Source: Desulfurivibrio sp. (GTDB lineage: Bacteria > Desulfobacterota > Desulfobulbia > Desulfobulbales > SURF-16). From it: a DNA stretch of 64,000 nucleotides. Below the pieces are notes generated by a model. That model worked only from the letters and a program-made list of their open reading frames with translations. It searched no databases and was not told the DNA's origin. The stretch is from contig QZKJ01000080.1 of NCBI GenBank assembly GCA_003605035.1, forward strand, positions 5,177 through 69,176, written 5' to 3'. Position numbers and translations under genes: made by a program. Positions 1 through 64,000 of the stretch are shown here, one piece after another; position 1 is the stretch's first letter, and each line of letters starts with the position of its first letter.

Positions 1-371
1 TGCCGATGCACTGCCGCCTCCTGCAGCAGGTGCAGCCGTTCATGGGTGAGGCGGCCGGCATCCGGCCGGTCCGTCTCGGCCAGGATCCCGGCCAGCAGCA
101 TGCCTTTGCCCATGCCGGGGTAGACCGGCACGAAAACCGGCACGAAGCGGGCCGGGTCCAGGCCGCGGATGACCAGCTGGGAAAGCAGGGTCTTGCCGGT
201 GCCGGAGCGGCCGGTGAGCAGGATGAGGGCATGGCAGTCGTCGATGCCGATGCGGATCTTCACCAGGGCCTCCTCATGCTGGCGGGTGCGGTAAAAAAGC
301 TCGGTATCCAGGGTGTCCTTGAAGGGGTTCTGTCTGAGGCCGAAGTTCCGGGTCCAGCCGGGGTAATTCAT
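1..371 (-). CDS. ExeA/MshM-like AAA+ ATPase, N-terminal fragment (gene runs off the left edge of the window)
   Basis: Absent from the ORF track because it has no stop inside the window. The reverse complement of 1-371 reads MNYPGWTRNFGLRQNPFKDTLDTELFYRTRQHEEALVKIRIGIDDCHALILLTGRSGTGKTLLSQ..., with a Walker A (GRSGTGKT) placed as in ExeA/MshM-type ATPases. Its ATG (371-369) overlaps the TGA (370-368) of the upstream gene (ATGA coupling). Confidence 0.7.
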   Translation of the reverse strand, partial: MNYPGWTRNFGLRQNPFKDTLDTELFYRTRQHEEALVKIRIGIDDCHALILLTGRSGTGKTLLSQLVIRGLDPARFVPVFVPVYPGMGKGMLLAGILAETDRPDAGRLTHERLHLLQEAAVHR

Positions 372-1426
372 GCGCTTTTCCTCCGGGGCTGCGGCAGCTG
401 CGCCTGCCCGTTTCTGATGAGCTTGAGGTAGCGGCCGAAGGCGGAGCTTGCGGCGGTCTGCCCGGGCTGATTTTTCAGGAGATTGGCGGCAATGGCCCGG
501 GTGTTCCTGCTGACCCGGCTGTCGGGCCGGTAAATGGTGTACGGCGTGCGCCGGGCCGTGGCCTGGGATACCGTGGCGTCTTTCAGGATATAGCCGGCGT
601 CAATGATTTCACGGCCCAGGAATTCCCGGGCGCAGGAGGCAAAGCGCAGGCTGACGTCCGCCGCCTGTTTCAGGGTCTGCACCATGTTGACCACCAGATG
701 AATGGTCAAGTCCGGCAGTTTTTCCTGATGCAGGGCCTTGAGCAGGCCGTAGGCGTCGGTCAGTGAGGTGATGTCCGGGGTGATGACAAAGAGGATCTCG
801 TCGGCTGCCTGCAGAAAGTCCCGCACGCTGCGGCCCATGCCGGCCCCGGTGTCCACCAGGATGATCTCCGCCGCCTTTTCCAGCTGCACCAGGGATTGGG
901 TGATGCGATACCGGTCCTGCCGCCTGCTGTCCGCCATGGCCAGGATGCCGCTGCCGCCGGCAATGATGCCGATGCCCTCCGGTCCCGCCTCGACCAGCTC
1001 GGCCAGCTCGACCTGGCCGGCGAGCAGGTCGGTCAGGCTGTGCCGCGGCGAGGCGCCGGCCAGGAGATGGACATTGGCCAGGCCCATGTCCGCGTCCAGC
1101 ACCACGCTCATTTTACCCAGGCGCTGGAACTCGATGGCCAGGTTCAGGGCCAGGTTGGTCTTGCCCACCCCGCCCTTGCCCGAGGTAATGGCGAGGACCC
1201 GGGCAAAGCGCTCGCGGCTATTGTGCTCGCCGCGCGCCGCCCCCTGTCGCCTGGCATGGATGGCGGCAAAGAAGGCAATGCTGGCCGGTTCAAAAAACAG
1301 GGCGCCGCCCAGCAGGATTTTTTCCGGCAGCTCGGCGGGATATTCGGATTCGTAATAACGGATCAGGCTTTCTTCCAGCCCGGTCAGGCGGACAACGTCT
1401 TCTATGGTGAGCAGCTGGTCAGGCAT
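368..1426 (-). CDS. MinD/ParA/FlhG-family P-loop ATPase with an N-terminal MerR-like HTH-looking extension
   Basis: Deviant Walker A ITSGKGGVGKTNLALNLA, then VLDADMGLANV and ILVDTGAG. The N-terminal ~90 aa contain LTIEDVVRLTGLEESLIRYYE. The track start at 1477 is a TTG. I place the start at ATG 1426, which overlaps the upstream stop by 8 nt. Confidence 0.82.
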   Translation of the reverse strand: MPDQLLTIEDVVRLTGLEESLIRYYESEYPAELPEKILLGGALFFEPASIAFFAAIHARRQGAARGEHNSRERFARVLAITSGKGGVGKTNLALNLAIEFQRLGKMSVVLDADMGLANVHLLAGASPRHSLTDLLAGQVELAELVEAGPEGIGIIAGGSGILAMADSRRQDRYRITQSLVQLEKAAEIILVDTGAGMGRSVRDFLQAADEILFVITPDITSLTDAYGLLKALHQEKLPDLTIHLVVNMVQTLKQAADVSLRFASCAREFLGREIIDAGYILKDATVSQATARRTPYTIYRPDSRVSRNTRAIAANLLKNQPGQTAASSAFGRYLKLIRNGQAQLPQPRRKSA

Positions 1427-4175
1427 CAGAGGAGATTTTACACTGCTGGTCCTTGACCGCCCGTTCAATGGTATCAAGCACCTTGTCCAGCATGAACGGC
1501 TTTTTCAGGCAGGCAAAGGCGCCTTTTTTCACGGTTTCCTTGATCTCGGTCAGGGAGGCCAGGCCGGTGATGATAATGACCTGCACTTCCGGGTATTCCT
1601 TTTTGATGAATTCCAGCACCTCCAGGCCATCTTTGCGCGGCATGCGGATGTCGAGCAGCACCACGTGATATTTGCCGTGGCGCAGTTTTTCCAGCCCTTC
1701 CACGCCGTCAAAGGCCCCGTCAACGGCAAAGCCCGCGGACCGCAGGGTTTCCTGCAGGATTTCATTTAAGATACGTTCGTCGTCCACCACCAGGATGCGG
1801 CATTTTTCCGGCGCTTCCCTGGCCGTATCCTGTTTTTTCTTGGTTTTCAGGATGTTTTTCATCTGGCGCAGCCGGCCGCTCTTGTCCTGGGGCAGGCGCA
1901 TGATGAAGGTGGCGCCTTCGCCTTCCCGGCTTTCCGCCCGCAGGGTGCCCTGGTTGTGCTCGACAATGGCATGGCAGACGGCCAGCCCCAGGCCCGTGCC
2001 TTCCCCTTCCAGTTTGGTGGTGAAAAAGGGATCAAAGACCTTGTGCAGGTCCTTTTTGGCGATGCCGGTGCCGGTATCGGCAACGGTGACCTCGAGGAAA
2101 TCATCGCCGGTGACCCCGGTGATGGTCAGGGTGCCGCCATTGGGCATGGCCTGGCAGGCGTTCATGAACAGGTTGAGAAAAACCTGCTCGATCTGCTGGG
2201 GGTCCACCATAACCTGGGGCAGGCTTTTGGGCAGCCGGTTATCCACCTGGATATTGACCAGCGGTTCCCGGCTTTTGGTAAGACTAAGCGCCTTGGCCAC
2301 GATTTCCGCCACCTCCGCCGGGCAGAATTTTGGTTCCGTTGGTTTGGCAAAGCCCATCAGGTCCTGAATGACATTGGAGATCCGGGTTTCCTGCTCCGCG
2401 ATGATCTGCAGTCTTTCCACCAGGGTGCCGTTGTCGGGCAGCTGGTTGATCAGCCGTTTCATGATCTGCAGATTGAGCGAGATGATGGTGAGGGGATTAT
2501 TGATCTCATGGGCCGCGCCGGCGGCCAGCCTGCCCACGGTGGCCAGCCGGTGGGAAGAGAAGAGCTGCCGCTGGTTTTCCTCCATCTTGCGGGATGTTTC
2601 GGTCAGTTTGCGCGCCTGCCGGGTGATGTCCTGGTGCAGGAGCAGGCGTTCAATGGCCGTGCCGGCGGCCGAGGCCATGGCCTCGAAATTTTTCCGCAGG
2701 GCGGTAAAGCCGTTGCGGATAAAATCCGGGCCGCTGCTGAAATCGACCACCAGCTGGCCCAGCAGCTGTTCCTTGCGCCAGCGGGAATGATGGTCAGCCA
2801 TGAAAAAGGTGGCCAGAAACTTGGAGCCGGCCATCATGGTGAACATGCGCGACTCCTCGATCCGGCCGTGCAGCAGGTCATGGGTCACCTGTTCCAGCCG
2901 GTTGGCCGCCTCCACCTCGATATCGTTGGTGGCGTAATGCCGCCGGTTATCCATATCGGCCAGCCGGGTGGGCAGCTCCAGATCGTGGCAGACCTGGTGG
3001 TCGAGCAGGGAGCCGACAAAACGATGGGCCGCCGGGTCGCGGATCAGGCAGAGGCAGCGTTTTACGTCAAAGGCCCGGCAGACCGCATCAGCCACCACCT
3101 CGGCGGCCTCCCGCAGGGTAAGGTTGGAATGAAGCTTTCGGTGCATGTCGCAGGTGGCGCCCAGCACCTGATTGGTGGCCTGCAGCAGCTGATTGTTTTC
3201 ATCGAGCTCCAAGCTCATCCTGCCGAGAGTGACATTGGCCGAGCGCACCAGTTTCTGATACTCGTCCTCATCCCAGAAGCCGAGAATCTTGCATACCTCG
3301 CCTACCCGCAGGTGGACATCGGCCATGATGGCGTCAATATCCCCGGCGCTGAGGTGGTGCAGCCGGGCCAGGTTTTCCAGGGCAAAATGGAAGTGGTCGT
3401 GGCAGACCGGCGTTTCCGTGAGAAAGTAGCTTGAGCCCACGTTATGGGTGACGCACAGCACATCGGCGAAACGGATGAGCTGGGGCAGCTGGTCCAGGTC
3501 CGGGCGGATGGCTTCGATCACCGGCTGGTGGTGCAGCCACATCGCCCTGGTCAGGCTCTCGGGAAAACCGTAGCGTTCGCCGATGATCTTTCCCACATCG
3601 ATATGGCTGAAGCCGGCAATGGTCTGCTCCAGATCGAGCGGCAGCAGCTCAGTTCTGCCGCTGTGCGGCGCATAATCCTCCAGCTCCAGGCAGATCTGGT
3701 TGAATTTGTCGGGAAACTGCCGGAAAAAGACCAGTTTGCCCAGGTCATGGGTCAGCCCGCCCACATAGGCCTGGTCCGGGGCCGGGAAATCGAGACGCCG
3801 GGCCAGGGCCTCGGCGGTGGCGGCAACCCCGATGGCGTGCAGCCAGAAGTTGACCAGCTTGGCCGGGTGCGGGGTGAGCTTGGCCGAAAAGGTGTCAAAG
3901 ATGGAGACCGAGAGAATGATGCTGCGCACCGCATTGAGCCCTGCCGCGGATATGGCCTGGGGAATGGTGGCAATCTCCCTGCGGGCGCCCACGTGGGCAG
4001 AGTTGGCGTAGCGGAGAATTTTGCCGGTGAGCACCTGGTCGTTTTTCAGCAGGTCGGCGATGGAGTCGAAGGTGGAATTTTCACCCTCCATGAGGCGGAT
4101 GGCCTCGATTGCCACCGAGGGGAGGGTGGGGAGACTGTCCAGGGAAAAAGTGCGCTCAAGCAGGTTTTCAGGCAT
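1419..4175 (-). CDS. Hybrid sensor: HDOD domain, central sensory region, HisKA/HATPase_c histidine kinase, C-terminal receiver domain
   Basis: HDOD-like N-terminus (LPTLPSVAIEAIRLM...DQVLTGKILRYANSAHVG...GGLTHDLGKLV). H-box AAHEINNPLT. ATPase motifs DTGTGI and GTGLGLA. Receiver ILVVDDERIL...LLDIRMPRKDGLEVL. The start is uncertain: ATG 4175 (MPENLL) is preferred over ATG 4265, and neither has a clear SD. Confidence 0.85.
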   Translation of the reverse strand: MPENLLERTFSLDSLPTLPSVAIEAIRLMEGENSTFDSIADLLKNDQVLTGKILRYANSAHVGARREIATIPQAISAAGLNAVRSIILSVSIFDTFSAKLTPHPAKLVNFWLHAIGVAATAEALARRLDFPAPDQAYVGGLTHDLGKLVFFRQFPDKFNQICLELEDYAPHSGRTELLPLDLEQTIAGFSHIDVGKIIGERYGFPESLTRAMWLHHQPVIEAIRPDLDQLPQLIRFADVLCVTHNVGSSYFLTETPVCHDHFHFALENLARLHHLSAGDIDAIMADVHLRVGEVCKILGFWDEDEYQKLVRSANVTLGRMSLELDENNQLLQATNQVLGATCDMHRKLHSNLTLREAAEVVADAVCRAFDVKRCLCLIRDPAAHRFVGSLLDHQVCHDLELPTRLADMDNRRHYATNDIEVEAANRLEQVTHDLLHGRIEESRMFTMMAGSKFLATFFMADHHSRWRKEQLLGQLVVDFSSGPDFIRNGFTALRKNFEAMASAAGTAIERLLLHQDITRQARKLTETSRKMEENQRQLFSSHRLATVGRLAAGAAHEINNPLTIISLNLQIMKRLINQLPDNGTLVERLQIIAEQETRISNVIQDLMGFAKPTEPKFCPAEVAEIVAKALSLTKSREPLVNIQVDNRLPKSLPQVMVDPQQIEQVFLNLFMNACQAMPNGGTLTITGVTGDDFLEVTVADTGTGIAKKDLHKVFDPFFTTKLEGEGTGLGLAVCHAIVEHNQGTLRAESREGEGATFIMRLPQDKSGRLRQMKNILKTKKKQDTAREAPEKCRILVVDDERILNEILQETLRSAGFAVDGAFDGVEGLEKLRHGKYHVVLLDIRMPRKDGLEVLEFIKKEYPEVQVIIITGLASLTEIKETVKKGAFACLKKPFMLDKVLDTIERAVKDQQCKISSDA

Positions 4176-4388
4176 GGCTGTCTGGCTGGAAAATGGTGTA
4201 TGTAAGAGCGGCGCAGTGCATCCCGCCTGCCCTGAAGAACAACATGAACCGCCGGGTAAGCCCATCGAGGCGGCGCGAGGCGGGGCTGCTCAGGCCACAG
4301 GGATCCCTGTCAGGATGAGCAGGCCTGCCCGGCGCGTTGCTGATGGGCCTAAGTTGTTTCACCACCGGTGGAACTACCGCCCGAAACC

Positions 4389-4733
4389 TCAACTGGAGGT
4401 GCTGCAGGAGGCGTCCGATTTGGAGCAGGCGGCGGCCGAGGCGGAGGACAGGATATACTGGCGGGCCACCTTGACCCGAATATTGTCGGCGATTTCCAGG
4501 GTCACCACCGTATCGGTGAGGCCGGTGATCTTGCCGTGCAGGCCGCCGCCGGTGATGACCTCGTCTCCTTTTTTCAGGTTGGTCAGAAATTCCTGCTGGG
4601 CCTTGGCCTTTTTCTGCTGCGGCCGGATGAGCAGGAAATAAAAGACCACAAAGATCAGGATCATCGGCAGAAAGCCGGTCAACGGGTTTGCTGCGGGGGC
4701 TGCCGCGTCCGCAGCATAGGCGAGAGATGTCAT
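4389..4733 (-). CDS. yajC: Preprotein translocase subunit YajC
   Basis: 114 aa with a single TM segment, then IRPQQKKAKAQQEFLTNLKKGDEVITGGGLHGKI, which is characteristic of YajC. Confidence 0.9.
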   Translation of the reverse strand: MTSLAYAADAAAPAANPLTGFLPMILIFVVFYFLLIRPQQKKAKAQQEFLTNLKKGDEVITGGGLHGKITGLTDTVVTLEIADNIRVKVARQYILSSASAAACSKSDASCSTSS

Positions 4734-4752
4734 AATGTTACTCCTTGGTGGG

Positions 4753-6581
<1,829 letters not shown>

Positions 6582-6748
6582 AATAGTGTAATGTCAGCCA
6601 TCAAAGGTGATGAGGCCTGGTCTGTATGCTCCCGTCTCTTGTGAGGCAGCGGAAACTGACATTTTCCTGGAGCATCATTGTTTTCCTATTCAATCCTTTA
6701 TGATAATGTGATACCCTTTGCCAGAAATATCCATCAAAACTGAATAAT

Positions 6749-6923
6749 GAGCCTCTTGCAAAATGAACATCTACTCCGATCGGCTAAAAATATCCTGGGC
6801 GGCCATCCTGGTGAAATCGTCCTCAGCGGAGCACTGCTACGCTTCCGGGCGATTTCACCACTCATCCTTGCCCGGAATATTTTTCTCTCGATCTCGCTAC
6901 GACGTTCATTTTGCAAAAGGCTC
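6749..6923. repeat. 175-nt imperfect inverted repeat forming a rod-like hairpin (candidate structured RNA or MITE-like element)
   Basis: The 20-nt arm 6749-6768 (gagcctcttgcaaaatgaac) pairs with 6904-6923 (gttcattttgcaaaaggctc) with 1 mismatch. Further in: gatcg/cgatc, aaaaatatcc/ggaatattttt, gggc/gccc, and a 13-bp stem 6810-6822/6847-6859 around a 24-nt apical loop. Two internal loops interrupt the rod. It lies in the intergenic region between rph and the radical-SAM fusion gene. Confidence 0.8.
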
Positions 6924-6952
6924 TAGTATAAACTATTTTTGAGACGAATACG

Positions 6953-9900
6953 ATGCAATCATTAAAATACTGGCAGAGGTTTGCCAGCAACGGCCTGCCG
7001 GTTTACGTCAACGGGCGGAAGCCGGACTGGTTTGTGGCCGGGAAAAAGGCCGATGTTCTCCTGCGCCGGGCCATGGCCGGGGAGGATGCCTCCACCTGCC
7101 ATGCACCCGGCGGCCCCGCGGCTGGTGACGAGGGACTCGACCGAGCCCGGCTCCTGGCCCATCTCGCCGGCTCCAGGGCGGAAAGCTACCCCGGCCGGCA
7201 GCATTTCCTGACGCTTACCTCGCTGAAGGAATGCTGGTTTCATCTGACCAATCAGTGCAATCTCGCCTGCCGCCACTGTCTTTTTGCCGCCTCGCCGGCC
7301 CGGTCCAGCGCGCTGGGCCGCGGGCAGCTTGAGCAGGCCATTGCTGAAGCCAGGTCCTTAGGCTGCACGCTTTTTTATTTTACCGGCGGCGAACCATTTG
7401 TCTACCCACAATTTTCGGAAATCATTGAAAATCTGCTGACGGACCCGCAGGTGCATGTGGTGATACTGACCAACGGCCTGCTGCTCGCGGAAAATATCGC
7501 TTTCCTGCAAAGCGCCCCGGCCGAGCGCCTGCACCTGCAGATCAGCCTGGACGGCATGGAAAAGAGCCATGAGGCCCTGCGGGGCACGGGGACCTTTACC
7601 AGGCTGCTGGCCAATCTCGCCGCGCTCAGGCAGACCAGGCTGGCCGCCACCCTCTCGGTTGCCGTCAATCGTGAGAATCTGCATGATCTGCCGGCCATGC
7701 TCGCCTTTGCCGCGGAAAACGGCATCAGCAATATGCACCTGCTCTGGCATTTTGTGCGGGGCAAGGGCAGCGACGCCCAGTTCGTGCCGCCGGAGGAGAT
7801 CTGGCACCACCTGGAAAGTTGCCTGGTAAGCGCCGCAGAGCTGGGGGTCACCATTGATAATGTGGAGACCATCCGGGGCCAGGTCTTTTCCACCCCGGGC
7901 ACCCGGCATGATCTCAGTAACAGCGGCTGGGAGTCGCTGACCGTGGGGCCTGACGGCCGGATCTATCCCTCGCCGGCCCTGGTGGGCATCGAGGCGCTTG
8001 GCTGCGGTTCTCTTGATCAGGGCCTGGCCCGGGTCTGGCGGGACAGCCCGGTGCTGCGGGAGCTGCGCGCCGCAAGCCTCGCCGGCAGCGCCTATGAGGA
8101 GAACCCCCTGCGCTTTCTGGTGGGCGGCGGCGATATCGATCACAGTTTTATTGCCGCAGGCACCTTCACCGGCCACGATCCCTACGTGCCTCTCTACAAC
8201 CGTATCGCCCTCTGGCTCATTGCCCGCCAGGCCGCCAGCTACCCCCAGGCGGACGGTGCCACCTTTCTGCTGAAAATGGGCGATGTCCGGTATGATTGCG
8301 CCGACGCAGGCCAGGGGGTGGCGCTGACCCACTGCAACTGCGTGGTTTCCCTGTCCGGCGAGGACGGCGGCCATGGCACGGTGCGGGAGTTTTATGCCCG
8401 GGCCGCCACCCTGGCCAATGAGGATATTGTCAACCCCTTTGCCCCGCAGCAGGCCGAGGCCCTGTTCATCCCCAGTGTTTCCCGGCAGCGCTCCTACGGC
8501 TGCGGCAGTCCGGTGCAGGATGCCGGGCTGCAGCCCGGGGAAATTGTGGTTGATCTGGGCAGCGGCAGCGGGGTGGAATGTTTCCAGGCAGCCAGGATGG
8601 TCGGTGCGTCGGGCCAGGTTTTCGGCATTGATATGACCGACGAGATGCTGGCCCTGGCCCGCTCTTCCCAGGCCCAGGTGGCCCGGGAGCTCGGCTATGA
8701 CAACATGGAGTTCAAAAAGGGACTGCTGGAGGCCATCCCCCTGGCGGATGGCGCGGCCGACGTGGTGATTTCCAACTGCGTGATCAACCTGAGCCCTGAC
8801 AAAAGGCGCACCCTGCATGAGGCCTTCCGCATCCTGAAACCGGGCGGCCGGCTGGTGGTGTCTGATATCGTCACCGATGAGCCGATCCCGGTTCAGATCA
8901 AAAATAATGCGAAACTGCGGGGGGAATGTCTGGGCGGCGCCATGCAGCAGGTGGATCTGATGGCCATGCTGCGGGCCGCGGGCTTTACCGCAATAAAGCT
9001 GATCAAGCGGTTCCCCTATCGGCAGCTGGACGCCACCTCATTTTATTCCCTGACTTTTGCCGCCAGTAAACCCGCGGCCCGGGAGATGCTTGAGGTCATC
9101 TACCGGGGGCCTTTTGCCGCGGTGTACACGGAAGGCGGGGAACTGCTCCTCAAAGGCCAGAAAACCAGGGTTTTTGCCAGCGATCTTGCCTCCCTGGATG
9201 AATCCGTCTTTGTGGTGGATGAACAGGGAGCGGTGACCAATATTGCCCAGAGCGGCGGCTGCTGCGGCATTGCGCCGGAGACCGCCGCCTCGGCTGCCCC
9301 ATCGTGCTGCCCCGACGCAGATGATGAGATCCGCCAGCATGCCGACTGCCTGGTGTGCGGCAGCGAATTGCGCTATTTCACCACGGACCGGGAAAGGACC
9401 TGTTATTACTGCGGTGAGAAGAAGGCGGCCAACGCCTCCTGCCTGGCCGGTCATTTTGTCTGCGATGCCTGCCACCAGCACAAGGGCGTGGCGGTGATCA
9501 GAAAGATCTGCACCGAATCGGCCATTGAAGACATGGTGACGCTGATGAAGAAGATCCGTTCCCAGCCGGCCATCTCCATGCATGGCCCTGAGCATCACGC
9601 CCTGGTGCCGGGCATAATTCTCTCCACTTACCGGGCCCGAGGCGGCAAGGTGGGCAAAAAAGACATCCTGGCGGCTATTGACCGCGGCAGTAAGGTGCCG
9701 GGCGGGGCATGCGGATTCTGGGGCAGCTGCGGCGCGGCGGTGGGGGCGGGCATCGCCTTTTCGGTTATTCTGGCGGCCACGCCGCTGACCCCGAAAAAGC
9801 GGCAGCTGGCCCAGCAGGTCACGGCCAGGATTCTGGAAAGAATCGCCTCCTTCCAGGCCGGCCGCTGCTGCCAGCGGGAGACGATGATCGCCCTGCAGGC

Positions 9901-10069
9901 GGCGGCGGAGCTGTCCGGGGAAATTCTGCCGGTTGAACTCCTTGCCGAGGACAGCCTGGCCTGCAGCCAGTACCCCATGAACCGCGAGTGCATCCGCCAG
10001 GCCTGCATGCTCTGGCCGATGCGGGATAAAGAGGCGGCCACCGTGCAGTCCCTGGCCCTGGTTATCTGA
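6953..10069 (+). CDS. Tri-domain fusion: radical SAM (SPASM/twitch-like) domain, ArsM-like SAM methyltransferase domain, C-terminal Cys-rich domain
   Basis: CxxxCxxC motif TNQCNLACRHC (nt 7256-7279) with FYFTGGEP. Methyltransferase block YGCGSP...VVDLGSGSGVECF...VVISNCVINLSPDKRRTLHEAFRILKPGGRLVVSDIV...RGECLGGAM is colinear with arsenite methyltransferases. The C-terminus carries CLVCGSEL...CYYCGEKK...CDACH plus GACGFWGSCGAAVG and RCCQRE. Confidence 0.8.
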   Translation: MQSLKYWQRFASNGLPVYVNGRKPDWFVAGKKADVLLRRAMAGEDASTCHAPGGPAAGDEGLDRARLLAHLAGSRAESYPGRQHFLTLTSLKECWFHLTNQCNLACRHCLFAASPARSSALGRGQLEQAIAEARSLGCTLFYFTGGEPFVYPQFSEIIENLLTDPQVHVVILTNGLLLAENIAFLQSAPAERLHLQISLDGMEKSHEALRGTGTFTRLLANLAALRQTRLAATLSVAVNRENLHDLPAMLAFAAENGISNMHLLWHFVRGKGSDAQFVPPEEIWHHLESCLVSAAELGVTIDNVETIRGQVFSTPGTRHDLSNSGWESLTVGPDGRIYPSPALVGIEALGCGSLDQGLARVWRDSPVLRELRAASLAGSAYEENPLRFLVGGGDIDHSFIAAGTFTGHDPYVPLYNRIALWLIARQAASYPQADGATFLLKMGDVRYDCADAGQGVALTHCNCVVSLSGEDGGHGTVREFYARAATLANEDIVNPFAPQQAEALFIPSVSRQRSYGCGSPVQDAGLQPGEIVVDLGSGSGVECFQAARMVGASGQVFGIDMTDEMLALARSSQAQVARELGYDNMEFKKGLLEAIPLADGAADVVISNCVINLSPDKRRTLHEAFRILKPGGRLVVSDIVTDEPIPVQIKNNAKLRGECLGGAMQQVDLMAMLRAAGFTAIKLIKRFPYRQLDATSFYSLTFAASKPAAREMLEVIYRGPFAAVYTEGGELLLKGQKTRVFASDLASLDESVFVVDEQGAVTNIAQSGGCCGIAPETAASAAPSCCPDADDEIRQHADCLVCGSELRYFTTDRERTCYYCGEKKAANASCLAGHFVCDACHQHKGVAVIRKICTESAIEDMVTLMKKIRSQPAISMHGPEHHALVPGIILSTYRARGGKVGKKDILAAIDRGSKVPGGACGFWGSCGAAVGAGIAFSVILAATPLTPKKRQLAQQVTARILERIASFQAGRCCQRETMIALQAAAELSGEILPVELLAEDSLACSQYPMNRECIRQACMLWPMRDKEAATVQSLALVI

Positions 10070-10071
10070 CC

Positions 10072-10896
10072 ATGCCTGAGCTGCCGGAAGTGGAGGTCAT
10101 CCGCCAGGGGCTCATTCCCCATGTGGTTGGCCGGCAGATCGTTGCCGTCGCCTGCTCGAGCAAGAAGCTGCGGCTGGCCATTCCGCAAAAGGATCTCGGA
10201 CGCTGGCTGAAGGGCGGCAGGATCACGGCCATACAGAGACGGGGTAAATATCTGATTTTTCTGCTGGAAAGCGGCGCCGCCATGATCGTCCATCTCGGCA
10301 TGACGGGCAGGCTGGGGATCTTTCCGGCTACGGCCCCGCCGGCCCTGCATGATCATGTGGTGTTTTCCCTGCCGGAGGGCATGCAGCTGCGCTATAACGA
10401 TATCCGGCGTTTCGGCTTGATCCGGGTGCTGAGCCCGGACCAGTACCGGGAGCATGACCCCTTCCGGGATATGGGTTGTGAACCGTTGGAGCAGGAGTTC
10501 ACCGGCGTCTACCTGAAAAAAATGGCGGCTGGCCGCCTGCAGCCGGTGAAAAATTTCCTCATGGACAACCAGGTGGTGGCCGGCATCGGCAACATCTACG
10601 CCAATGAGATCCTGTTTCATGCCGGCATCCTGCCAGCCACCCCCATCGGCTCCCTGACCCTGGCCAGGTGGGAAAAGGTGGCGGAAAAAACCAGGGAGGT
10701 GCTGTTGCGTGCCATTGCCTGCGGCGGCAGTTCCATCAGTGATTTTGTCAACAGCTCCGGCCAGAAAGGCTACTTCCAGCTGGAGCTGATGGTTTACGGC
10801 CGGGCAGGGGAGGCGTGCAGGCAGTGCGCGGCCACCATCGGCAGACAGGTGATCGGCGGCCGAAGCACCTTTTTCTGCCCCAACTGCCAGAAGTAA
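10072..10896 (+). CDS. mutM: Formamidopyrimidine-DNA glycosylase
   Basis: N-terminal MPELPEVE, the H2TH region, and a C-terminal zinc finger CRQC...CPNCQK. It starts 2 nt after the preceding stop. Confidence 0.93.
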   Translation: MPELPEVEVIRQGLIPHVVGRQIVAVACSSKKLRLAIPQKDLGRWLKGGRITAIQRRGKYLIFLLESGAAMIVHLGMTGRLGIFPATAPPALHDHVVFSLPEGMQLRYNDIRRFGLIRVLSPDQYREHDPFRDMGCEPLEQEFTGVYLKKMAAGRLQPVKNFLMDNQVVAGIGNIYANEILFHAGILPATPIGSLTLARWEKVAEKTREVLLRAIACGGSSISDFVNSSGQKGYFQLELMVYGRAGEACRQCAATIGRQVIGGRSTFFCPNCQK

Positions 10897-10902
10897 AGGA
10901 TT

Positions 10903-12063
10903 TCAGCCTGTCTCCAGGGCGGAGGCGACTAGCTCCGCCGCCTGCTCCAGGGCCGCCGGGCTGAGATGGCGGGTGATGGACAACCGCAGGCGCGCCGTGC
11001 CCTCCGGCACCGTGGGCGGGCGCACGGCGGTGGCGAAAATCCCCTGATCGCGCAGGGACTGGGCGATCCGCAGGGCCCGGCTGCTCGGCCCGATCATGAC
11101 GGGCACGATCTGGGATGGGCCGAGCTTGGTCAGTCCTTTTTCGGCCAGGGCCTGCTTGAAGAAATCCACCCTGCTAAAGAGGTCCTGCCGCAGTTGCGGC
11201 TGCTCTCTGATGATGCTTACCGCGGCCAGCGAGGCGCCGATCACCGCCGGCGGCAGGCCGGTTGAGTAGATAAAGGTTCTGGCCCGGTTGATGAGAAACT
11301 CGATCATCTCTTTTGAGCCGGCGACATAGGCCCCGTAGCTGCCCAGGGCCTTGCCGAAGGTGCCCATGGCCAGGTCCACCCGCTCCGCCACCCTCTCTTC
11401 TTCGCTGATTCCCCCGCCGTTTGCGCCGAAAACCCCGGTGGCATGGGCCTCATCCACCATGAGCAGACAGCCGAATTTCTCCTTGAGCTGCACCAGCTCC
11501 CGCAGAGGGCAGCGGTCGCCGTCCATGGAGTAGAGGGATTCCACCACGATCAGGGCCGTGCCGGTCCCCCGTTTTTTTTGCAGGAGTTCTTCCAGGTGGT
11601 TTAGGTCGTTGTGCAGAAAGCGGAGCAGTTTTGCCCGGGAAAGGGTGCAACCGTCATGGATGCTGGCATGATTTAAGCGGTCGCTGAAGATGACATCGTT
11701 TCTGCCGGCCAGGGCCGGAATCACGCCGGCGTTGGCCAGATAACCCGAGCCGAAGAGCAGGGCCGCCTGCTGGCCTTTGAGCTGCGCCACCGCCTCCTCC
11801 AACTGGTGATAAATGGCCAGGTCGCCGCTCATGAGCCGCGCCGCGCCTGCCCCGCAGCCGGCCTGGGCCAGAAAATGGCTGCTTTGCGCCATCAGGTCCG
11901 GGTGGCGGGAAAGGGCGAGATAGTCATTGGAGGAAAAGTCAAGATAACGACGGCTGGCAGGGCCGGGCGCCAGCAGCTGCCCGTCTGGCCGTCTTTCTAC
12001 CTGCGTCAGCTGGCGGAGCAGATTTTTGTTTTTTTGCCCGGTCAGCCAGTTCTTGATGTCCAT
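10903..12063 (-). CDS. bioF: 8-amino-7-oxononanoate synthase
   Basis: PLP-dependent alpha-oxoamine synthase pattern (FSSNDYLALS, MVDEAHATGVFG, GTFGKALGSYGAY). Adjacent to bioB. Confidence 0.88.
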   Translation of the reverse strand: MDIKNWLTGQKNKNLLRQLTQVERRPDGQLLAPGPASRRYLDFSSNDYLALSRHPDLMAQSSHFLAQAGCGAGAARLMSGDLAIYHQLEEAVAQLKGQQAALLFGSGYLANAGVIPALAGRNDVIFSDRLNHASIHDGCTLSRAKLLRFLHNDLNHLEELLQKKRGTGTALIVVESLYSMDGDRCPLRELVQLKEKFGCLLMVDEAHATGVFGANGGGISEEERVAERVDLAMGTFGKALGSYGAYVAGSKEMIEFLINRARTFIYSTGLPPAVIGASLAAVSIIREQPQLRQDLFSRVDFFKQALAEKGLTKLGPSQIVPVMIGPSSRALRIAQSLRDQGIFATAVRPPTVPEGTARLRLSITRHLSPAALEQAAELVASALETG

Positions 12064-12065
12064 GG

Positions 12066-12986
12066 TTATCGCCAGATTTCGCGGATGGCCTGCACGAACT
12101 GCCGGTCCGCTGCCGCGCTTCTGCCCCGCTGGGTCAGGTAGCCGCCGATCATCATGCCGTCCGCCCCGGCCAGAAAGGCTGAGCTGAGAAAATCGTGCAG
12201 GGCCGATTCCCGTCCTGCCGCCAGCCGCAGGGCGGCATCAGGCAAGATGAGCCGCAAGAGCGCGATGGTCCGCAGAATTTCCGGGGTTGCCAGCGGTTTG
12301 CTGTCGGCCAGCGGGGTGCCGGGCAGGGGAATAAGGATGTTGATTGGCACGGACTTTATTTCCAGCTCAGCCAGGGTCAGGGCCATGGAAATGCGGTCCG
12401 TTTCGCTCTCGCCCAGCCCGATAATGCCGCCGGCGCAGACTTCCAGGCCCGCCTCTTTGGCCGCCTCAATGGTGGCAAGCCGCTCTCCGAAGCTGTGGGT
12501 GGTGACGATTTGCGGGAAAAATTCCCGCGAGGTTTCGAGATTATGGTGATAACGGCTCAGTCCCGCCTGTTTCAGGGTCTGCAGATCCGGCAGGGTGGCG
12601 ATGCCCAGGGAGGCGCAGACGCCGATATCGACCTGGTCTTTGATTGCCGCGATGATTTCGGCGACTTCAGGCAGCAGCCCGCCTGTTATGCCTCTGCCGC
12701 TGGTGACCAGGGAAAAATGGCTGGCGCCATCCTCCCGGGCCTGCCTGGCTGCGGCGATGATCTCTGCCGCGCTTTTCAGCGGATAGACCGGGGTGTCGGT
12801 CTTGAAATGGGCGGATTGGGTGCAGAAACGGCAGTCTTCGCTGCACTGTCCGGATTTGGCATTGATAATGGCGCAGAGGGAAAGGCGTTGGCCCCGCCGG
12901 GCAAGTTTGGTTTCCAGGGCCCGGGCCATCAGCTCCCGGCAGGGCAGGGCGCGCCAGGACTCGATTTGGGCCGGGGAAGGTTTCAT
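12066..12986 (-). CDS. bioB: Biotin synthase
   Basis: Radical SAM motif CSEDCRFCTQS, YHHNLETS, and GGIIGLGES, colinear with BioB. Confidence 0.92.
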   Translation of the reverse strand: MKPSPAQIESWRALPCRELMARALETKLARRGQRLSLCAIINAKSGQCSEDCRFCTQSAHFKTDTPVYPLKSAAEIIAAARQAREDGASHFSLVTSGRGITGGLLPEVAEIIAAIKDQVDIGVCASLGIATLPDLQTLKQAGLSRYHHNLETSREFFPQIVTTHSFGERLATIEAAKEAGLEVCAGGIIGLGESETDRISMALTLAELEIKSVPINILIPLPGTPLADSKPLATPEILRTIALLRLILPDAALRLAAGRESALHDFLSSAFLAGADGMMIGGYLTQRGRSAAADRQFVQAIREIWR

Positions 12987-14314
12987 TTGCGCTTCCTCAG
13001 ACCGAACACCCCTCCCTTGCTTTTTTCCCGCGGAAAGGCCGGGGTCCGTCCACTGCGCCGCGGGGCCTGCCTGGGGTGGCGCACTTTCTTTTCCGGCACG
13101 GGCAGCTCGACCACTTCAGCCGTCTCTCCGCCGGCCGCTTCCCGGTAAATCATATAAAATTGGGAGTTCTCGCGAAAATAACTTTTTTTTCTCAGCCAGG
13201 AGGGCCAGTTGCCGTCGCTTTCATGGGCCGCGAACAGGTTCAGACGGGCGAGCAGGTCGGCGATATACTCTTTGGTTGCCTTTTTGATATTGAGATGATC
13301 GAGGTTGGTATCCAGATCGATTTTAATCCGGCGCGACAATGCATGCAGTTTGCCGCTTTTCAGCTGCTCCTGCATTTCTGGAAAATTCCGCTGGGCCCAG
13401 GGGATGAGAAAGAGGCCCAGCAGGAATGGCTCGGATAAAGGCTTGCTGCTGCCTTGTATTCGCTCAATCACGGCAAAAATTCGGGCAAGCAGCTCCTGGC
13501 GCTCAGAGTCTTTGCCATCGAATACCCCCTGATAAAAGGGAAACAGCACATGGAAAACGCCGCTGTCCAGTAAAAGCTGCAGCCACTGACGGTTGGCGCC
13601 GCCGCGCAGATCCTTCAGCAGTTCATCGCGGATGCGTGATACCGGGCAGAGTTGCAGCTTGTCCCGGTGGCTGATGATGGCCTGCCAGGTTTTTTCTTCA
13701 ATGGTAAAGCCGATGCGCGCCGCATGGCGGATGGCCCGCATGATCCGCACCGGATCCCGGTTGATTCTCTTATCCGGGTCGCCGACCATGCGGATGATGC
13801 GGTTGTTGAGATCCGCCACCCCGCCGGTATAATCAATGATGGTTTCGTTTTCGATATCGTAAAACAGCGAGTTTATGGTCAGGTCCCGGCGAAAGGCGTC
13901 GTCCGCCTCGGTGCCGAAGGTATTGTTGGCGGCCAGCACATTGACTTCGCCATCGATGTCATATTCGCTGCGGCAGCGGAAGGTGGAGACTTCAATAATC
14001 TTGTTGTCAGGGAAAAAGATCTGCACCAGCCGGAAGCGTCGGCCGATTGTCCGGCTGTTGCGGAACAGTTTGCGGATCTGCCCCGGTCTGGCATCGGTGC
14101 TGATGTCAAAATCCTTGGGCGTCTTGCCCAGATAGAGATCACGGACACCCCCACCCACCAGATACGCGCTGTGCCGCTCTTTATGCAGCAGCGTAAGCAC
14201 CTTCAAGGCGTCGCGGTCAATTTCCCTGCTGGAGACGGAATGGGCTGCTCGGGGAATGATAAGTGGTTCTGGCTCTGCGGCGGTAACGGGAATTGTCTGT
14301 GTGCTTTGTACCAT
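12983..14314 (-). CDS. pcnB: Poly(A) polymerase / tRNA nucleotidyltransferase family protein (PcnB-type)
   Basis: LVGGGVRDLYLGKTPKDFDIST, RLVQIFF, EVSTFR, RRDLTINSLFYD, and a basic C-terminal tail. I cannot separate poly(A) polymerase from CCA-adding specificity by eye. Confidence 0.8.
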   Translation of the reverse strand: MVQSTQTIPVTAAEPEPLIIPRAAHSVSSREIDRDALKVLTLLHKERHSAYLVGGGVRDLYLGKTPKDFDISTDARPGQIRKLFRNSRTIGRRFRLVQIFFPDNKIIEVSTFRCRSEYDIDGEVNVLAANNTFGTEADDAFRRDLTINSLFYDIENETIIDYTGGVADLNNRIIRMVGDPDKRINRDPVRIMRAIRHAARIGFTIEEKTWQAIISHRDKLQLCPVSRIRDELLKDLRGGANRQWLQLLLDSGVFHVLFPFYQGVFDGKDSERQELLARIFAVIERIQGSSKPLSEPFLLGLFLIPWAQRNFPEMQEQLKSGKLHALSRRIKIDLDTNLDHLNIKKATKEYIADLLARLNLFAAHESDGNWPSWLRKKSYFRENSQFYMIYREAAGGETAEVVELPVPEKKVRHPRQAPRRSGRTPAFPREKSKGGVFGLRKRK

Positions 14315-14588
14315 GTCTCTGTAAACTATGGTTGAACTATGGGAAAACGAATTGGATCCACTGCTGCGTCCTGCGTATCAATGCGGAATTACGCGCGGAA
14401 TCAGGCTGCGGGTTTTACATTTCTACCGGGATCTTGCCTGGCGGATTTTAGTAATTGTTCTGTAATTTTTTTGCGACTATGCCTTTCTTGCCATGGTTTG
14501 TCAAGAGAAGCGTTGTCTTTGTTCCCTTATTTATGTTACTTTCAGCCTATGCAAATCTGTAGCGTCAACTGCAAACCGGACAAATTTG

Positions 14589-15185
14589 ATGGTGAGATAT
14601 AAAGAAATTCATCCCGGGTCCATTGTTTTTGATTTCGACTGTGTGGTCGCCGATACCATGGAGGCTTTTAGCCGGCTGGCCATGGCTGATTATGGCATCC
14701 TGGTGCGGTCTGAGGATATCACCTCCTTTGCGGTTGAGCAATGTCTTGACGTTTCGCCGCGCATCGTCGAGGAGATTTTCAGTCGACTTCTGCTGGCACC
14801 GCTGGAAAATAATCTCAAACCCATGCCCCATGCCGTAACCGTATTGACCGACATTGCTGCCTGTGCGCCGCTGACCTTTATCACGGCCCGGCCTGACCGG
14901 GAACCTGTTGACCGCTGGCTGGCCCATATTTTCCCTGCCGATGTCTACGCCAAATCCCGCCTGGTTGCCATGGGTAACCATGATGGCAAAGCAGCCTATG
15001 TCAGAGAGCTGGGCCTGCAATATTTTGTCGATGACCGGCTGGAAACCTGCGTTGAGCTGGCTGAGGCCGGTATATCTCCCATCGTCTTTGCCCATCCCTG
15101 GAACCGGGGGCGCCACTCTTTCCCCTCCATAGACAGCTGGCTCGGCATCAAACAGTGGATACATTTATATGACTGCAGCACCTGA
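14589..15185 (+). CDS. HAD-superfamily hydrolase, NT5C-like 5'(3')-nucleotidase (putative)
   Basis: DxD-type motif [26 protein letters not shown], and IVFAHPWN. The start is moved to ATG 14589 (MVRYKE), because the upstream part of the track ORF looks non-coding. Confidence 0.6.
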
Positions 15186-15609
15186 CGACACCACCCGCCG
15201 AAATCCCGTGCCCACCGTTGATATCATCATTGAAATCGGCGGCGGCATAGTCCTGATCAAACGCCGAAACCCGCCGTATGGCTGGGCAATACCCGGCGGT
15301 TTTGTTGATTACGGAGAAACTCTGGAAACGGCTGCTGTACGCGAAGCAAAGGAGGAAACCGGCCTGGATGTCACCCTGGTCTGTCAGATGCACAGCTACT
15401 CGGACCCCGGTCGCGACCCCCGCCTGCATACCATTTCCACGGTTTTTATCGCCCGCGCCGCGGGTACGCCCCATGCCGCCGACGATGCGGTGGAGGTCGG
15501 CATTTTCACCAGGGACAAGCTGCCAGCGCTTGCTTTCGACCATGCACAAATTCTTGCTGATTATTTCAAGTTTTTACCCGACGCGGGCAATCTTCCGCTC
15601 TGTTTCTGA
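15169..15609 (+). CDS. NUDIX hydrolase
   Basis: Nudix box [26 protein letters not shown]. Confidence 0.88.
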
Positions 15610-15780
15610 TCCGCTTTCCTGCCTTGCCTTGTTTGGCTTTGTCGCATTTTGACCACCCTTTCACCCCGCTACCTGCCGGGGGGCTAAAATTTTCGCTAAT
15701 TCTTTTATTTAAAGTTGTTTTTACTCCTTGTCTCTGGTATATATTTTTTTTTCTAAATTGGCTAAGGAGGATTAAGTTTA

Positions 15781-17496
15781 ATGGGAAACAGTGTAACAGA
15801 AACCAAGCAACACGATGACTATCAGGCCATCGAAGAAGGGATGAGCTTTGCGGAGCTCTTCAATGACGAGCAATTAAATGTAGCAAATGTGGGGGATGTC
15901 GTACAGGGTACGATAATTGATGTGAGCGATAATTTCGCTGTAATCGACATCGGCGATAAGTCGGAAAGTGAAATACCTTTGAGTGAGTTTAAAAGCGAAG
16001 GCGCTGATGTTGAGGTCAAGGTTGGCGATGTTTTTGATGTGTATGTTGAAAAACGTGAAGCCGAAGGCGGATTGCGCTTGTCCCGTGAAAAGGCCATCGG
16101 CATCAAGGTCTGGGAAGATATTGCCAATATACAGGAGGCGGATGGCACCATACAGGGTCGCATCGAGAGCCGCGTGAAAGGCGGTCTTTCGGTTGATATC
16201 GGCGTACCGGCCTTTTTGCCCTATTCGCAGATTGATCTGCGTCCCGTCAAGGATCTTGATAACATGATAGGGCAGACCTATGATTTCAAGATTCTCAAGT
16301 TTAACCGTAAACGCAACAATGTTGTTATTTCACGCCGGGCAATTCTTGAAGCCGAACGGCAGAAGCTCCGTCAGGAAATGCGTTCCTCTCTTGAGGAAGG
16401 CGCTGTCGTTACCGGCTCTATTACCAATATAACCGATTATGGTGTGTTCATTGATCTTGGCGGTCTTGACGGGCTTTGTCATATTACCGACCTTTCCTGG
16501 GGACGTGTTTCCCATCCTTCCAAACTTTTCAAGGTTGGCCAGGAGATCGAGGTAAAGGTCCTCAAATACGACAAGGAAACCGATAAGGTCTCCCTCGGGG
16601 TCAAACAGCTCAAATCCGATCCCTGGTCGACGGTTGAACAGAAATACCCGATCGGCTCCCGGGCCATCGGTAAAGTTGTCAGCATCACTGATTACGGTGT
16701 TTTTGCCGAACTCGAGGAAGGGGTTGAAGGTCTGGTCCATGTCTCTGAGATGTCCTGGTCCAAGAAAACACGTCATCCTTCAAAAATCGTCTCTGTCGGC
16801 GACGAGATTGAAGTTTCCATTCTCAATATCGATGTTGACGCCAAGCGCATCTCCCTGGGCATGAAGCAATTGCAGCCCAATCCCTGGGATCTGGTGACCG
16901 AGAACTATCCGGTTGGTTCGATTATTGAAGGTAAAATCAAGAATATTACCGATTTTGGTATATTTATCGGCATCGAAGAGGGCATCGACGGCCTTATTCA
17001 TGTGTCTGACCTGTCCTGGACGGAACGGATCAAGCATCCCTCTGAAAAGTTCTCCAAAGGACAGACCATCCAGGCCGTGGTGCTGAAAATCGACCGCGAG
17101 AATGAAAGATTCTCCCTTGGCATCAAACAGCTGACGCCTGATCCCTGGCAGCAGACCATTGAGAAATATCCTGTTGGCGCGGTGGTCACCGGTAAAATCA
17201 CCAATGTTACCGATTTTGGCATCTTTGTCGAGGTAGAGGAAGGCATTGAAGGTCTTGTTCATGTTTCTGAGATCAGCAAGGAGAAAATCAATACGCCAGT
17301 CGGCATGTACAATGTAGGTGATACCCTGGAAACAAAGGTTATCAGTGTATCTGCCAAGGACAGGAAGATCGGTTTATCCATCAAGGCCATGAGTGATGAC
17401 AGTGGCGAGATGAAACTTGAGGAGTACAAGAAACAACAGGCTTCTTCAGGTCCTTCAACTCTTGGTGACTTGTTGAAAGAAGAGTTTGGCAAATAG
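15781..17496 (+). CDS. rpsA: 30S ribosomal protein S1
   Basis: 571 aa with six recognisable S1 repeats (e.g. GSITNITDYGVFIDLGGLDGLCHITD, GKVVSITDYGVFAELEEGVEGLVHVSE). Strong SD aaggagg lies upstream of the ATG. Confidence 0.95.
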   Translation: MGNSVTETKQHDDYQAIEEGMSFAELFNDEQLNVANVGDVVQGTIIDVSDNFAVIDIGDKSESEIPLSEFKSEGADVEVKVGDVFDVYVEKREAEGGLRLSREKAIGIKVWEDIANIQEADGTIQGRIESRVKGGLSVDIGVPAFLPYSQIDLRPVKDLDNMIGQTYDFKILKFNRKRNNVVISRRAILEAERQKLRQEMRSSLEEGAVVTGSITNITDYGVFIDLGGLDGLCHITDLSWGRVSHPSKLFKVGQEIEVKVLKYDKETDKVSLGVKQLKSDPWSTVEQKYPIGSRAIGKVVSITDYGVFAELEEGVEGLVHVSEMSWSKKTRHPSKIVSVGDEIEVSILNIDVDAKRISLGMKQLQPNPWDLVTENYPVGSIIEGKIKNITDFGIFIGIEEGIDGLIHVSDLSWTERIKHPSEKFSKGQTIQAVVLKIDRENERFSLGIKQLTPDPWQQTIEKYPVGAVVTGKITNVTDFGIFVEVEEGIEGLVHVSEISKEKINTPVGMYNVGDTLETKVISVSAKDRKIGLSIKAMSDDSGEMKLEEYKKQQASSGPSTLGDLLKEEFGK

Positions 17497-17537
17497 GAAG
17501 ACGCTGACCCGCTTATATTAAGCTAAAGCATCTTGAT

Positions 17538-18449
17538 ATGTCGCAAGAAAGGTTATTCCGCCAAAGACATCCACTCCTCACGGGTTTTTTTATCCTTGGG
17601 GTGCTGCTCATGTTTTTCGGTTTCGGAATAACCTTTTTTGTTGTCAGCATGGGCCGTCAGGCGGGCACATCGCATTTTCTGGTGACAGATAATGAAACCG
17701 TCGGCATTATTCAATTAAAAGGCCTGATCTCCGACGCCGACAAGATTCTCGATCAGCTTCTGCAGTTCCGCCAGTTAAAATCGGTTAAGGCGGTGGTGGT
17801 GCGTATTGACAGTCCCGGTGGGGCTGTGGGCGCCTCTCAGGAAATATTCAGCGAAATAGCGCGTTTGAACAAGGTGAAGCCTGTTGTCGCGTCCATGGGT
17901 TCAGTTGCCGCTTCAGGTGGTTATTATGCCGCTCTGGGGGCGGGCAAGATAGTGGCGAGCCCAGGTACGTTGACCGGCAGCATGGGTGTTATCTTCAAAT
18001 TCCCGAATCTCGAGAAAATTTTTCAGAAAATTGGCTATAAGGATGAGGTGATTAAAAGCGGGGAGTTAAAGGATATCGGTTCACCCAGCCGGCCATTAAC
18101 AGCTGAAGAACGTGCGTTGCTGCAGGACCTGCTTGATGAAGTCCATGAGCAGTTTATCCGGGATATTGCCCAAAGCCGGAATTTGCCGGCAGAGGATGTC
18201 AGAAAAGTGGCAGACGGGCGGATATTTTCCGGGGAGACCGCCAAAAAACTCGGTTTGATTGATCAGCTCGGTAATTTTAATGATGCGGTATCTCTGGCAG
18301 CCAGCCTTGCCGGCATGGAATCCGATACCCCGACCCTTGTCTATCCTGAGGATGATGATCTCTCACTTTTCAAAATGTTGGCAGAGCAGAACGCATCCTC
18401 GCTTTTGCGGGGGTTGATCTCCCGAAATCCTATTCTTTCCTTTGAGTAA
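17538..18449 (+). CDS. sppA: Signal peptide peptidase SppA, 36K type
   Basis: N-terminal TM segment, VVVRIDSPGGAVGAS, VASMGSVAASGGYY, and GSMGV. Confidence 0.9.
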   Translation: MSQERLFRQRHPLLTGFFILGVLLMFFGFGITFFVVSMGRQAGTSHFLVTDNETVGIIQLKGLISDADKILDQLLQFRQLKSVKAVVVRIDSPGGAVGASQEIFSEIARLNKVKPVVASMGSVAASGGYYAALGAGKIVASPGTLTGSMGVIFKFPNLEKIFQKIGYKDEVIKSGELKDIGSPSRPLTAEERALLQDLLDEVHEQFIRDIAQSRNLPAEDVRKVADGRIFSGETAKKLGLIDQLGNFNDAVSLAASLAGMESDTPTLVYPEDDDLSLFKMLAEQNASSLLRGLISRNPILSFE

Positions 18450-18552
18450 GTTGCCTTGTTTTTTTGTTGGCGGAGATAATGTGATCTGCGTTTTCTGTGC
18501 GCAATTCTTTTAATGATAAACAGTATTTAGAATCTCATAGTAGGATAATATA

Positions 18553-18852
18553 ATGCTTAAGCGTGATTTGGTTAATGCAGTTTCCGATAAGATTGATGGC
18601 CATTTGAAAAAGGATATCAGCCAGGCAATAGATATAATTCTTGAGTCCATAACTGAGGCATTGGCCGAGGACCGGCGGGTGGAAATCAGGGGGTTTGGCA
18701 GCCTCTGTGTTCGCATGCGAAAGTCCCGTTCCACCAAGAATCCGCGAACTTCCAAAATGATGCATATCCCGGCAAGAAAAACGGTGCATTTCACCATGAG
18801 TAAATCGATTAAAGACCCCCTGGTGAAAAACGACACGGAAAATGATGAATAA
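18553..18852 (+). CDS. ihfB: Integration host factor beta / HU-family DNA-binding protein
   Basis: RVEIRGFGSLCVRMRKSRSTKNPRTSKMMHIPARKTVHF matches the IHF/HU beta-arm pattern. The rpsA-...-ihfB neighbourhood resembles that of enterobacteria. Confidence 0.82.
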   Translation: MLKRDLVNAVSDKIDGHLKKDISQAIDIILESITEALAEDRRVEIRGFGSLCVRMRKSRSTKNPRTSKMMHIPARKTVHFTMSKSIKDPLVKNDTENDE

Positions 18853-18869
18853 GTATTTTCCCTGCCGTG

Positions 18870-19481
18870 CTAAAGAAAATCGGAGATGTCACCTTTACCC
18901 GCCCGAATGATCACAACCTCCTCGCCTATGAGCGATATGACGCTTGAAGGCGCCGGAGTGATTGGTTCACCATCAATAATAAGGTCAATCTGATTTCCCA
19001 GTCGTTCCTCAACTTCAAAAGCCTCAGAAAGATAGATATCCTCTTCGATTGTTGCGCTGGTTGTCAGTATCGGGTTGCCCAGGGTGTCGACAATCTGTTG
19101 GCATATTTTATTTTCCGGGACCCTGATGCCGACAGTCTTTTGTTTGCTCATCATGATCTTCGGGACAATTTTCATGGCTGGCAGGACAAAGGTGTACGGC
19201 CCGGGCAGACATTTTTTCATCAGTCGGTAGGCCGAATTGGAAAGGTAGCAATACAGGCTGACGTCCTTCAGATTGCTGCAGATAAAGCTGAAGGGTTTGC
19301 TTTTGTCCCGTCTTTTTATCTGATAGATTCTTTTTACGGCCTTCTGATTGAAAATATCACACCCGATGCCATACATTGTATCAGTAGGGTAGGCAATAAT
19401 TGCCCCCTGACGCAGCGCAGCCACGACCTGGTCAATAAGTCGCTGCTGCGGATTATGCGGATTGATCTGTAATATTCTCAT
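18870..19481 (-). CDS. tsaC: L-threonylcarbamoyladenylate synthase (YrdC/Sua5 family, short form)
   Basis: 203 aa with IIAYPTDTMYGIGCD, KRRDKSKPFSF, LPGPYTFVL, VGIRVP, and LTTSA. Confidence 0.86.
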   Translation of the reverse strand: MRILQINPHNPQQRLIDQVVAALRQGAIIAYPTDTMYGIGCDIFNQKAVKRIYQIKRRDKSKPFSFICSNLKDVSLYCYLSNSAYRLMKKCLPGPYTFVLPAMKIVPKIMMSKQKTVGIRVPENKICQQIVDTLGNPILTTSATIEEDIYLSEAFEVEERLGNQIDLIIDGEPITPAPSSVISLIGEEVVIIRAGKGDISDFL

Positions 19482-19842
19482 CTTTCAGCCTGCCGGATCA
19501 TCCCTGCTTGCTTCAGCCTGCTTCATTCACCCAAAGCACGCCATCCCAGTTGGTTTTTTTGAAACATTAGTGCCGCTTATTTACTCATAATACTGCATTA
19601 TAGCACATTTTTTTTTCAACTTGCCGTAATTCTTCAGTTTCCGCAGGCGTTACGGATAAAGAGTTCGTGCACCGACCAAGTGATTTCAGCCTGTCTGGAA
19701 ATTTTCTGTGGTAGTTTGCGGCAGGATGAACGAGCCGTAGCAATGGCTATTGATTTTATCCAGCTCGGGAGGTTAGTTAGTTGCCTGAAAATGGCAGAAA
19801 TGAAGAAATTGTACTGTCTTGTCATGCAAGAGTAACGAAATT

Positions 19843-20232
19843 TTAGTTCGCAAGGATATCTTTTACTATTTCCCGTACTTGCGGGTCAGGGTCATCAAGC
19901 AATCTGCGCAGTGGTTTTTTAGCCTCCTCTGTGCCGATTATGCCGAGAAGAGTTGCCGCATCTCCCCGCATATAAGGTGTTTTTTCTGCAAGAACGGGGA
20001 GCAGGGAGGCTATGGCCAGGGGAACATCGTCTTTACGGTTTTCGGCCAGCTGCTCAAAGAGGACCGCCATGCCCATCCTGACCATAAAACGTTCGTCTTT
20101 GATGAGTTCGCCTGTCAATTGATAATACTCTTTCTCCTGCTTGAACATGGCAACGATGTTTTCTATATGGCCCATTTCAATAAAATCGGCTATGGTCTTA
20201 ATAAGATCTTGCTTACTGATTGCATCCATCAC
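19843..20232 (-). CDS. Small HEAT-repeat protein (hypothetical)
   Basis: 129 aa, helical, with HEAT-like repeats (DERFMVRMGMAVLFEQL, PYMRGDAATLLGIIG, DPDPQVREIVKDIL). Function unknown. Confidence 0.55.
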   Translation of the reverse strand: MMDAISKQDLIKTIADFIEMGHIENIVAMFKQEKEYYQLTGELIKDERFMVRMGMAVLFEQLAENRKDDVPLAIASLLPVLAEKTPYMRGDAATLLGIIGTEEAKKPLRRLLDDPDPQVREIVKDILAN

Positions 20233-20399
20233 GCTTATTCCTTCAGATATGTTTTTCTTATTTAATTACTTACAGTTAATCAATTTCGCTGCCAAGTTCA
20301 ATGGCTTTTCGGCAGTTTAAGCCGCGGGGGATGTTTTTTAGTCATTTTGCGCAAATTTACTTCATTTGCCTTTTTTAATTTTTACTTCGAGGTAACAGT

Positions 20400-20840
20400 A
20401 TGTACTCAAGAATTTATGTTTTACGATTCCCTAAAGAGACGAGTGATAAACCGATTATCTGCAAACTTGTTCAGAAATACGGGGTCGAGTTTAATATACT
20501 GAAGGCGACTATTCTTCCTCAGCATGAAGGATTGATGGTTCTTGAACTTCTTGGCCATAAGCAGCATGTGCGCGATGCCCTGGATTATTTGAAAGGCTTT
20601 GGCGTCAGCATCGAATCATTGTCCACGATTATTCGCCGAGACGATGACAAATGCTTTCAATGCGGCGCCTGTACCGGAATTTGTCCGACCCAGGCCCTGT
20701 ACATCAGCCGGCCTGATATGGCGGTGCTGTTTGATCCTGATAAGTGCACGGGGTGCGGATTATGCGTAACCGCCTGCCCGGTTCGCGCCATGGAGGTTTC
20801 GCTGCAGCAGACGGTCAATTCCTTCGCGCATTCAGAATAA
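20400..20840 (+). CDS. NIL-domain protein fused to a 2x[4Fe-4S] ferredoxin domain
   Basis: N-terminal NIL-like fold (PIICKLVQKYGVEFNILKATI...MVLEL), then CFQCGACTGICP and CTGCGLCVTACP. Confidence 0.8.
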   Translation: MYSRIYVLRFPKETSDKPIICKLVQKYGVEFNILKATILPQHEGLMVLELLGHKQHVRDALDYLKGFGVSIESLSTIIRRDDDKCFQCGACTGICPTQALYISRPDMAVLFDPDKCTGCGLCVTACPVRAMEVSLQQTVNSFAHSE

Positions 20841-20845
20841 AATCG

Positions 20846-21985
20846 ATGCAATTCAACTCAGATCGTCTCAGCTATTATTTTACCACGCTCTGCGAAATTG
20901 ACAGTCCGTCAAAAGAGGAGGCAAAGTTATCAACGTATCTGCAGGACCTGTTCCAGGATTTAGGCGCTGATCTGGTTTTTGAGGATGATTCCTCCCGGTT
21001 CACCGGTTCGGACTGCGGGAATTTCGTGGTGCGGTTCTCCGGTAGCCGTACTGATGCCGACCCTGTTTTTTTTAATTGTCATTTAGATGTCATCAAACCC
21101 TGTCTGGGCGTCAAGGTTCGCAGAATCAATGACGTTTTTTACAGTTCAGGGGATACGGTTCTCGGCGCTGACGATAAGGCCGGCATCGCCATTCTGATCG
21201 AGGTGTTGATCGCAATTATTCTGGAAAACAAGCCGTTTATCCCCGTTGAGTTTGTTTTTACCACCTGTGAAGAGATCGGCCTGCTTGGCGCCAAGGCCTT
21301 TGATCCGGCCTCGCTCGTGGCGAAATATGGCTATTCGCTCGATTCCGTTGGTGTTGACAATGTCATTATTGGCGCTCCGGCCTCCTATGGCTTTTCTGCT
21401 GAGATTCATGGACTTGCCTCCCATGCCGGCCTGCGGCCACGGCATGGCATAAGTGCCATCCAACTGGCCGCCCAGGCTGTTTCGCGTTTGCCTTTAGGCC
21501 GTCTCGATGACGAAACCACGGCCAATATCGGCCTTATCGCCGGGGGCACGGCGACGAATATTATTCCCGATTATGTGCGGCTTGATGGTGAGGTTCGCAG
21601 TCATGATCTGGCGAAGCTTCACACCACTCTGGATCTCTTCAAGAACACCTTTCAGGATGTGCTCTCCGGCTGGCAGGATCCTCACCATGTAATAACCGCT
21701 CGACCTTCCCTTGTTTTTTCCGCACCCGAACAATACCCCCTCATGAAGCTCACTGCTGACAGCCTGCCCGTGGTCCGTGCCCGGCAGGCCTCATCCCTGC
21801 TGTCCCGTTCCTTGCAATTTTTGCCGGCCGGCGGCGGCAGTGATGCTAATTTTTTCAATGCAGCGGGGCTGCCCACAGCTATTCTTGGCATAGGTATGGA
21901 AAATGTTCATTCCATATCCGAAAATATTAAACTTTCGGATATGCTCCGCACCGCAGAACTCGTTTATTCTCTCTTAACCTGTTGA
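20846..21985 (+). CDS. M20-family metallopeptidase (PepT-like tripeptidase)
   Basis: NCHLDV, GADDKAGIAILIEV, FTTCEEIGLLGAK, and GGSDAN. The start is set to ATG 20846 (MQFNSDRL), downstream of the ferredoxin gene stop. Confidence 0.8.
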   Translation: MQFNSDRLSYYFTTLCEIDSPSKEEAKLSTYLQDLFQDLGADLVFEDDSSRFTGSDCGNFVVRFSGSRTDADPVFFNCHLDVIKPCLGVKVRRINDVFYSSGDTVLGADDKAGIAILIEVLIAIILENKPFIPVEFVFTTCEEIGLLGAKAFDPASLVAKYGYSLDSVGVDNVIIGAPASYGFSAEIHGLASHAGLRPRHGISAIQLAAQAVSRLPLGRLDDETTANIGLIAGGTATNIIPDYVRLDGEVRSHDLAKLHTTLDLFKNTFQDVLSGWQDPHHVITARPSLVFSAPEQYPLMKLTADSLPVVRARQASSLLSRSLQFLPAGGGSDANFFNAAGLPTAILGIGMENVHSISENIKLSDMLRTAELVYSLLTC

Positions 21986-22006
21986 AATTATGTTATAAAT
22001 ATCCGA

Positions 22007-22022
22007 TGTTCCACGTGGAACA
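22007..22022. promoter_or_regulatory. parS centromere-like site, at the core of a 36-bp perfect palindrome (21997-22032)
   Basis: TGTTCCACGTGGAACA differs at one position from the Bacillus/Firmicutes-type parS consensus TGTTNCACGTGAAACA. It lies 226 nt upstream of parA. Confidence 0.75.
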
Positions 22023-22247
22023 TCGGATATTTCCAGACCCAAAAGTCCTGCTGCCAAGGCCAAAGGGAGTCGTGCGCGCAGGAGAAAAAAAGAGATTTTA
22101 AAAATAGTGACTTGTTTAAGATGGTTCGATTAAGTAAATATAGTTTTAAGCAATTTGTCGGCACATGAAGAGCGGAGATCATACCATGCTGGTAAAAGCG
22201 GTTTCATGCGCAACTCTTGATTGAAGGTTAATAGGGGATCATCTTAG

Positions 22248-23024
22248 ATGGCAAAGGGAAAAATTATTACATTGGCGAACCAGAAGGGCGGGGTGGGAAA
22301 GACCACAACTACCGTGAATCTTGCAGCTGCACTGGCAAAGCTGGGGCACAAAATTCTTGTTGTTGACTCGGACCCGCAGGGTAATGCGTCAAGTGGCTTG
22401 GGGGTAAGCGTCAAAGGGATGGAGAAGCACCTGTATCATTGTTATCTGGATCAGGAGCAGGTGGCGAAGAGCATCAGGAAATCAAGCTGTCTTGAAAATC
22501 TGGACGTTTTGCCCACCCATATCGATTTGATTGGTGTTGAAGTTGAACTCATGTCCGCCATGAAAAGGGAGCGCTATCTTTCCCGTCTGCTTGAGCCCCT
22601 GGTGGAATCCTATGAGTATGTTTTTGTGGATTGTCCGCCATCGCTGGGTTTGTTGACATTAAATGCCCTGACTGCAGCGGATTCGGTGATCATCCCCTTG
22701 CAGTGTGAGTATTTTGCCCTGGAGGGGTTGAGTCAGCTGGTGCGAACTATTCGCCTGGTGAAAAGATCGTACAATAAAAATCTGAAAATCGAGGGGTTGC
22801 TGCTCACCATGTACGACCGGAGAAACAGGCTCACCTTCCAGGTTGCCAAAGAGGTGAAGCAGCACTTTCAGGATAAGGTTTATAAAACGGTTATTCCGCG
22901 TAATGTGCGCTTAAGTGAGTGTCCGAGTTATGGCAAACCGGTAATGGAGTATGACAGTCGTTCAGTGGGGGCGCTCAGCTATATGAATCTCGGCAGGGAG
23001 TTCATCAAAAAGCAGGTTGCCTGA
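22248..23024 (+). CDS. parA: Chromosome partitioning ATPase ParA/Soj
   Basis: IITLANQKGGVGKTTTTVNLA, VDSDPQGN, VDCPPSLG, and IPRNVRLSECPSYGKP. Confidence 0.94.
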   Translation: MAKGKIITLANQKGGVGKTTTTVNLAAALAKLGHKILVVDSDPQGNASSGLGVSVKGMEKHLYHCYLDQEQVAKSIRKSSCLENLDVLPTHIDLIGVEVELMSAMKRERYLSRLLEPLVESYEYVFVDCPPSLGLLTLNALTAADSVIIPLQCEYFALEGLSQLVRTIRLVKRSYNKNLKIEGLLLTMYDRRNRLTFQVAKEVKQHFQDKVYKTVIPRNVRLSECPSYGKPVMEYDSRSVGALSYMNLGREFIKKQVA

Positions 23025-23053
23025 GAGTGAATGGTATATTGACTGGAGATGGT

Positions 23054-23962
23054 ATGAAAAACGGCGATCGACTGGGGAGAGGGTTGCAGTCCTTGTTGTC
23101 CGGAGAACTGGATATTGATGGGGATGAAGATGTAAAGCGGCCAAGAGGGGAATTTTTCAGGTGCAATATAGCGGATATCCGGCCAAATCCCTATCAGCCA
23201 AGAAAGGAAATGGATGAACACGCCTTAGCGCAGCTGGCGGAATCCATAAAGAAAAGAGGAGTTCTGCAGCCCCTGGTGGTTCGGGAGCTTGAGGGGGAAA
23301 ATCAATACGAACTGATTGCCGGGGAAAGAAGACTGCGCGCGGCGCGGCTTGCCGGGCTGGCAGAGGTCCCGGTGCTGGTAAAGAAGGCGTCGCCGGAAGC
23401 CCGCCTTGAGATTGCCCTTATTGAAAATATTCAGCGGCAGAATTTGAATCCGGTTGAGGAGGCAGCAGCTTATAAACGACTGACCGACGAGTTTAAAATG
23501 ACCCAGGACGAGGTCGCGAAAAAGGTCGGCAAGGAGCGTTCAACCGTCACCAATATCATGCGGCTGCTGCAATTGCCGGAATATATCAAGCTCGACGTGG
23601 CGAACGGGAAAATCAGCATGGGCCATGCCCGCGTCCTGCTCGGTGTAGCCGATGAAATGATGCTGCAGGAATTGCGTGACAGAATTATTGAGCAGGGCTT
23701 GTCGGTCAGAGAGATAGAGAAAATAGTCTCCTCCCAGAAAAACAAACAGGGGAAAAAAAGTAACATCGCCCCGCCAATGAAGAAAGCGATCCCTGATGCA
23801 TACTGTAAAACCCTGGCCGAGGATGTGTCGCGAACCCTGGGAACAAAGAGCAAAATCATTCAGAACGGCAACCGGGGAAAGCTGGAAATCGAATATTATT
23901 CCCTGGAGGATCTGGAAAGAATCCATCGTCTCCTTACCAGTCTGCAGGTTGACAAACCATGA
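23054..23962 (+). CDS. parB: Chromosome partitioning protein ParB/Spo0J
   Basis: LGRGLQSLL, IRPNPYQPRK, GVLQPLVVR, LIAGERRLRAARLAG, and ALIENIQRQNLNP. The start is set to ATG 23054 (SD ggaga upstream); the track start 23027 is a GTG. Confidence 0.92.
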   Translation: MKNGDRLGRGLQSLLSGELDIDGDEDVKRPRGEFFRCNIADIRPNPYQPRKEMDEHALAQLAESIKKRGVLQPLVVRELEGENQYELIAGERRLRAARLAGLAEVPVLVKKASPEARLEIALIENIQRQNLNPVEEAAAYKRLTDEFKMTQDEVAKKVGKERSTVTNIMRLLQLPEYIKLDVANGKISMGHARVLLGVADEMMLQELRDRIIEQGLSVREIEKIVSSQKNKQGKKSNIAPPMKKAIPDAYCKTLAEDVSRTLGTKSKIIQNGNRGKLEIEYYSLEDLERIHRLLTSLQVDKP

Positions 23963-24765
23963 CAATGCATGCGAAGGCGAAACACCAGCTGCAAGGTGAA
24001 ATAAGAGAAATCTCCTGCCGGGATGAATATTGCCGGATGACCATAGCGGCGCCGGCAATCTGCCACGTTGCGGCGGCAGGGCAGTTTGTCATGGTAAAGC
24101 CCGCTGCAGATAAAAGCAATGATCCCTTGTTCCGGCGGCCTTTTTCTCTTCATCAGGTTGTCGATGGACTGCTGACTATTATCTTTAAAATTGTCGGCCG
24201 CGGGACCAGAAATCTTGCGAAAATGCAGGCTGGAGAGGTGCTTGATGTGGTCGGGCCCCTGGGCAAAGGCTTTCAGCTGTCCAGCGAGCCGAGGCATTAC
24301 CTGGTTGGCGGCGGCATGGGCATAGCTCCCTTGCATTTGCTGGCGGAAAGCATCAACAGACAAAATCCGCAAAGTGAGATTATCGCCCTGCTTGGCGCCA
24401 GAACCGCCAGGGAACTGGACGCCTTTGCCGATCTCCAGGACTTGCGTTTTCTGCGGGTTGAACTGGCAACCGATGATGGCACGGCCGGGCATCATGGTCT
24501 GGTGATTGATCTGCTTGAACGGGCTGTTGCGGCGGGCGGGAGGGGAGCTGTCTACAGTTGTGGTCCCTGGCCAATGATGAAGGCGGTTGCCCTGTACTGC
24601 CGTGCTAAACAGCTGCCATGCCAGGTCTCCCTGGAAACCGTCATGGCCTGCGGTGTCGGCGCGTGTCTGGGCTGTGCGGTTTCTGGTGCTGATGTGGCTG
24701 GGGATGGCTACCTGCACGTCTGTAAGGACGGACCGGTATTTGAGGCGGGGAAGATATGGTTGTAA
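23959..24765 (+). CDS. pyrK: Dihydroorotate dehydrogenase B electron-transfer subunit
   Basis: FAD/NAD-binding pattern (GQFVMVK, RRPFSL, GPLGKGF, LVGGGMGIAP) and a C-terminal 2Fe-2S cluster CGVGACLGC...C. ATGA overlap with the parB stop. Confidence 0.9.
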   Translation: MTMHAKAKHQLQGEIREISCRDEYCRMTIAAPAICHVAAAGQFVMVKPAADKSNDPLFRRPFSLHQVVDGLLTIIFKIVGRGTRNLAKMQAGEVLDVVGPLGKGFQLSSEPRHYLVGGGMGIAPLHLLAESINRQNPQSEIIALLGARTARELDAFADLQDLRFLRVELATDDGTAGHHGLVIDLLERAVAAGGRGAVYSCGPWPMMKAVALYCRAKQLPCQVSLETVMACGVGACLGCAVSGADVAGDGYLHVCKDGPVFEAGKIWL

Positions 24766-25676
24766 ACAAACCTGATTTAACGGTGGCAATCGGGGATTGG
24801 CAATTAGCGAATCCCATTATGACAGCCTCGGGGACCTTTGGATATGGCGCTGAATTTGCCGATTTCGTCAACCTGAACAGGCTCGGCGCCATTGTGGTGA
24901 AGGGGGTATCTGTAAAACCCCGGATCGGCAACCCGCCGCCGCGGATTGTGGAGACCGCCTGCGGCATGTTGAATGCCATCGGCCTGGAAAACCCCGGCAT
25001 TGACAAATTTCTTACGGAGAAAATGCCGCAATTACAGAACTTCACCTGCGGTGTGGTGGTAAACATCCTGGGCGATTCTCTGGAAGAGTACTGCACACTC
25101 GCTGAACGGTTAAAGGAAACGGCTATCGCTGCCATCGAGGTGAACATTTCCTGCCCGAATGTGAAAAAGGGCGGGGTCGCCTTTGGCACGGATGCAAGGA
25201 TGGTTTATGAGGTGACCAGGTGCGTGCGGGAAAGAAGCAATAAGCCAATTATCATGAAGCTCTCGCCCAATGTAACGGATATTGCCGCGATGGCGGCCGC
25301 TGCCGAAGAGGGTGGGGCGAGCGCCGTTTCCCTGATCAATACCCTGCTGGGCATGGCGATTGATATCCGCACCCGAAGGCCGAAGCTGGCCAACAAGGTT
25401 GGCGGCCTGTCCGGGCCGGCCATCAAACCGATTGCTTTACGCATGGTCTGGCAGGTGGCACAGCGGGTCAAGGTGCCGGTAATCGGCATAGGCGGCATCA
25501 GCACGGTTGAGGATGTGGTTGAATTTCTGCTGGCCGGCGCCACGGCAATTCAGATTGGCACAGCCAATTTAATTAATCCAGGGGTGGCTGAAGAATTGGT
25601 TGACGGGCTGGAAAACTATCTGCTGGAAAATAAGATTGCTGCGGTGAAAGAGTTGATCAATGGTTTGCTTGCCTGA
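24756..25676 (+). CDS. pyrD: Dihydroorotate dehydrogenase B catalytic subunit
   Basis: NPIMTASGTFGYG, NAIGLENPG, IEVNISCPNVKKGG, GGLSGPAIKPIALR, and IGIGGI. Confidence 0.94.
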   Translation: MVVNKPDLTVAIGDWQLANPIMTASGTFGYGAEFADFVNLNRLGAIVVKGVSVKPRIGNPPPRIVETACGMLNAIGLENPGIDKFLTEKMPQLQNFTCGVVVNILGDSLEEYCTLAERLKETAIAAIEVNISCPNVKKGGVAFGTDARMVYEVTRCVRERSNKPIIMKLSPNVTDIAAMAAAAEEGGASAVSLINTLLGMAIDIRTRRPKLANKVGGLSGPAIKPIALRMVWQVAQRVKVPVIGIGGISTVEDVVEFLLAGATAIQIGTANLINPGVAEELVDGLENYLLENKIAAVKELINGLLA

Positions 25677-25692
25677 GGGGATGCCGTAGGGA

Positions 25693-26424
25693 ATGAACGG
25701 CGTAAAAATCAAAATACTGGAAACAATCTTTGATAAATACCAGCAGTGGATCGCAGGCGAAAGATTTCACTGTCATCGCGGCTGTTCCCTGTGCTGCACG
25801 CAAAACGTCTTGATCACCGGGGTGGAAGGGCAATATATGTATAATCATATCTTGCTGGAAAAGAGGGAGCAATGGTTTGCGGAAAGATTGTTGCTGGAGA
25901 GGCCGTCAATAAACGTCCAGTTGACCACCAACGGTTTTGCCCGGCTGTGTCTGGAAAAAAACGAAGACTATCCGGAGGGTGAACCGGACCAGGCCACCGG
26001 CAGATGCCCTTTTTTAGAGGAAAACTGCTGTAGCGTTTATGCAGCCCGGCCATTTTCCTGCAGAGGTTTTGCCTCGTCAAGCGCTTGTCACCTTGACGGG
26101 TTCGCCCACTTAGATGAAAGATTATTAGTTATCAATACAGTAACGATGCAGTTAATCGAACATCTGGGGCAGCGGGGCTATTGGGGGAATATGCTGGATG
26201 TGCTTCTCGCGTTGGCTCCTCACCAGGCAAATAAAGCAGTCAACGAACATATCGGGGCTGAGACGGAAATAACCGGAGCAATAATGAGAACGCTTACCGC
26301 GGAACCCATTCCTGGATTTTTACTGCAACCGGAAGATGAAAATGAAGTAAACAGGTATCTGCAATCAGTTTTTTCGGCAAAGATCGGCGGGAAAACCATC
26401 GAGGAAATCTTCAACAACAAGTAA
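25693..26424 (+). CDS. YkgJ-like cysteine-cluster protein (putative Fe-S/Zn binding)
   Basis: CHRGCSLCC near the N-terminus, then CPFLEENCCSVYAARPFSCRGF, resembling the CxxCxxCC ... CxxY..RPxxCR pattern of the YkgJ/UPF0153 family. Confidence 0.55.
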   Translation: MNGVKIKILETIFDKYQQWIAGERFHCHRGCSLCCTQNVLITGVEGQYMYNHILLEKREQWFAERLLLERPSINVQLTTNGFARLCLEKNEDYPEGEPDQATGRCPFLEENCCSVYAARPFSCRGFASSSACHLDGFAHLDERLLVINTVTMQLIEHLGQRGYWGNMLDVLLALAPHQANKAVNEHIGAETEITGAIMRTLTAEPIPGFLLQPEDENEVNRYLQSVFSAKIGGKTIEEIFNNK

Positions 26425-26427
26425 AAA

Positions 26428-27108
26428 ATGAAAAGGGAAAAAATTGAGACCAGCATCGACTGGCGCGAGATTGAAACCGTTTTGCTTGATATGGACGGGA
26501 CACTGCTCGATAAACATTTTGACGATCATTTCTGGGAGGAGCATGTTCCCGCGGTCTATGCCCAGCAGAACGGCATGAATTTCTGGGATGCCTATGATGA
26601 ATTAATGGGGAAATACAGAAGCAAGGAGGGCACCCTCGAGTGGACTGACATCAATTACTGGTCACAGGAACTGGGGCTTAATATTGCCGAGATGAAAGGT
26701 AAAATGAACCATCTTATTCAGGTGCATCCCTACGTGCTGGATTTTTTACAATTCTGCAGAGACACTCGCAAAAAGGTTTATCTGGTAACTAACGCCCACA
26801 GTAAAACACTGGCCATCAAGATGGCCCACACGGATATCGAAACCTATTTTGACCGGATTGTCTGCTCTGAGGAACTTGGTGTTGCCAAGGAAAACCCGGT
26901 TTTCTGGGAAAAACTGGAAAAAATGCTGAATATTGACAAAGAGAAATGTCTGCTGGCTGATGATAATGAAGATGTGTTGGCAAGTGCAGCAAAATATGGC
27001 ATCAAAAAATTAATTTTTGTCGCAAAATCAAGCAGTAAGAAGCCAGTTGTCTACTCTGGGAGATTTCCGTCCATTATTTTTTTCAAGGAATTGCTGCCCG
27101 CTGCGTAA
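26428..27108 (+). CDS. HAD-family hydrolase (YrfG-like nucleotidase type)
   Basis: VLLDMDGTLLD, LVTNAH, and LADDNEDVL. Confidence 0.78.
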   Translation: MKREKIETSIDWREIETVLLDMDGTLLDKHFDDHFWEEHVPAVYAQQNGMNFWDAYDELMGKYRSKEGTLEWTDINYWSQELGLNIAEMKGKMNHLIQVHPYVLDFLQFCRDTRKKVYLVTNAHSKTLAIKMAHTDIETYFDRIVCSEELGVAKENPVFWEKLEKMLNIDKEKCLLADDNEDVLASAAKYGIKKLIFVAKSSSKKPVVYSGRFPSIIFFKELLPAA

Positions 27109-27257
27109 AAATCCGTCCAGAAATTCAGCAAAGTGACTCGACCGCAAGGCCAGAGGAGCACTGCACACCATTGCCGGATTGCCGGATGGCATCTGCGCGC
27201 AGGCGCCTATCGTCCATGGGTTATGGACATGGAGGGCTGGCGAGCAGGTCAGCGGCC

Positions 27258-28031
27258 TCAGTCCCGCAGTGGGGCCAGTTCTATTTCTCCCCATACCCCG
27301 AGATGATCGTCCTTGACAATGACCACCCCCAGCAGTCCCGGCAGATTCCTGGCAACTGCCAGGGCATGATTCATATCCGCTTTTGTCTTTAATTCGTTCC
27401 CGAGGCGGGTGGCGGCCGCATCGGCCAAGGATGCAGATGGCGCCAGCACGGTGACTGAATCAGCCTGGCCAAAGCTGAGGGAGTGGCCGACAGTGCCGGA
27501 AGAGGTGCAGATTCCGAGAGGCATGAAGCTGCGGGGGATTTTAATGGCGATTTTGTTGCTGAGCGGCGAGGCGCCGGCAAAAATGGCGGCCCGGCTGTGC
27601 TGCTTGCGGGACATGAAGATATCCCCGCCATTTTCAATGATAATTTCCTCTACAGAGGTTTGCAGTAAAGCGCGGCCGACAAATTCGGCAATCGCGCCGG
27701 CAACGGCAGCCATAGGACCCACGCCGGCAATCGCGGAGGCCTGCAGCATCTCCTTGACAATGGGCGGAGCAAGGGGGTCCGGGGCCAGGGGAATAAGCGA
27801 GGTCAGAAATTGGGGATGCCTGCTGATATAGGTTTCCAGGTGGCTTCTGTACTGCATGACCAGATGGGCGGCCTGGTCAGTGACGTCCCGGTCGGCCAGG
27901 ATGAGCAGATCGGTTTCGCGAACGCTAACCTGACAGCTGGTCATCTTCCCGGCAGCCATGCTGTGGCGATAATCACGCTGGCGGTAGGAAAGGGGATCAG
28001 GTTTTTTGCTGCCCTTTGCTTTTGCTTTCAT
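27258..28031 (-). CDS. UPF0280 / ApbE-like family protein
   Basis: ETDLLILA, GVGPMAAVAGAIAE, ENGGDIF, and GICTSSGTVGHSLSFGQADSV..ADAAATRLGN match my recollection of UPF0280. The start is set to ATG 28031 (MKAKAKG). Confidence 0.7.
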   Translation of the reverse strand: MKAKAKGSKKPDPLSYRQRDYRHSMAAGKMTSCQVSVRETDLLILADRDVTDQAAHLVMQYRSHLETYISRHPQFLTSLIPLAPDPLAPPIVKEMLQASAIAGVGPMAAVAGAIAEFVGRALLQTSVEEIIIENGGDIFMSRKQHSRAAIFAGASPLSNKIAIKIPRSFMPLGICTSSGTVGHSLSFGQADSVTVLAPSASLADAAATRLGNELKTKADMNHALAVARNLPGLLGVVIVKDDHLGVWGEIELAPLRD

Positions 28032-28150
28032 GACGTTCCTTACCCTCTCGGGGCCGCAGGTTTTGCTGGTCAAGGCGGGTCGTAAATGGCATAGTGGAGG
28101 CAGCAGAATAACTGACAACCGCAAGAGCTGACAAGCAGGATTTTTACGGG

Positions 28151-28807
28151 ATGGCGCAGGACGATTTGACCAGAGAGATGCTTATCGTATTTACCAGGTT
28201 TCCGCGGCCGGGGTTGACTAAAACCAGATTGATCCCTGCCCTGGGTGCGGCAGGGGCGGCTGCTCTGCAGAAAATGATGGCGGAGCACACCTTTTCCCTG
28301 TGCGGTGAGCTGGCCGGCAAAAGAGAGCTGGCCCTTTTTGTTTATTATGAGGGCGGCGACGAGCAGGACGTGCGGAGTTGGGTTCCGGCTGCGATGAGCT
28401 GCAGGCCGCAAGGTCCGGGCAGTCTGGGCGAGCGTCTGGCGCAATCCTTTGCCGACAGCTTTGCGAGCGGCGGCGAGCGGGTCATCATCATCGGTTCGGA
28501 TTGCCCCTTTCTCACCACGGAAATTCTGGCAGAAGGGTTTATTCTGCTGCAAAATCATGATGTTGTCCTGGGACCGGCCCGTGACGGCGGCTATTATCTG
28601 ATCGGCTTAGGCAAACCAGGGCAGCAGCTGTGGTCGGACATTGACTGGGGAACCGACAGGGTTTTCCGGCAGACCATGGCCATCGCCGGAAAAAGCGGGC
28701 TGACCCTGGCTCTGTTGCCGGAACTTGCCGATATTGACCGCCCCGAGGACCTGCAGCACCTGTTTGATGCCAGCAGCGGGGCGCATTTATTCACCAGCTC
28801 CCCATGA
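28151..28807 (+). CDS. DUF2064-type transferase (TIGR04282-like, 'rSAM/selenodomain-associated transferase 1' / arsenosugar-associated)
   Basis: LIVFTRFPRPGLTKTRLIPALG, VIIIGSDCP, and DGGYYLIGL. The family name is recalled from memory, not searched. Confidence 0.72.
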   Translation: MAQDDLTREMLIVFTRFPRPGLTKTRLIPALGAAGAAALQKMMAEHTFSLCGELAGKRELALFVYYEGGDEQDVRSWVPAAMSCRPQGPGSLGERLAQSFADSFASGGERVIIIGSDCPFLTTEILAEGFILLQNHDVVLGPARDGGYYLIGLGKPGQQLWSDIDWGTDRVFRQTMAIAGKSGLTLALLPELADIDRPEDLQHLFDASSGAHLFTSSP

Positions 28808-29508
28808 AAAAGTTTTGCTCCGCGCCCTGTCTCTCCATAATCATTCCGGTGCTTAATGAGGCCGCACACATCACCGCCACCCTTTGTGCAACCGCAAGTG
28901 ATGAGTATGTTGAAAGAGTGGTGGTCGATGGCGGCAGCAGGGATGCTACCGTGGCGCTGGCCGTTCAGGCCGGGGCAAAGGTGCTTGTGTCCTCGCCCGG
29001 TCGCGCCAGGCAGTTGAATCGCGGGGCCGCAGAGGCGCAGGGAGAAGTGTTGCTCTTTGTGCACGGCGATACCCGCCTGCCCCCTGACTATGTCCGCCTG
29101 GTGCGGGAAACCATGGCGCGCGGCGATATTGTGGCAGGCGCATTCAGGCTTGCCATTGATGCTCCGCAGAAAAGATTCAAATGGGTGGCAGGAGCCGCGA
29201 ACCTGCGTGCACAATTTCTGCAGCTCCCCTATGGCGACCAGGCCATTTTTCTGCGCGCAGCCCTGTTTCGCCAGCTGGGAGGCTTTCCGGAAATGCCGGT
29301 CATGGAAGATTTTGCCCTGGTGCAGTTATTAAGAAGGCAGGGCCGCATCCATATCCTGGACCAGCAGGTGGTTACCTCGGCCCGCCGCTGGCTGCGGCTG
29401 GGGGTAATGCGTACGACCATCATCAATCAGTTGCTGGTCGTGGGGTTTTTACTCGGTTTTCCCCTGGATTTTCTTGCCAAATTCTATGGTGTTGTCCATA
29501 AAGGTTGA
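28804..29508 (+). CDS. GT2 glycosyltransferase (TIGR04283-like, 'rSAM/selenodomain-associated transferase 2')
   Basis: LSIIIPVLNEA, VVVDGGSRDAT, GRARQLNRGA, LLFVHGDTRLP, YGDQAIFLR, PVMEDFALV, and TSARRW. ATGA-type 4-nt overlap with the preceding gene. Confidence 0.78.
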   Translation: MKKFCSAPCLSIIIPVLNEAAHITATLCATASDEYVERVVVDGGSRDATVALAVQAGAKVLVSSPGRARQLNRGAAEAQGEVLLFVHGDTRLPPDYVRLVRETMARGDIVAGAFRLAIDAPQKRFKWVAGAANLRAQFLQLPYGDQAIFLRAALFRQLGGFPEMPVMEDFALVQLLRRQGRIHILDQQVVTSARRWLRLGVMRTTIINQLLVVGFLLGFPLDFLAKFYGVVHKG

Positions 29509-30012
29509 GATGGCCGGCTGCTGGGGCAGCAGCTTGGCGCGCAGTTCCTTGTCTTTGACGATGGAAAGAATGATGGTGGAGCCGCTTTCCAGATAAGGGT
29601 AGAAAAAGGACTGGCGGAAGATCGGGCTGGCGCCGGAGATAAACAGGGCGAGACCCATGAAAAGCAGGCAGGAGACAAAGGTGGCCTTGGCCAGGCCCAG
29701 CAGACCGCCCAGTAATCTGTCAAACCAGCCGAGCAGCGAGATGGACATGATCTGTTTGAAAATGTTGCCGAGCAGAATGACGGCGCCAAAGGTAATAACA
29801 AAGAGGAAGATGTAGGCAATAAAAAAACCGGCCTGCTGGTTGGTGATAAAGGGCAGGACAAAATGGGCGGATTCCCCGTAAAAGCGGCCGGCCACCACAA
29901 AGCCGATGATCAGTGCGGCGATGGAGGCAAGCTGTCTTATGAAGCCGATCCAGATTCCTCTGGCCAGAAAAATAACAAGGGTGATGATAATGACAACATC
30001 TAAGATTGACAT
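29449..30012 (-). CDS. cvpA: CvpA-family membrane protein
   Basis: 187 aa with four hydrophobic segments and the N-terminus MSILDVVIIITLVIFLARGIWIGFIRQL, typical of CvpA. Confidence 0.78.
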   Translation of the reverse strand: MSILDVVIIITLVIFLARGIWIGFIRQLASIAALIIGFVVAGRFYGESAHFVLPFITNQQAGFFIAYIFLFVITFGAVILLGNIFKQIMSISLLGWFDRLLGGLLGLAKATFVSCLLFMGLALFISGASPIFRQSFFYPYLESGSTIILSIVKDKELRAKLLPQQPAISTFMDNTIEFGKKIQGKTE

Positions 30013-30093
30013 GGCGTAACGTCCCTGCTCCGATTAAGATATTTTTCCCCCATAAACCATAAAGTTTGCGGAAGCACAAAGAAAAAATATGCC

Positions 30094-30876
30094 ATGCTAG
30101 AAAATCTGACCGGCGGGGACACGGAACTCTTTCGCCTGCCGCCGGTTTTCCCGTCGCCGGCACAAATTATCAGGGTTAACCTCGAAGTGTTGACGAGTGC
30201 TCTGGAGGCAGAGGCAGGTGATGCTCTTGCTCTGCGCTATCTTTGTCCGCAGGAGCGGGCACGATTGCATGCCTTTCGCCATGAAAAAAGGAAAGTTGAA
30301 TGGCTGGCCGGCCGCATCGCGGCCAAATGCGCGGGACTGCTGCTGCAGCACGAGCAGGAGGAAATCCGCCATGACAGGCACCACTGGCAGCAGCTGCAGG
30401 TCACAAACGACCAGGCCGGCAGGCCATATCTGCTCTGGTCGACGCCGGAAAAAAGCTCCCAGGTGCACATTTCCATCTCGCACAGCAGCGGCTATGCCAT
30501 TGCCATGGCCGCCCGGGAAAATTGCGGTATTGATATCCAGCTGGTAACGCCTGCGGTGGAGCGGGTCGAGGCGCGTTTTGCCTGTGCCGCCGAAAAAAAC
30601 ATCCTCGGGGAAGTTGCCAGGCTGCACGGCAGCCAGGCTGCCCTGACGCTGCTCTGGTCGGCCAAAGAGGCGGTGAAAAAATCCTGCGGCAGGCCAAAAC
30701 TGCCGGGTTTTCTGGATATCGGGCTGCAGTCCCTGCAGAAGTCGGGGGATGCGTATCTCTTCGCGGTGCAGATCAACGCTGCAGAGTGCGGCCACCAGGC
30801 AGACCAGCAGATCTGGGTAAGACTGCACGCCGGCTTTGCTTATGCGGTAACCATGCAAAATCAGGGGAGAACATGA
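30094..30876 (+). CDS. 4'-phosphopantetheinyl transferase (Sfp type)
   Basis: RKVEWLAGRIAAKCA, ISISHSSGYAIAMA, GIDIQ, and WSAKEAVKK. Confidence 0.8.
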   Translation: MLENLTGGDTELFRLPPVFPSPAQIIRVNLEVLTSALEAEAGDALALRYLCPQERARLHAFRHEKRKVEWLAGRIAAKCAGLLLQHEQEEIRHDRHHWQQLQVTNDQAGRPYLLWSTPEKSSQVHISISHSSGYAIAMAARENCGIDIQLVTPAVERVEARFACAAEKNILGEVARLHGSQAALTLLWSAKEAVKKSCGRPKLPGFLDIGLQSLQKSGDAYLFAVQINAAECGHQADQQIWVRLHAGFAYAVTMQNQGRT

Positions 30877-31559
30877 AAAGGATCTCGGAACATATAGCCG
30901 CCATTCCCCTTTTCCAGGGGCTGACTGCGCAGCACTACGACGAGCTGGCCATGATCGTGGTGGATCAGGAGTTTCCGCGGGGCGGCCAGATCTTCGCCGA
31001 AGGAGATGCCGGCCATGGATTTTATGTCATTATTGACGGCAGGGTAAAAATTTTCAAACTCTCCTTTGACGGCAAAGAACAGATCCTGCACATCCTTGGC
31101 CCGGGAGAACCGTTTGCCGAGGTGGCGGTTTTTACCGGCTCCACCTATCCTGCCAATGCCATTGCCCTGGAAAAAAGCAGGCTGTTTTTTTTCCCGCGCA
31201 GGGCCTTTGCCGAACTGATCGCCAGGGAGCCTGCCCTGGCCATGAATATGCTGGCCACCCTCTCCCTGCGGCTGAAACAGTTTGCCCATATGATCGAGGC
31301 CTTGTCCCTCAAGGAGGTGCCGGGCCGGCTGGCTGCCTATATTCTGGTGGACAGCAGGCAGAACGGTAAAGAGCAGGCAGTCAGGCTGGCGGTTTCCAAA
31401 ACCCAGCTTGCCAGTCTGCTGGGCACCATTCCGGAAACGCTGTCACGTATTCTGGCCAAAATGAACAGACAGGGGTTGATTGCCATTGATGGTTCGACCA
31501 TCACCATTGTCGACCGGGAGGGGCTGGTTGCGCTGGCCGACGGGGAAACCCGTCTCTGA
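30873..31559 (+). CDS. Crp/Fnr-family transcriptional regulator
   Basis: cNMP-binding fold (IFAEGDAGHGFYVIIDGRVKIF..DGKEQIL) and a C-terminal HTH (SKTQLASLLGTIPETLSRILAKM). ATG 30873 forms an ATGA overlap with the preceding stop. Confidence 0.9.
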   Translation: MKRISEHIAAIPLFQGLTAQHYDELAMIVVDQEFPRGGQIFAEGDAGHGFYVIIDGRVKIFKLSFDGKEQILHILGPGEPFAEVAVFTGSTYPANAIALEKSRLFFFPRRAFAELIAREPALAMNMLATLSLRLKQFAHMIEALSLKEVPGRLAAYILVDSRQNGKEQAVRLAVSKTQLASLLGTIPETLSRILAKMNRQGLIAIDGSTITIVDREGLVALADGETRL

Positions 31560-31574
31560 CGCCGGTAAATCAGG

Positions 31575-33683
31575 TTACTGATCAAGCACAAACTCGTATT
31601 CGAGATTGCTCTTGGAGAAGTGCTGCAGGATATTTTTCAGGCCCTGGAGGTTTTCCACCTCAAAATTGATTTCCCAGGCCGTCACGTCCGGCCGTTTGGA
31701 CAGGGCGATGACTTCATCGATTTTCATGGCAACCGGGGCGACGCTGAGCAGCATGAAGATGCGGTTTCTGGCCACATTCTTGAAAATCAGCAGGGTCTGC
31801 GGTTTTTCCACCCTGGTTTTTTTCAAATGCCAGCGGACCGCCACCACATCTTCCCGCTGCAGCTTCATGGCATTCAGTTTCGGGCATTCCTTGCGGTGAA
31901 TGGACAGCCCCCGTTCACTGAGCAGGCCGAGCAGGCCTTTTTCAATCGGCAGGGGGTGGCAGCATTGGGAAAATTTGACACTGTCCTGGTCCAGGGTATC
32001 GAGCTCGATGCTGTTCAAGGCGCCGGTGGGCGGCTGCAGGGTTTGTCTGCCGGCATAAAGACCGTTTTTTATTTCATAGATAAGCTCTTTGAGCCGCAGC
32101 TGGCCCTGCCCCACATCCTGATAGAGTTCGTTCAGCGTGTGCTTTCCGAAATATTCCAGGATATCGACGGTTTCCTCGGATTCCAGGATGGCGAAGGGCA
32201 CGCCGTAGCGTTTCAGTTCCTGCCTGATCAGGGACTGGCCGATGTCAATGGCCAGGGCTTCCCGTTTCAGGCGAAAGACCCGGGAAAGTTCTGACCTGGC
32301 CCGCGGGGTCTGGCAGAGACGGATGATGTTCGGGTCAAATTTTACCGCTTTCTCCTGGGTGATGATTTTGACACGGTCGCCGTCCTTCAGCACATGGCCA
32401 GGCGGCACAATCTTGGAGCCGACCTTGGCGGACAGGCAGTGCAATCCCACCTCGGTATGCACCTTGAAGGCAAAATCAAGCACAATGCTCTGGCTGGGCA
32501 GGCAGATGCGCTCGCCCTTCGGGGTGTAAGTGTAAATCTCTTTTTTGCCGCTGGCGGCGATCATCTCCCGGTAGGAGATGGCATCATCGGCGCCGAGAAT
32601 ACCGAACATCTCCCGGATGTCCTGCTCAAAACTGCTGGGCACGGTACCGGAGGAGAGCCATTCCCTGATAATGCCCCTTCTGGCATCGCTGACCATTTGC
32701 AGCGTTCTTATTTTAAACAGATAGTTCTGTCCCTTGATGTTGGCCCTGGCATGCAGGCTCTGGTAGCCGGTGGGTTTTGGATTGGCGATAAAGTCGCGGA
32801 TGGTGCGCGGAATGGGCGGGAAATGCTGGTTGACGATGCCCAGGGCCCGGTAGCAGGTCTGCAGGTCATCAACCACGATGATGATTTCCAGGGGGTTTTC
32901 AATCTGCTTGACCAGGACATTCCTGGCAAAATCATAATAGGCCCACAGTCCCTTGGCCTTGAGCCGAATATCCGCTGAGATCCAGGCCTCTTCAAAGGCC
33001 TCCCGCAGGGTTTCCAGGATAGCCAGGGCCTCCTTGCGGTTTTCCTGCTGGGAAATCAGGGATTTGAGCCTCTGGCTCTGGCGGGGGAATTTGTGGGCCA
33101 GGGCCAGGTCATAGAGTTCGCGCTTGAGGCCGAAGAGGCCCATGACGCCGGCCATGGGGGCGTAAACACTTAGGGTTTCGTCCGCGATTTTCTGGCGTTT
33201 ATGTTTGGGCATGGAGTCCATGGTGCGCAGGTTGTGCAGCCGATCGGCCAGCTTGATCAGCATGATCTCCACCCGGGAGGCGGCGCCTGAAAAAATTTTG
33301 CGGTGCACCAGCTTGTAAAAGGTCTGCCGGTCCCCGGCAAAATGGCTGATTTTCGTGCAGCCATCCACAATCTCCGCCACGTTTTTGCCGAAGATGGAGC
33401 TGATGACCTCGGCGCTCACTTCAGGCACATCCTCGATGGTATCGTGCAGCATGGCGGCTGCCAGGGTCAGCGGGTCCTTGACGCCAAGTTCGTCAACCAG
33501 GATCAGCGCCACCTGGCAGGGGTGGCTGACATAGGCCTCCCCGGATTTTCTCTTCTGGTTCTGGTGGGCGTCAACCGAAAAGGATAAGGCCTTCCAGAAC
33601 AGCGAGGCTTTGCCTTCCTGACCGCCGATGGTTTTTTCCATGCGTTTGCAGTAGGCGGCAATGTCAAATTTGTTGGCGGACAT
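31575..33683 (-). CDS. rel: Bifunctional (p)ppGpp synthetase/hydrolase, RelA/SpoT family
   Basis: HD hydrolase domain (HQNQKRKSGEAYVSHP..LHDTIEDV), synthetase domain (YQSLH), and TGS and ACT-like C-terminal regions. 702 aa. Confidence 0.93.
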   Translation of the reverse strand: MSANKFDIAAYCKRMEKTIGGQEGKASLFWKALSFSVDAHQNQKRKSGEAYVSHPCQVALILVDELGVKDPLTLAAAMLHDTIEDVPEVSAEVISSIFGKNVAEIVDGCTKISHFAGDRQTFYKLVHRKIFSGAASRVEIMLIKLADRLHNLRTMDSMPKHKRQKIADETLSVYAPMAGVMGLFGLKRELYDLALAHKFPRQSQRLKSLISQQENRKEALAILETLREAFEEAWISADIRLKAKGLWAYYDFARNVLVKQIENPLEIIIVVDDLQTCYRALGIVNQHFPPIPRTIRDFIANPKPTGYQSLHARANIKGQNYLFKIRTLQMVSDARRGIIREWLSSGTVPSSFEQDIREMFGILGADDAISYREMIAASGKKEIYTYTPKGERICLPSQSIVLDFAFKVHTEVGLHCLSAKVGSKIVPPGHVLKDGDRVKIITQEKAVKFDPNIIRLCQTPRARSELSRVFRLKREALAIDIGQSLIRQELKRYGVPFAILESEETVDILEYFGKHTLNELYQDVGQGQLRLKELIYEIKNGLYAGRQTLQPPTGALNSIELDTLDQDSVKFSQCCHPLPIEKGLLGLLSERGLSIHRKECPKLNAMKLQREDVVAVRWHLKKTRVEKPQTLLIFKNVARNRIFMLLSVAPVAMKIDEVIALSKRPDVTAWEINFEVENLQGLKNILQHFSKSNLEYEFVLDQ

Positions 33684-33809
33684 AGGAAAAAAGTTTCAGG
33701 TTTGCCGGTTAAAATGGTAAGGTTTTCGGAAGTGTTGTGTAAACATTTCTTATTATTAAAATTATATTTCGAAAAATGAAAGCGGAAAAATGGATATTTT
33801 GGAGTGAAC

Positions 33810-36089
33810 ATGGCGCCCAGGAGAATAAGTAAAATAAAAGAAAGCAAAAGGCAGAGCCGGAGAATAGAAAAAGCCAGGCATTCCAGGCAGTTTCCCCGCA
33901 AGTATGAGTCAGGGAGGCGGACACCGCTCACCACCGCCGAGGGTGGGGCAGGGCGGCTGGTGGATGATATCATCGGCTTTCTCTATGAACATGGCGGTGA
34001 GGCGGAATTGAAAGAGCTGGCCGGCGCCCTGGTGATGACCCGGGGCCAGCGCAAAGAGATCGAGAGCATGCTGGATGATCTCTGCCACCATAACATCGTC
34101 CACAAGATTGCCAAAAAGCAGTTCAGGCTGCTTACCGAAAATTTCATCGCCGGCAAGCTGACGGTCAATCCCCGGGGCTTCGGCTTTGTCACCCCGGCCG
34201 CCGAGCATGCGCTGGTGCCGGCCGGCAAAGACCTGTTTATCCCGGCCCGGGAACTGGGCACGGCCCTGCACGGCGATCAGGTGCTGCTGCAGATAACCGG
34301 CAGCAGCCGGGGACGGTTTGAGGCCCGGGTGGTGAAGGTGCTGGAGCGGACCATCAAGCAGCTGGTGGGGATTTATACGGCCGGCCGGCCAGGGGGCCTG
34401 GTGACCCCTGATGATGAGCGTTTCCCCTTTACCATCGCCATCGGGGAAAAGCAGACAAACGGAGCTGCTGATGGCGATGCGGTGCTGGTCGAAATCGCCG
34501 AATTCGGTCTGGAAGGCGGCCAGGCCAGAGGGAGCATCACCAAGGTGCTCGGCAATCCGGATTCCTCGCCGGTGCAGATGCAGATGGTGATCGAAAAATT
34601 CGAGCTGCCCCATGTCTTCAGCGAGCAGAGCCTGGCCGCGGCGGCGGCCTTTACTGACAGGGTGGAGTTGACCCCGGATCGCACGGATCTGCGGGATATT
34701 CTGCATGTGACCATTGATGGCGAGACTGCCCGGGATTTTGATGACGCGGTGTCGGTGCAGAAGACGAAAAAAGGCTACCGGCTGTATGTGTCCATCGCCG
34801 ATGTCAGCCATTATGTCCAACCGGGCACTGCCCTGGACCAGGATGCCTGGGCCCGGGGAACCAGCGTCTATTTCCCCACCGGGGTGGTGCCCATGCTGCC
34901 GGAGCGGCTGTCAAATGATCTCTGCAGCCTTAACCCCGAAGTTGACCGCTACGCCTTTACCGCGGTGCTGGATTTTGATCGCAGCGGCAACCGGCAGCAG
35001 ATGCGTTTTGTCAAAAGCGTCATCAGAAGCCAATACCGGCTGACCTATACCCTGGTGCGGCAGATTCTGGTGGATCAGGACCGGGAAATCCGCCGAAACT
35101 ACAAGCCCCTGCTGACCCCGCTCAAGTGGATGGCGGAACTCGGGGCGGAGCTCGAAAAAAAGCGCATCGCCCGGGGCAGCATGGGATTTGAGATTCCCGA
35201 ACCCTACGTGGAGTTCGGCCCCGACGATACCATTGCCGCCATTAAACTGCGGGAGCGCAACCAGGCCCATAAAATTATCGAGGAGTTCATGCTGGCAGCC
35301 AATGAGGCGGTGGCGGAAACCTTTGCCGCCCGCCAGTTTGGCTCACTCTACCGGATTCATGAGAGCCCGGACCCGCTGAAGGTGGCGGAGTTTGCCGAGT
35401 TCATGCAGTCAATGGGCTATGAGGTGCCCCGCAACCGGGAAAATCTGTCGTCCAAATGGTTCAACAAAATGATCAACCTGACCCGCGGCACCGCCCGGGA
35501 GTATCTGATCAGCAATCTGATCCTGCGGGTCATGCAGCAGGCCCGCTACTCGCCGGAAAATGTCGGCCATTTCGGTCTGGCGGCCCTTTATTACACCCAT
35601 TTCACCTCGCCGATCAGACGCTATCCGGACTTGATCGTGCATCGCTCCCTCAAGCGTCTGCTGTGGCCGGAGGACCAAAAAGGCCCGGCAGGCAAACTGC
35701 AGGAGGCCGGTGAATTTCTCTCCAAACGAGAGAGGGTGGCGGTGGATGCCGAAAGGGAGATGCTGGACCGGCTCAAGGTCCGTTTCATGGCAGATAAACT
35801 GGGCGAGACCTTTCGCGGCATTATCTCCGGCATCACCGCCTTCGGGCTCTTCGTGGAATTAACCGAGACCATGATCAGCGGGGGCGTATCCATGGCTGAC
35901 CTGCCCCGGGGCGGCTATGAGTTTCAGGAAAAACGCCACTGCCTGATCAGCAGGCTGACCGGCAGAAGTTATCAGGTGGGGGATCTGATCTTCGTGCGGC
36001 TGATCAATGTGGATAAGCGGGCGAGAAGGATCAATTTCGTGCTGAGCGAGGATGAGCAGGAAAACGGCTCCGGTAAGCCGTTGCAATAA
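33810..36089 (+). CDS. rnr: Ribonuclease R
   Basis: Cold-shock/OB N-terminal region, RNB domain (DGETARDFDDAVSV, SVYFPTGVVPMLPERLSN, HFGLAALYYTHFTSPIRRYPDL), and a C-terminal S1 domain. The start is set to ATG 33810 (SD ggag); the track start 33804 is a GTG. Confidence 0.92.
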   Translation: MAPRRISKIKESKRQSRRIEKARHSRQFPRKYESGRRTPLTTAEGGAGRLVDDIIGFLYEHGGEAELKELAGALVMTRGQRKEIESMLDDLCHHNIVHKIAKKQFRLLTENFIAGKLTVNPRGFGFVTPAAEHALVPAGKDLFIPARELGTALHGDQVLLQITGSSRGRFEARVVKVLERTIKQLVGIYTAGRPGGLVTPDDERFPFTIAIGEKQTNGAADGDAVLVEIAEFGLEGGQARGSITKVLGNPDSSPVQMQMVIEKFELPHVFSEQSLAAAAAFTDRVELTPDRTDLRDILHVTIDGETARDFDDAVSVQKTKKGYRLYVSIADVSHYVQPGTALDQDAWARGTSVYFPTGVVPMLPERLSNDLCSLNPEVDRYAFTAVLDFDRSGNRQQMRFVKSVIRSQYRLTYTLVRQILVDQDREIRRNYKPLLTPLKWMAELGAELEKKRIARGSMGFEIPEPYVEFGPDDTIAAIKLRERNQAHKIIEEFMLAANEAVAETFAARQFGSLYRIHESPDPLKVAEFAEFMQSMGYEVPRNRENLSSKWFNKMINLTRGTAREYLISNLILRVMQQARYSPENVGHFGLAALYYTHFTSPIRRYPDLIVHRSLKRLLWPEDQKGPAGKLQEAGEFLSKRERVAVDAEREMLDRLKVRFMADKLGETFRGIISGITAFGLFVELTETMISGGVSMADLPRGGYEFQEKRHCLISRLTGRSYQVGDLIFVRLINVDKRARRINFVLSEDEQENGSGKPLQ

Positions 36090-36202
36090 AATAATATCGC
36101 CGTCCGGTTATCAGAGACGGCATAAGGAGCCGTAACGAAATGCTCAAAATGAAGAGGATATTTCGTAACGGCTCCTAAGTAAACGGGGGGCAGGGTATTT
36201 TC

Positions 36203-37003
36203 ATGCAGAGCGCTGCTGACGTCCGCACCGCCACCACTGAGATCAGCCGGCAGCTGATGGGCAATGTGGCCATTGTCCTGGTCGGCCCCAGGCATCCGGA
36301 AAACATCGGCGCCGCCGCCCGCATTGCCGCCAATATGGGCATCAGGCAGCTGCTGCTCGTCGGCGCTGCGCCCCCTGATCAGGAAAGGATGAGCAAGACC
36401 GCCACCCACCATAACCGCGGGCTTCTTGATGCGCTGCAGATCCATGCTGATCTCGGCCAGGCCCTGGTCCCCTTCAGCTGGGTGGTGGGCACCAGCGCCC
36501 GCCAGGGGCGGCAGCGGCGGCTCCTTACCAGCCCGCGGCGCCTGGTGGCCGATCTGCTGCCGAAACTTGCCGAAAACCGGGTAGCCCTGCTCTTTGGTCC
36601 GGAAGACCGCGGACTGACCAATGAGCAGCTCAAATTCTGTAATGCCGTGGCCTGTATTCCCACCGCGGATTTCGCCTCCATCAATCTGGCCCAGGCCGTG
36701 GCCATCCTCTCCTATGAGCTGTACACCGGGGTGCTGCAGTCTCACAGTGAGAACGGCAGCAGAACCTGTGCAAAACTGGCGCAGTCCGGCGAGCTGGAAG
36801 GCATGTATGAGCAGATTGCCCTGACCCTGCGGCAAATGAATTTTTTGAAAGAAATGGACTACGGCTACTGGCTGCATAATATCCGTAATTTTCTCGGCCG
36901 CATTGGTCTGCGTTCCCGGGAAGTAAAGTTTATCAGGGGATTTTGCCGGCAGGTGATCAGCCTGGCGGCAGAAAAAGATGGACAGCGCGGAAAACAGGGA
37001 TAA
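36203..37003 (+). CDS. trmJ: SpoU/TrmH-family RNA 2'-O-methyltransferase (TrmJ-like)
   Basis: IVLVGPRHPENIGAAARIAANMG, LLFGPEDRGLTNE, IPT, and SINLAQAVAI. Confidence 0.78.
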   Translation: MQSAADVRTATTEISRQLMGNVAIVLVGPRHPENIGAAARIAANMGIRQLLLVGAAPPDQERMSKTATHHNRGLLDALQIHADLGQALVPFSWVVGTSARQGRQRRLLTSPRRLVADLLPKLAENRVALLFGPEDRGLTNEQLKFCNAVACIPTADFASINLAQAVAILSYELYTGVLQSHSENGSRTCAKLAQSGELEGMYEQIALTLRQMNFLKEMDYGYWLHNIRNFLGRIGLRSREVKFIRGFCRQVISLAAEKDGQRGKQG

Positions 37004-37574
37004 GGAGCGCAGTGGCTTGCGCCGCCGCATCCTGGCGGCCAGGGAGAATCTTGCCCCGGACCTGCGGGCCGAGAAAAGCAGGTTGATTCGGGAAAACGTG
37101 CTGCAGATTGACCGGGTCAGACAGGCAGAACTGGTCATGCTCTATGTGAATTTCAGAAGCGAGGTGGAAACCTTTGCCCTGTTTGCCGCCTTGCACCGGC
37201 GGAATATCCTGACCTGCGCCCCCTTGACCCTGGCCAGCGACCATCGCCTGGCAAGCTTCCTGATTACTGACCCGGCCTCGCAGCTGCGGCCCGGCTATTG
37301 CCGGATTCCGGAGCCTGATCCCGACCGGACCGCCCCGGTTGCCCCGGCCGCCATCGAGGTTGTGCTGCTGCCCGGAGCAGTCTTTGATCTGCAGGGCGGC
37401 CGCCTGGGCTACGGCGGCGGCTATTATGACCGCTTTCTGGCCCAGGCAGCTCCCCAGGCCCTGCGTGTCGGGCTGGCTTATGCAATGCAAGTTGTTGACA
37501 GGGTGCCGGTTCTGGAGCATGATGTAAAACTGCATTATCTGGTAACGGAAAAGGGGATCAGAAAAATAGGATAA
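36978..37574 (+). CDS. 5-formyltetrahydrofolate cyclo-ligase
   Basis: LRRRILAARENL, VLLPGAVFDLQGGRLGYGGGYYDRFL. Overlaps the trmJ-like gene by 26 nt. Confidence 0.87.
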   Translation: MDSAENRDKERSGLRRRILAARENLAPDLRAEKSRLIRENVLQIDRVRQAELVMLYVNFRSEVETFALFAALHRRNILTCAPLTLASDHRLASFLITDPASQLRPGYCRIPEPDPDRTAPVAPAAIEVVLLPGAVFDLQGGRLGYGGGYYDRFLAQAAPQALRVGLAYAMQVVDRVPVLEHDVKLHYLVTEKGIRKIG

Positions 37575-37577
37575 GCC

Positions 37578-38621
37578 ATGAGAAAGACCGCTGTACTGCT
37601 GGATAATCTGTTTCTCGAGCATGATCCGGGCCACGGTCATGTTGAGTCGCCGGAGCGGCTGCGGGTGATCTATGAAGAGCTGACCAAACCGGCTATCCGG
37701 GAAAATCTGCTTTTCCCGCCTCTGAAACCGGCCGGTCATGAGGTGCTGCGGCTCATTCATACGGAGGCCCATATCGCCAGGGTGGCGGCTACCAGCGGCA
37801 AGCGCTTTGATCTGCTGGATGCCGATACCACCACCTCGCCCCGTTCGTATGAGGCCGCCTGTCTGGCTGCCGGGGCATTGGTGGAAGGGGCCAGGCTGCT
37901 GGCCGCCGGGGGAATTGATAACTGTTTCGCCCTGGTACGGCCGCCGGGGCACCATGCGGAGAGCACCCACGGCAAGGGTTTCTGCCTCTTTAACAATGTG
38001 GCCATTGCCGCCGCCTATGCCATCAGCGAGCTGCAGGTAAACAAGGTGCTGATCATCGACTGGGACCTGCATCACGGCAACGGCACCCAGCACAGCTTCT
38101 ATGATACTGATCAGGTGCTCTATTTTTCCACCCACCAGTACCCTTTTTACCCAGGGACCGGCGCGGCCCTGGAGAATGGCGAGGGCGCGGGCCTGGGGTA
38201 CACCATCAATGTGCCGCTGCCCGGCGGCCAGGGGGATGAGGCCTTTGCCCGGATTTTCAATTCCCTGCTGGTGCCGGTCGCCAGGCAGTATCAGCCGGAA
38301 ATGATCATGGTTTCCGCGGGCTTTGATATTTATAAGGGTGATCCGCTGGGGTCCATGCAGGTCACGGCCGACGGCTTTGCCTATCTGACCCGTCTGCTGG
38401 TTGAACTGGCGGCTGAACTCTGCGGGGGACGGCTGCTGCTGACCCTGGAGGGCGGCTATAACGTGGCCGGCCAGCGTGACGGGGTGCTGGCCGTGCTTGA
38501 CGAACTCACCGGCCGGAAATTTCTGTCTGACGAGACGTATGCCCGCCTGAGTCGCTCCGCTGTTGCGGTGCCGGGCCTTGACACTGCACAAAAAATTGCA
38601 AAAAACTATTGGAAACTGTAA
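37578..38621 (+). CDS. Histone deacetylase-family amidohydrolase (AcuC/Hda-like)
   Basis: RPPGHHAE, GFCLFNNVA, IIDWDLHHGNGTQ, SAGFD, and LEGGYN. Confidence 0.9.
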   Translation: MRKTAVLLDNLFLEHDPGHGHVESPERLRVIYEELTKPAIRENLLFPPLKPAGHEVLRLIHTEAHIARVAATSGKRFDLLDADTTTSPRSYEAACLAAGALVEGARLLAAGGIDNCFALVRPPGHHAESTHGKGFCLFNNVAIAAAYAISELQVNKVLIIDWDLHHGNGTQHSFYDTDQVLYFSTHQYPFYPGTGAALENGEGAGLGYTINVPLPGGQGDEAFARIFNSLLVPVARQYQPEMIMVSAGFDIYKGDPLGSMQVTADGFAYLTRLLVELAAELCGGRLLLTLEGGYNVAGQRDGVLAVLDELTGRKFLSDETYARLSRSAVAVPGLDTAQKIAKNYWKL

Positions 38622-38667
38622 AGTGGCCAGCTTAAGGGAATTTCCCTCGGCGCTGTTTTACTAAAAA

Positions 38668-39768
38668 ATGCATAAAGGTTGCTCTGTGCCATCAATCCGT
38701 CCGCATAATTCTTCCCTGCCGCAAAGCAAGATTCTGCTTGCTGATGACGATTCGCTGGTTCGTGATGCGGTGGTGAAGATTCTCGAGCTGTTCGGTCATC
38801 AGGTTATCGCCGTTGATGACGGCCGGGCGGCCTTGAACCTGGTCAGCGATGATATTGATACCATCATCCTGGACATCAACATGCCCGGCATGAACGGCTT
38901 TGAAACCATCAAGGCCCTGAATGAGAAGAAATCCGATATCCCCGTCCTGTTTCTGACCGGGGCCGGGTCCATGGAATTTGCGGTCAAGGCCATCAATCTC
39001 GGCGCCTATGATTTTATCTCCAAACCGATCGAGGATCTTGATCTCTTTGATGTCAAGATCCGGCGGGCCATCGAGAAGAAGATGTTTCTCCGGCGGGAAA
39101 AGACCTACAAGGAGAATCTGGAAAAAGAGGTCAGGAAAAAAACCAGGGAGCTGGCGGAAAAGAATCTGCTTCTGGAAAAATACAGCCATCATCTCGAAGT
39201 CTCTACCGTTAATACCATCATCACCTTGAACACCGCCCTGGAGGAGAAGGACCAGTATACCGCCGGCCATACCAAGCGGGTGACCGAGTACTCCAAGATC
39301 ATCGGCCTGGCCATGGGCCTGCCCCGGGAGGATCTCGATGTGCTGACCAGGGCCTGCCAGCTGCATGATATCGGCAAGCTGGTCATTGATGTGAGCTGCA
39401 TCCAGAAACCGGGGCCCTTGAGCGACGAGGAATGGATCCTGGTGAAAAAGCATCCGGAAATCGGCGAAAATATCATCAAACCCCTGAACTTTCTCGAACG
39501 TGAGGGGGAGATTGTCCGCCACCATCATGAACGGCTGGATGGCCGAGGCTATCCTGACGGCCTGGTGGGCGATGAAATCAACCTGTTGACCAAAATCGTC
39601 ACCGTGGCCGACAGTTTCGATGCCATGACCTCCAAGCGCAGCTACAAGATCAACATGAGCAAGCCCGAGGCGGTGGCCGAGCTGAGGGCCCACAGCAACA
39701 CCCAGTTCGACCCCCTGGTGGTCGAAAGTTTTGCCGCCATTCTCAGCGGAAGCGGTGCGGGCGGCTGA
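38668..39768 (+). CDS. Response regulator with HD-GYP domain (predicted c-di-GMP phosphodiesterase, RpfG-like)
   Basis: Receiver ILLADDDSLV..ILDINMPGMNGFE. HD-GYP block GHTKRV, LHDIGKL, HHERLDGRGYPDGL. Confidence 0.9.
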   Translation: MHKGCSVPSIRPHNSSLPQSKILLADDDSLVRDAVVKILELFGHQVIAVDDGRAALNLVSDDIDTIILDINMPGMNGFETIKALNEKKSDIPVLFLTGAGSMEFAVKAINLGAYDFISKPIEDLDLFDVKIRRAIEKKMFLRREKTYKENLEKEVRKKTRELAEKNLLLEKYSHHLEVSTVNTIITLNTALEEKDQYTAGHTKRVTEYSKIIGLAMGLPREDLDVLTRACQLHDIGKLVIDVSCIQKPGPLSDEEWILVKKHPEIGENIIKPLNFLEREGEIVRHHHERLDGRGYPDGLVGDEINLLTKIVTVADSFDAMTSKRSYKINMSKPEAVAELRAHSNTQFDPLVVESFAAILSGSGAGG

Positions 39769-39810
39769 TCCGGCTGCTTAATCAATACCTCCTTATTTCA
39801 GTTGGCTATA

Positions 39811-40095
39811 ATGAATATTTCCAAAGAAGAAGTTGCAAAGGTCGCCCAGCTGGCGCGCCTTGAGCTGTCAGAGCAGGAAGTGCTTGAAATTACCGGACAG
39901 CTGGACCGGATTCTCGGCTATGTTGCCAAGCTTAATGAAATTGACACCACGGATGTGGCGCCGACCACCCACGCCCAGGCCATCAATAATGCCTTCCGCG
40001 AGGATGCGCTGCAGCCTTCCCTGCCCCAGCAGGAAGCCCTGGCCAACGGACCCAGGCAGAATGGCGAGGCGTTTGTCGTACCCCGGGTCATTTAA
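39811..40095 (+). CDS. gatC: Asp-tRNA(Asn)/Glu-tRNA(Gln) amidotransferase subunit C
   Basis: MNISKEEVAKVAQLARLELSEQE...LNEIDT..V.PT, typical of GatC. ATG 39811 is preferred over the TTG at 39802. Confidence 0.9.
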   Translation: MNISKEEVAKVAQLARLELSEQEVLEITGQLDRILGYVAKLNEIDTTDVAPTTHAQAINNAFREDALQPSLPQQEALANGPRQNGEAFVVPRVI

Positions 40096-40213
40096 GACGG
40101 GTGGCCGGCCTTTTCCTGCCATAAACTGCAAATCAGGCGGCGCTCATGTTGCCGTGCCGCCTGATTATATATTTTGATCGGCCTTTGCGGGCCGAGGTCG
40201 GATTGAGGAAGAT

Positions 40214-41671
40214 ATGGATTACCCTGCTTTAACAATGCATGCACTCAAGGATCTCCTGGCGGCCGGCGAGGTGACGCCGCTTACGGTGACAGAGGCGCTT
40301 TTTGCCCGGATTGACTCGCTTGAGGAGCGGATCGGCGCCTTTATCACCATCAATCGGGAACAGGCCCTGCGCCGGGCGGAGGAAACCGGGCGGCAGCTTG
40401 CCCGGGGCGAGGGCGGCCCGCTGTGCGGCATCCCCCTGGCCATCAAGGACGTGATCTGCACCAAGGGGCTGCGCACCACGGCCGGCTCAAAGATTCTGGA
40501 GCCTTTTATCCCCCCCTATAATGCCACGGTGATGGACAAACTGGAGGAGGCTGGGGCGATCATCATCGGCAAGCTCAGCATGGATGAGTTTGCCATGGGG
40601 TCAGCCAACGAGAACTGTGCCTATGGGGTGCCGAAAAATCCATGGAATCGCGAGTATATCTGCGGCGGCTCCAGCGGCGGCTCCGCCGCTGCCGTGGCGG
40701 CGGACGAGTCTTTTGCCTCCCTGGGTTCGGATACCGGCGGCTCCATCCGGCAGCCGGCCTCCCATTGCGGCATTGTCGGCCTGAAACCCACCTATGGCCG
40801 GGTATCCCGTTTCGGCCTGCTGGCCTATGCCTCCTCGCTTGACCAGATCGGCCCGCTGACCAAGGACGTCAGGGATTGCGCCCTACTGCTTAACGTGATC
40901 AGCGGCTATGATCCCAGGGATTCCACCTCGGTGCAGCAGGCGGTGCCGGATTACCAGGCCGCCCTGACCGATGGACTGCGGGGCATGACCCTGGGCATTC
41001 CCGGGGAGTATTTCGGCGAGGGGCTTGATCCAGAGGTGGAAGCGGCGGTGCAGGGCGCGGTGGCCAGACTGCAGGAGGCCGGCGCCACGGTGCGGCAGGT
41101 CTCCCTGCCCCATACCGCTTACGGGGTGGCCGCCTATTATATCATTGCCCCGGCCGAGGCCAGCTCCAATCTGGCCCGTTATGACGGGGTCAAGTACGGC
41201 ATGCGGGACATGGATGCAGAAACCCTGCTCGACATGTATAAAAAGACCCGCTCCAAGGGCTTTGGCTCGGAGGTCAAACGGCGCATCATCATGGGCACCT
41301 ATGCCCTGTCCTCCGGCTATTATGACGCCTATTACAAAAAGGCCTCTCAGGTGCGGACCCTGATCGTCCGCGATTACCAGCAGGCCTTTGCCGAGTGCGA
41401 TGTGCTGGTTTCGCCGGTGACCCCGACCCCGGCCTGGAAGATCGGCGAAAAAAGCCATGATCCACTGAGCATGTACCTCTCCGATGTGCTGACCATTCCC
41501 GCCAACCTGGCCGGCATCCCCGGCCTGTCGGTGCCCTGCGGCATCAGCAGGGCAGGGCTGCCTATCGGTCTGCAGATCCAGGGGCCGCACTTTCAGGAGG
41601 AAAAGCTGCTGCGGGTCGGCTTCAACCTTGAGCAGCGGCTGGATATGGCGGGACGCAAACCAGATCTGTAA
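40214..41671 (+). CDS. gatA: Asp-tRNA(Asn)/Glu-tRNA(Gln) amidotransferase subunit A
   Basis: Amidase signature GGSSGGSAAAVAA...GSDTGGSIRQPA. 485 aa. Confidence 0.95.
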   Translation: MDYPALTMHALKDLLAAGEVTPLTVTEALFARIDSLEERIGAFITINREQALRRAEETGRQLARGEGGPLCGIPLAIKDVICTKGLRTTAGSKILEPFIPPYNATVMDKLEEAGAIIIGKLSMDEFAMGSANENCAYGVPKNPWNREYICGGSSGGSAAAVAADESFASLGSDTGGSIRQPASHCGIVGLKPTYGRVSRFGLLAYASSLDQIGPLTKDVRDCALLLNVISGYDPRDSTSVQQAVPDYQAALTDGLRGMTLGIPGEYFGEGLDPEVEAAVQGAVARLQEAGATVRQVSLPHTAYGVAAYYIIAPAEASSNLARYDGVKYGMRDMDAETLLDMYKKTRSKGFGSEVKRRIIMGTYALSSGYYDAYYKKASQVRTLIVRDYQQAFAECDVLVSPVTPTPAWKIGEKSHDPLSMYLSDVLTIPANLAGIPGLSVPCGISRAGLPIGLQIQGPHFQEEKLLRVGFNLEQRLDMAGRKPDL

Positions 41672-41688
41672 GAGGTGCAGAGGATGCC

Positions 41689-42789
41689 ATGAAACTCTCG
41701 GTCAGTAAAAATATCGCCACCCTGGTGCCGTATCCGCCGGGCAAGCCGTTACAGGAGCTGGAAAGAGAATATGGCATCAGCGGCTCCATCAAGCTGGCCT
41801 CCAATGAGAATCCCCTGGGGCCATCGCCAAAGGCCCTGGCGGCCATCCGCGCAAGTCTGGCCGACCTGCATCGCTATCCTGACGGCAGCTGCTATTATCT
41901 GGCCCAGACCCTGGCCGCCAGGCTCGGGGTAAAACCGCAGCAGCTGGTGTTCGGCAACGGCTCCAACGAGGTGATTGAACTGCTGGTCGGCGCCTTTGTC
42001 GGCCCCGGCGATGAAGTCATCACCAGCCATCCCTCCTTTCTGGTCTATCAGACCATGGTGCAGGCCAGAAACGGCCTCAATGCCGTGGTTCCCCTGAAGA
42101 ACATGGCCCATGATCTGGTGACCATCCTGACCACGGTCACGGCCAACACCAGGCTTATTTTTCTCGATAATCCCAATAATCCCACCGGTACCGCCTTCGG
42201 CGCCGGCGAATTCGAGGCCTTTCTCAGCGCCCTGCCGGAAACGGTGATCGTGGTGCTGGACGAAGCCTATGTGGATTTTGTCGATCCCGGTCTGCGGCTT
42301 GATGTCCGCCGCTATCTGGCTAACCATGTGCCGGTGGTTGGTCTGCGCACCTTTTCCAAGGCCTATGGTCTGGCCGGTCTGCGGGTGGGGTATGGCATCA
42401 TGCACGAGGAGATTGCCGGCTATCTGCACCGGGTGCGCCAGCCGTTTAATGTCAACTCCCTGGCCCAGGTGGCGGCGATTGCCGCCCTTGAAGATCATGA
42501 ACATTACCAGCAGACCCTGGCCGTGACCCGGGAAGGGATCAACTGGCTGTCCCGGGAGATTGACCGGCTCGGCTGCCGGACCTTTCCGACCCAGACCAAT
42601 TTCTTCCTGGTGGATACGGGGTGCGATTGCCGGGCCGTGTATGAGAAAATGCTGCAGAAGGGAGTTATCATCCGTCCCATGCATGCCTATGGCTATCCGA
42701 CCTATATCCGCATTACCGTGGGGACTGCCTCTGAAAATGAGCGGCTGGTCAGCAGCCTGGCGCAATGTTTAAAAGCCGTTGCGCCCTGA
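41689..42789 (+). CDS. hisC: Histidinol-phosphate aminotransferase
   Basis: LASNENPLGPSP, NPNNPTG, LDEAYVDF, and RTFSKAYGLAGLRVGY. Confidence 0.92.
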   Translation: MKLSVSKNIATLVPYPPGKPLQELEREYGISGSIKLASNENPLGPSPKALAAIRASLADLHRYPDGSCYYLAQTLAARLGVKPQQLVFGNGSNEVIELLVGAFVGPGDEVITSHPSFLVYQTMVQARNGLNAVVPLKNMAHDLVTILTTVTANTRLIFLDNPNNPTGTAFGAGEFEAFLSALPETVIVVLDEAYVDFVDPGLRLDVRRYLANHVPVVGLRTFSKAYGLAGLRVGYGIMHEEIAGYLHRVRQPFNVNSLAQVAAIAALEDHEHYQQTLAVTREGINWLSREIDRLGCRTFPTQTNFFLVDTGCDCRAVYEKMLQKGVIIRPMHAYGYPTYIRITVGTASENERLVSSLAQCLKAVAP

Positions 42790-42854
42790 AGAAATAATTA
42801 TTGTTTTTCTTACCATTTCGTTCCAGCGTTTCATGTTGGGGTTATTTTTGCTAA

Positions 42855-43592
42855 ATGGCTTACAGGAGTTATGCCGTGGCGGAAAATGATATCATCACCA
42901 TAGACGGTCCATCGGGCAGCGGCAAAAGCACCATCAGCCGTCTGGTGGCGGCCAGGCTCGGCTTTACCTATCTGGATACCGGGGCCATGTACCGGGCGGT
43001 GGGTTACAAGGCCGGCAGGCTCGGCATTGATCTCGCCGACGGGCCGGCCCTGGCGGCCATGCTGGAAAATATCGACCTGGTGCTTGCCCCGGGGGAGGGC
43101 GACACCCGGGTCATCCTTGACCGGGAGGATATCAGTCTGGCCATTCGCACCGCGGAGATGGGGCTGGTGGCCTCAAAGGTCTCCGCCCAGCCGGTGGTGC
43201 GGGCCAGGCTTACGGACATGCAGCGGCGCCTGGGCCGGGGGGGCAGGGTGGTGGTCGAGGGCCGCGATACCGGCACGGTGGTCTTCCCCGGGGCCAGGTA
43301 TAAGTTTTTCCTGGACGCCAAACCGGAGGAACGGGCCCGCCGGCGCTGTCTGCAGTTGCGGGAAAAGGGCCAGCAGGCTGATGAGCAGGATATCCTTGCC
43401 CAGATCAGCAAACGTGACCGGGATGACAGCGACCGGGCGCTGGCGCCGCTCAAACCCGCGGCTGATGCCGTAATCGTCGACACCTCGCGGATGACTATTG
43501 ACGATGTTGTCTCGTTTATGCTGGAAAAGGTTGAAAAACTCGGGCAAAACCGCCAGAATGATTCTCAGGGAGCTGGCAAGATTCATCCTTAA
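42855..43592 (+). CDS. cmk: Cytidylate kinase
   Basis: ITIDGPSGSGKSTISRLVA..LDTGAMYRA, GRDTGTVVFP, and RD..D..R. Confidence 0.92.
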   Translation: MAYRSYAVAENDIITIDGPSGSGKSTISRLVAARLGFTYLDTGAMYRAVGYKAGRLGIDLADGPALAAMLENIDLVLAPGEGDTRVILDREDISLAIRTAEMGLVASKVSAQPVVRARLTDMQRRLGRGGRVVVEGRDTGTVVFPGARYKFFLDAKPEERARRRCLQLREKGQQADEQDILAQISKRDRDDSDRALAPLKPAADAVIVDTSRMTIDDVVSFMLEKVEKLGQNRQNDSQGAGKIHP

Positions 43593-43612
43593 CCATGCCG
43601 AGGGGTAATCCT

Positions 43613-43957
43613 ATGAGCAAATCGCGAGTCCTGAAACGGCGCCATCTGATCTATTACCTGGAGGTATATGATCTGGAGTCCGGTAATCTCCTGGGCCATC
43701 TGGTTGATATCACCACCCGCGGCATCAAATTGATCAGCAAGGAAAAAATCCCGCTCAACCGGACCTATGTGCTGAAACTGAAACTGCCGCAAGGCTATTT
43801 TCAGGAAAGTGAAATCCATTTTGAAGGAAAGACCCTCTGGTCTTCCAATGACGTCAACCCGGATTTTTTTGATACCGGACTTGAGGTGACCAGTCTCTCC
43901 CTGGAAGAAAGAAAGATTCTCCGCCAGCTTATCGAGCAGTTAGGCTTTAATGATTGA
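43613..43957 (+). CDS. PilZ-domain protein
   Basis: LKRRHLIYYLEVYD....GHLVDITTRGIKLIS resembles the RxxxR ... D/NxSxxG PilZ pattern. ATG 43613 has the SD gagggg 8 nt upstream and is preferred over ATG 43595. Confidence 0.68.
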   Translation: MSKSRVLKRRHLIYYLEVYDLESGNLLGHLVDITTRGIKLISKEKIPLNRTYVLKLKLPQGYFQESEIHFEGKTLWSSNDVNPDFFDTGLEVTSLSLEERKILRQLIEQLGFND

Positions 43958-44232
43958 CAGGATGGGCTGGGTGCGCCTTGCCCTGCCGGCTGTGCCCGTT
44001 ATCGTCGTTTACTGCCAGGTCATCTCTGCCGGCATTTCCCGTATCACCATTTTTCCTTTTAAAACCATATGTTGCCTGTGAATCATCACTGGTGAGGGAG
44101 CTTGCCAGAGGATGGCAGCAGGGCCGGAAAGTATTTTTTTAAATGCTGATGATTATTTTCGAAAAGTCCGCTATTATTTCAAATAGGAAATAACTATAGA
44201 AATCGGCTTCCTTAGAGGGAAAGGACCAAAGC

Positions 44233-45117
44233 ATGGACATACATCAACTGCGGATTTTTGTCTCGGTATATCGCAACAGAAGCTTTTCCAAGGCCTCTGA
44301 ACAGCTCTTCATCAGCCAGCCGACCATCAGTGAACATATCAAGAATCTGGAAAAATCACTGGCTTGTACACTTTTTGATCGCCTGGGGAGAAAGATTGAG
44401 CCGACCGTCGAGGCAGATCTGATTTTCCCCAAGGCCCTGCAGCTTATCGAAGACCTGGAAAGGATCAATGACCTGGTGCTCAAAAGCTCCCAGCGGGTCA
44501 AGGGCAAGCTCTATATCGGGGCGAGCACGATCCCGGGCAATTACATGCTTCCCCAGCTGGCGGCAAACTTTCGCAACCAGTATCCGGAGGTGTTCTTTGA
44601 AATTGTCATCGCCGACACCCGCAAGATTACCGACCTGCTGGTCAGCCATGAGTTTTTTCTGGGCATTGTCGGGGCCAGCATGGAGCCGAAAATATTGAAC
44701 TATGAGCCTTTTCTCACTGATGAACTGATCTTTGCCGGTGCGCCGAAATATATGGAGAACCTGGGTACCACGCCTTTGCAGATCTACCAGGTGCCATTTC
44801 TGCTGCGCGAGGAAGGTTCGGGAACCAGAAAAATCATGGAGGATTTTCTGCAGAAAATGCAGATTAACCTGAAAAAGATGAATGTGGTGGGGGTGCTGGG
44901 TTCCACCGATGCCATCAAGCAGGCCATCAAGGCCGGACTGGGCACTTCCATTCTGTCCAGGCGGGCCATTGACGAGGAACTTGCCAGGGGCTCTTTACTG
45001 GAAATGAAACTGGGCGGCGAGATGAAGCGGCCCTTTTATCTTGCCACCCACAAAAAGCGAACCTTGCCGGCCCAATACAAGGCCTTTTACGATTTTCTGC
45101 TCAGCAGGGGTGCATGA
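44233..45117 (+). CDS. LysR-family transcriptional regulator
   Basis: N-terminal wHTH (LRIFVSVYRNRSFSKASEQLFISQPTISEHIKNLEKSL) and a LysR substrate-binding domain. Confidence 0.9.
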   Translation: MDIHQLRIFVSVYRNRSFSKASEQLFISQPTISEHIKNLEKSLACTLFDRLGRKIEPTVEADLIFPKALQLIEDLERINDLVLKSSQRVKGKLYIGASTIPGNYMLPQLAANFRNQYPEVFFEIVIADTRKITDLLVSHEFFLGIVGASMEPKILNYEPFLTDELIFAGAPKYMENLGTTPLQIYQVPFLLREEGSGTRKIMEDFLQKMQINLKKMNVVGVLGSTDAIKQAIKAGLGTSILSRRAIDEELARGSLLEMKLGGEMKRPFYLATHKKRTLPAQYKAFYDFLLSRGA

Positions 45118-45153
45118 CCGCGGAGAGCGTGGAGGCCCTCCCGCGGCAGGTAT

Positions 45154-45849
45154 TTAAACCATTTTGGGCAGCGACCAGTCATTATGTCCAAACTGGCTGT
45201 GATCAGGTTTGGGGGGTTTTGCTTCACCAAGGCGCTGATTAAGCCAGACCAGCACCTTGTCAAACTCGGCAACCAGTTCCGCCAATGCCTTGCCGCGGTG
45301 ACTGACCTGATTTTTTTCCGCCATGCCTGCTTCGGCAAAGGTCTTGCCAAAACCAGGATAATAAAAGACCGGATCATAGCCGAAACCGCCAGTCCCGCGC
45401 GGTTCGTTGATGATCTCCCCTTGGCAGCGGCCTTCGTAGGTAAGTGCCGGTCCGGAGGGAACGGCAATCGAAATGACGCATTCAAACGCCGCCTTACGGT
45501 TGGGCTTCCCCTCCAGTTCCTTCAGCAGCTTGTCGATATTGTCCTGGTCCGTGGCATTTTCACCGGCGTAACGGGCCGAATAAACACCGGGCGCGCCGTC
45601 AAGCGCTTCGACCACCAGACCGGAATCATCGGCAATGGCCGGAAGGCCGAGCACCTTGGCGGTAAATGCGGCCTTTTTGTAGGCATTATCATCAAAAGTC
45701 AGGCCATCCTCCACCACTTCCGGGATGGGGCCGAAATCCTGCAGACTGCGGATCTCCACCGGGAAATCCCGGAGAATTTCCTGAAATTCCTTTAATTTCC
45801 CCTGGTTTCTCGTGGCGAGCACCATCATTATCTTGGGCTTGGCAGCCAT
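45154..45849 (-). CDS. rdgB: dITP/XTP pyrophosphatase (RdgB/HAM1 family)
   Basis: LATRNQGKLKEFQEIL, ADDSGL, GAPGVYSARY, GTGGFGYDPVF, and SHRGKA. About 30 aa of C-terminal extension relative to typical RdgB. Confidence 0.9.
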   Translation of the reverse strand: MAAKPKIMMVLATRNQGKLKEFQEILRDFPVEIRSLQDFGPIPEVVEDGLTFDDNAYKKAAFTAKVLGLPAIADDSGLVVEALDGAPGVYSARYAGENATDQDNIDKLLKELEGKPNRKAAFECVISIAVPSGPALTYEGRCQGEIINEPRGTGGFGYDPVFYYPGFGKTFAEAGMAEKNQVSHRGKALAELVAEFDKVLVWLNQRLGEAKPPKPDHSQFGHNDWSLPKMV

Positions 45850-45942
45850 AATTCTTCTCCTGCATGGTAGTGTTGCGATATCGCAAAAAATAAGCGCTCA
45901 TTTTTAAACTGTTCCGGGCTTGATGTCAATAAGGCCATCCGG

Positions 45943-46554
45943 CTATTTCAGGGCCTCATGCACCTTGCCGACCATATCCGGGGAAGGGGTAAGGGTTTTT
46001 TCCCCCTCCCGCCAGTTGGCGGGGCAGGCCTGTTCAGGATGCCTGGCCACATAGATGCTGGCCTTGAGCTTGCGCAGGGTTTCCGCGGCATTGCGGCCCA
46101 CGTTGTAATAATTTACTTCCGAGGCCACCACTACCCCTTCCGGGTTGATGATAAAGGTGCCGCGCAGGGCAAGTCCTGTGTCATAATCGTAAACGCCAAA
46201 CATTTTTGAGACGGCGCCGGTCCGGTCGGCAGCCATGATATAGGTTGCATTTTCCAGGGATTTTTCCTCCCTTTTCCAGGCCAGATGGGTAAACTGGGTA
46301 TCGGTGCTGACGGTAATCAGTTCAGCGCCGGCCTCCTTGAATTCTTCATACTTATCGGCAAAATCGGCAAGTTCGGTGGAGCAGACAAAGGTGAAATCCG
46401 CTGGATAAAAAACCAGCACCGTCCATTTGCCTTGTTTTTTCAACTGTTCGAGGGAAATCTGGCCAAAGGAAAAGTCGGTGGGAATGTACGTTTCCATGGT
46501 GAAGTTTTCCACCTGCTGGCCAACCTTTACCGGTTTAATGCATGGGTGCCCCAT
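45943..46554 (-). CDS. 2-Cys peroxiredoxin (AhpC/Prx1 type)
   Basis: VLVFYPADFTFVCSTE, DTQFTHLAW, RGTFIINPEG, and a resolving Cys in EQACPANW. Confidence 0.92.
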   Translation of the reverse strand: MGHPCIKPVKVGQQVENFTMETYIPTDFSFGQISLEQLKKQGKWTVLVFYPADFTFVCSTELADFADKYEEFKEAGAELITVSTDTQFTHLAWKREEKSLENATYIMAADRTGAVSKMFGVYDYDTGLALRGTFIINPEGVVVASEVNYYNVGRNAAETLRKLKASIYVARHPEQACPANWREGEKTLTPSPDMVGKVHEALK

Positions 46555-46706
46555 TTTTTATGTCCTCCCAGGGTGAGTCGCGAAAGTAAGTTTGATAGAG
46601 ATAATATGAATTCCTAAAAATAAGTAAAGTGTTAAATTGCAATTTTCTCTTTCAGCTGATCACGCCGATCTTGACAGTTGTGATTCTCATTACTTAAATA
46701 GTCTGT

Positions 46707-47246
46707 ATGAAAAGAGAAAAGACAAAGATCGTACTGACCGGCTACCGGGCCTGCGGCAAAACTTCGGTAGGCCGGCTGTTAGCCGGCCGGCTATCCTTTT
46801 CTTTCGTTGATACTGATCGGGAAATCGAAGAACAGCAGGGGATGAGCATCAGCCAGATGGTGGCGGAGCATGGCTGGAGTTATTTCCGCGCCGCGGAGCA
46901 GGATTTCCTCTCGTCGCTGCTGACCCGGGCAAACCTGGTGGTCGCCCCGGGCGGCGGGGCCATTCTGCACCGGGCGGTGTGGGTGCAATTGATGGAAACC
47001 TCCCTGATCATCTGGCTGCAGGCTGATGTGGAAACCATCAGCAGCCGACTGACCCGGGACAACCTGTCAGGCAGCCAACGTCCTTCACTTACCGGCCAAG
47101 ATATGATAAAAGAGATAACGGCGGTGCTGGCGGAAAGGGAACCGCTCTACCGGCAGGGGTCCCATCATGCCCTCAGCGCGCACCGGCCGGTAGCGGAAAT
47201 TGTCGAGGAGATTCTGGCGCTGTGGGCGGCATGCCGTACAAACTGA
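46707..47246 (+). CDS. aroK: Shikimate kinase
   Basis: VLTGYRACGKTSVGRLLA, FVDTD, and APGGGA. Confidence 0.88.
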   Translation: MKREKTKIVLTGYRACGKTSVGRLLAGRLSFSFVDTDREIEEQQGMSISQMVAEHGWSYFRAAEQDFLSSLLTRANLVVAPGGGAILHRAVWVQLMETSLIIWLQADVETISSRLTRDNLSGSQRPSLTGQDMIKEITAVLAEREPLYRQGSHHALSAHRPVAEIVEEILALWAACRTN

Positions 47247-47311
47247 CAAGATGATGAAAAGATGTGTAATTGATAAAATGAATTTCCGGAAGGTCCGGAT
47301 GAGGAGAAATT

Positions 47312-48397
47312 ATGGCAGGAAACACATTTGGCCAGGTATTCCGGGTTACCACCTGGGGCGAATCCCACGGAACCGCTATCGGAGCGACGATTGACGGCTG
47401 TCCGCCCGGCATTCCGCTGACAACGGAGCATATCCAGGCTGATCTGGACCGGCGGCGTCCCGGGACGGGCGGGGCGACCAGCCCGCGCAAGGAGCCGGAC
47501 CGGGTTGAGATCCTGTCCGGGATCTTTGAGGGCTGCACCACCGGCACCCCGCTGACCCTGATTATTTATAACCAGGACGCCCACAGCAAATCCTATGACC
47601 ACCTGAAGGATATCTTCCGGCCCGGGCATGGCGATTACTCCTATCTGATGAAATACGGCATCCGCGACCATCGTGGCGGCGGCCGGGCCTCGGCCAGGGA
47701 GACGGCGGCCAGGGTTGCCGCCGGCGCCGTGGCCAGGAGACTGCTGTCCTTCCACGATATCGAGGTGTTTGCCTACACTCTTTCCCTGGGCGGCATTGAT
47801 GCGGTCAAGCTCGATTTCGATGCCCTGTGGCAGAATCGCCTCTTCTGTCCTGATAACGAGGCGGCCGCGCGCATGGAGGAAAGAATCGCGGAGGTGAAAA
47901 AGGAAGGGGATTCCCTGGGGGGGATTGTCGGCATCACCGCCAACGGCTGTCCGCCCGGTCTTGGCGAGCCGGTGTTCAACAAGCTTGATGCCGATCTGGC
48001 CGGGGCCCTGATGTCCATCGGCGCGGTGAAGGGGGTGGAGATCGGCTCCGGTTTTGCGGCGGCGCGGCTGACCGGTTCCCAGAACAACGACGCCCTGACG
48101 CCCGGGGGGTTCAGCTCCAACAATGCCGGCGGCATCCTGGCCGGCATCTCAAACGGAGAACCGATCATCGCCCGGGTGGCGGTGAAACCGATTCCATCCA
48201 TCGCCAAGTCCCAGAACACGGTGAATCTCGATAACGAGCCGGTGGAAATCAAGATCGGCGGACGGCACGACATCTCCGCCATCCCCCGCATCATCCCGGT
48301 GTGCGAGGCCATGGTCTGCCTGACCCTGGCGGATCACCTGCTGCGGCTGCAGACCCTTGAATGGACCCCTGAATCACTGGAGATGGACGAGATATGA
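47312..48397 (+). CDS. aroC: Chorismate synthase
   Basis: [45 protein letters not shown], and GGRHD. Confidence 0.95.
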
Positions 48398-49995
48398 GCA
48401 TGGAAAAGCAGAGGAAGATAGAAGATATCTGGATGATCACCCGGGAGTATGACGGTCTGGCCGGCGCCGGCGGAGTTAAGGACGTCTGCCGCCAGCTTGC
48501 CGAGGCCTTGGTCAAAAAAGCTGACGTCACCGTCATGCTGCCCATGTACGGCTTCATCGATGCCGAAACGCTTGGTTTTGCCCCGCGCTATGCATTTGAG
48601 GTGGACATCAACTATGTCGGGGTGGAGCGGCGGGAAGAGGTCCATATCTGGGAGCGCAAGCACAAGGCGGGCAAAAAGAGCCTGACCATCTATCTGGTTG
48701 ATGCGGCCCGCTACCGCGAGAAAAAAGCGGTATACACCTATACGGCGGCGGAGGAAGCGGAAAATCCGGTGCATGTCAGCGGCAGCGGTCATTATGATTA
48801 TTTCGCCATGAATGTCCTGCTGCAGAAAACGGCGCTCAATCTCATGCTCTACCGGGGCAAGCGGCCCGACATCATCCACTGTCAGGACGGGCACGCCGCC
48901 CTGCTGCCGGTCATGGCCAGGGAAATTGACGGCATTCGCCATTTCTTCAGAAAGACCGGCATGGTGGTCACCATTCATAACGCCGGGGTCGGTTATCATC
49001 AGGAGGTGGATGATCTGCCGTTTGCCAAGGCCGTTACCCGCCTGCCATCCATCATCATCGGCAAAAATCAGCTCGACGGCCGCTTTGATCCGTTTCTAGC
49101 CTCAGCTCCCTATGTGGTCATGAATACGGTCAGTGACAATTATGCCCGGGAATTGCGGGAAACCGAGGATGATGAACTGACGGGCTGGCTGGGCCATGCC
49201 TTGGCGAGCCGGGGGGTAATGCTGCAGGGGGTTACCAATGGCATCAATCCCGAGGACTTTAATCCTGAGGATGCGGAAAAGCAGGGCATTGCCGCGCCCT
49301 TTTCGCCGGCAAAAGGGGACCTGGCCGGCAAAAGGGAATGCCGCCGACAACTGGTGGAGATAATTGGCAGCCAGCAACTGACCTCTGTCCGGGTCAGCGG
49401 CTCCTTGACAGAAGCGCCTGAGCTGCCGCTTTTTACCCTGATCGGCCGGCTGACTGCCCAGAAGGGGGTGGACAAGCTGGCGGAGGCCCTGAAAACCCTG
49501 CTTGGCGAAGATGACGGCTTTCAGGTGCTGATCCTCGGCACCGGCACCAAAGAGATTGAAAGCGAGCTCATCGAGCTGACGGAGATCGGCGGGAACCAGG
49601 GCAGGATCTGCATCCTCTCCGGCTACGACCAGCAGCTGGCCAACAAGGTTTATGCTGCCGGGGATTTTTTTCTGATCCCCTCCAGGTACGAACCCTGCGG
49701 ACTGACCGACTATATTGCCCAGCTCTTCGGCAATCTGCCCATTGTCCATCATGTCGGCGGACTGGTCAAGGTGGTGGACGGCAAAACCGGTTTTGCCTAC
49801 CATGAGCACAGCACCGCCGCCCTCAGCGAGGCCATGCAGCGGGCCCTGCGGATGTTCCGTGAGCAGCCGGAGCAGATCAGGGCCATGCAGCGGGAAAGTA
49901 TAAATGTTATCCATAATTCCTACACCTGGGATAAAATTGTGCTACGATATATGCAGCTTTATCAGGAGGCGCTGACACTGTGCCGAGAGCCGTGA
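48394..49995 (+). CDS. GT5 glycogen/starch-synthase-like glycosyltransferase
   Basis: N-terminal [22 protein letters not shown], and C-terminal [31 protein letters not shown], which is GlgA-like. 533 aa. ATGA overlap with the aroC stop. No other glg genes lie nearby. Confidence 0.82.
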
Positions 49996-50816
49996 TTGAC
50001 CGGGAAAGCCTGGACGGACAGCAGCACAACAGATGGTTTGCCGGCCGGCGCGATTTTTTCGTCACCAGCATGCTGAAGGGCTTTTACCGGACTGCCAGCG
50101 GGTTTCTGCAGATTTACCAGGACTATCTCAAAACCGGCAGCGTGCCCTATGATGAGATCGACAAACTGGTCGGCACCGAGAACAGAAAAGGCTGCCTGTG
50201 GCGTTTAAAAGATGACTGTCATCAGCTGTGGCGCCATGGTGATGCCGCCTTTGAGCTCAATGGTTCCCTGCTTGACTGGATTGTCGGTTCGCTTTTTCAT
50301 GAGGCGATGAAGCTCAAGGAAAACATCTATCTCTTTGAGTTCTACGCGCCGCTGGCCCATGACAGGAAGGGAGTCTGGCGCCAGGAAATCCAGCATTTCT
50401 GCGGGGGGGAATGCCGGCGTTTCATGGAGAGGATTTCCCATGAGGTGGACCGGCAGATGGAGAACCTGGGATTCATGTTCGGCAGGGCAATTTATCTGCT
50501 GCGCACCATGCTGCCCACGCAGGCGCATAATCCCCTGCTGCTCAGGTATCTCATCGAACACCGCGACGTGGTCGGCGAGCTCTGGTCCGAGTCGCTGGAT
50601 GACATCTTCAAAGACATGTTCCACGGCGTCCCTGAAAGCGGCTATTGCCTTGCCGCGCAAAGCTATTTTGATGGGAACTGGTATGAAAAATCACTGGACG
50701 CCTGTCAGGAGGCCCTGCGCCTCAATGCGCACTGTGACGAGGCCATGCAGCGGCGGGGCCAGCTGGAGGCGCTGCTGAGAAAGACGAAAGAAAATCATCA
50801 GGGTAATTTCCGATAA
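49980..50816 (+). CDS. Hypothetical protein (no recognisable family)
   Basis: 278-aa ORF with coding-like composition. It overlaps the 3' end of the preceding gene (GTG starts at 49980 or 49992). I recognise no motif. The C-terminus looks TPR-like and helical. Confidence 0.55.
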   Translation: MPRAVIDRESLDGQQHNRWFAGRRDFFVTSMLKGFYRTASGFLQIYQDYLKTGSVPYDEIDKLVGTENRKGCLWRLKDDCHQLWRHGDAAFELNGSLLDWIVGSLFHEAMKLKENIYLFEFYAPLAHDRKGVWRQEIQHFCGGECRRFMERISHEVDRQMENLGFMFGRAIYLLRTMLPTQAHNPLLLRYLIEHRDVVGELWSESLDDIFKDMFHGVPESGYCLAAQSYFDGNWYEKSLDACQEALRLNAHCDEAMQRRGQLEALLRKTKENHQGNFR

Positions 50817-50847
50817 ACGCAGTTACTGTAATAATTGAGGAGGCGGC

Positions 50848-51852
50848 ATGACGGTAAGAATCGGCATTAACGGATTTGGCAGGATCGGCAGAAACGTGTT
50901 CAGGGCTCTGGGCAAGGATGAGGCATTCAAGGATATCGAGGTGATGGCCATCAATGATCTCACCAACCACGAGACCCTGGCCCATCTGCTCAAGTATGAC
51001 TCGATCATGGGCGTTTACGACAAGGGTGTCCATGTCTCGAGCAGAGGTCTGACGGTTGACGGCAAGGAGGTGATCATTAGCACCCACAGGAATCCGGCCG
51101 ATATCCCCTGGGGCGATATGGGGGTTGACTATGTGGTGGAATCAACCGGGCTTTTCACCAACAGCGAGAAGGCCGGCGCCCATATGGACGGCGGGGCCAG
51201 GAAGGTGGTCATCTCCGCCCCGGCCAAGGGGGATGTCAAAACCATTGTCATGGGCGTCAACGAGCATGAGTATGACCCCAGCCTGCACCATATTGTTTCC
51301 AATGCCTCCTGCACCACCAATTGTCTCGCCCCTTTTGCCAAGATTATCATGGACCGGTTCGGCATCAGCAAAGGGCTGATGACCACCGTGCATTCCTATA
51401 CCAATGATCAGCGTATTCTCGATTTCCCCCACAATGATCTGCGCCGGGCCCGGGCTGCGGCCCTGTCGATGATCCCTACCAAAACCGGCGCCGCCGCCGC
51501 CGTCTCCCTGGTCATCCCGGAACTGAAAGGCAAATTCGACGGTCTGGCGGTGCGGGTGCCCACCCCCAATGTCTCGCTGGTGGATGCGGTGATGGAGGTG
51601 GAGAAGGAGACCACGATTTCCGAGGTCAATCAGGCCCTGAAGGAAGGCAGCAACCGTTTCCTGGGTTATTCCGAGGAACCGCTGGTTTCCATCGATTACC
51701 AGGGCAATCCCCATTCCTCGGTGGTTGACGCCCTCTCCACCAAGGTCATCGGCAATATGGTCAAGGTGCTCAGCTGGTACGATAATGAATGGGGCTATTC
51801 CAACCGGGTGCTTGATCTGATCCTGCTCATGGAAAGCCAGAAGGCTTTGTAG
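50848..51852 (+). CDS. gap: Type I glyceraldehyde-3-phosphate dehydrogenase
   Basis: INGFGRIGRNV, the active site SNASCTTNCLAP, and WYDNEWGYS. SD gaggagg upstream. Confidence 0.96.
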   Translation: MTVRIGINGFGRIGRNVFRALGKDEAFKDIEVMAINDLTNHETLAHLLKYDSIMGVYDKGVHVSSRGLTVDGKEVIISTHRNPADIPWGDMGVDYVVESTGLFTNSEKAGAHMDGGARKVVISAPAKGDVKTIVMGVNEHEYDPSLHHIVSNASCTTNCLAPFAKIIMDRFGISKGLMTTVHSYTNDQRILDFPHNDLRRARAAALSMIPTKTGAAAAVSLVIPELKGKFDGLAVRVPTPNVSLVDAVMEVEKETTISEVNQALKEGSNRFLGYSEEPLVSIDYQGNPHSSVVDALSTKVIGNMVKVLSWYDNEWGYSNRVLDLILLMESQKAL

Positions 51853-52007
51853 CTGGCTAAAGTTGCTCTTTTCTGGTAATTTCCGCGACTGACCCTGCGG
51901 GGCTGCTGCCAATGGTGCGCCATCGGCCCCGGATTACGCAACAGTGGGCCCTGCGCACCAGCCTGCCCTGCTGTGGATTTTTAATTCTCAATGCCGATTT
52001 TGCCTCT

Positions 52008-55000
52008 ATGAGCCAGACCGAAAAAAGCTTTTATGAGACCTCCAGCGCCTTAAAGGCCAATCTCCTGGAAACAGCGGTCACCGATGTCTCCATCGATCCG
52101 GCCAAGCTGGCCTTTCTTGATCTGATCAAAGAGTTCAAGGGCATTCACAACAACCTGTATGACCTGCTGTACGAGATCCATCACCCCTATCGCAACTGGA
52201 ATCTCATTATCCCCAAGCTGCGCACCTTTGTCCTGAAAAATGTCGCGCTTTTCTGCCGCAGCAGCAAGGGGCCCGAAGCGTTTGCCATGTTCTGCGAAAT
52301 TTTCCTGCAGGCCGTCGAGGAAACGAAAAAAAACAGGACCCTGCTCAATCTCAGCATAGAGTCCATGCTGGCCTATGTGGAACGGCTCATCAGCTCGGCC
52401 AGGGCGGATCTGCCCCAGTATGAGGCCGTGCTGTCGCAGCTGTTTGACCGTCTCTACACGCTGGACAAGCAGATCATCATGCTGGTGGTGCAGGGCCATC
52501 ATCCCATGAAGAAGATTCTCCTTTTTCTGGTGGACACCCGGGAAAAGGAGCAGATCGCCTTTAATCTGCAGCCTGCCGCCCGCCTGATGAAAAAGATCCT
52601 CCTGCTCAACTATGGCTACTGGCTGGAGGTGGAGGACCCGCTGCCCTGGTTTCTGGCCCAGTGCAGCGACATGTGCAACAACTGGGATGCCGGCAAGCTG
52701 TTCAACGCCATTTCCCATGATCAGATCAGGAAGCATCTGGAGCAGCTGCAGGAGATCGAGGTCAGCAACGAACAGCGCGATCTGCGGGCCATTCTGGAGC
52801 TGCCCTCCCATATGGATCTGGTGCGGCTGTACCGGGAGATCCCGGAAAGACTGGCTGTGCAGTATGAAAAGGGGGCCAGGGCGGAAGACGACCGCTTCGC
52901 GGAAAACCGGAAACTGATTTTTCTCTTCCGCATCATGCGCACCTCCGGCCTCTATCTCATCCACGAGGAGAGTCTGCGCGAGATAAACCGCAGCCTGATT
53001 GTGCTCATCCGCCAGCAGACCTTTGAGGAGATCGAGTCTTTTCTGCTCACCACCCTGCAGCTGCTCAAGGAAAACGTCCGCCGTTACCCCCATACCGCCC
53101 TGCAGTGCATCCAGGTGCTCGGCACCGAGGTGTTCAACCGGGAAAACAGCCGGCTGGTGGAAACCTTTCTGTGGGAAACGGTTCGCTTCGGCTTTCAGTA
53201 TGCCAATGTCACCGGAGTGGACCAGGACTGGCAGCCGATCACCAATCCGGCCCATCTGGCCAACATCCGCGTCTGGCTGAACCTGATCATGCAGGAGCCG
53301 AAGTGGTGCTCCACCCTCTTTTCCGCCCTGATCATCAACCTCAAGCTCTCCGGCACCTGCGTCAAGGATACGGATCTGTTCCAGCGGGACATCAGCCGGC
53401 TGCTCAACCATCCGGTGGCCCCGGTGTACAACCTGGTCAAGCAGTTCACCAAGCTCATGCCGGTTTTCTTCAATGAGATCGGGGCGGAAGGCAACCTGCG
53501 GGATGTGTCCACCGAGCTTGACGAGATCCATAAGCGCAAGGATCTGCTCATTCACTTTCTGCGCAAGCAGAGTCATGTGGAAAGCTCCAATCTCATTGTC
53601 GACTTCATCAAGGCCATCCTGCGCTTCTGGCTGACCAAAGATAAACAGGTGCTCAGGGATTTTCTGCCGGATGAGGTGCTCAGCCAGGTGCAGACCAGCG
53701 GGCCCTTTGTCGATGAGCAGCATATCCTCACCAGCCGGCTGAAGGCGGTGGACCAGTATGAGAAGGAAAGCGACCTGCTCAAATGGGAGGAGGGCAAGAT
53801 AGCCGCCTTCCTGGCCGCCCAGCAGGATATCAGCCCCCATGAGGTGCGGCGCTTCGAGCTGCTGGTGCAGATGTACCGGCTGCTCGATCTCAAGTACAAC
53901 CTCGGTTTTCAGGAGTTGCGCCGTCAGCTGGAACAGGCGGCCGGCGGCGGGTTCCCGGAAATGGAGCAGCTGCTTGCCGACCTGGAGATCTGCGATACGG
54001 TCCAGTGTCTCACCGCCCTGCTGGATCATCTTGAGCAGCTGAAAGGAATCATTCTGAGCAGCGCGATTTTCGAGGCCAAGGAGGACATCTATTACAAACG
54101 GCATATTGCCGTGGATATCCCCTCGGTGTACGGCCGTTACAGCGAAAGAAAGTTTGACGCCCTGGGGCTCACCTTCAGGCTGGAAAATCTGGCCAATATC
54201 TATCTGGAGCGGCTGCCTTCCTCCCTCAATCTCTCCTTTATCACCCGGGCGACCTTTATCCGCATTATCAAATATCTGCGGCTGTACCTGCGGGCCCTGA
54301 AAATTGACGGCATCACCAGCCGCCGCCTGGAAACCTATGTGGCTCTGCTTTCCAATTCGCTGGGAATCAAGCGCTTTTCCTACACCCAGTACATTGATAT
54401 CTTCCGCGGCCTGTCCGAAGGGGTGAAGGACGTTATCTATGCCTATTACACCAATATTCATCAGAACAACCTCTCCATCATCATTCCCCAGATCGGGGCG
54501 GGCAACCTGCTGGCCAAATACCGCAACCTGTGGGAAGAAGATGAAAGCGATACCAACGGCCGCTGCCTGAAGGAGTCGATCCACCGGCTGTCCGAGGCCT
54601 TCATGCGGGATCTCATTTCCAGCACCTTCGGGCTGCAGCATCTGGATAATTTCATCACCAGGATTTATCAGGTGCTGGAGCGGCAGCGGGAGCTGCTGGA
54701 TGAAAAACAGCTGGATCTGCTGATGACCTACAACCCGGACAAGGCCATCCATGAGTTTGACCGCAAAAGCGCCCATGCCAAGAATCTCATTCTGCTCGGC
54801 AACAAGGGATTCAATCTCAGTCTGCTGGCCTCGGACAACAAGCCGGTGCCGCCGGGCTTTATCATCACTACGGAAATCTTCCGCTGCTGGTCGGTGGTCA
54901 ACAGCTTTTACATGGCCCGCAATGAGTTCATGAAGCAGATCCGCCACGCCCTGAACAAGATCGAGGAAAAGACCGGCACCCGCTACGGCGACCCGGATAA

Positions 55001-56276
55001 TCCCCTGCTGGTCTCCATCCGCAGCGGGGCCTCCATTTCCATGCCCGGCATGATGGCCACCATTCATAATGTCGGCTTAAACAATGAGATCGTCGAGGCG
55101 GTGGCCGAGGTGCCGGGCAAGGAGTATCTGGCCTGGGACAATTATCGCCGCTTTCTCCAGTCCTGGGGCATGACCATGGGGGTGGCCCGGGACATCTTCC
55201 AGGCCCTGATGAATGAGGCCAAGGCCAAGCACGGCGTCAGGGTGAAAAGTCAGTTCAGCCCGGCCCAGATGAAGGAGCTGGCGCTCAGCTATCAGAAGAA
55301 GATCCGCAACCTGGGCATCGGCATCCCGGATGACCCGTGGCTGCAGCTGATCGGGGCCATCGAAATGGTGCTGGCCTCCTGGGATGCGCCGAAAACCAAG
55401 GGCTACCGGGGCCTGATGGGCATTTCCCATGCATGGGGCACGGCTGCCATTGTGCAGGCCATGGTTTTCGGCAACCTCGGACCGGAAAGCGGCAGCGGCG
55501 TGGTCTTTACCGCCCATCCCTACCGCAAGGTGCGGCGGGTGGCCCTCTGGGGTGATTACGCCCCGGGCGACCAGGGCGAGGATATTGTCAGCGGCCTGGT
55601 CACCACCTTCCCCATTTCCGTCGAACAGGCGGAGATTGACGGTCGACCGGAGGATTTCACCCTGGAGCGGAGATCGCCCGAGGTGTATCAGGAGCTGCTC
55701 TCCATTGCCCGTAATCTGGTGTATGAAAAGGAGTGGAACCCCCAGGAAATCGAATTCACCTTTGAGGGTCCCCGGGCCTCGGATCTCTATATCCTGCAGA
55801 CCAGGGACATGATCACCATCAAGAAGAAAGAGCGCTTTTACGTCTTCCGCAACGAGGAGGAACTTGGTGAGTATATCCTCGGCAAAGGCGTCGGGGTGAG
55901 CGGCAGCGCTCTTGCCGGACTCGCCGTTTTTAACGAAAAAAATATCCGTGAGCTGCGCGAGAAGCAGCCCGATATGCCACTTATCCTCATCCGCCAGGAC
56001 ACCGTGCCGGAGGATGTCAAGGAAATCGCCATGGCGGACGGCCTGCTGACCTCCCGCGGCGGCCAGACCTCCCATGCCTCGGTGGTGGCTCTGCGGCTGG
56101 AGAAGACCTGCGTCGTCGGCTGCCATGCCCTGCAGGTGTATGAGGCCGAGGAGCGCTGCGTTATCGGCGGCAGGGTCATCCGGCTGGGCGATCCGGTGGC
56201 GATAGACGGCCGCAAGGGGCTGTTTCTCCATGGCCTGCATGAGGTGAAGGTAGAGGTGCATATTCTGCCAATTTGA
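52008..56276 (+). CDS. Large (~1,422 aa) dikinase-like protein: unknown ~920-aa N-terminal region, PPDK-type ATP-grasp nucleotide-binding domain, phosphohistidine swivel domain, and no PEP/pyruvate TIM-barrel domain
   Basis: C-terminal 500 aa: LLGNKGFNLSLL..PVPPGFIITTE, NPLLVSIRSGASISMPGMMATIHNVGLN, DNYRRFLQSWG, GTAAIVQAMVFGN, GDQGEDIVSG, EIEFTFE..LYILQTRDM, then LTSRGGQTSHASVVA (His codon at 56073-56075). The ORF ends about 66 aa after that His. The start is set to ATG 52008 (MSQTEK). Confidence 0.85.
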   Translation: MSQTEKSFYETSSALKANLLETAVTDVSIDPAKLAFLDLIKEFKGIHNNLYDLLYEIHHPYRNWNLIIPKLRTFVLKNVALFCRSSKGPEAFAMFCEIFLQAVEETKKNRTLLNLSIESMLAYVERLISSARADLPQYEAVLSQLFDRLYTLDKQIIMLVVQGHHPMKKILLFLVDTREKEQIAFNLQPAARLMKKILLLNYGYWLEVEDPLPWFLAQCSDMCNNWDAGKLFNAISHDQIRKHLEQLQEIEVSNEQRDLRAILELPSHMDLVRLYREIPERLAVQYEKGARAEDDRFAENRKLIFLFRIMRTSGLYLIHEESLREINRSLIVLIRQQTFEEIESFLLTTLQLLKENVRRYPHTALQCIQVLGTEVFNRENSRLVETFLWETVRFGFQYANVTGVDQDWQPITNPAHLANIRVWLNLIMQEPKWCSTLFSALIINLKLSGTCVKDTDLFQRDISRLLNHPVAPVYNLVKQFTKLMPVFFNEIGAEGNLRDVSTELDEIHKRKDLLIHFLRKQSHVESSNLIVDFIKAILRFWLTKDKQVLRDFLPDEVLSQVQTSGPFVDEQHILTSRLKAVDQYEKESDLLKWEEGKIAAFLAAQQDISPHEVRRFELLVQMYRLLDLKYNLGFQELRRQLEQAAGGGFPEMEQLLADLEICDTVQCLTALLDHLEQLKGIILSSAIFEAKEDIYYKRHIAVDIPSVYGRYSERKFDALGLTFRLENLANIYLERLPSSLNLSFITRATFIRIIKYLRLYLRALKIDGITSRRLETYVALLSNSLGIKRFSYTQYIDIFRGLSEGVKDVIYAYYTNIHQNNLSIIIPQIGAGNLLAKYRNLWEEDESDTNGRCLKESIHRLSEAFMRDLISSTFGLQHLDNFITRIYQVLERQRELLDEKQLDLLMTYNPDKAIHEFDRKSAHAKNLILLGNKGFNLSLLASDNKPVPPGFIITTEIFRCWSVVNSFYMARNEFMKQIRHALNKIEEKTGTRYGDPDNPLLVSIRSGASISMPGMMATIHNVGLNNEIVEAVAEVPGKEYLAWDNYRRFLQSWGMTMGVARDIFQALMNEAKAKHGVRVKSQFSPAQMKELALSYQKKIRNLGIGIPDDPWLQLIGAIEMVLASWDAPKTKGYRGLMGISHAWGTAAIVQAMVFGNLGPESGSGVVFTAHPYRKVRRVALWGDYAPGDQGEDIVSGLVTTFPISVEQAEIDGRPEDFTLERRSPEVYQELLSIARNLVYEKEWNPQEIEFTFEGPRASDLYILQTRDMITIKKKERFYVFRNEEELGEYILGKGVGVSGSALAGLAVFNEKNIRELREKQPDMPLILIRQDTVPEDVKEIAMADGLLTSRGGQTSHASVVALRLEKTCVVGCHALQVYEAEERCVIGGRVIRLGDPVAIDGRKGLFLHGLHEVKVEVHILPI

Positions 56277-56301
56277 TGAGTGGCTACAGGAGTAGTGATC
56301 A

Positions 56302-58239
56302 ATGGCTAAGGTCAGGGTGGAGTTGGAAAAAGAGCGCGGGGTGGAAAAAGCCCGGAAGGGCAGGGCTCCCTCGGAAAGAAGTAATGAAATTCCCAAACTG
56401 CTGATCAGGGAGGGGCTGCTGACCGAAGAGCAGCTGCATTACGCCCGGCGGGTGCACGCCAAGCTGACCTCCCAGCGCAGCCTGCTCAGCATCCTGGAGG
56501 AACTGCAGTATGTGAGCAAGGACCAGGTGCAGGATGCCCTGCGGTCCGGCCCGGTTTCGGTGCCCCTCGGCTCCCTGCTGGTTGAGCTGGGCTATATCAG
56601 CGACGCGGATCTGAGCATGGTGCTCGACAGCCAGCAGGAGCACCCCAACGCCAAGTTCGGCCAGCTGGTGGTCGACCTCAATCTCATTGATGAAAACGAT
56701 CTGCTGCGGGTGCTTTCCTACCAGCTCGGCTTTCCCTATATTGATCCTGCCGTGGCGGAGGTCGATCCCAAGGTGATCGAGCGGGGCAAGGTGGAGATCT
56801 ATGCCGAGCACAGGTTTCTGCCGCTGCATTATCAGAAGGACGGCATCCTGGTCGCCTTTGCCGATCCGCTCAACAACGAGCAGGTGCTGGCCGCCAGGAA
56901 AATCTTCGGCGATGCCCTGGTGATCGGCATTGCCCGGGAAAAGGCCATTCTCGAGGCCCTGAACAGGTACGAGGCCAAGGGACGCAAGGCGGATAAAGGC
57001 GGCAAGCGGGCCGAGGCCAGCGACAGCGCGGTGGTCACGGCGGTCAACGATATGCTGCTTGCGGCCTGTAAGCAGAATGCCAGCGATGTGCATATCGAAC
57101 CCCTGCGCGACAGGTTGCAGGTCCGTTTCCGCAGGGACGGTGTGCTGATCCCCTTCAAGGATTACCCGCTGGATATGGCGCCCGGCCTGGCCAGCCGCAT
57201 CAAGATCATGGCCGGCGCGGATATCGCCGAACGCCGGCGGCACCAGGACGGCCGCATCTTTTTTGAGGAGGGCGGGGTGCAGATTGACCTGCGCGCCTCC
57301 ATCTACGTGACCATCCACGGGGAAAAGATCGTCCTGCGCCTGCTCGGCAGACAGGGGGAACTGCGGGCCATCAACGAACTCGGCCTTGCGCCCCGCATCC
57401 TGCAGCGCTTCGAGGAGGAGGCCCTGGAGGCGCCCAGCGGCGTCATCATCATCACCGGCCCCACCGGCTCCGGCAAGACCAGCACCCTCTACAGCGCGGT
57501 CAATCATCTCAACAGCCCGAGCTGCAGCATCATCACCGCCGAAGATCCGGTGGAGTTTGTCATTGACGGCATTGCCCAGTGTTCCATCAACCCGAAAATC
57601 AATGTAACCTTTGAAGAAACCCTCAAACATATCGTGCGCCAGGACCCGGATGTCATTGTCATCGGCGAGATCCGCGACCGCTTTTCCGCGGAAATGGCCA
57701 TCGAGGCGGCCCTGACCGGGCACAAGGTGCTGACCACCTTTCACACCGAGGACAGCACCGGCGCCCTGCTGCGGCTGCTCGACATGCAGATCGAGGCCTT
57801 TCTCATCGCCTCAACCATTGCCGGCATCCTGGCCCAGCGGCTGGTGCGACGCATCTGCAAGGATTGCCCGGAGGAGCATCCGCTGACCCCTGATGAACTG
57901 CGCCGGCTGGGCTATGGCCTGAAGGACGGCGGCGGGCTGACCTTCAAGAAGGGGCGCGGCTGCCGCAAATGCCGCTATACCGGTTACAGGGGCCGGCTGG
58001 CTGTCCATGAACTGCTTATCCCGGGAGAAATGGTCAAGGATGCGGTGATTGCCCGCAAAACCGCCCATGAAATCAGAAAAATCAATATCCAGACCACCGG
58101 TCTGGTAACCCTGCTGGAAGACGGCATCTGCAAGGCAAGCCAGGGGATCACCAGTTTCAATGAGGTCATCCGCCAGCTGCCCAGGCTGGACAGGCCGCGG
58201 CCTCTTGTCGAAGTGAAGCGCTTGCTGGGGGTGCACTGA
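56302..58239 (+). CDS. GspE/PilB/MshE-family secretion/pilus ATPase with N-terminal T2SSE_N (MshEN-like) domain
   Basis: Walker A GPTGSGKTSTLYS, Asp box IITAEDPVEF, Walker B DPDVIVIGEIRD, His box TGHKVLTTFHT, and the tetracysteine CKDC...CRKC. The N-terminus carries two tandem 24-aa MshEN-like motifs (residues 88-111 and 118-141). Confidence 0.92.
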   Translation: MAKVRVELEKERGVEKARKGRAPSERSNEIPKLLIREGLLTEEQLHYARRVHAKLTSQRSLLSILEELQYVSKDQVQDALRSGPVSVPLGSLLVELGYISDADLSMVLDSQQEHPNAKFGQLVVDLNLIDENDLLRVLSYQLGFPYIDPAVAEVDPKVIERGKVEIYAEHRFLPLHYQKDGILVAFADPLNNEQVLAARKIFGDALVIGIAREKAILEALNRYEAKGRKADKGGKRAEASDSAVVTAVNDMLLAACKQNASDVHIEPLRDRLQVRFRRDGVLIPFKDYPLDMAPGLASRIKIMAGADIAERRRHQDGRIFFEEGGVQIDLRASIYVTIHGEKIVLRLLGRQGELRAINELGLAPRILQRFEEEALEAPSGVIIITGPTGSGKTSTLYSAVNHLNSPSCSIITAEDPVEFVIDGIAQCSINPKINVTFEETLKHIVRQDPDVIVIGEIRDRFSAEMAIEAALTGHKVLTTFHTEDSTGALLRLLDMQIEAFLIASTIAGILAQRLVRRICKDCPEEHPLTPDELRRLGYGLKDGGGLTFKKGRGCRKCRYTGYRGRLAVHELLIPGEMVKDAVIARKTAHEIRKINIQTTGLVTLLEDGICKASQGITSFNEVIRQLPRLDRPRPLVEVKRLLGVH

Positions 58240-59084
58240 TGAAGAAGAGTCAGTCTCTTATCGAACAGATCAATGAATTTGTCCTGAAGGAAAATTTTCA
58301 GTTGCCGGTTTTTAACGATATTGCCATGCGCATCTTGAAAATGGCCCGCTATGAGGATTTTGACATTCGCGAGATGAGCAATCTGATCTATCAGGACCAG
58401 GTGCTGGTGGCGGAGGTGCTGAAGGCGGCCAATTCACCGTTTTTCGGGGGATTATCAGTCATCACCACGGTCAAGGACGCCATTATCCGTCTCGGCTCCC
58501 GCCAGGTCTGCGAGTTGGTGCTGATCGCCTCGGAGCGTATCCAGTACCGGGCCGCGGACAAGAAGCTGAACAAGCTGCTGGGCAAATTGTGGAAGCATTC
58601 GGTGGCCTGCGCCATCGGCTCTCAGTGGCTGGCCAGAAGGCTCAGCTATCATGAGAAGGACAATGAGGCCTTTATCGGCGGGCTGCTCCATGACATCGGC
58701 AAGCTCTTTTTGCTGCGGGTGATCGACACCATGCAGGAATCCCAGGAGGTGTCGTTTTCGATTTCCTATGAGCTCAGCTATGAGCTGATCAACTCCTTCC
58801 ATGCGGAAGAGGGCTACAAGCTGCTCAGCCAGTGGAATCTGCCGCCGATCTACTGTGAAATCGCCCGGGACCATTATATCCCGGGATTTGATCATGATAA
58901 TATTCCCCTGCTGCTGGTCAGGATCACCAATCAGGCCTGCGCGAAACTCGGCATCGGCATGAAACACGACCCCTCCATCGTGCTGATCAGCACTCCGGAG
59001 GCCGTGGCCCTGCGCGTCAAGGAGATCGTACTGGCCGAGCTTGAGGTGATGCTGGAGGACACCATGCAGATCGCCACCGGCTGA
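58239..59084 (+). CDS. HDOD-domain protein
   Basis: LPVFNDIAMRILKM, DQVLVAEVLKAANSPFFG, and GGLLHDIGKLFLL. The start overlaps the upstream stop (TGATG). Confidence 0.88.
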   Translation: MKKSQSLIEQINEFVLKENFQLPVFNDIAMRILKMARYEDFDIREMSNLIYQDQVLVAEVLKAANSPFFGGLSVITTVKDAIIRLGSRQVCELVLIASERIQYRAADKKLNKLLGKLWKHSVACAIGSQWLARRLSYHEKDNEAFIGGLLHDIGKLFLLRVIDTMQESQEVSFSISYELSYELINSFHAEEGYKLLSQWNLPPIYCEIARDHYIPGFDHDNIPLLLVRITNQACAKLGIGMKHDPSIVLISTPEAVALRVKEIVLAELEVMLEDTMQIATG

Positions 59085-59182
59085 GTTCTGCCGGCTACGC
59101 AACCTGTAAAACTGCGAAAGAAAAAGAGACTCTATAAGAATCATTTCTACCAGGCGATCCAGAGTGGATGAGGTCCAATATT

Positions 59183-59407
59183 ATGAAAGCTGAAGAATTT
59201 GATAAAAAATTTGAAGCAGGCGAGGATTTGAAAGACGATCTTGACTTTTCCAAAGCGCGCAGGGTCAACCAGGAAGCTAAACGAGTCAATATAGATTTTC
59301 CGGCCTGGGTAGTTGAAGGACTCGATAAGCAATCCAAGCGGCTGGGGATAACAAGACAGGCCCTCGTTAAAGTTTGGATCGCGGAAAAGCTCAAAGAGGC
59401 AGTTTAA
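59183..59407 (+). CDS. CopG/BrnA-like ribbon-helix-helix antitoxin homologue (orphan)
   Basis: MKAEEFDKKFEAGEDLKDDLDFSKARRVNQEAKRVNIDFPAWVVEGLDKQSKRLGITRQALVKVWIAEKL matches my recollection of the small CopG-type antitoxin family (DUF3680-like). No toxin-sized ORF is adjacent. Confidence 0.6.
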   Translation: MKAEEFDKKFEAGEDLKDDLDFSKARRVNQEAKRVNIDFPAWVVEGLDKQSKRLGITRQALVKVWIAEKLKEAV

Positions 59408-59536
59408 GAATTTTTATGCGACAAGGATAGCGGACGAAATTTACTGCGGATGACACTTGGGGAGCTGAGAAAAACAAGTTTCCTTTGAGGTCAACATGCT
59501 CCCTAATTGTGTGGGTTGAATGTTCTCTTCAAACCT

Positions 59537-60709
59537 TCACACCAGCTGTGCCAGCGCCTGGTTGGCAATTGGCAGGGCCCGGCCTGACAGCCGCAGAAAG
59601 TCGTCATCGAGCACGACCAGACCCTGGGCCAGCAGTGTCTGCAGGGTCTGGCCATAGTAGACCACCGGGTTGAGCTGAAAGCGTTCCTCAAGCTCTGTGA
59701 TGCTGACGCCTGCCAGCATCCTGAGTCCCATGATCACTGTCTCCCGGAAAAGGGCTGGCCTGGACAGACATTCCATCTCGCTGTATGGCTCCTGATCGTT
59801 GCTTATTCTCTGCACATAGACACGCGGGTCCGCTACATTGGTCACCCTGGTACCGGAAAGGGAACCCACCGCCCCGGCGCCCAGGGCCAGCCAGGAGCGA
59901 TTCTGCCAGTAATTGATGTTGTGGCGGCAGAAAAATCCCGGCCTGGCGTAGTTGGAAATCTCATAGCGCTCATAACCCCGGTCGGCCAGCAGCCTGCTGG
60001 TTACGGCCTCCATATCGGCCACCTGATCCTCGGTGGGTAGCCGGACCTTGCCGCGGGCCACCAGGGCGGCCAGCGGCGTCTTTTCCTCCACCGTCAATTC
60101 ATAAAGCGAGAAGTGCTCCGGCGCCAGACGCACGGCGGTCTCCAGGGTCTGTTGCCACTCCTGTTGCGTCTGCCCGGGCAGGCCGTACATCAGATCCAGG
60201 CTGATGTTGGCAAAGCCCGCCTCCCGGGCCATGGCATAGGCCAGGGCGGCATCCTCCGCGGTGTGGCTGCGGCCGAGACATTTAAGCTGAGCCGGGGAAA
60301 AGGACTGGACGCCGATACTGAGCCGGTTTACCCCCGCCTCACGCAGGGCCTGCAGCCTGGCCGGGGAGAGGGTGTTGGGGTTGCTTTCCACCGTGATTTC
60401 GGGAGTGCTGGTGAACGAGAAGGCGGTGAGGCAGTTGCGGATCACTTGGCTGAGCAGGGCAGGGTCACAGATGGTGGGGGTGCCGCCGCCGAGATAGAGC
60501 GAGAAGAAGCTGTGGCCGCGGCACCAGGGATGGTTGGCCAGGCGGCGGATATGCGTGTTCAGCGCCTCAAGATAACCGGCAATTTCTGCCTCGCGGCCGG
60601 CATGGGAGTTAAAGGAGCAGTAAAGGCATTTGCTCCTGCAGAAGGGGATATGCAGGTAGATGGATGTCTGGCGGTCCCCGGCGGGGCGGTTCAGAGCAGA
60701 GGCAGACAT
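59537..60709 (-). CDS. hemW: Radical SAM heme chaperone HemW (HemN-like, oxygen-independent coproporphyrinogen oxidase family)
   Basis: IYLHIPFCRSKCLYCSF, GGGTP, and NRLSIGVQSF. 390 aa. Confidence 0.9.
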   Translation of the reverse strand: MSASALNRPAGDRQTSIYLHIPFCRSKCLYCSFNSHAGREAEIAGYLEALNTHIRRLANHPWCRGHSFFSLYLGGGTPTICDPALLSQVIRNCLTAFSFTSTPEITVESNPNTLSPARLQALREAGVNRLSIGVQSFSPAQLKCLGRSHTAEDAALAYAMAREAGFANISLDLMYGLPGQTQQEWQQTLETAVRLAPEHFSLYELTVEEKTPLAALVARGKVRLPTEDQVADMEAVTSRLLADRGYERYEISNYARPGFFCRHNINYWQNRSWLALGAGAVGSLSGTRVTNVADPRVYVQRISNDQEPYSEMECLSRPALFRETVIMGLRMLAGVSITELEERFQLNPVVYYGQTLQTLLAQGLVVLDDDFLRLSGRALPIANQALAQLV

Positions 60710-61416
60710 TCCTGCTTGATCTCCTCCATCAGGCCGTGGTCGGCGAAGCTGAAGGGGCTGTCGCCGGCCCCGACGATGAGATGATCCAGCAGCTGCACGT
60801 CGATCATGGCGCAGGCCAGAAAGAGATTTCTAGTGAGCTTGCGGTCCGCCACGGACGGGGTCAGGCTGCCGGAGGGATGGTTGTGGGCAATGACCACGGC
60901 GGCGGCATGATTGGCCAGAATGGTCTTGATGAATTCCCTGGGATAGACCGTATTGACCGACAGGGTGCCCTCAAACAGCACTCTGGTGTCGATGATGGCA
61001 AAGGAGGCGTCCAGAAAAATGGCCTGGAACACCTCTTTTTTCAGGTCGCGCATGGCATGGATAAGGTAGTCCCCCACCTCCCGGGACGAACGCAGGTAGT
61101 TTTTGCTGCGCAGCCGCTGGTTGAGGTAGCGTCGGGCCACACTCTGGATGAAGTGGATGGCGAAACTGTTCTGGCCGCCGATGCCGGTGACCGTCTGCAG
61201 CTCAAAGGGGGTGGCCTCCAGCACCGCAGCCAGGCTGCCGAATTTCTGCAGCAGGAGCCGGGCGCTTTCCTTGCAGTCGCGGCGCGGGGTGCCCAGGGTG
61301 AGCAGCAGCTCCAGCACCTCGTCGTCATTCAAGGCATCAATGCCCCGCATGCTGAATTTATCACGCAGCCGCTGGCGGTGGCCCTTGCCTTTCTCCTGGT
61401 CTGAGGTGTTGTCCAT
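60691..61416 (-). CDS. radC: RadC-family JAB/MPN-domain protein
   Basis: HRQRLRDKF, ELLELLL, and the JAMM motif AAAVVIAHNHPSGSLTPSVADRKLT. Confidence 0.9.
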   Translation of the reverse strand: MDNTSDQEKGKGHRQRLRDKFSMRGIDALNDDEVLELLLTLGTPRRDCKESARLLLQKFGSLAAVLEATPFELQTVTGIGGQNSFAIHFIQSVARRYLNQRLRSKNYLRSSREVGDYLIHAMRDLKKEVFQAIFLDASFAIIDTRVLFEGTLSVNTVYPREFIKTILANHAAAVVIAHNHPSGSLTPSVADRKLTRNLFLACAMIDVQLLDHLIVGAGDSPFSFADHGLMEEIKQECLPLL

Positions 61417-61433
61417 TAACTGAAAGGGAAAAC

Positions 61434-61489
61434 GGTAGAAGTGAAAAGTGAAAAGTTAGGAGTGAGGAGTTAGGAGTGAGGAGAAAAAA
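61434..61489. repeat. Heptanucleotide tandem array, purine-rich on the + strand (8 units)
   Basis: ggtagaa gtgaaaa gtgaaaa gttagga gtgagga gttagga gtgagga gaaaaaa. It lies 18 nt upstream of the radC start codon, which is on the minus strand. Confidence 0.85.
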
Positions 61490-61526
61490 ATCTGTAGACA
61501 AAATTCACTAATGGAGGTCATTTTTT

Positions 61527-61610
61527 CTGCCTTCTGCCTTCTGCCTTCTGCCTTCTGCCTTCTGTCTTCTGCCTTTTCACTCCTCACTCCTCACTCCTTA
61601 CTGCTTACTC
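61527..61610. repeat. Heptanucleotide tandem array, pyrimidine-rich on the + strand (12 units; 5 perfect ctgcctt)
   Basis: ctgcctt x5, ctgtctt, ctgcctt, ttcactc, ctcactc, ctcactc, cttactg, cttactc. The last units overlap the gatB stop codon (61598-61600) and its final codons. Confidence 0.88.
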
Positions 61611-63040
61611 AACTCCTGCATGAAGAGCTCATTGGCCATCTTGGGATTGGCCTTGCCCTTGGTCTTCTGCATGAGCTGGCCGACGAAAAAGCCCATGAGC
61701 TTGGTCTTGCCGCCCTTGAAAGCGGCCACCTGCTGCGGGTTCTCGGCCATGATCTGCCGGACGATCTCGAGCAGATCGCCCTCATCGCTCATCTGCACCA
61801 GGTTCTTTTCCCTGACAATGGTCTGGGCGTCCTTGCCGCTCTGCATCATCTCGTCAAACACGGTTTTGGCGATTTTGCCGCTGATGGTACCCTTGTCGAT
61901 CAGGGCGAGCAGGGCGGCAAGATTTTCAGGGCTGACCGGAAAGGCGCGGATATCCAGGCCGTCCTCGCCTTTTAATTCACGCATCATCTCGGTCTTGATC
62001 CAGTTGCCCAGTTTTCTGGCATCCGGATAGAGGGCCAGGGCCGCTTCAAAATAATCGGCCAGCTCCCGGGACGAGGTGAGCACGCCGGCCTCCTCCTCGT
62101 TAAACTGCAGTGTTGCCATAAAACGCTGCTTCTTGGCGTCGGGCAGTTCGGGCAGGGACTCTTTCACCCGGCTGATCCAGGCCGCATCGATCACCACCGG
62201 GATCAGATCAGGGTCTGGGAAATAGCGGTAATCATGGGCCTCCTCCTTGCCGCGCATGGAGTTGGTGACGTTGCGGTCCGCATCCCACAGCAGGGTCTCC
62301 TGCACCACCTTGCCGCCGTCCAGCAGGATATCGCGCTGGCGCCGCACTTCAAACTCCAGGGCCCGCTGCACATTGCGGAAGGAGTTCATGTTCTTCAGTT
62401 CCGTGCGGGTGCCGAACTCCTGCTGTCCCACCGGCCGCAGGGAGATGTTGGCGTCGCAGCGGAAGCTGCCTTCCTGCATGTTGCCGTCGCAGATATCCAG
62501 ATAGCGGAGAATGGCATGCAGTTTTTTCAAATAGGCGGCCGCCTCTTCCGGCGAACGGATATCAGGCTCGCTGACGATCTCGATCAGCGGCACGCCGGTG
62601 CGGTTCAGATCCACATAGCTCTGCGGCTTGACCTCGTCATGGATGAGTTTGCCGGCATCCTCTTCCATGTGGATGCGGGTCAGCCCGATGCGGCGCTGTT
62701 TGCCGTCCACCTCGATATCCACATGGCCGTGCTGGGCCAGCGGACGGTCATACTGGGAAATCTGATAGCCTTTGGGCAGGTCTGGATAGAAATAGTTTTT
62801 GCGGGCGAACTGATTGACTTCCGCTATTTCGCAGTCGGTGGCAATGGCCATCTTCATGGCGAATTCAACCACCTGGCGGTTAAGCACCGGCAGCACGCCG
62901 GGCATGCCGAGACAGACCGGGCAGGTGTTGGTATTGGGCGGCTTGCCGAATTCGGTGGTGCAGGCGCAGAAGATTTTCGATCTGGTTTTCAGCTGGGCAT
63001 GAACTTCAAGTCCGATAACAGTTTCAAATTCCATAGTCAT
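61598..63040 (-). CDS. gatB: Asp-tRNA(Asn)/Glu-tRNA(Gln) amidotransferase subunit B
   Basis: [45 protein letters not shown], and a C-terminal GatB/YqeY domain. 480 aa. Confidence 0.95.
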
Positions 63041-63143
63041 TGTGCAAGGCTGCCCTGCACAGGGTGTGCGGCGCCTTTATCCTTGGTTGGTATTTTCTGT
63101 TTTTGCGAAGCCATTGATAAATCATGGGCACTGAAAGCGCGCC

Positions 63144-63683
63144 TTACTGGCCCTTGCGGATCCAGGCGCGCAGGCTGGCCAGCTCATCCTGCCAGGCAGC
63201 CGGGCTGGTCCTGATCGCCAGAAAGACGCGGAAAAGCTCGTCAATGGTCCGGGTGGCCGTCTCCAGCATGCCGATGCGGTCAAGCAGGCGCCCCTCAATG
63301 GCCTCCGCCGTGTCGCCTTCCTCGGACGAGGCCATGGTCTTCGGCGGTTTGACGCTGCGGAATTCCAGCAGGCTGGCCTTCAGCGTCATATGCCATTCAT
63401 ACTCGCCCTGAACAATGTGGATGCGGGCCTGCTCCAGTTTCTTGCCCATGCGCAGCCCGGTGCGGGCCTCGTTGAGCTCGGCCTGCAGGCCCTGGCAGAT
63501 GATCTTTTCAAAGGCCTCGCCCTCGCCATATTCCAGCAGCATGTGTTTTTCAAAGACAAGCTGGATGTCGCCGCTGCCGGGCAGCAGCACCGTGCCGCCC
63601 CGCTCCTCGCTTTTAAACCAGAGCCAGGTGAGAAACTCCTGGCCGAGAAATCGTTTTTCGATAATCAGATCGACTAAGTCCAT
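63144..63683 (-). CDS. Hypothetical protein, weakly RdgC-like (C-terminal-type region)
   Basis: 179-aa ORF with coding-like composition. By eye it is loosely colinear with the C-terminal half of E. coli RdgC (LEQARIHIV..G....L...LEF; EAIEGRLLDRIGMLETATRTIDELFRVFL). The assignment is tentative. Confidence 0.5.
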   Translation of the reverse strand: MDLVDLIIEKRFLGQEFLTWLWFKSEERGGTVLLPGSGDIQLVFEKHMLLEYGEGEAFEKIICQGLQAELNEARTGLRMGKKLEQARIHIVQGEYEWHMTLKASLLEFRSVKPPKTMASSEEGDTAEAIEGRLLDRIGMLETATRTIDELFRVFLAIRTSPAAWQDELASLRAWIRKGQ

Positions 63684-63694
63684 ACATGGCCCTT

Positions 63695-64000
63695 TCAGAT
63701 GAGGATATCAGGGGTAAGCCGGGAAAGGGCGTCGTGATATTCCGGTTGAAGAAGATGTTCCGCAGTGAGATAGGGGATCTGCAGCCGCAGCGACAGATCA
63801 AAGGTCTTCTTGAAGAAATCCTCCAGCTCGGCCTGGGCCTTGTCGCTGGTGGAAAAAAAGAGCAGGGTGGCCTCGGACAGATTCCAGCAGAGGTCATAGG
63901 TGGCCGGCACCGGCACCGCCTTTTTGAGCAGCATCAGCTTGACGTTTTCCTTGATTTCAAGCTTCTGGGCCCGGCTCAGCTTGGGAATCTGCCGTTCTTT
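63695..64000 (-). CDS. Hypothetical protein, weakly RdgC-like (central region); open to the right edge of the window
   Basis: The frame stays open from 64000 down to the stop at 63695. KLSRAQKLEIKENVKLMLLKKAVPVPATYDLCWNL..TLLFFSTSDKAQAELEDFFKKTF resembles RdgC residues ~95-165. Tentative. Confidence 0.45.
   Translation of the reverse strand, partial: KERQIPKLSRAQKLEIKENVKLMLLKKAVPVPATYDLCWNLSEATLLFFSTSDKAQAELEDFFKKTFDLSLRLQIPYLTAEHLLQPEYHDALSRLTPDILI

Follow-up and report, generated by a model that had tools for sequence, protein, structure and literature searches.

MshE of Vibrio cholerae (PDB 5HTL; PMC5013675), one of the c-di-GMP-binding T2SSE ATPases with an MshEN domain, bears this domain at its N-terminus ahead of a PilB/GspE-type core, and the published MshEN receptor domain has two 24-residue motifs separated by a 5-residue spacer (PMC5013675). 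The same order of domains was found in the ATPase described here, and most of the hydrophobic, Gly and Gln positions of both motifs are conserved in its family. The MshE gene lies within the MSHA pilus operon, whereas the present gene lies beside an HDOD gene and away from pilus genes; the two genes are hereafter called the cassette. Unlike MshE, the cassette ATPases also carry a degenerate helical unit before MshEN and a C-terminal tail unique to the family, the spacer is of 6 residues instead of 5, position 10 of the second motif is not Gly and the leading Arg is often replaced by Pro or Lys. PilF of Thermus thermophilus (6F8L, 8PDK), a pilus and competence motor, was the top overall PDB sequence match to the ATPase (E 1.4e-120) and bears tandem MshEN/GSPII units, some of them binding c-di-GMP, before its ATPase core. 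PilF has three complete GSPII domains, whereas the cassette ATPase has one complete MshEN domain and one helical half-unit, together with an HDOD partner. In the Xanthomonas PilB-PilZ-FimX complex (7LKO and related entries) an MshEN-like N-domain docks a small regulator in c-di-GMP signalling; the putative partner in the cassette is an HDOD protein and not PilZ, its gene is translationally coupled to that of the ATPase, and its binding is inferred.

HDOD is a widespread signalling domain without an established biochemical function. The stand-alone HDOD protein 3HC1 of Geobacter sulfurreducens has metal ligands as in the cassette HDOD protein but no known function or partner, and its di-iron site is described in PMC12075610. 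The Pseudomonas YbaK-HDOD protein SadB (9QZK) is a precedent for a protein-protein adaptor, although most of the metal ligands are missing and an extra YbaK domain is present. SadB's HDOD pocket is dispensable for function, c-di-GMP was not bound in a Biacore assay, and the HDOD domain can serve as a proteolysis adaptor (PMC12075610); HDOD has also been proposed as a dinucleotide phosphohydrolase (PMC2952852). Neither 3HC1 nor SadB is known to be tied to a T2SSE ATPase, unlike the cassette HDOD protein.

Results

Layout of the locus

The window, that is the whole 64-kb stretch of DNA that was analysed, holds three plus-strand ORFs in succession in the ORF list: 51912-56276 (1454 aa), 56302-58239 (645 aa) and 58239-59084 (281 aa). 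All three, like the gap of 25 nt and the overlap TGATG, had been noted in an earlier sequence-only reading and were confirmed exactly on the sequence (Table 1). The stop codon TGA of the large gene occupies 56274-56276 and the ATG of the ATPase gene follows at 56302; the stop TGA at 58237-58239 and the ATG at 58239-58241 have one A in common, which gives a 1-nt overlap. No terminator-like or promoter-like site was seen in the 25-nt spacer or directly 5' of it.

Table 1. Coordinates of the features at the locus (positions of the window; aa, residues of the ATPase)
Feature	Position	Strand	Remarks
Dikinase-type protein gene, ~1422 aa	52008..56276	+	neighbour, outside the ATPase-HDOD module
Intergenic spacer, 25 nt	56277..56301	+	AGGAG ribosome-binding site inside
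Cassette gene 1, PilB/GspE-family (T2SSE) ATPase, 645 aa	56302..58239	+	
N-terminal family-specific unit, aa 26-82	56377..56547	+	AlphaFold helices 26-36, 42-54, 61-67, 73-82
MshEN domain, aa 88-227	56563..56982	+	Pfam, NCBIfam, Foldseek
T2SSE ATPase core, aa 239-624	57016..58173	+	translation, invariant columns
C-terminal family-specific tail LPRLxxPRPLxELxRLLG, aa 626-645	58177..58236	+	
TGATG stop/start overlap, ATPase to HDOD	58237..58241	+	sequence cacTGATGaag
Cassette gene 2, stand-alone HDOD protein, 281 aa	58239..59084	+	
BrnA-family antitoxin gene	59168-59407		downstream of HDOD gene

The large gene is preceded by aroK, aroC, a glgA-like gene, an uncharacterised 278-aa ORF and gap. 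No toxin gene accompanying the BrnA-family antitoxin gene was found, and hemW and radC lie beyond it on the minus strand; the flanks were thus as given earlier (gap upstream, an orphan antitoxin-like gene and opposite-strand hemW/radC downstream). Among about 45 ORFs scanned with Pfam across the whole 64-kb window, none was recognised as a pilin, a T2SSF platform protein, a secretin or a prepilin peptidase. The three proteins and two neighbours gave no match to the PADLOC anti-phage defence models.

Conservation of the ATPase-HDOD pair

The occurrence of the pair was surveyed chiefly in MAGs and metagenome contigs. In 15 of 15 independent distant loci (L081-084, L086, L088, L091-094, L170-173 and L175), whose carriers include Acidobacteriota, Myxococcota and other Thermodesulfobacteriota, an MshEN+T2SSE ATPase gene (~630-660 aa) adjoins an HDOD gene of ~280 aa. 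An HDOD gene was present at none of 75 ordinary PilB-like loci (15/15 against 0/75, Fisher's exact P = 2e-17). The T2SSF platform gene showed the reverse distribution, being found by clustering at 48/75 generic PilB-like loci and at 0/11 cassette loci (P = 5e-5), and no platform, pilin or secretin gene was found within 6-8 kb on either side at any cassette locus. The linkage was seen in both search directions, and in 16 pairs of ATPase and HDOD matches the size of the longest contig agreed (own count).

The junction of the two genes ranged from -22 to +21 nt in 11 cassette loci, with overlap in 7 of them, and the ATPase gene at the distant loci has its own 5' intergenic region of roughly 100-480 nt. 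At one locus (L094) the two genes are divergent in orientation but still adjacent, and the HDOD protein carries a fused class III nucleotide cyclase domain. The pairwise identities of ATPase and HDOD proteins were correlated (r = 0.92 for 17 loci and r = 0.80 for 13 distant loci; none of 2000 permutations of the Mantel test reached the observed value), a correlation which is in part expected whenever two genes are inherited together by vertical descent. As a unit the ATPase-HDOD pair is robust; it stands apart from platform, pilin and secretin genes and is best read as a self-contained two-gene operon that spans phyla. The ATPase-HDOD link of the sequence-only reading was supported, the genes being adjacent in all family members examined and mostly translationally coupled. 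Its remark that it knew of no described system of this composition also stood, as the literature search returned no paper on the ATPase-HDOD pairing and none linking HDOD to PilB, GspE or MshEN ATPases.

The ATPase

The protein matched PF00437 (T2SSE; cut-off 24.9) with 362 bits, PF05157 (MshEN) with 47 bits and NF053729, in two stretches, with 62 bits. This T2SSE match and the Pfam scan bore out the earlier description of a PilB/GspE-family ATPase without neighbouring pilus or T2SS genes. An assignment as a curated-type PilB or GspE equivalog was rejected, both cut-offs being missed (TIGR02538, PilB, 461.8 against 675.65 bits; TIGR02533, GspE, 455 against 630.25 bits). The protein belongs instead to a distinct subfamily of ~620-660 aa, with the HDOD gene as constant partner in the members examined, and cassette ATPases from different phyla share 52-59% identity. 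The best PDB sequence matches were Thermus PilF 6F8L and Geobacter PilB 5TSG/5ZFR.

The N-terminal region was modelled by AlphaFold with a pLDDT of 89.6. The unit at aa 26-82 has four helices resembling the four-helix bundle of MshEN, without its Gly and Gln ligand positions, and carries the conserved motif LTxEQLxYAxRVxxK. It is followed by the MshEN domain, in which two tandem 24-residue motifs (aa 88-141) precede an alpha/beta subdomain. The top Foldseek match of the N-domain model was 5HTL, which is MshE with c-di-GMP (TM 0.81, rmsd 2.5 A), and chain A of 7LKO gave a Foldseek TM of 0.69-0.73; the predicted structure thus has the MshEN fold, a four-helix bundle with an alpha/beta subdomain.

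The motifs were compared with the relaxed pattern [RKPN]hGxxhhxx[GAS]hhxxxxhxxxhxx[Q...], taken twice. Motif 1 (aa 88-111) matched with Pro at position 1, and motif 2 (aa 118-141) matched save for position 10, which is Asn. Family members have H, N, R or Q at this position and never G, A or S, against the conserved glycine of the published motif, and the inter-motif spacer is of 6 residues against the published 5. Relative to V. cholerae MshE, the ATPase of the window has Pro for Arg9 and Lys for the leading arginine of motif 2. Dinucleotide binding by the domain is uncertain because the motif-2 glycine is absent, the spacer is of 6 residues and both leading arginines are replaced (Pro, Lys). 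Control of the ATPase by c-di-GMP, as put forward earlier, is no more than plausible.

In the core, Walker A GPTGSGKT (aa 386-393), Walker B (Asp box) DPDVIVIGEIRD and the His box GHKVLTTFHT are all invariant in the family, and the tetra-cysteine CxxC...CxxC (C519, C522, C554, C557) is invariant in 12 family members. Such a tetra-cysteine zinc motif is a hallmark of assembly ATPases (PilB/GspE, as opposed to PilT). The ATPase thus retains all the motifs of assembly ATPases, those for catalysis as well as those of the zinc site. The tail extends past the C-terminus of ordinary PilB/GspE proteins; of 9 cassette ATPases, 8 have it and one has a variant, it occurs in none of 87 generic PilB-like ATPases, and its invariant residues are L626, P627, L629, R633, E637 and R640.

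The HDOD protein

The second protein of the cassette matched PF08668 with 158.2 bits (cut-off 22.9) and belongs to a subfamily of ~271-303 aa with 42-50% identity between lineages. Its PDB relatives were 3HC1 (best, E 3.7e-21), 3M1T and 9QZK. Six residues, H120, H151, D152, H188, D211 and H212, were invariant in 13 aligned cassette HDOD proteins and align with His/Asp positions of 3HC1, which indicates that the cassette HDOD proteins keep the predicted di-metal ligands of the 3HC1 type. The protein of the window reads DHY in place of DHH, with Tyr where most partners carry the second His. An assignment to the HD-GYP c-di-GMP phosphodiesterases was rejected, as the HD-GYP-type model PF13487 (HD_5) gave no match and only HDOD and generic HD models were matched at E <= 0.01. 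The earlier statement that HDOD domains are catalytically silent was too simple here, as these proteins retain invariant His/Asp residues like the di-iron ligands of 3HC1; the literature search found no paper demonstrating enzymatic activity of an HDOD domain.

The large dikinase-type neighbour

The longest ORF of the large gene begins at 51912, and the start is most likely the ATG at 52008 (M33; 1422 aa) because the NCBI annotation on the 82.5-kb contig gives 1422 aa, homologues align from about residue 33-44 onward and the AlphaFold model shows residues 1-44 as disordered. Pfam placed PPDK_N at aa 962-1238 and the mobile domain of PEP-utilizers at aa 1357-1436, with no match in the first ~920 aa and no PEP-utilizers_C (PEP/pyruvate TIM barrel). 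The protein thus shares with pyruvate phosphate dikinase (PPDK), PEP synthase and rifampin phosphotransferase a PPDK-like ATP-grasp domain and a swivelling phosphohistidine domain, in which the histidine of TSHAA is conserved. Unlike PPDK and PEP synthase, it has an all-helical N-domain of ~900 aa, with its own set of invariant polar residues, where the PEP/pyruvate TIM barrel would be; the PDB search with this domain gave no meaningful fold match (nothing under E 1e-3, TM of at most about 0.3). An identity as PPDK or PEP synthase was rejected on the missing barrel and on scores far under the cut-offs (TIGR01828, 372.7 against 843.45; NF005057, 69.5 against 598).

In 52 of 66 loci the gap gene lies upstream of the large gene and on its strand, and the conserved partners of the large gene are the upstream genes aroK-aroC-glgA-x-gap, a cluster which it closes. 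The cluster, aroK-aroC-glgA-x-gap-X, is read as one of Desulfobulbales central metabolism, and its final gene encodes an ATP-grasp/phosphohistidine 'dikinase' whose novel helical domain of ~900 aa would bind the acceptor. The ~1420-aa 'PEP synthase' of Desulfobulbales is thereby flagged as an enzyme with a putative acceptor domain of a novel kind, tied to gap and glgA.

Discussion

The region is best read, with a probability of about 60%, as two unrelated units, namely the end gene of a metabolism cluster and a self-contained, cross-phylum ATPase-HDOD operon. The sequence-only reading had joined all three genes in one non-pilus module with the dikinase-like protein as partner or substrate. The co-orientation, the 25-nt gap without a terminator-like site, the lack of a promoter-like site close to the ATPase start and the preservation of the arrangement in nine close loci (L001-L007, L009, which is cut by the contig end, and L011) speak for such a module. 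The census of 46 Desulfobulbales loci, counted by GTDB species and with 2.8 kb or more of sequence 3' of the large gene, speaks against it. The ATPase and HDOD genes follow the large gene in only 8 of them, all at 81% identity or more and all in the closest clade, while the other 38 are without them, and the role of the dikinase as partner is not supported because of this low count. Here the neighbourhood search among relatives of the large protein gave the very outcome that the earlier reading had named as refuting. In the near relative MAG127 the pair lies ~13 kb from the large gene on the opposite strand, L010 and L036 have hemW/radC immediately 3' of the large gene, cultured Desulfolithobacter has neither neighbour set, and no gene for PPDK_N or PEP-utilizers lies near any of the 15 distant cassette loci; moreover, the conserved partners of the large gene, gap and glgA, are both upstream. 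The three-gene module is therefore not supported and very improbable, and the restriction to the pair corrects the three-gene hypothesis. In one subclade the operon stands between the large gene and hemW, and there the 25-nt gap without terminator suggests read-through from the large gene into the ATPase gene, therefore co-expression of the large gene and the pair is possible in that clade. That the adjacency of ATPase and HDOD genes is itself hitch-hiking or chance, without functional meaning, is scarcely credible. Nothing specific supports it beyond the commonness of stand-alone HDOD proteins and PilB-like ATPases in the carrier phyla and another HDOD protein in the window (1419-4265), and it is opposed by the contrast with the generic loci, the linkage in both search directions, the usual stop/start overlaps, the adjacency kept at L094 despite inversion, and the two proteins being distinct, co-diverging subfamilies.

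Within the two-unit reading, a joint mechanism is put forward tentatively, at somewhat short of even odds. The ATPase and the HDOD protein would form a stoichiometric complex in which the metal-binding HDOD protein is the sensor or regulator subunit, docking on the MshEN-type N-terminal module or on the unique C-terminal tail, much as PilZ-FimX docks on Xanthomonas PilB at its N-domain. In addition, c-di-GMP or a dinucleotide akin to it may be bound by the MshEN motif pair. The hexamer so regulated would drive a machine like a type IV filament system, with the platform gene located elsewhere. A common pathway in which the two proteins make no contact would also account for their adjacency and co-divergence. 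A pair that works without any filament or secretion machine, as a soluble signalling or remodelling PilB-type hexamer with HDOD as adaptor or substrate selector, is considered unlikely. It is favoured by the absence of platform, pilin and secretin genes around the cassettes, the scores under the curated PilB and GspE cut-offs, the additions at both termini unique to the family, the proteolysis-adaptor precedent of SadB (PMC12075610) and a signalling role of M. xanthus PilB in EPS regulation (PMC5544727). It is disfavoured by the strong conservation of all assembly-ATPase features, including the tetra-cysteine site, and by the closest structural relatives being bona fide pilus motors; the missing pilus neighbours are weak evidence because pilus genes are often dispersed in genomes. 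An HDOD protein acting as an active metal-dependent phosphohydrolase (of c-di-GMP, pGpG or another nucleotide), which would set the local ligand level for MshEN, is judged improbable. The invariant His/Asp set, its alignment with the di-iron site of 3HC1 (PMC12075610), the cyclase fusion at L094 and the earlier proposal of a dinucleotide phosphohydrolase (PMC2952852) point towards it, but the lack of any published HDOD activity in the literature search, the behaviour of SadB, which works without its HDOD pocket and did not bind c-di-GMP by Biacore (PMC12075610), the DHY sequence and the missing PF13487 match point away from it.

The strictly conserved and coupled pair provides a concrete and testable partner for both the ATPase and the HDOD protein, and, through the function inferred for it, suggests that motors of type IV filaments may be regulated in a new way or put to a new use. 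It is conceivable, though unlikely, that the cassette is an unrecognised phylum-spanning signalling motor in which a PilB-derived hexameric ATPase has a metal-containing HDOD protein as obligate partner and acts independently of any pilus or secretion machine; if true, this would be the first molecular partner defined for the HDOD domain and would give it a biochemical role open to testing. The names TadA, PilB or GspE are routinely misapplied to orphan PilB/GspE-like ATPases. The present subfamily is recognisable by the extra N-terminal helical unit, the LPRL...PRPL...ELRRLLG tail and the HDOD neighbour. For this one ATPase cluster, all three names were in use in the databases. Elsewhere in the window, a second HDOD protein lies at 1419-4265, and a response regulator with HD_5 at 38668-39768 matches PF13487.

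Gene organisation of the region

The three co-oriented ORFs, the 25-nt gap and the TGATG overlap described in the sequence-only reading were recovered exactly in the window sequence (see the table of features). The stop codon of the large gene is followed by 25 nt including an AGGAG and then by the ATG of the ATPase gene, while at the ATPase/HDOD junction one base belongs to both the stop codon and the start codon. For the large gene the ATG at 52008, 96 nt inside its longest ORF (51912-52007 being extra), is the probable start, because NCBI calls a protein of 1422 aa on the same contig, the homologues begin at this position and the model shows disorder over residues 1-44.

Domain and neighbour annotation bore out the flanking genes that had been named. 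Upstream of the large gene are aroK, aroC, a glgA-like synthase, a 278-aa unknown ORF and type I GAPDH (gap); downstream of the HDOD gene are a BrnA-family antitoxin gene lacking its toxin gene and, on the opposite strand, hemW and radC. The reported absence of pilus and secretion genes near the ATPase holds for the whole window, as a Pfam scan of ~45 ORFs across it gave no pilin, platform protein, secretin or prepilin peptidase. In the large protein Pfam and NCBIfam matched aa 962-1238 to PPDK_N and aa 1357-1436 to the PEP-utilizers mobile domain, with no match for its first ~920 aa. In the ATPase a c-di-GMP-motif domain and MshEN (aa 88-227) precede T2SSE (aa 239-624), and the third protein contains HDOD.

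Coordinates of the features discussed (window positions unless another locus is named)
Feature	Locus	Coordinates	Strand	Product
Large gene, longest ORF	window	51912-56276	+	1454 aa
ATPase gene	window	56302-58239	+	645 aa
HDOD gene	window	58239-59084	+	281 aa
aroK to large gene cluster	window	46707-56276	+	
Antisense ORF	window	52050-55067	-	1005 aa
Antisense ORF	window	55077-56396	-	439 aa
Antisense ORF	window	56299-57744	-	481 aa
HDOD-to-hemW segment	window	59085-59536		
BrnA-family antitoxin gene	window	59168-59407		
Second HDOD protein	window	1419-4265	-	948 aa
Radical SAM fusion protein	window	6953-10069	+	1038 aa
Nucleotide-signalling gene group	window	30786-39768		
Crp-type cNMP-binding regulator	window	30786-31559		
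RelA/SpoT homologue	window	31575-33683	-	
Response regulator, HD-GYP-type HD_5	window	38668-39768		
HDOD gene, divergent variant	L094	610-2025	-	471 aa
ATPase gene, divergent variant	L094	2316-4271	+	
Separate two-gene pair	L171	10725-12846	-	

The three long antisense ORFs inside the large and ATPase genes are probably shadow ORFs arising from GC-rich coding sequence; comparable ORFs were grouped as artefacts in the control loci by clustering. The BrnA-family antitoxin scored 117 bits (cut-off 60), and no BrnT gene was present. It was considered as part of the unit and rejected, being missing from all related loci. The segment between HDOD and hemW is variable among the related loci L001-L007 and L011: hemW directly follows HDOD in L005-L007 and L011, and 1.5-4.3 kb of other DNA intervenes in L002-L004.

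Conservation of the three-gene arrangement

The host organism belongs to Desulfobulbales (Thermodesulfobacteriota). Relatives of the N-terminal 923 aa of the large protein (64-92% identity) were used to fetch 80 species-representative loci, in which the neighbours of the large gene were located by tblastn. The genes conserved beside it were the upstream ones: in 52 of the 66 loci with enough upstream sequence gap lies no more than 3.5 kb away on the same strand, and glgA, aroC and aroK lie ahead of it in most loci. The ATPase and HDOD genes were downstream in only 8 of the 46 loci having at least 2.8 kb of downstream sequence. All eight belong to the closest clade (large protein at least 81% identical), and a ninth locus, L009, is cut within the ATPase gene. 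In L010 and L036 hemW/radC directly abut the large gene, and the cultured Desulfolithobacter dissulfuricans carries the large gene with neither set of neighbours. In the near relative MAG127, whose large protein is 80% identical, the two genes lie together ~13 kb off on the other strand, beyond cold-shock, DEAD-helicase and RRM genes. Outside the closest clade the ATPase and HDOD genes are thus not conserved neighbours of the large gene, and the dikinase-like protein, which had been put forward as a possible partner or substrate in one module, is dropped from it; judged by gene order, the three-gene system is not real.

No terminator-like or promoter-like site was found near the 25-nt gap in the clade of the window, which suggests read-through from the large gene into the cassette in this clade; outside it, the cassette is preceded by an upstream region of its own. 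A search for public RNA runs bearing on co-transcription gave none, only DNA metagenomes containing the sequence.

ATPase-HDOD pair across lineages

The ATPase forms a tight subfamily of ~620-660 aa, with 52-59% identity between members from distant lineages. Contigs were examined for seven distant members, comprising (as annotated by the sources) a 3.27-Mb contig, Vicinamibacterales (Acidobacteriota), Desulfobacterales, Myxococcota, an 'Acidimicrobiia' MAG, another Desulfobulbaceae and a Magnetomoraceae. An HDOD gene of 271-282 aa lay directly 3' of the ATPase gene in 7/7, and the other flanking genes had nothing in common. The reverse search gave three distant HDOD relatives, each with a MshEN-T2SSE gene of 644-659 aa directly upstream. 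A metagenome scan with the ATPase alignment yielded at least five family members (48-56% identity), all five of those listed having an adjoining HDOD gene; the matches listed were mostly ordinary PilB genes (35-41% identity), which served as the control set. Altogether, HDOD adjacency was observed in 15/15 independent family loci versus 0/75 ordinary PilB-like loci among the matches listed (Fisher P = 2e-17). The linkage of these two genes thus stood in both search directions, and, judged by conserved adjacency, it is the ATPase and HDOD genes that make up the real unit.

The distance from ATPase stop to HDOD start ranged from -22 to +21 nt, with overlap in 7/11 loci. Pairwise identities of the two proteins were correlated (r = 0.92 overall, r = 0.80 for 13 distant loci), and the observed correlation was reached by 0/2000 permutations in a Mantel test, although part of it is expected from shared descent alone. 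None of the best 120 HDOD relatives was a T2SSE-HDOD fusion protein.

A mobile-element or defence-island origin of the cassette was rejected, since no repeats, integrases or PADLOC defence-model matches were found and the cassette occurs in unrelated housekeeping contexts. A tblastn search of 72,556 plasmids with the HDOD protein gave no match. An Rfam scan of the window and nine cassette loci for a riboswitch (e.g. c-di-GMP) upstream of the ATPase gave only one tRNA, and a regex search upstream of the ATPase in 13 loci found no common sigma-54/sigma-70 motif.

Full-text literature searches gave no paper connecting HDOD with MshEN, GspE or PilB proteins; the MshEN-defining paper was not among the matches for HDOD and MshEN. 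The pair is rated as a variation on a known theme, in which a subfamily of PilB/GspE-family ATPases has an HDOD partner of its own.

Two cassette loci showed further features. In L094 the genes are divergent with adjacency kept, and the HDOD partner is fused N-terminally to a class III adenylate/guanylate cyclase domain, which hints at a cyclic-nucleotide connection. L171 carries a separate two-gene pair on the other strand ~4 kb from the cassette, with a PilT-sized T2SSE ATPase gene followed by that of a 509-aa protein whose sole domain match is MshEN.

Features of the ATPase and the HDOD partner

Walker A, Walker B, the His box and the tetra-cysteine motif of the ATPase are intact and invariant in the subfamily. 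Two signatures distinguish it. One is an extra N-terminal unit (aa 26-82), modelled with high confidence as four helices mirroring the MshEN bundle without its Gly and Gln positions. The other is a C-terminal tail, LPRLxxPRPLxELxRLLG, present in 8/9 cassette ATPases (the ninth has a variant) and in 0/87 ordinary ATPases. The modelled MshEN domain superposes on c-di-GMP-bound MshE with a TM of 0.81. Dinucleotide binding by this domain is plausible, because 39 family members show almost no variation at most of the hydrophobic, Gly and Gln positions that contact the ligand; yet glycine occurs at motif 2 position 10 in none of the family, the motif spacer is 6 residues versus 5, and the leading arginines are often replaced (Pro88 and Lys118 in the window).

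The HDOD partner is a stand-alone protein of a distinct ~280-aa subfamily, and its closest solved relative is the Geobacter structure 3HC1, in which five His and one Asp bind a pair of iron ions in the pocket (PMC12075610). Among 13 cassette HDOD partners there is no variation at H120, H151, D152, H188, D211 and H212, and most of them have DHH versus DHY in the window protein. HDOD domains had been described as catalytically silent. No paper demonstrating HDOD enzyme activity was found; the description is nevertheless premature, since the 3HC1-type pocket ligands are invariant here. SadB, the best-studied HDOD protein, is a proteolysis adaptor that acts without its pocket (PMC12075610).

Proposed mechanism

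In the most likely mechanism the ATPase and the HDOD protein would form a complex in which the hexameric ATPase has HDOD as its sensor or regulator subunit. The docking site for HDOD may be the MshEN-type N-module or the C-terminal tail specific to the family, by analogy with PilZ-FimX on the N-domain of Xanthomonas PilB (complex 7LKO, among the structural matches).

The best solved relatives of the ATPase are pilus motors, namely Thermus PilF and the Geobacter and Myxococcus PilB, and we put at about 40% the reading in which a type IV filament machine with its genes elsewhere is driven by the regulated motor. A non-filament role of the regulated motor is a less probable alternative. The ATPase scores under the NCBI curated cut-offs for both PilB and GspE, and databases name it variously TadA, PilB, GspE or generic T2SS/T4P/T4SS ATPase. 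A Pfam-confirmed T2SSF platform gene was found in 48/75 ordinary loci among the matches listed versus 0/11 cassette loci (P = 5e-5).

The large protein and other genes of the window

The large-protein family comprises 563 representatives at 50% clustering, mostly of 1350-1430 aa, with a conserved ATP-grasp domain and TSHAA phosphohistidine motif. The PEP/pyruvate barrel is missing, and the protein scores far under the PPDK and PEP synthase cut-offs. Its N-terminal ~900 aa contain the invariant polar residues H448, D486, D488, E526, R530, D537, D544, R551, K552, H555, K729, R730 and H731. The AlphaFold model of the N-domain is confident and all-helical (pLDDT 84.6); Foldseek against the PDB returned generic alpha-solenoids only, none below E 1e-3 and with TM of ~0.3 or less. 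In the Desulfobulbales the gene closes a conserved cluster, aroK-aroC-glgA-like-(unknown 278 aa)-gap-large 'dikinase', surveyed in the 80 fetched loci, with overlaps of 4 nt (aroC/glgA) and 16 nt (glgA/278-aa ORF). From its domains and neighbours the large protein is best described as a putative dikinase-type enzyme linked to gap and glgA in Desulfobulbales.

The window also encodes a second HDOD protein, a hybrid histidine kinase of HDOD-HisKA-HATPase_c-REC architecture, and a nucleotide-signalling gene group that includes a Crp-type regulator, a RelA/SpoT homologue and an HD_5 response regulator. A further ORF encodes a fusion of radical SAM, class I methyltransferase and DUF5714.
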